A stretch of 59,030 nucleotides of DNA, filler included, from Catajapyx aquilonaris (GCA_000934665.2; 2 parts of 2 records of this genome joined end to end with filler, not necessarily neighbours in it); one strand, 5' to 3'; shown: positions 1 to 59,030, counted from the first letter of the whole stretch. Numbers and translations are program-made. The notes: generated by a model not told the origin, from the sequence alone.

Positions 1-182
1 ACACCTGCTTAATGGGAGGGGGCGGTCACAAAGAAATAAAAAGTCAATTAAATGATCAAGTGGCTTCGCTTGTGTTGTCCATCCTCTCACACCTCTGAAG
101 AAGTGTTGGGGAAACTGCGAAGAAACAGTCGCCATCTTGGCCAGAGATGTCGGCTGCAATTTTTTTTTCTTTGCCTGACCAC

Positions 183-930
183 AACCGAAGAAGCCCCGGG
201 ATTAGATCCCAGGACCCTTCGATCTAGAGTCCGACGCGTTTCCACAGAACCCAAAGGTGGGCACAGCTAACCGAAAAATCAGCTTCTCTAACAGCTGATC
301 AGCTAATTACAAAAAATTGGATTTGCTAAATAGCTAATGCTAAATCGCTAGAAAATTAGTTAAAGCTAATGCTAACAGCTAACAGCTAAGGTCATTTTTT
401 TTTTGCTTCATACCTAAGCTGATAAAGCCTAGAGAGCATTGCTACACATACGCCCTATTTAGTTATTTAGGCTACTGTTCCGTACAAAAAGTAATAAACA
501 AATCCAGAGGAAAAACTTTCATGTCTCAGAAGAAAGCGACAAAGACAGGCAAGGCGAAATTTATATTAAAAAACTGGTAGCTATAATATAATCTGCGCAC
601 CGAAATGATCGGAAAATAAGTTTTGGCCAGGTAGACAGAGAATTTACACCTAGTCCTGTAAAACTTGTCTATTTTAATCCCTGCGCCTGGAGTGAAAACA
701 ATGCAACTGTAAAAAGGAACAGACAGCGAGACAGGAACACGAATGAATTTTGTTAGCTGAATTTATTTAGCTGCAGTGCGGCACTAATTTAGTGGGAGCT
801 AATTAGTCAGCTAGCGGCCTGAAAAGTTAGAGAAAACAGCTGATCAGCTAGCGAAAAGTTAGTTCAGCTATTAGCTGTTAGCTGATTAGAGGAGCTAATG
901 CCCACCTTTGACAGAACCACGCTCTGCTTC
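183..930 (-). mobile_element. tRNA-derived SINE head interrupted by the hAT-like element
   Basis: Removing 252-918 reconstitutes GAAGCAGAGCGTGGTTCTGTGGAAACGCGTCGGACTCTAGATCGAAGGGTCCTGGGATCTAATCCCGG with A-box and B-box-like motifs. Confidence 0.65.
252..910. mobile_element. Non-autonomous hAT-like DNA element
   Basis: TIR CAAAGGTGGGCA / TGCCCACCTTTG, 8-bp TSD ACAGAACC (244-251, 911-918), subterminal arrays of CAGCTAA/TTAGCTG. Confidence 0.85.
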
Positions 931-2115
931 AACGAAACTGTGGGTGGCAAGAAGGTCTAGCCTATTTATTACCAGATGCACTTCAAAGAGAAATAAATGT
1001 GAAATGAGAGATGAAGTAACAGCGAGAAAGGTCCATAGCGATAAAAAGAAACGAAGCCTTTCTTTCAGGATTCGATCCCTAGAAACTATATGAACACTTA
1101 ATTTCTTCTTTTTTTCATCTTGATAAAAGAAGTGTTTTACTTAGTGTTTTGAAAAATGCTTTCGTTCGAGAGAATGGTGGAAAGATATACAAAAATTGTA
1201 ATAAATTAATGGCGAATTGAAATTGGGTGGAGGTCTTGGAGTTTTCTTTTTTTTAACTTCAAGGGGAGGGGGAAAGGGTTGAATTAGTTTTATGATGTAC
1301 AAGACATCACAGAAGACACAATAATCCCATCCCACATGTCCTCGCTTCTCTCACTCTTTGGCTCAATCATCACATCATCATCATCATTGTCATCAGTCAG
1401 CACACAAAAAACACTATGTCGCACCAAGCATCCTCATGCACCTTATACTGGCACGAGTACTAAAACCTCTCCCCGTTCTATAGGCCTACTCATCATCACT
1501 TCTTTTTTTGTTGTTGTCTCAAATCCATTTTTAAGCAATCAAGTCGATCGAGGCTTACATGCCATCAGGGGGGTCAAAGGTTGTGTATACTCCTTAGGTA
1601 CTTCTTGAATTTGGTACTCCGGTGTACATTTTACAGTCGAGTGGGTACCCCCTCGGCTAAGTATATCATGGCATAAAGTTGGGGCATCTTGGGTGCAGCA
1701 TATGTGGCCATTAAGCAGAAACATTTGCATTCGCAATGACAGCTCTGCCCCAGCAGCAATGAACCCACGCCCTGCAAAGCAGATTGGGTGGCTAGGAGTA
1801 ACATGTATAATGCCTGCTGCTAGTGCTGCAGCCATGTTGTTGCTTCCTTCCTTTGTTTTTTGAATAGGGGAAAATTCAGAGACTGACATTAAAGTGGGGT
1901 CATCAGGAAGTAATTTAAAAAAAGGAAAGAAAGGATCCATCATCCCGAACAGGCACTGGCCTGTGTAGCCAACAGTCTGTTGTTTATGCATCGACTCCCA
2001 CTCACTGTCAGACAAGGAAGGGATAACATGTATGTTAATGATGCATCTCTCAATCATAACTCACAAATCAAAACAAATTCAAATGCATAGTTCGTAGGAA
2101 AATTTTCCTTTGTAT

Positions 2116-2270
2116 GTGGGTTGAGTCAAAAGTCATTTCAAGTATTTTTAAATTCAAAAATGGTAATACATAGAGAGATGAACCGCACTAAGTTTTGAAG
2201 CTCCGGCGATTACAATTTGATGGGGCATATAGATGTCGCCCGAATTGCAAGGGGTGCCAGGAAACAAAAT
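2116..2270. repeat. Fragment of the dispersed fold-back family also at 45280-45620
   Basis: TGAGTCAAAAG...AAAAATGGTAA...CCGGCGATTACAATTTGA...TATAGATG aligns with 45283-45425. Confidence 0.65.
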
Positions 2271-2887
2271 GGGATCACAACCCCCTAGCTCACCATCACC
2301 CTAAGACGGCCCGAGCCTGATGTGCTTGGAGCTGTTGAACGCTGCAAGCTGGAAACTTGGAAATGGACAACATAGGAGCTTGATTTCGAGTGTGATACAT
2401 GTCAGAGCACCATGACCCGACCCATGTATCATCCATATCCACAATCCATTTATTAAAAACCATTGCCCTCACTTCGACCTAGTTCTACATGTTTTTTTGG
2501 CGAGGGTAAAGCAGGGCCACTTTTGCACCTCAGAGAGATGGTGAGAAACCAATGAGGATGCCAACATACTGTATAAGGTGAATAATCAGGGATGGTGGGA
2601 GGTAAAAATATTATAGTGATTACATAATCAGTACCACAGTATTTTATTACTTGAATACATAACTAGGCTCTAGAGAATAATAGGTTAAGGACGCTGAATT
2701 ATGAGCCTGCCTTGTCAAAGGCACAGACTATAAATGGTTGCTACCATATTCTAATTAGTATACTGAAACAGGCACAGCTTGTTACAGAAGGTTTTTGAAA
2801 GAAACCTGCAATAAGCGTGACTTGTGGAAGCAACCCTTCATGCCATGGCTTACAAATATGCTCTATGATTATCCCAAGTCCAGAACA

Positions 2888-4754
2888 CTATTCATGGTAT
2901 GGATTATGCAGCGACTGGATAGACCCCAGCCTTGCCGGGTCCTGCGATGGGTAGTGGATGGTGGGAGGTGGTCCTGGAGGTGGCGGAGGGGCCACGGTGC
3001 CAGGAGGAGCAACCTGGCTGGGCAAAGGGGGAGGAGGACCAATGCCTGGGATTGGTGGCTGTGGGGGTGGGAAGAATGGCGGGGGAGGGGCAAACATAGG
3101 TGGAGGATGATGCATCTGCGGGGGTGGAGGTGGTGGAGGCTGAGGCGGGGGGACTGGCATGGGTGGCGGAGGGGCTTGCGACGCAGCAAGTGCCACCGGT
3201 GGAGGGGCCTGCAAGTTGAAGAAATCATGAGGAAGATGGTCTGGCGGTAGGGGAAGTGCTGCTGGCAGGCCAGGCACTGGCTCCAATGGATTCCCTCCAC
3301 CCTCCGGTATGATACCTCCTCCATGTGATCCACCATCTCCGCTTCCAGATTCCGCCCCCATCCGGCCTTGACTCCGACCCCACTTGATGGACAGGCGGCG
3401 CCCTTGCAATATCAACTTATTGAACGTGTGCTCCGCGGCCAGTTCAGCAGCAGCACGCGATGTGAACTGGACGAAGGCGCACTGCTGGCGTGTCACAACG
3501 CTTATGCTGCGAATCTCACCATACTGGTAGAAGTGGTCCCTGTGGTTACAAATTAAAGATTGTTAGTAGCACAAACCTCAGTTAGCTCAAGGTTTCAGAC
3601 ACCAAGAATAAGGGTTCCACAATAAAAGACAGTAGAAAATGATCTGAACCAACCTGAGTTCCTTATCTCCAATGCGATCACCAAGATTTCCAACGTAAAG
3701 TGTCGTAATAGACAGGTCATCAGGTGGTGCTAAGCAAGGCATCTGAGCTGCTCTCCTCAGAAGTTTCTCAGCCACAGGGTCGTTGACACCGTAGTATCTG
3801 TCCTTAATGTTCTGGTCGGCCAGTGGATCCTCAGGATCCGTGGGCTTCTCATGCCGGTAGGGACACTCCTCCCCACGCTTGCATTCCCCTTTAACCCAGA
3901 AGGAGCAAATGTGAGGGCGGTTACGCTTGTAGTATGGTGTGGTTCGGGCTAGTTTCAGCAACAGGTCAGATGCAGCTGCTGCTTTGGAGGCTGCAGACAC
4001 AGCTGCTATGGCTCCTGGACCACCAATTGCAGCACCCACTGCTCCCACTGGAGTAGTGCCATCTGTCTGCGATATCTAATCCAAAGAAAAACACCAATAA
4101 ATGCACTAATGCTCAGGAACGCTTAACACTAAGTTATGTCAGTGCGACATGAAAATTGCCCAGCGAATTAAACAGTCCACAAGATGTGGGCAATGTTTAT
4201 AACAGAGCGGTATCATTTCTGGGCCAGGAAACACTGTTCCGAATTGAACTGACCTGCCTATCGACGTTCTGAATGTAGTACTCCTTATTGACGTCCGACC
4301 TGGGCAGCTCCTCCTTGATCTTGAGTGCAGCATCTCTGACCTGGATGGGCAGCCCATACTCCAAGTCCAGCAGGCAAGTCTGGCAGACGTTCTTCATCTT
4401 GGAGCATGTCTGGCAAACCTCTGTCTTCTTGAACCTCATGCGTGCACCGGGGCACCACCTGAAGACGGTGAAGGGCCTGGAGCAAATCTTGCATTCCTTC
4501 CCGTACCGCTCCTTGGTCATCCGTATGTACGGGTTGTCTCCCAGGCATGTCTGGCACAGCACAGGAAACTCCTGCAATGGGAAAGATGAGAAGTGAGCCC
4601 CATTCACACAGCCAAATGCATTGTAATTCTATTGCAATGAGCTTCTAAAGTACAGAAGGTGGGCATGTGAAGCCTTGGCGGTATGGGCATGAGTACTCAC
4701 GGCGTCCTCCCAGTTCTGCCGGTTGTAAGTGTTCGTCCCCTTGGAGGTGGCCAT
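2888..4754 (-). CDS. RBM22: Pre-mRNA splicing factor RBM22 (Slt11/Cwc2 family), 4 coding exons
   Basis: Exons (minus) 4754-4701, 4571-4254, 4075-3654, 3539-2888, all GT-AG and phase-consistent. Protein [36 protein letters not shown]..., CCCH finger ([19 protein letters not shown]), RRM (TTLYVGNL...CAFVQF), Pro-rich tail ending [18 protein letters not shown] on minus at about 2449-2454. Confidence 0.97.
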
Positions 4755-4939
4755 CTCCCCTGGAAGCCCGGGGTATCACGGGCAAACAATACAGCCTCCG
4801 GTATCGCAGCACAATGGAGAACAAGACGCCAGAGACACACGGACGGACGCGGACCAAACTGTGATCAACGTAGACTGGTGGCTTGGGGTGCGTTCAGTAA
4901 TTTCAACCACCTACCCCCAACTGTTCACCCTGCATGAAA

Positions 4940-5080
4940 GCGTGTCTCTGCGCATGACTGGATGGACATGCGATGTGTTCATTCGTCAGATGTCTGAAAT
5001 GTCTGAAACTCTGATTGGACTAACGCTATAGTAACGCGTTGGCTCACGTACACTAGAACATGTAAACGTATGACGTCAGG
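4940..5080 (-). promoter_or_regulatory. RBM22 promoter motifs
   Basis: TGCGCATG at about 4949, CCAAT box at about 5014 and TGACGTCA at about 5071, upstream of the CpG-rich first exon. Confidence 0.45.
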
Positions 5081-5908
5081 ATGAAACTATTAAAACGCAC
5101 CTAGTTTGATTATTCCAAGGCTGAAATAACCTAGCTGTTATTTCCAACCAGGTAGCCAACTGCGAGAAATAATACTTGTAATCAATTATTCGATTTATTA
5201 GGTTAGCAATTGCACTGTACTCCCGATTATCCGTGCATTGCCAAAAATAATAAACATTCAAGCCCGAAAAAATGATAAAATACCACCCATCACTTCAACT
5301 CGCCGTAAAGGTCATTTCTAGGCCGAAAATGGAAAAAAGACCTGCGCCATACTACAGTATTTTTTGGTGCAACTTGTGTATCGATTGAATCCTTTTTTGC
5401 CGCCACAGAAATGTAGACATGTCGAATCCTCCTATGGTCTGAAGCCACTAGATGAGAGTCTATAAGGTTCAAACCAGGTTCAAACGGAGGGCAGGAAGTG
5501 GGGGACAAACAAGTCTTGATCACTCAGGTCATGGGCCATCCTGGTTGTAAGGGGGTGGCACGTACACTTTGTTGCATCTTTCTGAAACAACTCATGTTAT
5601 GGTCATGCTACCCATCAACCTCTACAAGTGTGGCATTCTTTGGTGGTGACACCTTGGAGCTGTGACATGAATGAAAGCATACATCAAGTGGTAGGTACGT
5701 GAACATTTATTCTCCCAACACAATCATACACAAATTCACGCCTACGTAAAGACATCAAATGTGTTATGATGATCCAGTATGGCAAAAATGATGGGCAGGA
5801 AAAAAAATATAAAAAAAAGACACATAAGCCTTACTGGTTTGAATAAAAATAACATCAGAACGAAAATCAAGATGCACAATAAAGAATACATGTGCTCAGT
5901 TTTGTGTT

Positions 5909-8900
5909 TCAGAAGGAGCTGTAGTTGGATCCCCCCATTTGGCTTCCAAACCCAATGCTGCTGCTCATGCTGTAACTGCTTGGGCGGAAGCTGCTTCCCA
6001 TGCCTAGGAGACAACAAGAACACACATCATTCTTACACTGAATTGGTCACGGAAGGAAATTTAACACCAAATATTGGTAGGATCGGCCAAAATGCATTTT
6101 AAACCTATTCTAGCATTATCCTATTAAATGACATTTTCATTAAAATTACAGAAATCTTCCAACTCTGAATCAAGCAATCACACTAGCTTTTCCCAAAAGA
6201 AGTTAGGGGCCGGAAGACAACACCAACCTCCATTGTAGGAGCCAGTGGAGTAACCGGAACTCATGGTCGAGAAGGTGGCACCAGCAGATCCCATGGCAGA
6301 AGGTCCCATGGCACCAGGACCTCCCAGGGGTGAATTGGCTCCCAGACCATTGTCCGGGGAGGAGTTCAGGAACAACTCAATGTATCGGTGCTGCATGTTT
6401 GCCTTGTCCTGTCAACCATAGAAGGAAATAGTATCAGGGATGAACATAGGACAACCACCTGAAACCCTGCCGACTGTAGAGTATGCAGAGTATGCCTCAC
6501 CTTGGCCATGGCCTTGACTGCCTCGTCGTGGCTGGCAAACTCAACGTCTGCTTCTCCTGATGCTCGGCCAGTGTTGTCATATATCAGTCGGATGTTTACC
6601 GGTGTCAGTGGATGAAAGAACTGGTTGATGGAATGAAAGTTAACATTAGGCCATGTATCCACCTTAAAGAGCTAACCACTCAGGGAATTGGGAATGAAGA
6701 TGTGGAGGTGTGGACAATAGGTACATGTACAAAAGGTGCAAAAGGCAAGTGCAATTTACCATCCAGTGAACCTAAAGGGGCAGGATCCAGGAATTAGTGA
6801 GTGAGAATGACATGTCCCCCTGAACTTGTGCAAATCTTAGCATAAACTGAACCAAGACATAGCAGCACTGGTATTAATTTCTTTGTCTGACAATCTCATT
6901 TCGTGTGAAATGATAATGGCATGCATGTGTCAAGAAAAGTAACATGAATTTTATGCAGTTCCACATACCTGTGCCATGCAAACACATCCCCACGCACCAA
7001 GAATATATCAAAAGTCGTGCTCACCTCAGCAATCTCAGACTCGCTGGACCTGAATGGCAGTCCCCTCATGTGCACGCAGTGTCCTCCGCTGCCACCCTGC
7101 CAGGACGCTCCTCCCCCTCCAGCCCCACCCCCACCTGACCCACCCGACCCTCCTCCTCCACTACCTCTTCCAAGATACCCGCCCTTGAGAGGCCCTCCCC
7201 CACCACCCCCACCCCCTCCAATCCTCCCGCCTCCACTTGGCCCTCTCCCACCACCTCCACCGCCGCCCCATGAGCTGTCCCCGTAGCTCCAGTTCTCCTC
7301 GAAATCCCCGTAGCCGTCCATCCCTGCATTGCATTGACTCTTGGTGGTTCACTAAATCCGACCATTCATTCCCAAACCCATGCCCAAACCCTCACACATC
7401 TCTCCTGACACACTGTCAAAAAAAAACAGTCCCACCCCAACACCCAACCCTCAATTATATCCTAAGCAACAGACTCTGATGGGTTGCAAATGGTGACCTC
7501 GGCCAAGTGTAGGTCAGCATTACTTAAGCAAATAATTGCCCCGGTATATTTACATGTACACAAAAAGCAAGCAATCAACATATCTGCCACAGATTTGAGA
7601 ATCTGCTTGTCGCAAGTTTAGCACACACACTACGCAATAAATCGCTTTCAATACCAGGCCAATGTTTGTACTTCCAACCCATCAAAGTGGGGTCCAGGTG
7701 CCAATTGACATGCAACGTGTCGCGTCCACCATCCAATACCTAAAACCCACCCGTACCCCCTCATCCCCCCAAGCGCTCTGACCTAACCCCCACACCACCA
7801 CATCCCCCCGGAATATTGCACCTCAATTGGCCACTGAACCCAACCAACAAAGCAAGAAAAAAAACTTGTGATTAGCCCTGCAAATAACAGTCTTGCATTA
7901 TGACACGCTTTTTATTACATTAAGCTTCACTTAAACCTCTTCAGAGGGTGGGAGCTTATAAGTAAGAGACATCATCATATCCTGTCAAAATTAATCTCAC
8001 CCTTGTTTTTCACTCTGTCCACATTCACTCACAAAGCTAAACCTAAAACCCCTAGTTCAAAAGGTCACAACAGCTAGTAGTACAAGTGAAAAACTAAGAT
8101 AGTTTAAAAAAAAAAACAAACACAAGTGAATCTGTGGCAAAACCACTTGCATGATTTCAGGAATGTAACTTTTCCTGCTCTTTACACTCTCAAACGTTAC
8201 TGTAGTTCTTTCGAACCAATCACACTTAAAAGTAAACTTTATTTTCGCTCGGTTTTTCTGTATTGGGGGAGCTTTTTCCTCTGCTTTTCTTTGTGATTAT
8301 GAGGGTTCCTTCAATCGTGGAACGCTGTAACGAGAGTTTTCGAGTCATCACTGCCTTTGCCTTCTACAATTTCAACCTCCCTTAACCCCCACAAATTGTT
8401 AGCCATTACTTTTGTTTAATACCTTTACTGCAATGTAATCAACTGGACATACAAGCACATCTCAATGGATGTTGCAGTTCAATTCGTAATTATTTTTATT
8501 GATGTTTTGGTTCGAGGCCAATTTGGAAATCGACATTTACATTATGTACACTTCCCTTGTCTCCCATATAATGAGATATGAACAACAGCATGGTTACCAC
8601 ACCACAAGGCATTGAAAAGGTCAGCATGTTGCTGCTGTGGTCATCCCCTTTACCACTATCAACCAAATTGCAATGCCCTCCCTACCAAATCTTTAATAGT
8701 CACCACAATTACAATTGCCTCACTTGCCGAGAGTAAAGAAATCCTTAGCACTATGAGTGCATTTATAACTTGTGGCAGATACGATAGTGTGGTAGGCTTG
8801 CAGTTGTACACTTTTGAGACCATATAGAAATTTATGTACAAGTTCTTCATAAACATTTGCAATGTAATGCATTCCTAAGCAAATACCTCCTCAAATTATG

Positions 8901-11900
8901 ATTGAGCAATTATGCCTGCTGCTCCTTTTGGCAGTAATAATCCAATTCAAACAGAGGACTGCAACATCTCTCAAGCCGCACTGAAACTCATTGCACTGTA
9001 TTGTCATAATCAGCGTCACTACATTTGGCTACCCCAATCCTAAAGAACTGTAGCAAATAAGGCAGGGAATATGTAGGGCACCTCTTTCGCTTTGCATACT
9101 AAGGTTATTGGTGGAAAGGGTGCATAATTGGGTGAATGGGACATTCGAAAGCCAACAAGGCTTCATGTTTAACGTCGCACCTTGTGCACATAATTCAGAC
9201 CTGAAAATAAATGAGGCGGTATTGTAATTCCCCATTAGATGTTGTTTCCAGAAATAATTGCACAATCGTTTATTTCATTAAATGCTATTTTAAGGAGCAA
9301 CATGCAGCTGTAAAAAGTGGAGCCTTGTCCATCATCACTGTAAAAATTAAGTGAAATTCCTGCTCATTCCTTCTCACCCTGTATTCCCTTGACATGTAAA
9401 AAGATTTTTGCTACATTTTGACAATGATACCGTCCTGTCTATAGTCACTATTTTGGAATTCTAGCATTCACCTTTTCAGTCAACTAGAACACACCCTTTC
9501 CACGAAAACTCTTAATGCCAAGAGTAGGTTAGGTGTTCCACATATTCCATGTGTTATTTGCTAGGACTCTTGTTTGCAGTCACTGCTACTTCAACGTCCT
9601 CCAAGAAGGCAAAGTCATGAAGCCCAACTTCAGGGTTCCAAAACCGGACTCATCAGATTTAAGCACATAATCTGGTATCAAGCCTAATGTCACCAATTAA
9701 CTTATAAGCGGTCCTAATGTGGCAAAAGAAAATAATCTACAATCTACAAAGAATATCAGACCTTCCATAAAACGAACATAATTGGAAGTCCATTTAGGAC
9801 GTTGACTTAAATGAACCTGGTACAAAACACGCAAGTCTCTTTTTCTAAATCAAAATTTCAGGTGGAACTTTTCCCTCATTCAATATGGAAGATCCACTAA
9901 ATCGCAGGTCTGGTCAACAACTCCACAGCTAACCTGAGCTTACCCAACATTGGACACCTGTAAACCGCCGCCAGTTACATTCTTATTATTAAGTTGGAAA
10001 ATGCTTCTTGTAATAAGCATAGGGACAGTTAATTAAAACTTTGGGTTTTAAAGACTGATGCCAACTGTGCTGGGAAAGTTGCAGAAGAAGGTCACGTAAT
10101 TAACAAGTGTACAAAGCCGAGCAAACACAGCTTGCTTTGAAGTTGTAATGACCATTCACTGACAACTTAACTTGCCCAAAAAACCATACAAAACACATGC
10201 ACCACTAACACAATCAATATTGTACAGGACACTCACCCTTGAAGGACCTGGATCCTCTCCCAACAAATCGGTTCATTCCACCGAACCTGTCTCCACGATC
10301 ATATGGTGCAGGCCTCACACCAAAGCCCAAGGGTCGCATCTTTGGGCCCATGGCAGCTCTCACCTCGGACAAGCTACTGCGGAAGATCTCAATGTACCTG
10401 CGTGGTGGTAGGCAGGCAAGCAGGCAGGCAGCAGCCAGAGGGGAATGAATCCCGACGTCACAGGTGATTTTAACAAAATTGGGAGGCAAGGAATATTAAG
10501 GTCGGGTCGGGGTGAGGGCAAGAGGAAGAGAAAAAGTCCCAAGTTAGTGCCATGATCAGGGCAAAGGAAGGTAACACGTCACACAAAGGAGTGGTCTGAT
10601 CAGCTTGGCCAGATACACTTGGCACTAACTAGAGGGAGGTGACTAGGATGTGTCACTTTAGCTCAAAGTGTCAGGCAATTAACTTCCTTTAATTGAAGAA
10701 TGACTTCAGTCAAACACTAAACTCGATCATAGCTTCGGAAACTGGTTGAGCATTTTCATTCCCTTTATATCGAAACTGCATAGGATGCCCCTAAAATAAA
10801 TCAACAAATTCCATGCATTAAATCAGAACACAAAAACAAACAAATCACCTGACTATTTTAAAAGGCTGTTCTCACCTCACCTCTGCAGTTAAAAGCTTGA
10901 GTGCTCCAACAATGTCAAACCAATGAAATATTATTATGTTCCGCAAAAACCTGCCCATAATTACTGTCTGAGACACAAGACCAGGGAACGCGGAGAAATG
11001 CAGATACTACGTAGTCTCAGATCCATTTCCGAGAGTGAACAAAGCTGCACTGAAACCCTTTGATCAGAGGCCTCAAACATCTGGAAATGTACTGTGATTA
11101 ATTGGTCTTTTAACAGGGCTTTTATAAAGGGTCTCTTGTAAAGCCACGATAATTTACTTCCTAGATGGCCAAATTGCATTATTATTGTTGAGTATACCTT
11201 GCAATTATAGTTGCCATCATAGCTCAAATTACCCTGCCTGCAGTGCCAACAACTCAAATGTTTTTAGAGGCAGACAGAGAAAAGCAAAGGGAAAAAGTAA
11301 TCTTGGTAGGTTTTGCATACACAGGTTTGCACTGAAGCTTTCAACTGCACACTGTCTATGCCATGTGCATAAGGCCAAATGGTTGTAAAGGGTTGGTTGG
11401 TCCAAAGGCATTCAGACACTGCAACTATTAAAAACCTGGACTCAATCAGCTTGTTGCTATGTCACAGTGTCTGCATGTTACACTCTTGAGAAGTACGTAG
11501 TAAGATGGTCACATGACCAAAGAAATTGAAAAAATCACAACCCAATAATAGGAAGCAACTGACAGAACATGCTTTTTTTTTTTCTTTCAAAAACTGCAGA
11601 TGTAAACTGCAAACTGGGGGCTCGTATCACCAACAAAATTTTAAAAAAATATCTACCTGCAACGCATCAAAAACCCCAGAGCATTTCAAAAAAAAAAAAA
11701 AACATTATTAATACAAATGCAACAGACTTACCAATAGCAAAATTTCAGGTGGCAAGTGCTGTGCTCAGTTTTCAATAATTATTAACATGATGATACTATC
11801 ATTACTTAAGAGGTTTAGAATGGTGCACTTTTAACGCCTGAAAATTTTGCAAACTTTTTTCTCTCACTTTACATTTGACGAAAATCTACAAATGCGTTAT

Positions 11901-14900
11901 GCTTTTCTTTTCTTTTCTTTCCAGTAAGGCATGTTGGCCACATGTGGGTTCAGACACTTGGAATTTCTGGGTGAGGGTAACATGGGTCACAGATTGCAGA
12001 GTAATTATAGAAAAAGAACTTGGATCAGCCTTCACCTCCCCATCCGGCGATTTCTTCTTCCATCCCCTTCCACACTCTTCCCTTCCTTCCTTGCTTTATC
12101 ACCCACCTCTCATTTTCCTCCCAGACCACCAGCCCACCATCATCACTTCCCAAATCCTCTTCCCAATGCTTCCCACATATCCACCGTATGTGCCACAATG
12201 TATCATTTTCTCTGCCCTCTCCACTTCCTCCCCCACACCCAGGGAGTATCGTTTCCAAGGCAAGAAAATTATTTTTGCAGAAGGAAAGAAAAAACCAACC
12301 AACCAACCAACCCACCCTTACCCAGCGGGACATCCTTAACTCTACTTTGAAAAAAATTAATAACTAGGAAAATGGGAGAAATAGGAAATTTAAGATGCTA
12401 CTGCTCCAAGACGCCAACTCTTCGTAAATTTTAGACCACGTTCCAAAAGTCATAATCCAAAGAGTTGGCTGCACTATACCACCCTCACGCCAGCAATGCA
12501 AGAAACGTCCTAGCTAAAAAATAGTCTCGAAACGGACTTCAACACTGATCAGTAAATATCCATTTAAAATATATTCCTTTGGTTAACATTATAGGCATTT
12601 CAAAAACACACTTGTAATATGAAATGGTCATTATTGGTTCAATGCAACAGCAACAATGTATAGCCTGAACTTCACAATGCCAAATCCTATGTTCCTTGCA
12701 TCACCAGGTAAAAACCCATCTGAACTTCTCTCATGTGAGGTTGCACAAACTGCTTTACAGTGAAAGAAGTTGCGGGATCAAGATAAGGAATTCAGTTGCC
12801 ATTCAAGTGCAAGTGGCAACTATTCCCAAGCATTGGCAGGCAGAGGTTACCCAAGGCAACAAGTAAAATGTCAAGATTAAGAAATAAACCCACAATCAAG
12901 CTTAATGGAGTAATCACAACCCCTTCCATCAATTTCGTGAAAGACGATGGCTACCTTTGCCCGCACGTCACTTGCAAAACAAAGTCAAAGTCATAACTTA
13001 ACACAAAGAAGCCTTATAGCTAATGAGCAGTAACATGGCAAAGAGTGGGGAAAATTGAAGGGCTGAGTTATAAGCAATGACAATTGCAATAGCGTACTGT
13101 TAATTTACAATTGGGCATAATAATTCAATTCATCAATTTACAACAGCTCTAAATTTCCAATGCATTAATTTGGGAAGTAATTTGATTATTGGCAACGATA
13201 CCATTTAAAAACAAGAAATTGAAGCTTATAAGTTACAAAATGTGTATGGCCATGATTTGCAAAAATGGACAGGTATTCATACTACATGCCACCACATTTT
13301 AGGCAATCCCTAACAAGTTTTACTGTCCCAAATGAACTGCCAATTGCCAGTACTTGCAATCCACACCCTTTAATCATCAAGTGAAATGCAGGAGGGTAAT
13401 AGGGACATGCCCCAATTTCCCCCTCCCAAAGAAGGTGAAAAAGGAAACACAAGCTGAATCCTTAAGGTAAAATCTAAACCACCAACCAACCAAACCCTTC
13501 CTCCACTCCCTTCTTTTTCTTCCATATACCCCACCTGTGTCCAATCTTTTCCTTGTGTTTGAGGAGCGCTTTCTCCGCTACTTCTTTGTTAACAAACTGT
13601 ACGTAAGCCTCCCCCGTACTGCGGCCCTGGTAGTCTGTCGGCAGGGTTATCCCGTTGGGTACAATCTCCAACCCTACCCACAAAGAACCCAACGAAATAA
13701 CCACAATACAGTCTTTTCTCCCTGCTCCCTCTCCACCTTCTTAAAAAATATATAAGCAATCATATTTCCCTTTCAATCATCCTAATTCTCATGAAAGCAG
13801 CACAGTTGTAATACAATAAAAAGGAGAGGATGTAAAGGATCACTGGAAGGGATGATTAATGTAAGGGTTTATTGAAGTGATCATATGCTACTCACAAACC
13901 CATAAAACTGGTTTAAAAGTATTGGCCTAGTCTTTACAGAGGAGGAGAAAAAAATTACCTCTTTTTTCAAAGCAAGCATTTATACTGCTACACACAAATC
14001 ATGTTCGTACAAATGATTGACCAGTGAAATATTTGCTTCAATTCTAATGCTCACCTCTCACAAGACAAAGAATTACTGAGTTGTCCAGTTCACATTATGT
14101 TTATATTTAGCAATCTCATCCTTTGAAATGTCAATCTTTTTCTTTAATTGAAAAGGACCAGATGACAGCCATTATTTCAATCACACTCCTTCCCCAGTTG
14201 AAACCAGGCCAATTGCCCCCACAAACTTGGTGCCCTTACTTTCCCCATAAAGAGGCTTCCACTTCTCAATTACTTTCTTTCTCTCTAAAGCATCCCCCTC
14301 CTTCAAGATGGTCAATAGCATTAATGATGGATATTTTTTTGAGTGATATTTGGGGCCAAAACCATTGTCACTTTTCAAAAAAGAGGATGGGGGAACCGCT
14401 TTCTAACTACTTCTGTGGAGTCCACTTAAAGCTACTGGTAAACCAGGTGTGCTGAAGAAAATTCATTGCCATTTACGTTATCCCAAATCATACGTGAACT
14501 GTGTGGCACAAAATTTCTGTAACTTTAGCAATCTTTAGAAACGGAAGATGCAAATGCCCACTCAGAACACACGGGGTCCTCATCCATCCAAATACATCTG
14601 TGTGACAGATCCCAACATAAGCAAACTTCTCTGCAGGACACCTGACTCAAACTTCCAAAAATTCTTGACTTCCCCTCACAAAGATCATTATGCTGAGGTA
14701 TTTCCCCAAAATCAGAAAAATTTGGAAACGTAATGTATACAAGAAACTAGATGCTCACCCTCACCTGAGAAGAACTGTGCTATCTCCTCCTTGGAGCACC
14801 CAAAAGGTAGCCCCCTCAGGCGCACACACCCGTCATCCATTGCATTCTGAAGATTCATGCCGCTTCTCTTCACTACCCACTCCATCTCAGAGCGCTTTGC

Positions 14901-16226
14901 TTTGAAAACTAGGGAAATCAAGAACGTCAGCGAGATTGGTCTCATTTCAAAATTCTGGTTATTCATTGCTGTGCACAACTCACCTTCAATGTAGCGGTGT
15001 CCCATATGTTCTTTGTCCTTCTTAAGAGCCTTCTCAAGGTCCTCATCTGTGTCCATTTCAATGTAGGCTTCCCCACTGGGCCTACCTTCTCGAGACATGG
15101 TCATGTGAACACCAGCTTTGCCTCCCTTTACTTCGCACTCTTCTGGAACCAGGTCAGATCATGGTCCTTTAATTCAGGAATCACTCCAAGGCACAAAAGA
15201 CAAATAGCATCTTCCCATTCATTTTACATTGGTCATCTTAAGGCATGGCAATGCATACAAAGACTTCAATCACACTTGCAATCACAGGCACAATTCAGAC
15301 AAACTCCAAGAGTATTGGGACCTGCCCATCCAATGATATCATCTCAATGCAACATGGTACAGTATGTGGAAGACCTGGGCTACCAAAGCACTGACGTACA
15401 ATTTTTTAAAGGCCTGCCTGAATCACTCTATAGACATGAACCCCTTTCCTCCTCAAAACAGAGTAAACTTGTATCAAAACTGAATAGCAAAAGTATAACG
15501 ATTTCATACCGTATTACCTACATATTGCGGCATGCCGGTATAACCCGGGGGTGGCCGGCATGTGGCAATAACCGAGGTAGATTTCCGTAATTTTTATCCT
15601 TGCCAAATTTTTTGGAATGCTTCTGGTACCATACTAAAATAATGTTACAATGAAAATGGGCAAGTGTACAGGCTGTGAGAATATGTCAGTTTTGTTGCAC
15701 AATGCATTAAAAAAATGTAGAGTGTAACTATGACCAATCCCATCGTCAGCCTGCTTTGACAGGGGAACCCCCTGCTCTAACATTCTGTTTAAATAGAGAT
15801 TATTGCCAAACACTGCGATTGAAAACATATGGTACAGGTACCCTATTTGGAAAATGTGCCTTTTCGATAGCCTTTAGGTGAATTTCGATTTTCAGGCAAA
15901 TGTCAAGTTCAGAAAGGATCATGTAACTTATGTGAAAACCTCGCCTTATACCGGCATAGCCACCAGATCATGAATTTCTAAAAACTGGTCGACCTCGCCG
16001 TCGGCATGCCGCAATATGAGAGGTAATACAGTAAATGATTGGCCAAAAAACCTTGCACCATATTCACAAGTCTTTGCAGCTAGAACAGTATGTTCCTCTC
16101 ACCAAAAAACTTGATGATTTCATCCACAGTGGCAGACCAAGGTAGGCCCCTCACTCGGATGACATAGTTCTCATCATCATGGTCCCCACTACTCCCCAAA
16201 TCAGCTTCCTTGGATCCGTTGCTCAT
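5909..16226 (-). CDS. HNRNPH1: Heterogeneous nuclear ribonucleoprotein F/H (glorund-like), three qRRMs, 9 coding exons
   Basis: Coding exons (minus) 16226-16103, 15142-14984, 14908-14765, 13673-13535, 10397-10237, 7323-7025, 6620-6501, 6408-6228, 6003-5909; phases consistent. qRRM motifs [10 protein letters not shown] / [15 protein letters not shown] / [15 protein letters not shown] / GRSTGEA / GRASGEA, HRYIE three times; Gly-rich linker. AATAAA (minus) at about 5706-5711. The symbol is the closest vertebrate family name; insects usually have one F/H gene. Confidence 0.95.
15509..16031. mobile_element. Tc1/mariner (pogo-like) MITE in an hnRNP F/H intron
   Basis: About 29-bp TIRs CCGTATTACCTACATATTGCGGCATGCCG / CGGCATGCCGCAATATGAGAGGTAATACAG, flanked by TA. 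Confidence 0.8.
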
Positions 16227-17587
16227 CTTGAGGCAGTTAGGTCAATCTTGTTTCAAACCTTTGTTCAAGTAGAAAAAAATAACAATGCTACAATACATGT
16301 AAAGCACATCCTATAAGAATCAGTAGCAAGAAATTTTCGCTCATTTTTCATCACACACATGCACAAACATGGCCAATTTAAATTCAAGTAAAAGTTTCAT
16401 ACCGTACCAAACTACCAGCATTTTTATTTATCATTAACAAAACAGGAGCCCCACATGAAAAAATAAAGTATAAAGCCTCCTTTCACATGTGAATTTTTTC
16501 TCCGCTCCTTGGGCAAATCCTATCATTTTCTTCCTCAAGGGAGCAATTTTGTCAGCATTTCAATTATTGCTTCTGCCAATCAGGTCAGGGGGGGAAATAA
16601 CTTGCCATTACAAGATATATTAAATTGGTTTACCATACCTAGAAGACCAAGATGCAACCATGATTTCGGAACCTATTTAGGTTAAGTTCATTAATGACAG
16701 CCCTTAATTTTTCCTCTCCATGACACCAGAAATAACGATCTAATCTCAGTTTCAAGAAACCCAACAAATCACAGTGCCAACCCTCATTATTAAATTAGTC
16801 TCCCAAACCACGTCTTACCTCTGCTCAGAAGAATCTAACAATGAGCAGTTTTCCCATTACCCGACACTTTGAAAGGTTGAAAAGAATACTCGTGCCAACA
16901 GTTATGATGCAAGGAAAATTGAATATTTTGGTGCCACGTAACTTCATATCCAACACCTCACACAATAACTAACGTCACTTCTGAAATTGAGCGCATGAGG
17001 AGAAAAGACTTTGCTCCTTGGAACAATGAAATGCTATTCTAGGAATGTGCTATTCTTGCTGTCAATGCTATTGAAGAGAAAAGAGCCAATAGTAATCATT
17101 GTGTATGACATCATGCATCACAATGAGTACATTCCTAAATTCCTTGGTACATTCACAATTGAAACGCTAACGAGTTAATTCTTCTTTCTTCACTTCTGCT
17201 TCTGTGGGAGCTAATATTGGCATTTGAAATCCCAATGCACTGATCTCGAAATGCAGGAATAGATATAAAATGCTGGTTCCAAGGCAAACTTTTGCAATGA
17301 TAAAACTAACCCCACCCTGACTTTTGACTGAAATGTGGATTATAAAGCCCAGCATTCTCATCCGAATTACGGTTTGCATGTTAAATGCCATTATGGACAC
17401 TGTGTCCTGATCTACAGCATGTACAGCCAGCCAGTGCCTTGTAAATAATTTTGGACTTAGGACTACACAAAATTTGAGACATATTTTGCTAACACACGTG
17501 GTTTTCCAGTAACTGTGCAAATGAAAGCACTTCTTTTTTCTTTGGGGTGGGGGGGGGGGGGATTCCCAAGGGAGGGCGCTCTTAAAT

Positions 17588-17785
17588 AGTTTCGTCATTT
17601 CAGACCCACTTAAATACCAGACCTTTTCTCTTGGCCCTGGGCAGAGAATGGAGTACGCAATTCTGCCTGGACATGCCAGGTGACAGTGGAAAAATACCTA
17701 ACCAGACAGAGGTGACGAGGACAAGTTTGAACCCCAGACCTCCCATTTGGCTGGCCAGTAGCATAGCCACTAGACCAAAGCCCCC
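17588..17785 (-). mobile_element. tRNA-derived SINE, family A copy 1
   Basis: TGGTCTAGTGG A box, GGTTCAAAC B box; aligns along its length with 32780-32974. Confidence 0.8.
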
Positions 17786-18350
17786 TGAAAGCAGACATAA
17801 CTAGTTTCAAGCTAGTTTCATATCCTGAGGAGCCTGCTCTGCTTCCTCATCATTTTGTTGCCATTTCAGGCAATAAAATACAAAATGCATTTCTTGACTC
17901 TCCCCAACAGCTTGTGTGTGCACTCCATGAGCCAAAGGCAATGTGCAACTATTGTTTACTCACTGCATGCATACTTTTCTATAAAAGTTATCAGTAGGCC
18001 TACTTTTTCATTTCATGAGTGCTAACCAGCCCACGGACACTTATACTACGTTCTGGCGTTATCAGCTGCCGAGGCATTTTGCACCTGGCGCTCTCAGGTG
18101 AGCGCCCGCTGCAAAACGCCCCGGCAGGGGGTGGGTGGGAGTGACCAGACCTTACTTATATGACCGTGGTGCTAACTATGGTTTTTTCTGGGGCACTCCT
18201 CCATTCTGTTGTCAACAAAGAGTTACGCTATAATATCAGTAACTATATACCTAGAGGAAGTACTCTCTATCCTTTCCCATTAACCAGGCTGAGCCAGTCG
18301 CCATCTTTACTTGGGTCATATTGATGTGCTCTCTCTAGGTATCATATATA

Positions 18351-20435
18351 CTGGTGGGGCAAAAGTCATGGGCGGATTAAAACACCGCAGCATGGCAAAA
18401 GTAACGAACAATTATACTTTAAAAAAATTACAGAGACAGATATGCCATTTATGGATCAAGGTCCAAAAAAGCCACTTCTTGAAAACAACACCGGATAGAT
18501 GTCCACCTTTGTGGGCAACACATTTACATTATTCCTCCAAGCGCCGGACAAACCCTTCATAACACGCTCCAGCATGTCCAGGGGAATGTTTCTCACGGCG
18601 TGTCTTATCTGATCAGCCAATGACTGAGGATGTGTGGCAAACACCAAACTCTTCAGGTACCCCCACAAGAAGTTGGGGGTGGTCCAATCCGGTAACTGCA
18701 ATGGCCATGGAATGTCCCCAAATATTGAAATGATCCGCCTAGGAAACATTTGACTTTCCATTTCTTTGGTGTTCGCCACACCTCCTCAGTCAGGATCAGA
18801 ATATGACCTGCTGTGAGAAACATTCCCCAGGACATGCTGGAGCGCATTATGAAGGGTTTTGTCGGCTTGGGTGCAGTTTAGAGCCACAAAAATCTTGCAG
18901 GTTTCTATACATTTTCTGAATCTACTCGATGAGCTTAGTCGAATGACATTATTCCTAGTATGCGGAAATGTTTGGTTCAAGAGTAATTGAATTTTGAGAT
19001 TGCATGTAATAACAATGAGTAAAATGAAAGTAAACAAGTGTTCCTTTGTTGAGACTGTTCACTCCCATTGTTGCGTCAGGTGATTCTCCGTGGAAACGTG
19101 AGAGATTTCATGGAAACTTGCTGTGAGGGATGCTGAATGATGTAAATAAACGGTTGTTCTTGGTTCGTTGGACATAGAACGAGAGTGTAGGAGTTTAATT
19201 TAACATCATTCAGGAATGTCCATGGCCGAGGCATCGGTGCTTATCAGGAATAATTGGGCAAGCCTTCCTGGAAGTAATGAGGGAGGTTGCTTGGTATCTC
19301 CTGGGCCACTGCTCGAGGCCTCTTGCCCGCCAACAAGTGTTGCCGTAAAAGGAATCCTAAGTTTTTACTCAAGGCATGCCCCACTCTGATTGTGTTGGCG
19401 TTATCTGTGAGGCGTTGGTGTGACCGCACCCAGTACTGTCCGTCTTGTGGCCCTGCCAGGCACGGTACGTCGCCTGTGCGTGATATTTTTTAGTTGTTGC
19501 GGAGCGATAGCGGAGCTGGGCGCTTATTGTGGGTTTCTGTATCCGCAACATTTACTGTCCGTCTTGTGGCGCCGCAGGCCAACGAACGTTATTGTGGCTT
19601 TGCCACACCCACATCAAGCAACACCCATATCTATGCCGCCACAATGCGGACAGTGATGCTAGTACAACCCCCAAATTACGTTTATATTCCTCCGCTTATT
19701 GTGTTGGTGTTATCTGTGAGGTGTTGGAGTGACCGCACCAGTACTGTCCGTCTTGTGGCCCCGCCAGGCACGGTACGTCGCCTGTGCGTGATATTTTTAC
19801 TTTTTGCGGAGCGAAAGCGGAGCTGGGCGCTTATTGTGGGTTTCTGTATCCGCAACATTTACTGTCCGTCTTGTGGCGCCGCAGGCCAACGAACGTTATT
19901 GTGGCTTTGCCACATCCACATCCGCAACACCCACATCTACGCCACCACAAGGCGGACAGTATTTCTGCGAACACACAACCCCCAAACTACGTTTGAAATT
20001 ACCATGGATATTCATTCACTCAACAATGGGAGTAAACTGTTTCAACAAAGGAACACTTGTTTATTTTCATTTATTCATTGTTATTACTTGCAATTTCGAA
20101 AGTCAGTTACTCTTGCACCAAGCATTTCCGCACACTAGGAATAGTGTCATTCGACTCATTTCATCGAGTAGATTCAGAAAATATATAGAAACCTGGAAGA
20201 CTTTTGCGGCTCTAAACTGCACCCTTACGGTTTTGTCTGGCGCTTGGGGGAATAATGTGGTGCCTGCAAAGGAGGACATCTACCCGGTGTTGTTTTCAAG
20301 AAGTGACTTTTTTGGACCTAGACCCATAAATGGAATATCTTTCTCTGTGCAGTGTAGTTTTTTAAAAATATAATTGTTCGTTACTTACGCCATGCTACGT
20401 CGTTTTAATCTGCCCATGACTTTTGCCCCACCCTA
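18351..20435. mobile_element. Tc1/mariner-derived long-TIR element with transposase relic and internal tandem repeat
   Basis: TA-flanked GGTGGGGCAAAAGTCATGGGC arms (about 18351-18555 vs 20230-20435 and 18875-19070 vs 20022-20222). Degenerate DDD C-terminus on minus 18560-18740 (IPWPLQLPDWTTPNFLWGYLKSLVF, cf. WPPRSPDL...FLWGYLK). Confidence 0.85.
19389..19996 (+). repeat. Two-copy tandem repeat, unit about 310 bp
   Basis: ATTGTGTTGG.GTTATCTGTGAGG... begins at about 19389 and again at about 19698; the copies are highly similar. Confidence 0.9.
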
Positions 20436-21183
20436 TATTATGGCAGAACTCTTTGGTTGTCAACCTCCCACCTTTAAAGTTTCCATGGAGATACCATAAT
20501 GCAGCAAAGTAAACAGTGTCAACAAACACTAACAGAAGGGAGCATCCTATTGTTGACACTATTTACTCCATTTTCTGAGAGAATTTATTGTTCCATAATT
20601 TTAAAAAGCCACAGTGCCATTCAGGGTATGGAAAAGTATCAAGTTTTCTTTCCCTTGCTGATGATGGCATGGACCACTAACTTATACCACATACCAGTAT
20701 TGTCGGCACACAAGTGATCCACACAGTCCAATTTTGTCAGGCTATTTTTAACATCAAGAAGCATTTTTCTGCTCCATCATCTAGTAAAGTCCTAACGATG
20801 TAAGGAGCCAGTAAGCCAAGTTTTTCTCTCTTCGCTTGCATGTAAACAAATGCAAGGTCAAATGTTTTGCTTATGATCATTTCGAAACTAGTAATTTGGA
20901 ACTGGTGTGCTTCACTTGTATCCCCAACGACATTGTGCATCCCACATCTGGAGCTCCCTCCAACCCTACCACATCTACTCCGCGGCCTAACCGGTTCCAC
21001 CCACAGTGCCTATTCCGCCCTCTCTCATCCGGCAAATCCCTGCGATTATTCCGCCAATCTCGCCGGCACCACTCCAAACCCCAGAATACCTGACCAGCGT
21101 CGCCAGACTGCGGAAGACCGGCCCCGGCAGCCCCGGGGGTTCACCCACGGAAGAGAACACAACAAGCAAAGCCAGGCGATTAC

Positions 21184-21430
21184 GTTCTGTTCCAAGATGG
21201 CGTCCCGATGCTGGCGTCTCTGTCCCTTTTTTTCCCCCGCCCCGTTCCATCCCGTGTTCTTCAGCCCCCTCCCTTCCCAACTGCCCATGTCCCTGCCCCT
21301 GAGTCGACCCCCTGTGCAGTCACCCTGCTCTACTCACTGTACCGTGGGAGGTTCGGTCCTGGTTGGAATTCGCCGGTTTGTTGTGCCGGGAAGAGAACGA
21401 CGCACCTCCTCGCTCGGCAACAGAAGAAAA
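21184..21430 (-). other. Probable non-coding first exon of the hnRNP F/H gene
   Basis: CpG-rich stretch ending in donor AAC|GTAATC (intron starts 21183), with YY1-type CGCCATCTTG just upstream of the donor and a pyrimidine-rich leader. It would splice to the acceptor at 16258. The 5' boundary is approximate. Confidence 0.6.
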
Positions 21431-22930
21431 AGAAATGGCGTGCCCTCTGACGTCACTAGGGAGACAAGGGAGGGGCTGGGGGAGGGGCAGGGGAGTGGGG
21501 GGAGGAGGAGGAGGGTCCGAGGGAAAAGCGGGGGTGGAAAATAGCATAGCGCACTATGCCGGGATGCTGGATAGTGTAAACGGATTCTGATTGGTCCAAA
21601 CTGGTACTGTGCGGAAATTTCAAATTGTTCAAAACCCTCCTGGGTAGTGTATAATCAAATTAAACTTAAAATTAATATATTTATTCAAAAAATTCGTCAG
21701 GAGGATTATATTGATAATGTGTGCCTATCTGCCAACCTGCATGGGCCTCTATTTGTGGCAAAGAAATAAAGTGTAAAAACTTTTCGAACATCCTTGTAAT
21801 AATTTTTGTCTCAGTATATTATTTTTTAATTCTGTCTTAGTCAATGTCAAACATTTTTGTACACATACTATTTTTGGTTAATTATTTTTATATTATTTTA
21901 TACTATCATGTGCCATATGTCACTCAATTACATAAAAGTAAAATAAGAAATAAGAAAAGAAAAAAAGAAAAAAAGAAACAAAAATTCTTCAAGTTATTTT
22001 ACTCTAACTGTAAGTGGGCTTTGTAAACTTGTACAGTGTGTTGACCAAGGTGTTGAATGTATGTAAATTGCTATGGAAGAATTTCCCTAGGTACATGTTT
22101 CCATGAAAATGGTTTTTTTTTTCATGTAATAGTTTACAGTTTATTTTACAGATAATTTTGTTATTGTTTATTTTGAGCATTTTATTATTATTATTTTTGC
22201 AATATACAGTATGCTCTTACTGACTTGATCCTTTGTAGAAGGTAAGTGGACTGTCCGCACAGCAAAGTATAAGGGTCTCTATCTCTTCCTGGGAGGTACT
22301 TTTCCACGGTAGGGGACATAAACTGCAAGCTGTGGTAAGTAGCTTTCTAGACTGACAGCTGATTTATTTCATGAGCATTCTCCTACGCGGTAGTGACAAC
22401 GACAAGCTGATAAGGGTGCTGTTTGTTATTGTCCTGCGCAAGGTCCTGCGCCAACATACGCTTGAATTACCCGCGAAATGATACTAGCTAGTGTGTTTGA
22501 AGAGTGGCCTGTTACAAAATCCATGTTCCCGATTGTCTACCGAAGTGAGCGTCGTGGTGCACGTTAATATGTAAAATATTTAATTTTAAAGTCTGCCGCG
22601 TGCATCTCCCCCTGGTGGAATAACATTGCAAGCAGACGGAAGTAGGGATGGGCAACACTACCAATCAGCTACTATCCAACTGCTATAACAGTTGCGAAAG
22701 AACGTTAGGTGCTTGCAGTGCCCTTGCTGATTAGACCGCTCGTGGAATCGGTGCAATGGACACGATTACTGCAGATTGGATTTCAGGACACGGAATCCGC
22801 CTTATGAAACATGCGTAGCCCGCTCGAAAGGAGCGAACACCCTGGTAGTTACCCTCGCTGCCATGAGGGGATGAAGGAGCAGCTGCGCTTGAAACGGCCC
22901 CCCTCCCCTGTCAGTGCGATCGGCCATATT
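21431..22930. promoter_or_regulatory. Divergent promoter region between hnRNP F/H (-) and MOB1 (+)
   Basis: Two CpG-rich blocks flank an AT-rich core. TGACGTCA at about 21448, CCAAT box at about 21589, CGGAAGT at about 22637, CCAATC at about 22661, CGGCCATATTG at about 22921. Confidence 0.55.
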
Positions 22931-23305
22931 GAAATACGTCAAAAAATGGACCGATTGTGACGGCACCGCAGAAGAAGAAGAAGCCCCAAAGAGATCCGTC
23001 TCCTTTATTTTCCAAGGGGAGGTCCCGCTTTTTTTTAAACAGAAATAGTTCGGGGACGGACGGACTGAGGAGGGAGGAGGACGCACGGAGTCTTCCTTTT
23101 TTTTGTATGCTGGAAACGGATGTGCCTTTCCTACTGCGTCTGAATTTTCGGGGGGGACCCCAGGGGAAGAGGACGGGAAGAAAAAGAGATTGGGCTGCTT
23201 CTTCGGGTTGGAGGCCCAGCCCAGGAACAGACAGGCGGAGAGAAAGAGAAGCGGGGGACCACGCCAACATATAACTGCAGAGGAGGAGAGAATTGACAAG
23301 CAGAG

Positions 23306-26300
23306 ATGAGTTTCCTGTTGTGAGTATCTCGGCCATCATTCCAATATTGGGAGACTGTCAGGTGTAGGGTTGTGTTACGAATAATTTTATGGTTGCACAA
23401 AAATCGTCAGTTTCATAAGGAAAGTGAAAATCTTTCGTGGCCATCAGTGTTGGCAAGTTGCCCTGTATACACTGTTTCCTAAACCACAATAGGACTTTGG
23501 GAGGAAAGGGAACTAGATTGCAGTCTGTTAGGGTGCTCTGCAGCAAAGTGTTTAACTTTTTCTGGAGAAATGCATTATTGCCTTTGTCAATAAATTATTG
23601 GAACTGGATTGATTTGTACAGTTCACTCGTTACGCATAGCAGTCCAAAGTTGCTGTTGATTATCACTGACCATTTTGGCTTGATGTGTCATTGGTCAGTG
23701 ATCTGCTTGTGTCCATCTCACCTGTCAACAGTACAGCACTCCTCATACCCCATAATGCAAATTAATCTTTCATCATGGCCTTACATTTTATTGGAGTTTT
23801 CCTTTCGTATTCGTGTTTCGTTTATTTGGAAAGCAGAGATTGGGTCCCTATTTAAGATTTGAGGGTCAGTAGGAAAATAAGTTTTGCGATGCTGCAGTGT
23901 CAAATCCATACGATGGAGAGGGTAAAGAAGAACATGAGCAGGAATGTCCATTTTTCCGGTACTTTATACAGTGCTGGACATGTTAGCCGTCGCTGAATGC
24001 TTTTTTCCGGCGACTGCGGCGGCGGCATTACCTGGCAACCCCGTCCGGCGGGCCAATTCAAACATCAGCCCATGGAGAGCGCTTCCATTGTTGCTACTGT
24101 TTACAAATCGAGTGAGTGAGTGCGCAGGCAGAAGAGACCCGTCGCTGGGTCGCCCGCGTCACTCACTCGATTTGTAAACAGTGGCAACAATGGAAGCACT
24201 CTCCATATGCTGGTGGTTGAATTGGCCCGCCGGACGGGGTTGCCAGGTAACGCAGCGCCGTCGCCAACGGAAAAAAAACATTCAGCTACGGCTAATTTGT
24301 CCAGGACTGTACCAGCGGTTCTCAAACTGTGGTACGCGTACCACTGGTGGTACTTCAAGCCATGCCAAGTGGTATTCATGTGGCCTGCACATATGACTTT
24401 GCAGTCGTTTTACCTGTTTATACGCCTCACGCTTTTTAAAACCTATTCTTTAACTAGTTTTATATAACTTTAACCTTATAATATTATAGTCATTACTGTG
24501 ATTATAGTGACATTTTCTTCAAAACAACACTGGTGTAAATTAACCATTCATTGACAGTTGTACTTCAGTTTACTGATCCTCATGGAGTGGTACTTGTTCA
24601 AAAAAGTTTGAGAACCACTGCTTTATACAATGGGTAGGCATCATCTGGCAAGTGCAGGTGTAGTAGCCATGGGACAAGGCTGAGTGCTGAGCAGAGTGTG
24701 CCCATCCACATTCAGGGAGAAGTCATGGCAGACACATGTGTATTGGGCACATGGAGTAAGGCAGATGAAGTGAGGCCACTACAGAGAGTAGATAACGTCA
24801 TTGACTTGTGCAACGTTCTTGTCAGTAGTGACTGGGAGGTTGTCCTTCATGCTTGCACGCCCATTGTGAAATTGCTGTAACTATTGCCAAACCATTTTCT
24901 TAGACATGATGTCTGGACGACTGGACTGTGCACCAGCACAAGCAGATGATTTTCGTATGTTGAATGTTGAACAGTGGCAGGGCAGCAAACAACTGCCCTC
25001 ACTTCGGATACCAGTGACACACTTTTGTCTGCCGTGACTTTTCCTGGTGGAATGTGGGGATGCATGTTCTGCTTGGCATTTGGTTGATCGTCTGATGGCT
25101 GCCACGCCTGTGCATAAGCTGCAAGATGGCACCTACCCTTATAAAGAATTGGAAGGATTGACGTCTCTGCTCATGCTCATCTATCCATCACATGACATCT
25201 ACACTGTAGCATAGTAGAAATTATTTTCCTACTGATTGTGTGTTGACATAATCAGCAATACATCAGTAAATAAAACGAGCTGTATCAAGCTCTCAAACTT
25301 GCACAGTTACCATATCTGCAGTGATGCCACCACACCACACCCCACCACAAACCCTCTGCCCAGCCTCTGCCATCCCGTTGCAAGGCAATGAAATAACATG
25401 TGAAAAGTCAAGGAAGCCAACATGTGACAGTACACTTCTCAGCACATCTACATATCAAAGATAAGTTAACCAGTAAGAAATGGGATGTAAAGTACAAGAT
25501 TTGGCCAAGACATTTAGAAATTTGCATCAAATTGTCATTACATTGCTAACCAATGGTGGCAGAGATGTAGTGGCAATCGTTTTACTGCTACTTTTTGTGC
25601 CTAATTCACTGGCTAATGTGCTCTTGGCTCTTTCTAGTGGAAACCGTTCATCCAAGACATTCAAGCCTAAGAAGAACATCCCTGAGGGCACCCATCAGTA
25701 TGACTTGATGAAGCATGCTGCTGCAACACTTGGCTCAGGAAACCTAAGGCTTGCAGTTATGCTGCCGGAAGGAGAGGATCTAAATGAATGGGTTGCAGTC
25801 AATAGTAAGTTATCGTCATATTATGATCTATCCAGAATTGGCCGTTAACCAGGAAGATGTGTTTCGTTTTTAAGACACTTTGATCATTGGCATTTTTAAA
25901 CTGCAGCCGACACTATACAGAAATTCTCACTTTATAGCGGTCGACTTCTTCAACCAGATCAATATGCTTTATGGCACCATAACTGAGTTCTGCACAGAGG
26001 ATTCGTGTCCCATAATGGCGGCAGGCCCCAAGTATGAGTACCACTGGGCAGATGGTCAGACAGTGAAGAAGCCCATAAAGTGCTCTGCCCCCAAGTACAT
26101 AGATTACCTGATGACCTGGGTGCAGGATCAGCTGGATGATGAGACCTTGTTCCCGTCAAAGATTGGGGTGCCCTTTCCCAAGAACTTCCTGTCCATTGCA
26201 AAGACCATTCTGAAGAGGCTCTTCAGGGTGTATGCCCACATTTACCACCAGCATTTTGCTGAGGTAGTGCAGCTTGGAGAGGAGGCTCATCTCAACACTT

Positions 26301-27792
26301 CTTTCAAACATTTCATTTTTTTTGTTCAGGTAAGCTGCAGACAGGGGTTAGCCCCAATCTTAAGACAGAATCTGGTACCATGCTTTTTAACGAGACAGTG
26401 GAGTAAATGAAACTGTGGTATAAGAGTTTTATAAAATGCCACAGGTACAATTTGTCATTTGTGCAAATGTGCTTGTGGCCCTCATTTTCTACTGATTTGC
26501 AAAGTTGTACATTTCTCACAGTGTTTGTTAAGGGCGCCAGATATCTACGCGATTTTTCCAACTCGCGAGCTAAGTTTAGCCTAGTCATGGGTGCAGCGTT
26601 CTCTTTGCACCGCCGATGCAGGCGTCTCGCTGGAGGTACGGACCTGAAATTTTCGCAGCACGGCGAGGAAGGGCCAATTGAGCCCCAGACGAAGTTGCGA
26701 TCAATTCAGATAATTGAGATAGCTACAAGGAGAGGCGTTTTTGAAAAACGGCTAAAGGCATCTTGGCTCTGAATGCGAATTTGGGTAATATCGAGACTAT
26801 ATTCTATGGCAAAAGTATTCCTCTCTTACCCCTCCAAAGTGCGAGTTGGTCTATTGGTTTTTGCACTAAATTGAAAACTGTGACACCACTGCACCACGTA
26901 AATAAAACAGTTGGTAGCCGAGCTGTGCCTAGGGCCAGTTTCACCGAGCTCAGTATAACTTAGAACCTCGGTTATAACAAGAATTGCCATAGCAACCATT
27001 GTTGTCAACAATGAAAACTGAGAGTTTTTCGAAAAGAAACTTGGATTTAAAATATACTGAGCTCGGTGAAACCGGCCATAAGGGACTAAACCGTGTTCTT
27101 TTTTGACAACGTTTACTCATATTGTTGAGCAATGCCCCCACTGAGCAATGTGTCAACAAAGAGAACAGTATTTAGGCCCTTAGACACGGGTCAGCTACCA
27201 ACTGTTCTACTTTCTGAAGTACCCCCTCCGATTTTCCACGGTGCAATGGTGTTGTGGTTTTCAATTTAGTGTAAAAACCAATAGACCAACTCAATCGCAC
27301 TTTGAAGTGGTAAAAGAGGAATACTTTTGCAGTAGAATATCGTCGCGATATTTCCCAAATTCGCATCCGGATGCTGTCAGCCGTTTTTCAAAAACCCTTC
27401 CCCTTGTAGCTATCTCAATTATTATCCTAGTTGATCGAACTTCGTCGGGGTCTCAATTGGACCTTCCTTGCCATGCTGTGAAAATTTCAGGTCCGTACCT
27501 CCAGCAAGCCACCCGCATCGGTGGTGCAAAGAGAATGCAGCACCCATGACTCGGCCAAACTTGGTCTGCGAGTTGGAAATATCATGTAGGTATCCGGCGC
27601 CCTTAAGTGGGAAATTTTGCAAACTGTTGAATTAACAAGCTGACTGGTGGCCCACAGTAGCTGGAAGTCTTGCCAAATAAACTTATTTAAAAATTTTAAT
27701 TTCAGGAGTTCAGCCTGATTGATCGTCGAGAATTGGCACCTTTGCAAGAACTGATTGAAAAACTTACCACTAAAGACACTCCTCTGCGATGA
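23306..27792 (+). CDS. MOB1: MOB kinase activator 1 (mats), 4 coding exons
   Basis: Exons 23306-23319 (MSFLF), 25638-25804, 25938-26329, 27706-27792. Protein MSFLFGNRSSKTFKPKKNIPEGTHQYDLMKHAAATLGSGNLRLAVMLPEGEDLNEWVAVNTVDFFNQINMLYG...EFSLIDRRELAPLQELIEKLT. Confidence 0.97.
23969..24309. mobile_element. Palindromic Tc1/mariner-type MITE in MOB1 intron 1
   Basis: TA|CAGTGCTGGACA...TGTCCAGGACTG|TA; arms of about 150 bp are nearly complementary. Confidence 0.85.
24313..24620. mobile_element. hAT (Charlie-like) MITE
   Basis: TIR CAGCGGTTCTCAAAC / GTTTGAGAACCACTG; TSD CTTTATAC (right copy 24621-24628, left copy split by the neighbouring MITE). Confidence 0.85.
24760..25015 (-). pseudogene. Decayed mariner transposase N-terminal fragment
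   Basis: Frameshifted SEVRAVV...IMSKKMVWQ*LQQFHNGRASMKD...TTDKNVAQVNDVI resembles the mariner HTH region. Confidence 0.55.
26532..27602. mobile_element. Kolobok-like long-TIR non-autonomous element in MOB1 intron 3
   Basis: TTAA|GGGCGCC...GGCGCCC|TTAA (purine-start termini, TTAA TSD); arms of about 400 bp (26532-26930 vs 27181-27602). Confidence 0.8.
26932..27078. mobile_element. PIF/Harbinger-like MITE nested in the Kolobok-like element
   Basis: GGGCCAGTTTCACCGAGCTCAGTAT / ATACTGAGCTCGGTGAAACCGGCC; related copy at 38261-38385. Confidence 0.7.
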
Positions 27793-28466
27793 GAGCCTTT
27801 TTTAAAAATTTTTTGGAGGTGACATCTTTCATTTTGAAAATGGGCCCCTGTCTTTTTGTATGCAAAGACAGCTTTCTCTCCCCTCAAATGCACTTGGAGA
27901 AGGAACGAGTCCTTTGACAAGACAAGCACAACTCCTTTTGTAGGTCACATCACTCTGCCTTATACACAAGGGAAAGTTTTTTATGTAATGAACCAACTTA
28001 TATAAAAACATATATTGAAGTATATATGAAAAATTCAGGGCAGGGGGCAAGAAAAAAGGGGGAAGTATGATAATTTACTGTGTGTGTGTGTGTGCATGTG
28101 TGCATGGATTGTGGGAACACTTGTATGTGTATGTACAGTAAACAGAAAGTGGGTTCCTTTCAAATGATTATTTTTATTTTTGAACCTGTGATTTTGTCAA
28201 TTTGTCAATTACAAATTTTACAGTGGGACTGGAATTCATGGTGTTTGGAGTGTCAGGATGTTACAGCACGCAGTCTTACACTTACGATCAGGCAATTTTC
28301 ATTTGTATTCATTAAGACTGGTACACTACAGGCCATGTATTTAAAATGCCATTTTGTTTATTATGTTTGATCATAAGGATATGTGATTGTGGTGCAATTT
28401 ACTAATTTTTTTCTGTTCGTTGCAGTTATTGAATCTGATGCTACAGCAGTGTTCTGGTTCCCTGTG

Positions 28467-29259
28467 CTAGTTTCTTTTCCTCCTGTTTTTAACACATTGC
28501 CTGATCTGCAAAATTCCAATCTCTCCAATCTGAATAAAGCTGAGGAGGGATGCACCTAGCATGAGACCCAGAGCACCTCCAATGTCGCTGAGAAGGAAGG
28601 TCGTCGTGTAGGAGAAGGTGTCTGTGAATGCTTGGTAGGTCAGGTCATTGTAGTAAATGATCAGTTCTGCCTGGCCATCCCCCAAAGGAGCCACTTGTAT
28701 GTTCTTCTCAAGCACTAGGAGGTTACAGGCGTGGGAACAGTTGCACATGTCCATGGACCAGTGAGAGTAGAATATCATATTTATCAAGTCGGCAACATCT
28801 GAGTATGACTTGCTTGAATTGCACAGGGGAATTCTTCCATTCTCTGAGGACACAAATATTCAACATTGTCACATTACATGGTAAGGTGGAATGTTACTGC
28901 ACTTGCAAAAACTTCTTTCCTACCATCACTGATAGAAGGCAGGCGACAGGTGCTGTTCTGGAGCAGTGTCTTACGGAAGCAGTGGTAACTGCAGTTAATA
29001 TGGGAGTAATCCTGGACCTTGCTGCACGGGCGCTCTGGAATGTTGATGGACCGAAACAGCTTCACGGACATTCTGATATGTCGCGTGGTGTTGATGTACA
29101 CAAATGATCCATGTGTGGCTACGTGCAGTGTTGGAGGCTCGTTGGGCCAGTGCAGCAGTATTCGAAAGCCACTCTTGCCATGCACTTTGCGTACCAAAGG
29201 ATCTTTTAAGATAATCCTGAGGTTGTTGGCAGGGCCTGCCTCATTTGTCACTTCTGTGT
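28467..29259 (-). CDS. DEG/ENaC (pickpocket/ASIC-like) sodium channel, last two exons; 5' part missing at the assembly join
   Basis: Exons 29259-28924 and 28843-28467 are joined by an 80-nt GT-AG intron that restores frame. GFRILLH motif, Cys-rich thumb (CSYHC...CRLP...CNCSHAC), TM2 signature LLSDIGGALGLMLGASLLS containing the GAS filter. Confidence 0.88.
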
Positions 29260-29315
29260 CTGCATAAAGGTGCACATGATGAAATCATTTCCAATCTTTT
29301 TGTAAAAATTAACTA

Positions 29316-29376
29316 CAGTAAAACTTCTATAAGTTGAATCTCCATGGCAATGGAAAAAATCTTTCAGTTATAGAAG
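29316..29376. mobile_element. Left end of a Tigger/pogo-like MITE (family of 39528-40109)
   Basis: TA|CAGTAAAACTTCTATAAGTTGAATCTCCATGG matches the start of the element at 39528. Confidence 0.7.
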
Positions 29377-29377
29377 A

Positions 29378-29473
29378 CTAGCAGGTTACCCGGCGTTGCC
29401 CGGGTATGTTGGGATGCTGTTAAAGGTACGGGTATATTTTTGGAAGTTTGCTTGTTTGTAAAATTTGCGTTCC
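29378..29473 (-). mobile_element. Helitron 3' terminus
   Basis: Minus strand reads ACCCGG-GCAACG-CCGGGT hairpin, short spacer, CTAG|T. It is inserted in the Tigger-like MITE and runs into the gap. Confidence 0.65.
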
Positions 29474-29573
29474 NNNNNNNNNNNNNNNNNNNNNNNNNNN
29501 NNNNNNNNNNNNNNNNNTTAATTAATTAANNNNNNNNNNNNNNNNNNNNNNNNNNNNNNNNNNNNNNNNNNNN
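29474..29573. other. Artificial contig-joining spacer (44 N + TTAATTAATTAA + 44 N)
   Basis: Exactly 100 nt and symmetric. The central 12-mer gives stops in all six frames. Genes on both sides lack their 5' halves. Confidence 0.93.
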
Positions 29574-29839
29574 CCTCTACCCCCCATGACCAACCGTGGT
29601 ATATCAGTAGACCCCCCCCCAAAATGGTCACGTGGTATATGGACGACCCCTTATGTCACACACAATGTGCATTACATATTACAGTCTTTGAGATCTGGGA
29701 TAACTTACACGTTTATACGGATATTGCAAGAAGGTCAAGGTATTCTGTGGTCAAGATTACCTATTACAATGCGTATTTAACGAGAAAATAGGTGATGATA
29801 TTGATTATCTTACATTGGGCTTATATCATGTCTCAGATA

Positions 29840-30387
29840 CAGGGTGATCAAACTTTTTTGTCGTTTTAGTTATTGACGAATTCGGCCTTAGCTGCTAATA
29901 TTGTAGCCGTGGCTAGCAACCAGTTGTTGAAATCAGGAATCGGAAATAACAACGGTTAATATTAGGGATTAAACAACACGAAACAAATGAAGAATGGCAT
30001 TCTAATTTGTTCGAATCAATCTTCATTTGTTTCGTGTTGTTTAATCCCAAAGAGTTCTGCTATAACATATAATATACCTAGACGAGGTACTCCCTATCCT
30101 TTTCCATTAGACAGGCTGAGGCAGCCGCCATCTTGTCGGAGGTAATATTGTTGTTCTAACAGTTGTCTAGCAACTGGGACAACAACAAATAATGACAAAT
30201 GGGACGACAATTAGTTCAATAATGTCAGGCGTCCGCCATCTTGACGGAGGTAATATTGTTGCTTATATCAACCGTTGTTATTTCCGATTCCTGATTTCAA
30301 CAACAGGTTGCCAACAACGGCTACAATATAAGCAGCTAAGGCCGAATTTGTCAATAACTAAAACGACAAAAAAGTTTGATCACCCTG
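29840..30387. mobile_element. Tc1/mariner-type MITE with about 120-bp TIRs; contains a small hairpin (29965-30048) and a P-like MITE fragment (30048-30262)
   Basis: TA|CAGGGTGATCAAACTTTTTTGTCG...CGACAAAAAAGTTTGATCACCCTG|TA. Confidence 0.85.
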
Positions 30388-30395
30388 TATATAAT

Positions 30396-30651
30396 GAGTC
30401 GTGGCGTTTCAAAAATGGCTATCTTCAACAGGCTCAACTTTTCAGTAGTCACTTTTGATCCTACCATGCTCCCGAAGATAGCTACCTTCTGAAATTACCA
30501 CGATTTTCACTGAAGCAGAATGATGTGAAGATGGTCATTTTTTGTTACTGCTGCTTCAGGAACTAATGTAGTTCCACTCTAGCCAGCAGATGGGGTGGAC
30601 ATCTCAAAATTCACATTTTTGAAGATAGCCATGTTTGAAACGCCACGACTC
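30396..30651. mobile_element. MITE with GAG...CTC termini (Sola-like)
   Basis: GAGTCGTGGCGTTTCAAAAATGGCTATCTTCAA / TTGAAGATAGCCATGTTTGAAACGCCACGACTC. Confidence 0.75.
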
Positions 30652-30660
30652 TATTATATA

Positions 30661-30986
30661 CAGGGTGAATCCGATCCCCACCGACAGCCATGTACCAATG
30701 GCATAATGGGCACCAGGGGATCAATTAATGTAGATGAGTCATCATGTCTAGGCCGCCTCATTACGGAGATGAACGATCATTTGCGAAATAGTGATCGCGC
30801 TACTGTGCCCTGCGATGCGATTGGTGGCTGAAGGTTTACATACCTGCCAGGATACTTTGTACTACATGTTTGAAGGCAATTATCCCCGTAATGAGGCGGC
30901 CGAGACATGATGACTACATTAATTGATCCCCTGGTGCCCATTCTGCCATTGGTACATGGCTGTCGGTGGGGATCGGATTCACCCTG
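30661..30986. mobile_element. Tc1/mariner-type MITE with about 105-bp TIRs
   Basis: TA|CAGGGTGAATCCGATCCCCACCGACAGCC...GGCTGTCGGTGGGGATCGGATTCACCCTG|TA. Confidence 0.85.
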
Positions 30987-31029
30987 TATATATGTACATG
31001 TATAAACCTCGTGATACAACTGGAAGTCA

Positions 31030-31333
31030 TTATAGGGGAGTGGCAGACCACCATCAGTTTTCTAGTATGGGTTTTACTTCACTCTCCGGTGCAGGGAATC
31101 AAGGATGTAGGGTAAGGAGAGGGATTTTTAGGGGAAGGGACACGGGTGCAAGTCCAATGTCAAGCACTGGGCCATGTGCTGCCTCCCAGGAGGTCAGGTT
31201 GCCAGACACCTCCAAGGTACGGGTCAGAGACCCTCTTGACGCAGCCAAAAGGGAAATCCCGGGCAGGGATTGAACCCAGGACCTTTCAATCAGAAAGTTA
31301 AAACGTTACCATCTCGGCCACCACACCTCCCCC
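31030..31333 (-). mobile_element. tRNA-derived SINE, family B
   Basis: TGGCCGAGATGG A box, GGGTTCAATCCC B box; body aligns with 57267-57425. Confidence 0.75.
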
Positions 31334-31512
31334 AAAGCAGCTACTACATTCGTCAACACCTGGGAGTAGTTAGGCACTGCCATCGGGATGTGATAAGCTA
31401 CACACAAATAACAAGTTCGGGTGAAATTTGCAATAACTAAAAGACACCAATACTTGGAACACACTGTAACACAGCTTGTGGTTAAGGTCTTAATCAAATC
31501 CTATTCTTACAG

Positions 31513-34500
31513 GGAAGCAGAGACAATATCAGCATTGTGCTAGTCACCTTTCCTGCGGCACCTCAGCCTGTGCCAGATGCCATCACCAAGGAGGCAGAGC
31601 TGGAGGCCTTTCTGGAGAGGCGGATCTCAGGTCTGGGCATATTCATTGGATTTTTGACAGTCAATAATACCTTTGATTATTTTTCATGTACAAAATACAA
31701 TTGCATGGCCATATGATTAATGAGAGAATACACAAGTGGCTGAACTACTCATAGTTTCTCATGGCTTGTACAGGGTGTTTGAAAAAAGAAGGAATACTAC
31801 TAAGAAAATTTCTGCATATTTTTTTGGATTTCTCTTGACCTTAAAGTATGGTTATTAGTGGCATTTCAGAATAACTGCTTATCAGGACATTCCTGGAATG
31901 GTAACAAGCTAAGTGGCAAGTGTCTGCATCCAACAGGTTTGAAGATAGCAGAGGTCTTGATTTTCTTGACCACCAATGTGCAACTATAAGAAATTGCTAA
32001 CTAGTTCTTTCCACTGAATATCTTAAAAATTTGGGTCTTTTAAAACTTAATATGGTTTATCTTTTTACTCATTAATATCGAGATTTGTTGGTACCTATAG
32101 TTAGAGTGTTGAATTAGGCTTTGTTGTGATATATTCCATGAATTTTTATTTGCTCAATGTTAGTGCCAGTTCAGGTGAATACATTTTGAAATTGATAGTA
32201 CACTGTACTCCTGATTATTACCTATGCTAATAAATAAACAGGTGTGTCCAGGTAATATTAACATGGGGATGATATGAAAATGGTCTTAGATATTGTAAAA
32301 ATGAGCTATTCACAGGTTATATAAATGGACTACTGCACATACTGTAGGCTGCTTTAAATGAGGTTTAATTAAAATAATAAAACTTACCAGAGATTTTAAA
32401 TAAAAAATTGGCTAATTTGCATGGTGAACAAGGGGAGGGGAGGTTTCGATGCAAATGAAATCCTGACATGTAATGGCTGAAAGCATTTTTATATTGTTTT
32501 CCTTTTATATGCGCAACTTGTTTTGTAAACAACCATTTTTTTTTCTTGGCAGAGATACTGGATCATAATGACAGCATGGAGTTTGCACATGTGCTTCAAA
32601 TGCTGACAGAAGAGGACATACCAGGTCTCCCGCCAGGAGGTGGACTTTGTGCCAAGTTAGTTGTGAATCATTGGTGCTGTTATTAGGGTGAATCAAATGA
32701 CACCTGTTTGTGGCATCTGAAGAAGATACTACTGAACACAGGGACTTGAAACTTCCACCACATCAAGATAGTATCAATAGTGGCAGCATGGTGGTCTAGT
32801 GGCTATGCTACTGGCCAGCCAAGCAGGAGGTCTGGGGTTCAAATCCCATCCCCATCACCCTCGCTTGGTCAGGTCTTTTTCCGCTTTTCACCCAACATGT
32901 CCAGGCATAATTCCTCCTACAGGGCCAAGAGAAAAGGTTTGGTATTTAAGAGGGGTCCGAAATGACTAGCAACCTCCCCTTCACCCCCTAAAGGCCCCTA
33001 CACATGGTAGTGAAACACGCAGGAGAAATCACGCGCGGCGGGGTTAGACTCGAAAGCGCACTGTTCGTATCGGCATGATTCAAGTTCCTCATGCACGGAA
33101 TCAGGACAAGCTCTATTTTTCCTTTGTGAAGCGCAAGTGACATCACGATTCAAGATGGCCCCTTCTGGTCCAGTCACTCGCTGAAAAGGTCTGAAAAGTG
33201 GTGCATGTGTCCTCTCCTTCCAGTCCCTAGCCATGCGGTCATTGCAGCAGGGCCATAGGAGTGAGAGGATGGAGGCAGGACCCAGAAGAGTGGCTTCTCA
33301 GCCTGTGTGGTTGATTGAATGCCATCGTCTCCTTCACGTCACATGCACTTTTCCAGTAAAAGTCTGTAGGCAGTGTGCGCAATAGGATCCTTCCACTCCG
33401 TGAAACCCGCAAGTGTTTCACTATCGTGTGTAGGCACCTTAAGAGGGCCCTGCCCTATCACAGGGTAACAAAATAAAAGAAAAAAGCTAGTATCAATACC
33501 TCCTAAATCTTCCTCCTTCCCAATCTTTTTCACTGGTGACCCCAGAAATTCGTATCGTAAAATTCGCGACCCCCACTTCCAATTCTATCCTTCAGTGGTA
33601 GTCAATGACAATTATGGCTCAATTTACACATCATCTTGTTTACAGGCACATTTTTCCAGAGAGATAGAATCATTTTGTAAAAATAATTTGTTACCCACCC
33701 TTGCAACCCCAAATATTTTGTTTGCAACCCCATTTGGGGTCTCGACCCACAGTTTGGGAAGCACTGTCCTAAATTCATAGGTAAGAGTCTACATGCGCAT
33801 ACTGTGCCTGACGCCGCAGCCAATCCAGGTTGGTATGCACCCTGTCGAGCGTCTCCAAACGTGATCAGAGCATTGTTATTCTATTTCTAATGGCAATAGA
33901 TCCATGTAAATCCATGGAGGGATGCTTATGCAAGGTGAATGGTGACAGTTGCATGGCAAAGACGTCGTGGAATGGTGCTGGTGTTAAAGAAGTTCCAGTG
34001 ACAATCCCATGTGAAGCTCCTGACTGTTGAGCACTGTGCCCAATGTGTCCTAATCTTTTTATACTCCAGGTGGTGAAGGACAATATGAACACTACCATAA
34101 CTAAGGCTGACTATTGCATCCAAGTAAGACAGTTGCACCCACGATCCTCCCTTACCAGCTGGTCCACACGTGCAATGATGGTAGGTACGTGATTGCGGGC
34201 TGAGTCTGGCCTGGTTGGGGAAGGTCAGGGTGGATTGTTTGACATCTTGGAATAGCCAGCACGATTCCACGATGGGTGTCTTCTTCTTAAACATCTGCTG
34301 ATGTACGTATTTCCGCATGTCTGTTGCCCTCCACCATCAGCAATGGAAAAACAATGCTCTGATCCTGCTTGGACATGCTCGACAGTATGCATGCCATCTT
34401 GGATTTGCTGCGGTGACGGGTGTGGTATGCACATACAGACTCTTACCTATGCAGTTAGGAAGTAGTGATACTGTCTTGCTGTGATGGAAGTTTAAAGTCC

Positions 34501-34665
34501 CTGCGTTTAACAGTATCCTCTCTAGACACCATGAACGGGTTTCATATTGTTCACCGTTATGGTTTTATTGGAGTGGAATGTCATCATGTTTTTTTATCTT
34601 ACATTTGCAGGCGCAGCTTCATCGAGGGTGTCTACAGGAAGTTGTGCCCAAGCAAGGCTGATAGT
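31513..34665 (+). CDS. PPM1A: Protein phosphatase 2C, PPM1A/PPM1B (alphabet) type, C-terminal exons; 5' part missing and final exon uncertain
   Basis: Exons 31513-31630, 32553-32655, 34611-34665 give GSRDNISIVLVTFPAAP...KEAELEAFLERRISEILD...FAHVLQMLTEEDIPGLPPGGGLCAKRSFIEGVYRKLCP, which contains the GSxDN catalytic motif and the PP2C_C IPxLPPGGGL motif. A short terminal exon probably begins at acceptor 34970 or 35349, followed by a long UTR-like region. Confidence 0.9.
32780..32974 (+). mobile_element. tRNA-derived SINE, family A copy 2
   Basis: TGGTCTAGTGG...GGTTCAAATCCC; aligns with 17588-17785. Confidence 0.8.
33330..34440 (-). pseudogene. Rearranged, decayed mariner transposase remains with a hAT-MITE end (about 33530-33766) inside
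   Basis: Minus SLSYGSVHIVLHHLEYKKIRTHW (cf. ISxGSVHxILHxHLGYRKVCARW) and LRTLPTDFY; a plus-strand N-terminal-like piece at about 33845-34000; CAGTGCTTCCCAAACTGTGG terminus at 33766. Confidence 0.5.
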
Positions 34666-34717
34666 GTAGGTAGTGTATTTTAGATACTATTTGAACTCTC
34701 TACCTTTATTCCTGTTG

Positions 34718-34720
<3 letters not shown>

Positions 34721-34785
<65 letters not shown>

Positions 34786-34791
34786 TATTAT
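34721..34791 (+). repeat. (ATT)n microsatellite
   Basis: Directly visible. Confidence 0.95.
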
Positions 34792-37700
34792 TTGCTCTGC
34801 TTGGATTCTATTTATGGGGGTTGCTATTATCACTAATATTGTGAACTTAACACATGATCAATGCAGAGAGAATACAGGGAACTGGACAGTAGACAATAGG
34901 GGGATATTTTCATTACTGTATATGATAAGTTTATTTGCGGTGGTTTCTGCTTTACCATGATCATTGCAGGGGAGAGGGGTAGGCTTTGGTTCTAACTATT
35001 TTTTCAAGGTAAAAGGACATTAAATATAGTGCAAAAGTAGGTAAAAAAATAATCCTGTCCTCATTCACCCTTCCTCCACACCCCAAAGAAAAATACAAAG
35101 TTAAAATAATCTATAATGGAAGTTGTGTTTGCCATAATGTATACTAGTTGTGTGTGTAAAAAAAAAATGGCAAAGTGTTTTGTAAATGGAAGCACTGAAA
35201 CAAAAGGACTGTCTTTGGACTGTTTTCTGTCATAGAGAAAATAAGAAGAGTTACGCATTAAATGCCAGTGAGTGTTTCTCGTCTGCAACTGTGAAACCTG
35301 TGGGCCATTTGTGGTGGGGAGGTGTTCAAGTGTCCTGGATTTTTCCAGGCCCATGTGACAATATGACTTGAAGACTACAGGAGGTGCAAGAAATGAAAGG
35401 ACATGATGATTTACGCACTGTATCGTCTGCTAAATCTGGGTGGGTACGAATATTTTATATCATATGGTGCAATATGCCAAAGTGCGAAGAGGGTAGATGG
35501 CAGGACTCCTTTGTGTGTGTGAGTGTGCGCGTGTGTGTGTGTGAATAGCACTTATATTTTTGTTGTCACGTTGAAGTCCATCCACCACAGTAATTTCGTC
35601 TTAGACCTTTTTTTTTCTACACATATACAACATGTAACATTAGTGAAATTTATTTTGGAGAATAGTGCCCACTCCTGCTGTGTGACAGGGCCTTCCCAGC
35701 CCCCACCCCTTTCCTAATCTCTTCGCCCTCCGAAATGTGACTTTGTTGTATACAAGTAAAAAAAAATTGTGTGACTGAATTCAAATGTTTACCTTCAAAA
35801 AAATAGATGATTAAGACCCTGCAATCCCGATCCCTAAACCGATGCCATTATTTTATGTCATGACTATAACATTTTATGAAAGAAAGAAGTGATGTGAGAC
35901 AGGCAGGATCTGTATTGCCTCTCCCCAGTCATGTAATAATAGAGGCAGGAAGTGTGAGTTTCCACTTTCATAAAGGAGGTCAATTTTTATGTGAAATCCT
36001 TTCACGCATGACGTCACTAGAGTAATTATGTGTCAACTTGAGCTGCCTTTCCTACCTGGTTTTTAGTTGGCACATGATTGCAACAGAATTACTACCTGAC
36101 AATGCTCATGGGAAAAAGCATCCCTTGTTTTTCTATCCAGCTCCTCCCTGCATAGTTTTTTCCTTTGTCCTCCAGTTTCTTTTAGTCTAATTGTTGGTGT
36201 CCCGTTTCAGGATGGTGACACACCAGGTGATAAATGAGAAAAAGCTAAGAGAAAAAAATCCCATCCACACCACGTGTTGTTGCTGTCAAGTGTGTATGCG
36301 TGTGTGGCGTGTGTATATGTGTGTGGCATGGGTGTGACCTGCTTTACATTGTCCTGTTGCCCCTTGTTGTTATTTTTTTAAATGTTTGTCCTCCTCCCTC
36401 CTCTCCCCCCCCCCCTCCTACCCTGTGCAGCATTTAATTAGTAGGAATTATCTGGTGTATTGGTTGCCATCACAGAAGTGAACGATCTCAGACACTGAAA
36501 TATGCGATGGAATGAAAAATTATAAAGGTTTGAGTATGTGGCACACCAGCTGCATTTTATCTGTTTCATTGTTTGTGTTAATTTTTTTTTAAAGTGGTCT
36601 ATATATTTTTGTCATGAAACTATATAGGTTAAACATGACAAAGGATTCCTGCATAATTATGTTTTATTCTATGTTGTGTTGTGCTAAGTGGGAGAACTTG
36701 CAAGGACAGGATAACCTGATGGGTTTGTGTTGGTTTGGTTGTTTTCCTGCTTCCCCTATGCCCTTTACTTTCCTGTCTCTTCACACCCCACCCCACTCTG
36801 TCCCTATTTTAAAGGTGATTCTCAACGGTACTTTCATGGTGTGGCATCAGAACATTATTATGGATTGATATGACCTCTGGGACTTCTTTGCAAAATGTCC
36901 CTATGCTCCCAAGCCCATCAGCATTTATTCTTTTATTTGACCTCAGAAAAAGTCATGCGAGAAACATATCCTGCAGCTCTTGAAAATTCCAAGAAAGAAA
37001 ATGAAATAATGAACCCTCACCTGGTGACATAGTGTTAGATGACATGGGACCATTTTGAACCTGATTTTGATTACACTAAATATTTGTTGCTTCTAATTAA
37101 ACATCTTGAATTAAATCCTTTCAGTAATCTACTAGAGCAAAGTTTTACTTGCATTGTTAATTGATGTAACCTCTTAGAAACCAAGGTGTGTACATTTCTA
37201 CACACATATTTACGTGTATTGGAAAATAGCTAAATAATTATCAGAAAATACTTTTTATTTTGGTAAGTGACAATGTCTTAAATTTATAGAAGAGCAAATA
37301 TATTTGCATTGTAATTTTATTACAGTGTTGCTATTATCATGGTGAAAAGATGTAAACTGCCTGTCATACCTTGCAATGCAAGAAAGTGATAAAACTGTTA
37401 CATGAAATATACTGATGCAGCTGCCTGTTCACTTATAAGCAACAGACTAGATGTGCAGCTCATATTTTTATCTACTATGCAGGATGGTAGGTTATGATGC
37501 TTTAAAAAAATGTATAGGGCGAGTTCATGGGCAGTAAGAAAGTATCTTAATTAGAGGTGTCATTTAGGGCCAGTTTCATGATCAATGATACATACAGATT
37601 AAGCAATTAATCTTGTATTCTGCATTTACCATCCATCGCACAACTGGACCGTAGTTGCCACAGCCTCAGTTCTGAGAAAATTAGCTTTACCCTGAATGGA

Positions 37701-38260
37701 GTGCATACCGAGGGCTTTTGCATGGAGCCAGCCTACCCCACTTCCACTGTCTCAGCAATTATTGTCTACTACGCCCAATGAGATGATCTGCTAAAGTGAA
37801 AGCTGCATGGTAACACCTTTCATTTGAAATAAAAAAAGCAAGCATCCCTGTAGAACACATACCTGCCATGAACCATGATACTTGATTCCTGCGTTTGAAG
37901 CCCATTATCTCAGCATGGGGTTGTGTACACAAAATAACACTTCTATGTCAAATGATCTGGGGGTACAGGAACTTTGCTAAAGTGAAGGGGGACAAGTCTG
38001 TACACCAGGGATATCACATTTTTAAAATGACCATCAGGTTGGCATGACATTTTGCCCCAGATATTCCTGCACTAGATGCCATAATAAAAGTATGGTTTCA
38101 ATTTGATACTCCTGTGTGAGGGAGCATGGAGTGGGGAGACTGCAAATTATTTGTGAGTGTGAGCATGGTAAGGTTGTGGTGAATGGTTCATACAACTTTT
38201 TAGTTTTTCACAGATACATAACTTAATTCCTGGTATCAGTCAGTAGGGAAAGATGTGTCA

Positions 38261-38385
38261 GGGCCTGTTTCACCAAGCCTGGTTTTGATAAAGCCTCGGT
38301 TCTTTTGGAAAATCCCTATTCTATTTGCAGGGATTTTCTGAAAGAACAGGGGTTTTATTAGAACCGGGCTCGGTGAAACCGGCCC
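38261..38385. mobile_element. PIF/Harbinger-like MITE
   Basis: GGGCCTGTTTCACCAAGCC...GGCTCGGTGAAACCGGCCC with TCA/TTA flanks; internally palindromic. Confidence 0.7.
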
Positions 38386-38752
38386 TTAGTTGCACTTTTT
38401 ACCCATGTATGTTGGCAACTGCCATTGGCTATAAACTAGAGGAATGTATGGACTTGACCGGAAAAAGAAACTGGACTGGGGTGAGAAATGTGCATTTTAT
38501 TCCCAGGCTTTGGAGGAAAGTGTGTAAGAATTAAGTACACTAAGAATAATAAACCAACGTTTCTAAAAAAAATTGCCATAGTAATATTCAGCACTTGACA
38601 TATCCAGAATTAAAATTTTACTCCAAAAACAAAATTGTTCATAACCCCTGCTACATTTGACCAATTTTGATGGGACTTCCAAAATTTCCAAAAATAATAA
38701 TAATTGGTGGTGAATGGCCTTTTGTTTGTTCAAGGGCTTTCCAGAGGGAGGG

Positions 38753-38754
<2 letters not shown>

Positions 38755-38802
<48 letters not shown>

Positions 38803-38820
38803 GAGAGAGAGAGAGAGAGA
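38755..38820 (+). repeat. (GA)n microsatellite
   Basis: Directly visible. Confidence 0.95.
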
Positions 38821-39006
38821 TCACTGAATGATTTGCCATGTTGACTGGAGAAAAAGGATACACACATTTTGCCCTCGAGTATGTCACAGTATATTCAGCA
38901 GTTGCAATAAGTATTTGTGCGTTATGCAAAGAGAGGAGCATATTAATGCTTCACTGCATCACATGCTGAACATTATAATAAACCAATACTTTCCGCCAGT
39001 GTACAT

Positions 39007-39258
39007 CAAAGAGTTCTACTATATTATATGTAACTAGAGAGACGACTTGGGGTGAAATGTGAGGCAGGCTAACAATATTACCCTAGTAAAGATGGCAGCG
39101 CCTGACATCATTGGACTAATTGTTGTCCCAGTTGCTAGACAACTGTCAGAATACAATATTACCCTAGTAAAGATGGCGGATGCCTCAGCCTGGGAAAGGG
39201 GAAGGGATAGGGAGTCGTCTCTCTAGTTACTCTATGTATATTATAGCAGAACTCTTTG
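39007..39258. mobile_element. P-element-like MITE (complete copy)
   Basis: CAAAGAGTTCT...AGAACTCTTTG with 8-bp TSD GTGTACAT (38999-39006, 39259-39266). Confidence 0.85.
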
Positions 39259-39527
39259 GTGTACATTCATCTTTTTAAAAAGTGTATGGACTTGGGCTTC
39301 ATAAATTTATACGTTTTGTAGCTATCAAGTGCATCATTCCTCACAGAATGAGCTTTTGTAAGATCCCCATGATGAATTTGTTCTGGTTAATTATGGCACT
39401 TTCCATTACCAGGGTGACTGCATTTCAGTTTTGGTATTGTTACCAATGTGAATGAGAAGAATATCCTGCTAGTTAGAGCATTCAGCCATCAATTGTCTAT
39501 CATCTCCAAAATGGGAATTTGAAATTA

Positions 39528-40109
39528 CAGTAAAACTTCTAAAAGTCGAATCTCCATGGGACCGGGAAAAACTTCGAGTTATAGAAGATTCGAGTTAGAG
39601 AAGTTTGGAATTTTTAAAGCACAGAACTCTGTAAGGAAACCTACCTTTATATCCAGTGACGAAAGGTGTTCATAACTTGAAAATAGCTATCACTATCACA
39701 CTTACAATGTTCCTCATTGTTTTGTTGTGAAAAAATCTCCGTTATGGACATTTGCCTACTCTTAGATTCAAGGATTCAATTGTCACAATTGAGTCAAACA
39801 CTTCTTTCGGTACGTCTGGTAGACGGAGATCAGGAAATTGAGCCTTTCTGTGCATGTGGCCTACTCTCGACCCTTCGGCTGGGATATGAGAAAATTTTCC
39901 GTTGTCACCAATATGAACTTCGACTTAGAGAGACTGAAAATGCATTGACATCCCATCATAAGGCCCTGCCTGCACTTCGAGTTATGGAGAACATCGAGTT
40001 ATAGATATTCGAGTTAGGGAAGTTTATTTCTTATTATTTTACATTGTGACCAACCAAGCTCATAATTTTCTTCGACTTATAGAGAATTTCGACTTAGAGA
40101 AGTTTACTG
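39528..40109. mobile_element. Tigger/pogo-like MITE
   Basis: TA|CAGTAAAACTTCTAAAAGTCGAA...TTCGACTTAGAGAAGTTTACTG|TA with repeated TTCGAGTTA/TTCGACTTA subterminal motifs. Confidence 0.85.
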
Positions 40110-41868
40110 TACCTAGGCCTGCACGCCTGCTTCCCATTTGTGTAACCTGCTGATAAGATAGCAATCCATGGCATTTCTACAGATGCAGATCTGAGCTGAC
40201 ACCTGGTTTAAGGGGTCATGTGACCTAAGACTTAGTTGTACACATTTCCTTTCACACGTGGGAGGAAAGGGTAGTGGGAAATTTTTAAGGTAATGGCCTT
40301 TCCATGTGCAGAAATATATACACCTTGGTCCAACATGTGGACAAATCCTCATGGTACTTTGGGGTTATGCATATATTAATTATTGATTAATTTCATAGTC
40401 TTGGATGCTCGGCTACAACTTGCAGAGGTCCTCTTGAGGTGCAGTAGTGATATCTTATGCGAAGCTTATGACGTTCCACTTCCACTAATATGTTCAAACC
40501 CGATTGTCTTATTTTTAACACAGGTGCATGCCAGTGGTTGTTTAATATTCTGATTATTGTCATGTGATAAGTAAATTTGCACATTTTCATTCATTAGAGG
40601 AATAATTTAAAATACCATGTGTTTCAGAATGGGACTCACATCTGTATCAGTAAAAATGTCGCAGACACTCATTGCCACTGGCTCCTGTTGCCTCACCTTC
40701 GAGGATGGCAGTTACTGTTGGAACAGTGTTAATATGTTGGTTCTGTGCATTAAATGGGTTCTCCAATTAAATGGGTTCTCTAACAGTATGTATGATTACA
40801 AGCCAAACCTGAAGGTTAATAAACGGGCAATTTCACAGGGTGAAATTTCCACCAATGTGAATGCAAACTCAATTTTGAAACACTGTATATACAACATCAC
40901 AACTCCAAAGATTGAAAACTAAGTTGTGTTAAATATGGGAATAGCTGTAAATGGCACCTGTCATTTGTAGAGTAAGACTGCCAGCCATAAAACAGCATCC
41001 TCGTTCAAAAATAGGTGCCTATCCTAGATTCACATCGATGCAAATGGCTGCCAAGGGGTTAAGGGTTTGCTTTCACTTCTGACTTCCTGCCACAACAAAT
41101 AGAAGATTTCCCAAATGTGGATTGGTTTTTGTGGGGTTGTTTCTTCCCGCATTCAAAATAATGAGGTGATTGTTAAAAATGATGCCTCCTTAGGAGACTT
41201 ACAACGGGTAAAAGAATTATTATTAATATAAATCCAAATGACATCTTCATCTTATCACGGGTAAAAATACATGCTTATTATTCGTGTGAAGCCTGTTGGT
41301 TTTGCATATATAGTATACTAGATTAACCATGTTCTGCAATAAATAGATTGCCTTATTGTACAGGAAGAGTTTTGCAAGGTTTGAGTTACCCCCCCCCCCC
41401 CNAAAAAAAAAAAAGAGTAAATTGATTTATTTTTTGAATTTTTGGGGGAAGTTCCAGAGGATGCTTTAATCGAGAATATTGTGGTGATGCCATAGTTAGA
41501 AAGAATACAATGCATATCGTTGAGAATCACTTGATATTCATTTTGTTCTTGGATCGTCAAAGGTATGCATGCCAGTTTGTTTCGATACTCAATTGTTCAG
41601 AACTGGCATTATGGACGAGGAAAAGGTGTTTTATTTTTGTCGAAGCTCCAACACTCTTCATCTTTATTATTTGACCCATCCAAATGCTCCTAATCACATA
41701 CACTTCTTTCTGTGAACTTACCTCTTTTTCTCTTGACATTGTTGTGAAGTGGCATTCATGACACAAAGAGAACCTGCTTTAATCTTGTACACTTATGTGA
41801 AATAAATAGTTCTTGGGCAATGTGTAAATATGCTATTTTTATTGGCCAATTATGCATCTGATGGGGTT

Positions 41869-44800
41869 TTACTTTGCACCTTCCACAATATTGGCAGTTT
41901 TAAGTACAGTTCCTTTCATGTAATCCACTCCCTGAATGTCGATGTTTGGATACAGATCTTCCAGCATCAGACAGACCAGTTCCAGATTTTTAGCTGCAGG
42001 CAGGTTGAAAATCCTCAGTGTCTTGATTTTTCTATGAGAAATAACACTTATGAAGACCAGTTATATTTTCATCCTATAATTAACATCAATCACAATCTGA
42101 TCTACGTCCAGTCAGTTGCCCAACTCCACTAGTAGGCAATGCACTGCAAATCATCACATTCAATTTTAAGACACTTCTGACTGACTTTGGCCCTTCATCT
42201 TCACCACGGCTGTGAGGCCTGACTCCCAAGAGTCCAGTTGGCCAGTAGTACTTGCATTTCGAGTTTTGACAGCGACATTTTTGAAAATTTATTTAGGAAC
42301 TTCTAGACGAGGAAAATTGTTCCATACACATTCATAGTGAACAGAATGAATGTGTAAGTATAACTGTTATTGTTTTTATCTTCAGAATACATGAAAGCAA
42401 ACATCTAGGCGATGGCCTAACAGTTGTCCAGAAGTCCTTCAATTTCAAGTTTTTACAGCAATCTCTTTGAAAATTAATTTCGGGACTTTTAGGCGATGAA
42501 AATGGTTCCAAACACATTCATAGTATTTTGCATGAACGTGTAAGTATATCTATTATTATTTGTAAAATATCTTGTCCTTATCTGTAAGCTCAAATCTAGA
42601 CGTTTTCGGCCGAGCTCGTAACAAAGAGGTTAACCCTGGAACCGCGACCTGCCTGAAAGTTACGTTAACCGTGACGTGGGGTCTTTTAGGCCCCATCCAT
42701 GTTTTAATTTTTATTAATTTTTATATAATACTTTTCAATGTATTGACTATATGCAATCATTCTTTGAACAATGCCTAAAATGATCCCTAATTCAAAATAA
42801 ACATGCACTTCCTGTTATATAGTTTTTTTTAAATGGCAACAGTTCATTGTATAATCATTTAATGCATTTTACTTTGAGGTCCTAAAAGACCCCACGTCAC
42901 GGTTCCAGGGTTAAGAGTAATGTTCTTAACTGTTGGAATGCAAAAAAATGAGACAATTTTTGAATGTGTGCTTTGCTTTGGTGGTAGGCCTCCGTATACT
43001 TAACTGGATTCAGTCTTAATTCATAATTTTGTCAATTCCACTTTTTGAGCCCAATAATTTTATTATATTTCACTGTACCTGCTTTTATACAAAGCTCCCA
43101 GTCCCCGTTCTGTAATTCGAGGGCAATTGCTGAGATCTAAATATTCCAGTGAATCTTGAAATTCACCACAGATACGATCCAAGCACCAGTCATCTATGTG
43201 CTGGCAACCACTGCAGCTGAGCCATGTGATGTCATAGAGTCGCCCTTGTAAAAAAGGAAAAAGGATATAAATACACCATAATAGTAGTGTGTTTTTGCAA
43301 ACAGCAGCATGCCCAAAACTAGTTTTAATGAGTGTTTGATCTTATTTCTAAACTGGAATATCTGTCAAGATTAACAAACAAGCTTACATAAAGGGAAACT
43401 GTGCCTGTATTGAGCTCAATCAAGTAAGAAAATGGGTAGCTTATGAAAATGGGCTACAGGAATCTGAGAATATCCATAGAATATACAGTATGTGGCCTGC
43501 TATGAAACCTCTTTACAAGATGCAGTGCAGTACAGTACAGAAATGCAGAATTTCTAGTAAAGTTCAGATAATTCGAAGATCCAGATTAGCCAGGTCTGAA
43601 CTGGATAACAATATACTGTATTACAACACGTACACACATTTCGTGACTCCAGCAACAATTTATTGCTCATGCCCCTCGGGTTGAAATATGTGGGTAAAGG
43701 TAGCCAGAGCCTAACGCAACATCGGGCAACCCATATTTGAAACATAAATGCGCCTAAATGTCCAGGAATTTGAAAGGAATCCTTTCGGAACATCATTTTC
43801 CTATGCTACTCCATGGAAGCGCGGGGAATATCGTCCCTGGTGCACCGCCAATGGACGGACCCACTTCAGCATTCTACTGTATCGAATGAGTTTAGCCACC
43901 ACACTGTGTATATCCATCTTGGGAACTACAGGCGGCGCTGAGCAGGGCCCACACCAAAGAGAGGCACATCGCATCGATGCCGTCGATCGAAGCACCTATC
44001 CGCACGTTCTTATTTAAACCAATGAGCTGCTGGGGCCTGAGCGCTTGTTCTTCGAACTAGTCATCGATGGCATCGGCGCAATGTGCTTATCTTCGGTCTG
44101 GGCCCTGCTCAGCACCACCTGTGGTTCCGTACTGCATTACCTCCCCGTTAGCCTCCCAACGTGATAAGAGGGGGAGTGACCAGTCCTTATTTATTCCTAG
44201 TCTGTGGTATAGACCTTGATTTGCATTACTTAGGACTGAAGGCAATATTTTAAAATCATTTGATACCATCATGCCACTTCCAACTGTACAGCATTAAGCC
44301 CCTACATCTTGTAATGAATTACTTTTTACTTATGCAATATCTTATGCAGTTGTTTTATTTTGCCATTAATTGGTTCTACCTGACTGTAAGTGGTCTTTTT
44401 TATGTTCCATGTAACTTCTCACTCCATGTAAAAATCTGACTACAATGAACTAAAATATACATACTGAAATTTTCAAGTCCCTCGTACATCAAGGCAGTAT
44501 TGGATGCATCAATAGCTTCAATTTGAAAGTCAGGGTTGTACTTGGATGGCAATGAATATCTTCCTTCTGAATCCTTCCTGAACCATTCATCCCATTTCTT
44601 AAACTTGACAGCTCCTCCCCGATGGACTATGAAGTGCGCAGCAGCTAGATCACAGCCTAAGACCTCCAGTCTGGTGCTTACGAATTGCTGATCAGCTAAT
44701 GCCTTCTTGAGTTGCTTCCGAGCCCACCAGACTTTCAATGTCTTCAAGTTGAGATTGGACTGCATCATGGCAACAACATCAGCAGTGAACATCTGACCTG

Positions 44801-47303
44801 GCTGAAACAAGCTGAAAGCACTTGCCCATTGTCCTGCCTTTTCAGACAAGGGGCTATAAAGAAATGAATAACAAAATAATTAGTATTCCTACATGACATT
44901 GAGCAATCTACTGCAATATTGATGTTTAACCCATTCAAGGCCTATCATGTACAAACATTTGAAACATAAGTAACTAAAATTCATTATGCAAACATACTGA
45001 ATAATGAACATGTGGTACACATTTTTCAAAATTAATGCAGTGTTAGCAATAGACAGATCCATGTAGCGTATTCATTCATTCATCCAGATACTTCATGGCT
45101 TGTCCCTGTATGGGGTAGCCTGCGATGACCAGGTCACACACCTGACCATTAACCTGTACTGCACACATTTAGGATTGTGGGAAGAAAAAAAATCTAACGC
45201 CTTTTTCTCATCATAGGCGATGTAAGGATGGTTTTTATTATGTTTTGGTCATCTCTGACCCAATGACTTTGAAGTTACATGGACTGAGTCAAAAGTTACA
45301 AGTTTTTAAATTGAAAAATGGTAACACATACAGAGATGACCTTTGCTATGTTTTGAAGGTCCGGCAATTACAATTTGATCTGATATATAGATGGCATCCA
45401 TATCGCAAAGGGGGCCAGAAAACTAAAGGCGATCATAACCCCCACCATATCACCGTCTCATGCAGCTCGGGGTGGGGGGGGTGGGGGGTCGCGATCCCCT
45501 TTCGTTTACTGGCTCCCCTTGAGATCTCGGGGCCATCTATATTCCAGTCCAAATTGTAATCGCCGGACCTTAAAAACGTAGCAATGATCGTATCTGTACA
45601 TGTTACCGTTTTTGAATAAAAATGAGGCGTTGATAGGAAAAACAACAGATGTCCAAAAATTACAATTTCGCGGTGATGATATATCTGACCAGGTCTAATT
45701 TAAAACATATAACATATTTAAACATATATATATTTTAAACATATTTTAAAACATTCTATGTGTCACAAAGAAGTCTCTGTAACCCTTGAAAACCTAATAA
45801 AATCCAACAAGGAGTGTTTTTCTCAAAATCATGCTTTTGTGATATCTGTTGTTTTTCCTATCAACATCTCAAATACACAAAATGACTTAGGACTCAAACC
45901 TCAAGCAATACTGTGCCTGCGCTGCCAAAAAATTGTGATGAAATATTGTGCTGGTAAAATTAGAATGGCCTCAAATGGAGACGAGAGAGCTACTCTTGCA
46001 GTTTTACACGTATGTAACTCTACATTTAATATCTGCACCTATATCTAATCAGCTCCAGAAACAATTGCTGCTTCAGCAAATTCAAATTTCGAGCCATTTT
46101 CAATGACCTTGGCTTCTCTCCACTTCATACTGTGTCCTGACGGTGTCATTTGTGGACATTGCTTGTCATCTAGCGGAAGCTAACAAACTAACTGTGACAT
46201 CAAGCCACACTGTGGTTTCCAGGACCAACGTTGAAGCTTATGGCGCCTACGCAAATTAATTGTTGCCCTCAGGCAACAATGCGCAGTACAGGGTTAATAA
46301 AGATGATGATTAATTTCTATATCTCTATAACTTCTATAACTCTCAGGGACCAGAAAAAAAACTAGCAGTGTTCAACAAAAGGTATGCACTGTAACAGGAT
46401 AATCATCTGTTCAGCAGCATGTACGTACTATCGGACGCATAAACAATGTCCGGGGAGATTCTTCGTTCAGCCTGGCAGAGGCAAACCATTGCACAGGTGT
46501 GTACACACACGCTTGTGTGTACGTCCATGCTTATCTGCCAAGTTTTTTCCCTCCTCCCTTAGCTACCCAGGTGCAATGGGTTGCCTCCACAAGGCTAAAC
46601 GAAGAATCTCCCCGGACATTGTTTATGCGTCCGATAGTACACCACACCCTCAGCAACAAGAATGCCCAGTGAATGTTAAGTAAATGTCATATCTGTACAG
46701 TGCCAGCCGTTAACAGGTCTTTACATTACCTACATGCACCCTTTACTTCTCTTATCACAGGTTGGCCATTTGTTTAGTAAAACTAATTTCTAAGTACTTG
46801 CAGGGCCTTTATGCCATATAATAATCCATTGTATACAATATATTACGGACATTAAACCTAGCTATAAACCCATTATTCAGACTGTACTGTAAATGGATCC
46901 TGCCTATACAGTATATGACTAACTCTCACTTTCGAAATGTAACATTACCTGGCATCACGTGGGTCCACCGTCACATCTTAACGTGATATTTAGAATACAT
47001 TGATAAACACACAAAAATCTCAGTATCTCACACCTACTGGTGAACATTCACTTGAAATTACTGAACATCGGTATTGAACACTGCATGTTAAGAACATCCC
47101 TGGAACATTCCTGAACATCGTGTTACAGGGCCAGGTATCTTAAATTACTTATCAAAGGAAGTTCATTACATTCTCTTTTGCTTATCCTGACTAGGGGTAT
47201 CCGGAACGTTGGAACCACCCGTGCTGTACCAACGAAATTGGTGGGACGGTGCTGTCCTTTGAATCAGAGCATGTTGCCAGAAACAACGCGTTAATCGTGC
47301 CAT
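41869..47303 (-). CDS. DMAC2: Distal membrane-arm assembly complex protein 2 (ATP5SL family, mitochondrial LRR protein), 4 exons
   Basis: Exons 47303-47170, 44853-44465, 43244-43079, 42031-41869, phase-consistent. Arg-rich presequence, LGCDLAAAHFIVHRGGAVKF, IEAIDASNTALMYEGLENF, CQHIDDWCLDRI, LEYLDLSNCPRITERGLGAL, LVCLMLEDLYP. Confidence 0.9.
42634..42910. mobile_element. piggyBac-like MITE in DMAC2 intron 3
   Basis: TTAA|CCCTGGAACCG...CGGTTCCAGGG|TTAA plus internal IR CCGTGACGTGGGGTCTTTTAGG. Confidence 0.8.
43922..44128. repeat. Imperfect inverted repeat (about 65-bp arms), probable MITE core, DMAC2 intron 2
   Basis: GGAACTACAGGCGGCGCTGAGCAGGGCCC... vs ...GGGCCCTGCTCAGCACCACCTGTGGTTCC. Confidence 0.7.
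45280..45620. mobile_element. Fold-back element, DMAC2 intron 1
   Basis: 45314-45395 is complementary to 45532-45615; second family member at 2116-2270. Confidence 0.7.
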
Positions 47304-47678
47304 TTTGCATGAGGCGTTTCTTCTATTGCCAAAAAACTCGCCATCTGCAACCAACGACGTATTAAGTTAGAGACGATCTATGGCGGCCATGACGTGTTAT
47401 GGCAAAGTAACAGTTTTTTGAACATGATAACGATGATCGTTTATTAGCTACTAATATTAGGGAGAATGGCTCAAATGCTTTCATTTTTTATTCACTGCAG
47501 AGAGGGGTTATCGTCTTAGATCAAGTATTTCGTTACAATCAAAACATGCATGAGAATAATAAATTGATTATTTCTTATATCAGATATAACATAACGCTGA
47601 TGGCTCTCCCAGGCGGCGTGACTGTGAATTACCCTCTTTGTTTGTTTATTTCAAGAGAAGGAAAGGCAGAGAGTAAAG
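47304..47678. promoter_or_regulatory. Bidirectional promoter DMAC2/ATG14
   Basis: Only 375 nt separate the two start codons. YY1-like ATGGCGGCC at about 47380, TGACGTG at about 47390, AAGATGGCCG overlapping the ATG14 start. Confidence 0.7.
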
Positions 47679-50600
47679 ATGGCCGCGAGCAGTTCAGATG
47701 AGAGCTGCGTAGCTCCTAATGACTTCCCTCTTGACGTGTCTCTGGATGAGGAAGATGACGAAGACGGGATCGGAAGGAACCGGGCTAGGGCAAAAAAGGA
47801 AAGATGCCCACTTTGCAATCTCCCCGAAGAAAACTTCTACTGCCACAAATGCGTCAGAAATGGGGACTTCTTCCACTCCAACCCGTTGGATCCTGAGAGG
47901 TATGTAGGCTCATTCACACTCCAGAATTTTATTCCGTATAGTGTGGATACTTCTGCTGCCCGCAGGTAGTGTTGACCCAGGTTTGTTAGTGAAGGAGGCA
48001 CAGGGACACTGCTATGTGGAGATCTGCCAGTGTATGTTAGGGATCTGATGTAATCTGTCACTTGATGGTTTTTAGGGCAGTGTCAGGCAAGGGACCGCTC
48101 CTCTGTATGACTCGGTACATATTCAAATGATTGTGCAACGAAGGAATAATGTTTGTTTTAAATCAGACTTGCATGAAATTACATGCAGATGAAAGAGAGC
48201 ACAAAATACCAAAATTACATAACATTATGGCATTATCAAATCATGTACTAAAATACCCACCCTTTTCTACTTAGAAAAATCTTGACTAGCTATTGAAATT
48301 TAGAGGCCCTGTAATCCAGTATGTTTGAAGAATCAGGGCAAAGATGCTAGTGTGTGTGAACCTTGCATCATCTCACCATGCATCACACTTTGTCATCCCT
48401 GTTTCCAACAATTTATACAGAATTGGAGCATGAGAGTTTCATCATTTCTTTTTGTTTAACAGCGAAGTCCCAATTCCTAATCCAAAATGACATTCCATAC
48501 ACTTCAGCTTTCCCATTTACTCTCAGAATTATTCATATAGAGTGTTTCTTAATTGTGTAAGATCTGCTGCCAGCATAATCACATTATATCAATGTCCTCT
48601 TTGTGTGACATTACAATCTTTACTGTATATTGAGGCAGGGGTGGGGGGGGGAGAGAGAGAGAGAGAGAGTACACTAGCAGAGGGGCCCCTTATCCGGTAG
48701 TCTTTGTGATAATTCACTGGTTTCCTGACAGAGACAACAACCCACCTTGCAGCCAAAGGCAGGCAGAACATCCTGTGCACTTGCAGGGGTTTCATAGGGA
48801 CCAGGATATGAATGTGATAGAGGTGAATGAGTATGAAGGGCTGATCACTGTGAGGTATTCTGAGTGCCTCATACGGCTTCATACTACACTGCATTTGTTA
48901 AAATTGTGGCAGTACGATCAATGCAATATCATGTGCTGATATCATACATTTTCTGAAGGAAAGAGAAAGGTTAACAGTGTTGCATAACCAAAACACTGTA
49001 CCAGGAAAGTGTGTCTAATTTTAGCAAGGATGTACATTTTTTGGGAGTTATGCCTTCATGTTATGATTTTTTAAAAGCAACAATTATATGTTGTGTCACT
49101 TGTGTATTAATAGAAGTATGTTTAAACCTAGGGTAGCCTTGGCAGATTTATTTTTCAGCAAGCTATAGGATTTTAAGTGGGATAAGGGAAGGTATCATCA
49201 ACTATTATATGTGGTAATTCAGGTGGAAACATAATTTATTGAGCCATTTGGTAAATGGATGAAAGTTGTCTTGTGCCTATGGAATGGTCACAGGACCTGA
49301 AGGCCAAATGTAACCATTTATTCCATTTAAATTAGAAGGTGAAGTGGATAATACTAACACAAAGCATCTTAAATTGGTAGGCATCTACCTGTGGCCCATG
49401 AACAGCATTTGAGTAACGCGCAACAAATTGACACCTGTTCCTACAGTAACAGGAATTATTATCTCATTTCCAAAACTTGAATTATGGCCTCTCTTGACAT
49501 TCAGGATGGAGTATTGATGGAACAAAATGTTAACGTATGACAGCTTCAGATATTGTTTTAGAGAGGCAAAAAGTAAGACGGCAGTAACACCGGCACTTCT
49601 GGTTTGGTGAGGTTAAGGATTTGATCTGTTGTTTTGTATTACCTGTGTGTGTCCATCCATGCAGGCAGGTTTTACTGCAGGTGTGATGTTCAGTAGGCCT
49701 CCCACCAGGACAAGGCATATGGCATTAAGACGCATCACACATGCTTATGTGCATCCAGAAATGTCTTCATTACTCATTGGCACTCAGATGCTATTGGAAA
49801 GCCTCTGAATAAAAATTTTATACAGTAAAAGTTGTTGCACTACCAACATTTTTTTGTTACTAATTAGTGGTAGTAATAAATAAATAATACATCATAAATT
49901 AACCCTTCCATTCCCACCGTAGCCATATGGCAACAATTAATCCGGCGGCAAAGCCTTCGCATGCAGAAGGCAGTTTACTGGTCAAACTTCTTTTGCCATC
50001 TAGTGGATGGTGACTCAGCACCCACAAAGTCGGATTGTTATATTTTGCTGGAGCCCTTGAAAGGTAAACAACCCCCCACCTGGCGGCATAATTACAGGGT
50101 GTCCCATAAGTCTGGACTCTTAGGAATTTTTCATAGTACAGTGTTTTAGTATTATTTTGCAACCACAGTAACAACTTTATAGTGATTTGAAAAATTTTCC
50201 TCAATTTAATTGCATTTAAAATTAATTGCATTCAAAAAAAATTCTGGACCACCCTGTAGGTGAATGTTTTCGGCATTTTTACATTCCAAAGGGCCGCCAT
50301 GGGTAAAAATGATAAATATTGAAGCATATTGTTTTTCATTATATCACTCCTACTACAAATTTTTTTCGAAAAGAGAAGAAATGGGCCAAAAAATTCGGGA
50401 ATGAAAGGGTTAATGGCTATGATTTTTAATCAGGACTTTTAACTGAATTGTGGGAAAGCTGGGTAGGCGTATAGGCTTACTTTGTCAACCAGTAGCACGT
50501 AATGATTTCAAATGCCTCTAGTTATCCCCCACTCAACATGGCATGGCTTGAGGCTGCCTCCGCCTCCTGACATCCAAGAGACTCATTATTATCTAATCGA

Positions 50601-53600
50601 GGGGAGACGGAGTGGCGCTGCGGTAACGTACGCGCCCAAGGATGTTAAGGTCCCGGGTTCGAACCCAACCCGGGGATACCTCCTTCATCTCATGCAGACT
50701 TCTCGGGTCGTCTCTGGCTTCGTTTCGGGTGGTATTTCTGACAGACTAAGCCACCCTAGGGAGCTCACAAAATGACCTTACTAGTCGATGCATTGCACCT
50801 TGCACATCCCCTCCCAGTCCCCCTGCCCGTAGGCCCGGGCGCTTCTACCATGGCCTCCCCGAATACCCCGTAAGGGGTGGCAAGGGGTATTGCAATTATA
50901 GGCAAGGGGTATTACAATTATATATATATATATGAGGCATTCCACGTCAACTGGACCCCCCTCCCCGACAAATCTTTTCCGATTTCCACCAAAACCGAGT
51001 ATGTTGTAGTACACATGGCTGTGAGCAAGGACCTCTTTTTGTTTGTCCCTGCGACGCGTGGTTGCATATCTACAGGGTGCGAAAGGTGCTGATTTTTACG
51101 GATTTTGGCTCCGTCCGCCTTCAGTTGGAAGGCCATAACTTCGGGCGATTGCGACATATCCGAAATATGATTAATGGAATGGGAGGCTATTGTAACACCC
51201 TTTCAGACAGTATGAGTCACGTTCGTAAAGTTTTAAAAATTCAAATTAAAGATTGCGTCCAAATGTTTCATTAATTGTTTTTTCCGAAATGGACATTTTT
51301 AAAAAATTTTGAATTGCTCTTAAAATGAACCCTACATTGTTTTATTGACATTTCCGGAAAAAAATGAGAGTAGACTCGCATTATTTAAAAACTCTAAAAG
51401 CGCATACAATAATGTTGCCTCCGTCCGCACTCAGTTGGAGGCCCATAACTGCCAGGAGATTGTTACAAATTCCAAATTTGATTCATGCGTTGGGAAGCTA
51501 TTTGAACTCTCTTTCAGACAGTAGAACTCGTGTTTGTAAGATATCAAAATTTTGAGTTAAAGATGGCGTCCAAAACTTTGATTTATGTTTTTCTCAGAAA
51601 TGGACATTTTTGAAAAATTTTGAATTGCGCTATAAATGAAGCCCGAGATGTTCCGGACCATTTCCGGAAAAAAACAAGAGTAGACTTTCGATATTTATTG
51701 ACAGGAGATATTTTTATAGGGCGCATCCCAGTCGCTCGCCCTGCAACGATTTTGGGTCAAGTGTACAGTGCAGTCGTTGATTGGGGATTTGTGGATCATT
51801 AATAGAGTGACCACTGTGGCATTCGAGTTAAAGCGTTTGGAAACAACCTTGACCCGGGTCCCGGCCCCTCAAAATTCCGAAAATCCTTTATTGACACTTG
51901 GAAACCCACCTAGCTGCCCTAAGGTCTTGGCGGTTTTGAGAGCAGTCCGGCCTAGCAGCCAAAAATAGTCGGATAAAGAAAAGGATATGGGCAAGGAATC
52001 TGCTCAATGGCACTTGTGCCCCCACAGGTCAGTGACTTGTTTTCGGCGCCATGTGCAGCAAATGAGGGATGGCGGATGGCAGATGGGGGGATGCACAGAG
52101 GGGGAAGTAGTAAGGCGTAAGTACACTGCACCCAAAATCGTTGCAGGGCGAGCGACTGGGATGAGCTCTATAAAAATATGTCCTGTCAATAAATATCGAA
52201 AGTCTACTCTTGTTTTTTTCCGGAAATGTCAAGAAAACATCTCGGGCTTCATTTATAGCGCAATTCAAAATTTTTCAAAAATGTCCATTTCTGAGAAAAA
52301 CATAAATCAAAGTTTTGGACGCCATCTTTAACTCAAAATTTTGATATCTTACAAACACGAGTTCTACTGTCTGAAAGAGTTCAAATAGCTTCCCAACGCA
52401 TGAATCAAATTTGGAATTTGTAACAATCTCCTGGCAGTTATGGGCCTCCAACTGAGTGCGGACGGAGGCAACATTATTGTATGCTCTTTTAGAGTTTTTA
52501 AATAACGCGAGTCTACTCTCATTTTTTTCCGGAAATGTCAATAAAACAATGTAGGGTTCATTTTAAGAGCAATTCAAAATTTTTTAAAAATGTCCATTTC
52601 GGAAAAAACAATTAATGAAACATTTGGACGCAATCTTTAATTTGAATTTTTAAAACTTTACGAACGTGACTCATACTGTCTGAAAGGGTGTTACAATAGC
52701 CTCCCATTCCATTAATCATATTTCGGATATGTCGCAATCGCCCGAAGTTATGGCCTTCCAACTGAAGGCGGACGGAGCCAAAATCCGTAAAAATCAGCAC
52801 CTTTCGCACCCTGTAGATATGCAACCACGCGTCGCAGGGACAAACAAAAAGAGGTCCTTGCTCACAGCCATGTGTACTACAACATACTCGGTTTTGGTGG
52901 AAATCGGAAAAGATTTGTCGGGGAGGGGGGTCCAGTTGACGTGGAATGCCTCATATATATTATAAAAAGTGGGCATCTGAAATTGTCATAAAAATCTAAG
53001 TTAAAATTCTTCCACATTCCTAGGACTTCCTGTGGTCATTTCAAATGTGAAAAAAATTGCTAATTCTCAACTTTGAAGCCCAGATTATCTCTACTTAGAG
53101 GACAGACCTCTAAACACTGAGTTTCACTTTTTCATCTAATTTTATTCGGAACAACTTCCAACAGAAATGGCCGTGGAACACCACAAAATCCATCAGAAAA
53201 GGAATCCTTTGCCATACCAGTGGGACGATAATCTAGAACATTCCCATAGTCAGCCATAATCTACAGTAAATACCACATAAGTGAAATATAAAATGGAGTT
53301 GGCTGTTGGCATGATTGCACATAGGCTACCAGATCAAATTGGGGGAAAGTAGGGTAGCAAGTGAGACAGAGAGCTCTTAATGCCTCAGGAACCAATCAGA
53401 AACAGTTGTAAAGCTCTTTATACCTGTTTACACTGTGATGCCCAGGTGATGCCATTACACTGCACTCTGACATCACTGCATTACCCCTTACTCTAAACTA
53501 GCTGATCAATTAATAAATCAAGTAGAACTATGCAATCACAAGTAGCAGAGAAACTCCTTTATGAAGCTACACAAAATCACACTTGGAAAATAATTTGTGA

Positions 53601-56600
53601 CAGAAATATCATTTGAATACTTTTACTCAATTAAGTTTTGTCATTCAGATTATTTAATGCCGGATTATTTAATGATCATTTAATGCCGAAAATGCCATCT
53701 AGAGGGGGTTCATAGACAAGGAACAGGTGCGCTCAGATGCATCAGACGGGAGGTGTTAGCGAGCGGACCATTTAGTTGCTAGGTGTACGCAGATTGTACA
53801 CAATTTCGCAATTCGCAATAACCTGGCAACAACAGAGCCACCCAGCAACTAAAGTCAGTATGCTAGGTAGTGCCATGGTAGCGCGCAGATAATAAGCAAC
53901 TCTGTTGTTGCCAGGTTATGGCGAATTGCACAGTTGTGTACAATCCGCACGCCACCTAGCAACTAAACGGTCTGCTTGCCTAGCACCTCCAGCCTGACGC
54001 GTCTGAGCTCACCCATTACTTGTTTATGAACCGCCTCTGGATGGCGTTTCTGGACACTGTTTCCTATGTCAAATATGTTTGTCTTGGTCGCCTCTATGAC
54101 CCCTACAAGTTTGTTGGTTGATTTCATTTACTCCCTGTATATGTGTATATATACAGTATATATCTATATATACTGGAGCCTACCTGACCACATCTGCTAC
54201 GTACACTTAAGTGCATGTTCTATTTTAGATTATACAGGAATATACCAATTCAGAAATAAGTCCAACATTTGCATAGTCTTTTATGTCTGTGGTAAGACAA
54301 CGTGTTTTACTATTACACAGGTACTTGGTAGCATTGTTGTGTTCATCCTCGATTACGGTTGCGAAAAATCTTCCGACATGCACCCTGCGCATCACGACGA
54401 GAGCCACGTGGACAGGGACTTTCAGGCATGTTAATAAGCTGGAATTGATCCACCTGAGGAGATATTTAATATGCAGTTACATGTGACAATATCATCAAGT
54501 ATTGGATGTTGAAGTTGCACTTGGTAGGGATTTCAAGTATGTTAGAGACATTTAAAAAGAAAAAGAACTCACCCATTCTTCATTGCAAACAATCTGGAAG
54601 TTTGCAGGATCCACTGCAAGGACTCCATTTTCGCAGTTGCCCTGCTCACCTAATGTTTGACATGTCCCACTGACTGGTACCTTCCCTGCTGTGCATGGGT
54701 TGCGCAAGCATACAGGCTCCACTGCTGCATTTACTCTGAAGTACTGGTCACTCCTGCATGGCCCTTGCTGGTACACCCCATAGCATGAGTCTGTTGCTCT
54801 CCAGTACACCTGTTAATGGCATGAAGTTCTTATGAGGCAACTTTTCCTCAAATCTCTCAGTCAGCCAGTTAGTTAGGAGGCATCAACTAGGATTGGTGGA
54901 ATGTGGGAAGAAGGTGTCCAAAAATGGGATATCAAAATAGAAAAATTCATCGAGAGTATGGATATAAACAATTGAAAGTAGCAGTAAATATTTACTGATT
55001 ATAAGGTGTATATCCCATTCAACATGTGTTGTACAGTACTGGCCAATAATCGAGGCAACGACTAGCGACATTTTCCCGAAGCGGCAGAAGAAGGAATGGA
55101 AGATAAGCATGCTAGAAGCCGGGCGAGCAAGATTCCTTCTTCTGCCGCTTCGGGAAAATGTCGCTAGTCGTTGCCTCGATTATTGGCCAGTACTGTAGGA
55201 AGCTATGCATTCAAAAGTGAAATGTCTAGGCTGGCAATTTTATAGTCAGGGTGTCACTTTTGTGTTGTACTAGGGTAATTCCACGGCAACAGAGACATGG
55301 TCCAAAAATGAAGTCGCTTATTGTGGGGTGGAGATGGCTTATTGAAAGAAGATCATTAGGTCATTATGTCACATGAAGGAGGCATAGTAACGTTCTGCTA
55401 CAGGGTAGTAGCAGAACCATGGAATAGTCAAGATATAATAGTCATAACTGACGCAACTTTGGACTGTTTGTTGCATCAGTTACGTTAATTCTAATTTCTC
55501 CTGAAAACATGAACATGAATAGGTGTGGTCTAAAATAATCACAAAACTGCTCCTCCAGTGTAGATCACATATCAGTTATAACATTACTTCTAAACACATT
55601 CAGTGCACAGGGTTTCACATCACTACAGCACCCCCCAAAGAGCCTGTCTTTTTCATGTTGCATCAGTTACATTGCATTAATATTTTACAGAGTCCATTCA
55701 AGTTACTGTTGCAAAATATTTGCAAAATATGGCAATAAGCTACCAGGAGGCAGCCACATGGGAATAATTTTAAATTCCTTTTCCATTAACATTTGCCATT
55801 GCAATAAATAGAAGTACAGCATGAATCCTGTCCAGGTGTTGCGTCAGTTACGGTGGAATTGCCCACTACTAATAACGAATTATAATCATATGGTTTCTTT
55901 AAATTCCAGTATATGCAATTTTCTTCAGGGTTAACCAGTAAAGCTCTGTAGCTGCCTCATGGAATTCTGTTGATATAGTTACCTAGGCCTGAAAGTTGAA
56001 TATACTATTCATAGTGCAAGGTTTGAAGGGTGCCTCTCCTGAAATATGATGTGTGTTCATTGCAGTTGACTTAATATCATTTGATTGTGCGAAGTACAAC
56101 AGAGGGGGTTCCTTACCAAAAATATTGCAACCTATTTATTTATTTACTCCTTACCCCATTATAGGCCCATGGAAGACTTTCTCTTGCAAAAGAAATGAGA
56201 TAAGAAAAACATAAATACAACCTAAATATATCACTTTTGAAAATAGCTTCTCATATGGTTAATGGACTGAAATAATCTCAACTCACATATCCTGGAATGC
56301 AGTCACACACAGCTTCGCCAGTTATATCAAGCACAACATGTGTGCCAGTTGGACAAGTAATCCCAGTCTCAGGCTTGCAGATTCCATTAAATAGAACCTT
56401 ATCGATGGGGCATTGCCTAGTTTGGCACGCAGGTGATTCATTGGTATCATCCCACACTAGCCACTTCTGAGCACCGCAAATATTAGACTCCAGTAGCTTC
56501 TCACAGGTTCCACTGGCATTCCAATACACTTCATACTTCTCAAAGTTGCATGTTATGCCTTGCTCCTCTTGCTGATATCGTGGTACGAGGTCTGTATCAT

Positions 56601-57783
56601 CTGGGAAGTATATATCTTGAGGCATGGCAACTGCCAATGCAATCACAGTGAACAGAATCACATACATTTTGGTTGCTGTAGTACTACACTGAGTGCAGGA
56701 TTCCTGTCAGGGTAGTCTTTTTATCACCCAACCACTTCCGTCTAGTTGAAACAGGATACTCAGACTTCCTGCGAATAAATCAGAAGCTGTGAGCAATCAT
56801 CAGACGTATGTACGTCCTAACTCTGATTCAAAGAAACTGTGATGTCAGACTCTTAAAGGGGCTACGGGGAATGCAAGTTCTTTCCTCCCTCCCCAGACCT
56901 TTTTTTTTTTAATGCTTCATACCCTGGAGCTAATCGTGATCTCATTTTCAGCGAAGCAAGGTCATTAAAAAGGATTGATGTGTAAGACATGACTAGGGGA
57001 AAAAATGAGAGGCAACTGGATTTTTTAATTGACCAATAATTGCTAGTTTACACCGAAGCAGTTTGGTGGAGTGGATAAGGTGTTCGACTGCTAATCAGGA
57101 GGTCCTGGGTTCAAGTCCCGACGCCGGCAATCCTAACCGTGGTTTTCTGTGGTTTCCCGCGGTCCCCCTGGGAGAATTCTAGGATTGATTCCTAAATAAT
57201 AGGCCACAGCCGCTTCCTTCCTTTCCTATCCTTGTCCCGTCCATGAGGAGATGCCGGGTCGGTGGGGAGTTTCTGACCCGCATCTAGGGGGTCATCTTGG
57301 CGAAAGGCCTCCTGAGGGACTGCACACGACCCCCACCATGAGACATTACACTTGCACCAGTGTCCCCCCCCTCATTATCCCTATCCTGTCCCCTGTACCA
57401 GATGGTGGTATTCCACTCCCCTAAGAGGGCATAGGGCCCTAGCACGGGATACAAAAAAGAAAAAAGAAAAGAAGAAGTTTACAGTGGAATTTAATAATAC
57501 AGCTTTTTGTATTTCCCCTAGGTTTGCTGAAAAGAAGCTTAGGCTGTTTAAAGAAAAGAAAGAGAGGTTGAAAATTCTGAGCCAATGTGAGGAGAAATTT
57601 AAGAAGAGGACACAGGCTGATCAGCTGGTATTGGCTTCTTTTTCAAAAGTCTTGTTAGCCCATGTGTGAATGAATTATACAAATAAGTCTTGGAATTGTA
57701 GAGACTGGACATCAGCAGATGCAGAGAAAGGATTCACCTGCTGAAAGTGCTTACCAAAGAGAAACAAGTCACCATTGAGAAAG
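47679..57783 (+). CDS. ATG14: Beclin 1-associated autophagy-related key regulator (Atg14), first three exons; continues beyond window
   Basis: Exons 47679-47899, 57522-57627, 57702-57783. ERCPLC...YCHKCVRNGDFFHS...PERFAEKKLRL matches the Atg14 N-terminal Cys repeats, followed by coiled coil. Confidence 0.92.
49903..50409. mobile_element. piggyBac-like MITE with nested Tc1-type MITE (50095-50256)
   Basis: TTAA|CCCTTCCATTCCC...GGGAATGAAAGGG|TTAA; inner TA|CAGGGTG...CACCCTG|TA. Confidence 0.75.
50601..50933 (+). mobile_element. tRNA-derived SINE, family C
   Basis: TGGCGCTGCGG A box, GGTTCGAACCC B box, duplicated 3' tail GGCAAGGGGTATT.CAATTATA followed by (TA)n. Confidence 0.75.
50934..52952. 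mobile_element. 2.0-kb palindromic non-autonomous element (Sola-like; about 830-bp TIRs)
   Basis: ATAT|GAGGCATTCCACG...CGTGGAATGCCTC|ATAT; arms 50934-51766 and 52121-52952 are nearly identical; spacer about 350 bp. Confidence 0.9.
53683..54059. mobile_element. Older palindromic MITE
   Basis: GCCATCTAGAGGGGGTTCATAGACAAG...ATAACCTGGCAACAACAGAG vs CTCTGTTGTTGCCAGGTTAT...CTTGTTTATGAACCGCCTCTGGATGGC. Confidence 0.75.
54343..56667 (-). CDS. Secreted cysteine-rich protein (DUF4789-like), nested antisense in ATG14 intron 1
   Basis: Exons 56667-56287, 54809-54573, 54453-54343, phase-0 GT-AG introns. Signal peptide MYVILFTVIALAVA, DIYFP motif, GEAVCDCIPGYVYW...DSCY...QQGPC...CLRNPC, C-terminal CPRGSRRDAQGACR. 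Confidence 0.88.
55034..55195. mobile_element. Short Tc1/mariner-type MITE with perfect 64-bp arms
   Basis: TA|CAGTACTGGCCAATAATCG...CGATTATTGGCCAGTACTG|TA; arms 55034-55097 and 55132-55195. Confidence 0.9.
55273..55864. mobile_element. Sola2-like MITE
   Basis: GGGTAATTCCAC / GTGGAATTGCCC termini, 4-bp TSD ACTA on both sides, internal GTTGC.TCAGTTAC repeats. Confidence 0.7.
56686..56725 (-). promoter_or_regulatory. Core promoter of the nested gene (TATA-like + Inr)
   Basis: Minus-strand GATAAAAA at 56725-56718 lies about 30 nt upstream of arthropod Inr TCAGT (56692-56688), which is about 20 nt before the ATG. Confidence 0.55.
57053..57475 (+). mobile_element. Full-length tRNA-derived SINE, family D
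   Basis: TGGTGGAGTGG A box, GGTTCAAGTCCC B box, body with GGTTTTCTGTGGTTTCCC and GGCCACAGCCGCTTCCTTCC, A-rich tail, TSD AGTTTACA (57045-57052, 57476-57483). Confidence 0.85.
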
Positions 57784-59030
57784 GTAAGTTTTCCAAGCTT
57801 ATATAGCCTAGGGATCCTAATATCCCATATGTAGACCCACCCCTTATGTTGATTTAGGGAGGGAGTCTACAAGGTACCAGGTGAAGCTGCTACAATGCCA
57901 CAGAGTGGTTCAAGGAGACCATATCCGCTTCACCTAGTACCCTATAGACTACTCCCCTGATGGTGGGGAGAGCACCGAATTCAGTAAAAGAAATATGACC
58001 AGAACTTTTTCATATTATGTCACATAACTTTGAATGAGGCATGAAATTAGGAGGAAGAGGTTCTTGCAATGTAGTGAAATTGTTCAGGCCAGCAATTAAT
58101 AATAATAGGGTGTGTGGGGTTAGGTGTTCTGCCAACCATAATGGTGCATTACAAATTGCAATTAAAAATCACTTAATCCAGAATGAGATTGTGATTGTAG
58201 GGGAAAAAAAATCTGAAGACATACAGTTGAAAATGAACTGGGGGGGATTCCGAAATGAAGATCATATGGACGGCAGGAGTCGAACTATTGGGATGTAAAG
58301 GTGCAATTTACTCTCCAAAATTGTCATCTGCACTCCAAACTGAGCCTTGGAGTGCAAAATTAGCACTCCAATTGGCTCTGCTGTTAAACATGGCTAGACT
58401 CAGTAATTAAAAATTAAGCACTCCAAGTAAGCGATTTGCAGTCCAGATTAAAGTATGGAGTGTAAACTTGCATCTGGACAACAATCTTAAAATTCGACCC
58501 CTGAGATGGTGTTATACAATAATGGGTCAACCCACAAAAATGGCAAAATTGAGTTAAGCCCAGGAACATACACCCAAAGGGTTAAAAATCACACTGGTGA
58601 ATCTGCATACTTCTGCCATAAATGACCGAAAAGAACACTGAATTAATTTCACAGGTATGCGCTTCAAAGCCCTTTTTCTCAAGACTGTACTCATGTGGTT
58701 TGACTCATTATTGCATAACACCATCCATATATGCTTCGTTTAATAACAGCCTGTAAACACACACCTACAGGTACAGTTGCTTTTGATATCTTAATAGTCT
58801 GCCGGATGTAGTGTTGTTCAAGGATGACTCATGACTAAGTGCAGAGCAATGAGCTTATTAGCATTTTGTTTGCTGATGTATCACCACTTGATGTTACTGC
58901 TTTTTTTGGCATGTTTTATTTTCACAATTGCTCCAGGCCAGTTATTGTTGCAAATAGGGTGAATCCTGCACATAGCAGAATCATTCCATTTTGTAACATT
59001 TTATTGTAGTGAACAAGAAACAACACCCCC

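What the first reader, a model, noticed from the sequence alone, without database searches (positions are those of the whole stretch)
7324..13700. Candidate layered G-tract/AS-NMD autoregulatory circuit in the hnRNP F/H gene
Seen: these otherwise AT-rich introns contain four discrete G-rich islands on the transcribed strand (about 13475-13700, 12025-12345, 7740-7860, 7370-7450). Each abuts splice signals whose use puts a premature stop in the mRNA, and a GTTGGTTGG/GTTGGGTT motif recurs beside them. Known: hnRNP F/H qRRMs bind GGG tracts, and human HNRNPH1 limits its own level by NMD-coupled splicing. Inference: the protein meters itself through several switches (skipped exon, poison micro-exon, poison cassette, alternative acceptor). 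I am not aware of this architecture being described for insect glorund-type genes.
Basis: partly seen in the sequence, partly recalled or inferred. Interest (0 to 1): 0.8.

Follow-up and report, generated by a model that had tools for sequence, protein, structure and literature searches.

The report
Self-limiting G-run switch, hnRNP F/H gene
An insect gene for a G-binding splicing protein has that protein's own binding motif packed around one frame-shifting exon, a layout shared with distant animals and matching the known human self-limiting switch; three further proposed switches remain unproven.

Summary
A minus-strand hnRNP F/H gene with three qRRMs carries four G-run islands on the transcribed strand at the stated places. 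All four predicted events give premature stops in silico.

One island is strongly supported. The 139-nt exon E4 (13673-13535) has G-runs in its 3' splice site, at synonymous Gly codons, on its donor (GTGGGG) and downstream. I found the same layout in 9 other lineages from metagenome contigs. E4 flanks hold 6.9 G-runs on average, against 1.3 for other exons (p=1.6e-6). Conserved Gly positions use GGG in 26 of 35 cases in E4, against 13 of 81 elsewhere.

This matches the known vertebrate HNRNPH1 circuit: poly-G-dependent skipping of a 139-bp exon, frameshift, then NMD. Drosophila glorund already has a known NMD-target isoform.

The other three islands are not supported. They are not conserved upstream of E6 in the loci that cover it, they share no intronic sequence with other loci, and similar islands occur elsewhere in the window. 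No RNA data could be laid.

Verdict: an insect member of a known autoregulatory kind. The layered circuit is unproven. This scan noted the same self-motif theme for hnRNP L in this genome.

The parts
6228..16226 (-). hnRNP F/H-type gene, coding exons E1-E8 (a last exon follows near 6005-5912)
   Evidence: Exon joins give 442 aa with no stop and three qRRM-like RGLP[WF] cores. The E5 peptide is 89-81% identical to named insect hnRNP H/F proteins. E4 matches Pfam RRM_1.
13535..13673 (-). E4, a 139-nt frame-shifting exon (second half of qRRM2); the proposed regulated exon
   Evidence: Skipping puts TGA at 10362 in E5. Conserved Gly positions use GGG in 26 of 35 cases, against 13 of 81 in E1, E2, E3 and E7 (Fisher p=2.5e-9).
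13674..13700 (-). E4 3' splice site with G tracts (GGG at 13690-13688 and 13679-13677) between the pyrimidines and the AG
   Evidence: Sequence. A GGG lies within 15 nt of the AG in 9 of 10 lineages. It is the same kind of element as the REPA G-tract silencers.
13478..13534 (-). E4 donor GTGGGG plus the downstream G-run and (GGTT)n cluster
   Evidence: Sequence. A G-run overlaps or closely follows the donor in 9 of 10 lineages. Downstream flanks hold 1-7 G-runs per 110 nt, against mostly 0-1 for other exons.
10360..10362 (-). Premature TGA reached when E3 is joined to E5
   Evidence: In-silico join.
12039..12323 (-). Island 2, 15 G-runs in mid intron 4, starting with a (GGTT)n tract
   Evidence: 0 of 300 Markov simulations reach it. 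L006 has an analogous pair of islands in its intron 4.
12322..12363 (-). Candidate 42-nt poison cassette: 14 of 15 pyrimidines then TAG, donor GTAAGG, then island 2
   Evidence: Anatomy. There is no RNA evidence.
7746..7878 (-). Island 3, 8 G-runs including a canonical G4 motif at 7770-7746
   Evidence: It is not seen upstream of E6 in the termite-like loci or L006.
7822..7833 (-). Candidate 12-nt poison micro-exon (in-frame TGA) with a weak donor, GTGCAA
   Evidence: The acceptor ranks 24th of 668 AGs and the donor 83rd of 702 GTs by a crude PWM. There is no RNA evidence.
7371..7450 (-). Island 4: two canonical G4 motifs (7450-7431 and 7391-7371) flanking a T10 tract and an upstream AG
7396..7412 (-). 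Upstream acceptor at 7412 (89 nt before E6); it can also be read as a 17-nt exon with donor GTGAGG
   Evidence: The acceptor ranks 5th of 668 AGs, against 12th for the real E6 acceptor. Stops fall at 7368 or 7068. There is no RNA evidence.

Best explanation
The window holds an insect gene for an hnRNP F/H (glorund-type) protein, which binds G-tracts. Its 139-nt exon E4 is wrapped in that protein's own motif: GGG inside the 3' splice-site region, GGG at synonymous Gly codons in the exon, a donor that is itself a G-run (GTGGGG), and a G-run cluster just downstream.

I read this as the insect counterpart of the vertebrate HNRNPH1 'essential exon' switch. When the protein is abundant it occupies these G-runs and hinders recognition of both splice sites, so E4 is skipped. 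The frame then shifts and a stop appears 12 codons into E5. The mRNA is degraded by NMD, or yields a truncated protein.

Shown here: the gene model, the G-run anatomy, its restriction to E4 and its recurrence in 9 other lineages, and the in-silico stop. Inferred by homology with human and mouse experiments: binding, the direction of the effect, and NMD.

The other three islands (mid intron 4 and two before E6) are most likely lineage-specific extra binding platforms, or neutral low-complexity DNA. Their use as poison exons is possible but has no support yet.
For: Gene and family.

Exon length: E4 is 139 nt. The regulated mouse/human exon is 314-175 = 139 bp, and skipping it gives a frameshift, a PTC in the next exon and a CHX-sensitive transcript (passages; passages). 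In silico the window behaves the same way.

Human cis-elements: poly-G motifs upstream of, downstream of and within the exon, bound in iCLIP. Their mutation raises inclusion.

Cross-species test: 110-nt flanks of E4 hold on average 6.9 G-runs in 10 lineages, against 1.3 for 40 rows of other exons (Mann-Whitney p=1.6e-6; without the window 3.6e-6). With all rows kept, the figures are 7.1 (n=11) against 1.14 (n=64), p=8.8e-8, while C-runs are 1.0 against 1.02.

Codon test: GGG codons at conserved Gly positions number 26 of 35 in E4 and 13 of 81 in E1, E2, E3 and E7. The paralogous xGEA motif uses GGG in 8 of 9 lineages in E4, 1 of 8 in E2 and 0 of 6 in E7 (Fisher p=2.5e-9).

Splice sites: a GGG lies within 15 nt of the 3' AG in 9 of 10 lineages, and a G-run on or just after the donor in 9 of 10.

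Enriched words in E4 flanks: TGGG 50 against 15.6 expected, GTGGG 20 against 3.8, TTGGG 17 against 4.0 (present in all 10 lineages), GTTGGG 8 against 1.1.

Related literature: G tracts between the pyrimidine tract and the 3' AG are hnRNP H/F-dependent silencers. Drosophila glo has an NMD-target isoform.
Against: There is no RNA evidence for this species.

The direction of regulation is borrowed from vertebrates. G-runs downstream of a donor can also enhance exon use, and Glo knockdown in flies changes alternative 5' sites and cassette exons in unspecified directions.

The lineages are unnamed metagenome contigs and are not all independent. L006 and L013 are identical around E4. L027 and L072 are nearly so. 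The upstream flanks of L010 and L072 share words. One lineage, L018, has only 1+1 G-runs.

Some non-E4 flanks are also G-rich: 5 of 64 rows have 4 or more runs. These include E1-downstream in L029 and L031 (4 each), which I dropped as duplicates, and E5-downstream in L078 (6).

Orthology of E4 with the human exon rests on equal length (a tool result) and on a human peptide that I recall, not on a call.
Confidence: 0.6

Rival explanations
1. Four G-tract-gated switches all operate and together meter the protein through NMD: E4 skipping, a 42-nt poison cassette in intron 4, a 12-nt or 17-nt poison micro-exon, and an upstream acceptor before E6.
For: Each element has the layout of pyrimidine tract-AG, short exon, GT donor and G-run cluster, and each gives a stop. 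The acceptor at 7412 outranks the real E6 acceptor, 5th against 12th of 668, and the real one has almost no pyrimidine tract. In L006, the two strongest G islands of 13.4 kb lie in intron 4. Each directly follows one of that intron's 3 GTRAG sites, and one has a strong acceptor 67 nt upstream. GTTGGTTGG occurs on the minus strand only in the gene, at three of the islands.
Against: There is no RNA evidence. Termite-like loci and L006 have no G islands upstream of E6, and the termite-like intron 4 (L072) has no GTRAG followed by G-runs. Intronic similarity is no better than 20 nt at E>=0.011. The architecture is common in the window: 9 GTRAG sites with 3 or more G-runs on the minus strand (5 in the gene) and 6 on the plus strand. 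The window has 47 G islands in all. The micro-exon donor GTGCAA is weak, ranking 83rd of 702. A stop after intronic inclusion is expected by chance.
Confidence: 0.15
2. The G-runs are ordinary intronic and exonic splicing enhancers. They help a weak-donor exon and long AT-rich introns to be recognised. E4 is constitutive, so there is no homeostatic feedback, or the feedback is positive.
For: The E4 donor departs from consensus (GTGGGG). G-runs are described as intronic enhancers in several papers that I saw only as search listings. Glo depletion affects 5' splice-site choice.
Against: In humans the same exon is repressed by the protein through these motifs. G tracts placed between the pyrimidine tract and the AG act as silencers. 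A G-run lying on the donor itself should compete with U1 binding; that step is my inference.
Confidence: 0.15
3. The islands act at the DNA or transcription level. G-rich non-template DNA forms G-quadruplexes or R-loops that slow the polymerase, with splicing effects only secondary. Alternatively they are neutral low-complexity DNA throughout.
For: Canonical G4 motifs lie at 7770-7746, 7450-7431 and 7391-7371. Comparable islands occur outside the gene on both strands. (GGTT)n looks like a microsatellite.
Against: Neutral drift does not explain synonymous GGG codons restricted to E4. It also does not explain strand-specific enrichment at one exon in 10 lineages while C-runs stay flat.
Confidence: 0.05

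Closest known systems
Vertebrate HNRNPH1 essential-exon autoregulation (exon 4 or 5 by numbering), cross-regulated by HNRNPH2
   Same: The protein family is the same. The exon is 139 nt, and skipping it shifts the frame to a stop in the next exon. Poly-G motifs lie upstream of, within and downstream of the exon.
   Different: Here nothing has been tested on RNA or protein. The animal is an insect with, as far as the window shows, one gene rather than paralogs. The G-run layout extends to unnamed distant lineages, which the papers I read do not discuss.
REPA G tracts (G tracts between the polypyrimidine tract and the 3' AG; Sohail et al. 2014, PMC4320613)
   Same: A GGG sits between the pyrimidines and the AG of the E4 acceptor. 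Human HNRNPH1 and HNRNPH3 are listed as hosts 'predicting an auto-regulatory circuit'.
   Different: That paper reports that about 87% of such tracts arose in mammalian ancestors. At this exon the tract is present in 9 of 10 lineages, including this insect, so it looks ancient.
Drosophila glorund isoform glo-RC, an NMD target (Hansen et al. 2009, PMC2689934)
   Same: It is an insect hnRNP F/H gene with an unproductive isoform that has an early stop and is stabilised on upf1 knockdown.
   Different: The passages I read do not say which splicing event makes glo-RC, nor that G-tracts or the protein itself control it. I could not compare the fly gene structure.
hnRNP L autoregulation through a CA-rich intron and poison exon (Rossbach et al. 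2009)
   Same: The logic is the same: an hnRNP's own binding motif is clustered in its own intron next to an unproductive splicing event.
   Different: The protein, the motif and the event type differ (inclusion of a poison exon rather than skipping of an essential exon).

Membership tests
HNRNPH1-type essential-exon AS-NMD autoregulation | The gene encodes an hnRNP F/H protein with qRRMs that bind G-tracts | tested here: met
   The gene model has three RGLP[WF] cores. Identity to named insect hnRNP H/F/glorund proteins is 89-81%. There is an RRM_1 match. G-tract binding is taken from the literature.
HNRNPH1-type essential-exon AS-NMD autoregulation | The regulated exon is the 139-nt exon whose skipping shifts the frame | tested here: met
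   E4 is 139 nt with phase 1 to 2. The vertebrate exon is 314-175 = 139 bp. That both encode the same part of qRRM2 rests on my recall of the human protein.
HNRNPH1-type essential-exon AS-NMD autoregulation | Skipping creates a premature stop in a downstream exon | tested here: met
   TGA at 10362, 12 codons into E5.
HNRNPH1-type essential-exon AS-NMD autoregulation | Poly-G motifs flank the exon on both sides and lie within it | tested here: met
HNRNPH1-type essential-exon AS-NMD autoregulation | The skipped isoform exists and is NMD-sensitive | not testable with these tools
HNRNPH1-type essential-exon AS-NMD autoregulation | [quoted passage not shown] | not testable with these tools
   This needs CLIP, knockdown or minigenes.
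REPA G-tract 3' splice-site silencer | A G tract of 3 or more lies between the pyrimidine tract and the 3' AG | tested here: met
   The sequence is ttctttgtGGGtag|GG at 13686-13672. It is present in 9 of 10 lineages.
REPA G-tract 3' splice-site silencer | The silencing depends on hnRNP H/F | not testable with these tools
   It is known only for the human reporters.
Conserved poison cassette exon (SR/hnRNP type) | An intronic exon whose sequence is conserved across species | tested here: not met
   blastn of introns 3-5 against L072, L006, L010, L027 and L071 gave no hit longer than 20 nt and no E-value below 0.011. The species compared are distant, so this is weak evidence against.
Conserved poison cassette exon (SR/hnRNP type) | Inclusion is seen in RNA and rises on NMD block | not testable with these tools

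The most novel reading that the evidence does not exclude
The G-run code around the 139-nt exon (3' splice-site G tract, synonymous GGG codons, G-run donor, downstream cluster) is ancestral to animals. That would make it one of the oldest hnRNP self-limiting switches. In this insect lineage it has been extended by up to three further G-run-gated unproductive events: a 42-nt cassette, a 12- or 17-nt micro-exon, and a strong upstream acceptor between two G-quadruplex motifs. Together these would give a multi-threshold, cooperative dosage control.
Probability: 0.15. Interest if true: 0.65.

Novelty: new member of a known kind. Interest (0 to 1): 0.4.

Why it matters
If the reading holds, the self-limiting switch of the hnRNP H/F family is not a vertebrate feature. 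It is an old, strongly constrained RNA code that even fixes synonymous codons.

That gives an evolutionary yardstick for the intronic poly-G mutations seen in mantle cell lymphoma. It gives a simple single-gene insect model for testing how G-runs and RNA G-quadruplexes set a protein's level. It also warns annotators that a stronger-looking upstream acceptor before E6 would give a wrong protein.

The three extra islands would matter only if RNA data show that they are used.

Tried and rejected

Whole genome: none is held.

Splice-site PWM: I built it from 44 donors and 89 acceptors of the orthologous loci. It is trained on the very sites in question and ranks two real acceptors below 100th of 668, so I give it little weight.

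Intron alignment: I searched for a conserved poison exon and found nothing beyond chance.

Transcript search: I looked among the 78 loci for E4-skipped transcripts. The cDNA-like loci that carry E3 (L001, L002) also carry E4.

Other checks, all negative or uninformative:
- Rfam scan of 5800-16500 at E<=0.1: 0 matches.
- Pfam on four ORFs inside the islands: 0 families. They are therefore not alternative coding exons of a known domain.
- The short database proteins sharing E5 (P0003, P0005, P0006, P0014-P0032 and others) turned out to be ORFs read across the exon from genomic contigs, not isoforms.
- Earlier notes of this scan, searched by place, sequence and words: none on this gene.

Literature: searches for prior description in insects were glorund + nonsense-mediated (10 papers) and glorund + autoregulat (6 papers). 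From the listings, and from the passages I read in three of these papers, none describes G-tract autoregulation of glo. One search found none on the evolutionary conservation of the HNRNPH1 poly-G exon.

A rejected idea: a C-run tract just upstream of E5 might pair with the G-runs. I rejected it as a general mechanism because L072 and L006 lack C-runs there.


Full report
What is there. The region lies inside a minus-strand gene. Joining eight coding exons (E1 16226-16103, E2 15142-14984, E3 14908-14765, E4 13673-13535, E5 10397-10237, E6 7323-7025, E7 6620-6501, E8 6408-6228) gives 442 residues without a stop. All borders are AG/GT, and the protein has three RGLP[WF] cores typical of quasi-RRMs. 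The E5 peptide found 103 proteins at E<=0.001 among 154 candidates. The best named ones were hnRNP H/F/glorund proteins of Ephemera danica (89%), Neocloeon triangulifer (85%), Ladona fulva (83%) and Zootermopsis nevadensis (81%). An RBM22-like gene follows downstream.

The observation. On the transcribed (minus) strand, G-runs of three or more average 2.0 per 200 nt over the window. They reach 9+6 at 12001-12400, 6+9 at 13401-13800 and 5+6 at 7401-7800, with strong strand skew.

The clustering is denser than a first-order Markov model of the same introns allows. There are 4 windows with 7 or more runs per 150 nt against 0.30 expected, reached in 0 of 300 simulations. The island at 12323-12039 has 15 runs in 300 nt, also reached in 0 of 300.

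Against uniqueness, with a looser threshold the window has 31 minus-strand and 16 plus-strand islands, and the number per intron is not unusual (26-53 of 200 simulations reach it). Of the 12 minus-strand islands with 8 or more runs, 5 lie in the gene.

GTTGGTTGG occurs on the minus strand only in the gene, at three islands. Five of the nine minus-strand canonical G4 motifs lie in the gene, three of them in the last 450 nt of intron 5. The predicted unproductive events all give stops, which is expected of almost any intronic insertion.

The decisive comparison. I therefore looked for orthologous loci.

A scan of metagenome contigs with an alignment of 13 arthropod proteins (12 insects and a tick) returned 78 loci (195 pattern matches, 109 confirmed, 80 kept). 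tblastn showed that 11 of them are genomic pieces carrying the E4 equivalent. L006 and L013 are identical there, and L027 and L072 are nearly so. That leaves 9 lineages besides the window.

Some lineages are termite-like, at 91-98% identity to the termite protein. Others are as far from the window as I recall the human protein to be, or further. The neighbouring exons of L040 are at most 56% identical to any named protein.

In every lineage the exon begins after an AG and ends CACAG|GT, giving 139 nt; L040 appears to carry one extra codon. In 110-nt flanks, E4 has between 1+1 and 3+7 G-runs, with a mean sum of 6.9, while 40 rows of other exons average 1.3. This gives Mann-Whitney p=1.6e-6, or 3.6e-6 without the window.

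For that test I kept one row per lineage and exon and dropped duplicates. Two of the dropped rows (E1-downstream in L029 and L031, 4 runs each) were higher than the row I kept. With every row kept the result is 7.1 (n=11) against 1.14 (n=64), p=8.8e-8. Ten of 11 E4 rows and 5 of 64 other rows have 4 or more runs. C-runs are equal at 1.0 and 1.02, so the signal is strand-specific. One of the upstream runs is the junction AG|GG itself.

Fine structure of the E4 module. A GGG lies within 15 nt of the 3' AG in 9 of 10 lineages (for example ttgtGGGtag, ggttGGGtag, ttttGGGGcag). The donor is GTGGGG or GTGGGA in 7 lineages, and a GGG follows within nine bases in 2 more.

Inside the exon, conserved glycine positions use GGG in 26 of 35 cases, against 13 of 81 in E1, E2, E3 and E7 (Fisher p=2.5e-9). 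The same xGEA motif of the three qRRMs uses GGG in 8 of 9 lineages in E4, but in 1 of 8 in E2 and 0 of 6 in E7. This points to selection on the RNA, not on the protein.

Words enriched in the flanks against the rest of the same genes' introns are TGGG (50 against 15.6), GTGGG (20 against 3.8), TTGGG (17 against 4.0, in all 10 lineages) and GTTGGG (8 against 1.1, in 6 lineages).

What is known. The human and mouse evidence comes from passages I read:
- HNRNPH1 limits itself by suppressing inclusion of one exon. Skipping shifts the frame, and the transcript rises with cycloheximide.
- iCLIP shows binding at the exon.
- Lymphoma mutations hit poly-G motifs upstream of, downstream of and within the exon, and they raise inclusion (preprint 10.1101/686956, PMC13001508).
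- HNRNPH2 does the same to HNRNPH1. The two RT-PCR products are 314 and 175 bp, so the exon is 139 bp and the stop lies in the next exon (PMC12637667).

G tracts between the pyrimidine tract and the 3' AG are hnRNP H/F-dependent silencers. HNRNPH1 and HNRNPH3 are among the host genes, 'predicting an auto-regulatory circuit', and about 87% of such tracts were judged to have arisen in mammalian ancestors (PMC4320613).

In Drosophila, glo-RC is an NMD target with an early stop, found in two studies (PMC2689934). Glo depletion mainly changes alternative 5' sites and cassette exons (PMC4617972).

So unproductive splicing of an insect glorund gene and the human exon-skipping circuit are both in print. 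In my searches (listings plus passages of three of those papers) I did not find a statement that the G-run layout of this exon is shared by invertebrates.

The other three islands.
- Anatomy. A 42-nt cassette (12363-12322) has 14 of 15 pyrimidines before TAG and a GTAAGG donor that runs straight into island 2. A 12-nt micro-exon (7833-7822) has a good acceptor but a weak GTGCAA donor before island 3. A T10-gacag acceptor at 7412 sits between two G4 motifs, 89 nt before the real E6 acceptor, which has almost no pyrimidine tract. It can also be read as a 17-nt exon with a GTGAGG donor.
- In favour. In L006 the two strongest G islands of the 13.4-kb locus lie in intron 4, each just after one of that intron's three GTRAG sites, and one has a strong acceptor 67 nt upstream.
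- Against. The termite-like loci and L006 show no islands upstream of E6, and L072 has no such site in its 5.6-kb intron 4. L078 does have 5 runs just before its E6. No intronic similarity exceeds 20 nt. In the window the pattern 'GTRAG followed by 3 or more G-runs' occurs 9 times on the minus strand (5 in the gene, one of them the real E3 donor) and 6 times on the plus strand.

These three elements remain plausible but unsupported.

Mechanism proposed. At high concentration the protein binds the G-runs in the 3' splice-site region, in the exon, on the donor and just downstream. That should hinder U2AF and U1 (inferred; the silencer role of such tracts is shown for human reporters), so that E3 is joined to E5. 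The frame shifts, TGA is reached at 10362, and the mRNA is lost to NMD.

I put 0.6 on this. I put 0.15 on the full four-switch circuit, 0.15 on a plain enhancer role without homeostatic feedback, and 0.05 on DNA-level or neutral explanations.

Verdict. The finding is best filed as an insect member of a known autoregulatory kind. The added result is that the G-run code of the regulated exon, synonymous codons included, is shared by distant lineages. Supplements of the cited papers were not consulted and may already contain the human flank sequences.

Noticed in passing
P0004 and L057:1-270: A 248-aa database protein from a 1172-nt contig reads E1-E5 correctly spliced and then runs into intron 5. 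Its tail KFGLVYLSV equals the intron read-through of termite-like locus L057. This suggests a transcript with intron 5 retained in another insect.
   Followed up: partly
P0001 (Ephemera danica annotation), at the E5/E6 junction: The mayfly protein carries 17 extra residues (WLLTFGLTYGIVLWST plus G) exactly at the E5/E6 junction. It looks as if its gene model used an upstream acceptor before E6, the same kind of site as 7412 in the window.
   Followed up: no
window 13673-13535 and 10397-10237: E4 and E5 together are 300 nt. Skipping both would keep the reading frame and remove 100 residues, namely the second half of qRRM2 and the linker.
   Followed up: no
window 10440-10561: A C-run tract on the transcript (6 G-runs on the + strand) lies in and just upstream of the E5 acceptor region. 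It is the only such tract in the gene. L072 and L006 have none at that place.
   Followed up: partly
window 20900-21600: Dense G-run islands lie on both strands (13 and 11 runs on minus, 13 on plus). A minus-strand GTRAG at 21337 is followed by 10 G-runs. This may be the promoter and a non-coding first exon of the same gene.
   Followed up: no
window 50936-51274 (+) and 52612-52950 (-): Two identical 112-aa open frames in inverted orientation about 1.3 kb apart. This is an inverted duplication or the ends of a mobile element.
   Followed up: no
window 3000-4628 (-), 25477-26410 (+), 44400-44879 (-), 47628-47969 (+): Neighbouring genes judged by eye from ORF translations: an RBM22-like zinc-finger/RRM protein, a MOB1-like kinase activator, an ATP-synthase-subunit-s-like protein, and a cysteine-repeat protein resembling Atg14. 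All names are recalled, and none was tested.
   Followed up: no
L071:5400-5700: In one termite-like locus the G-runs cluster just downstream of E6 (2, 4 and 3 per 100 nt) rather than upstream of it.
   Followed up: no
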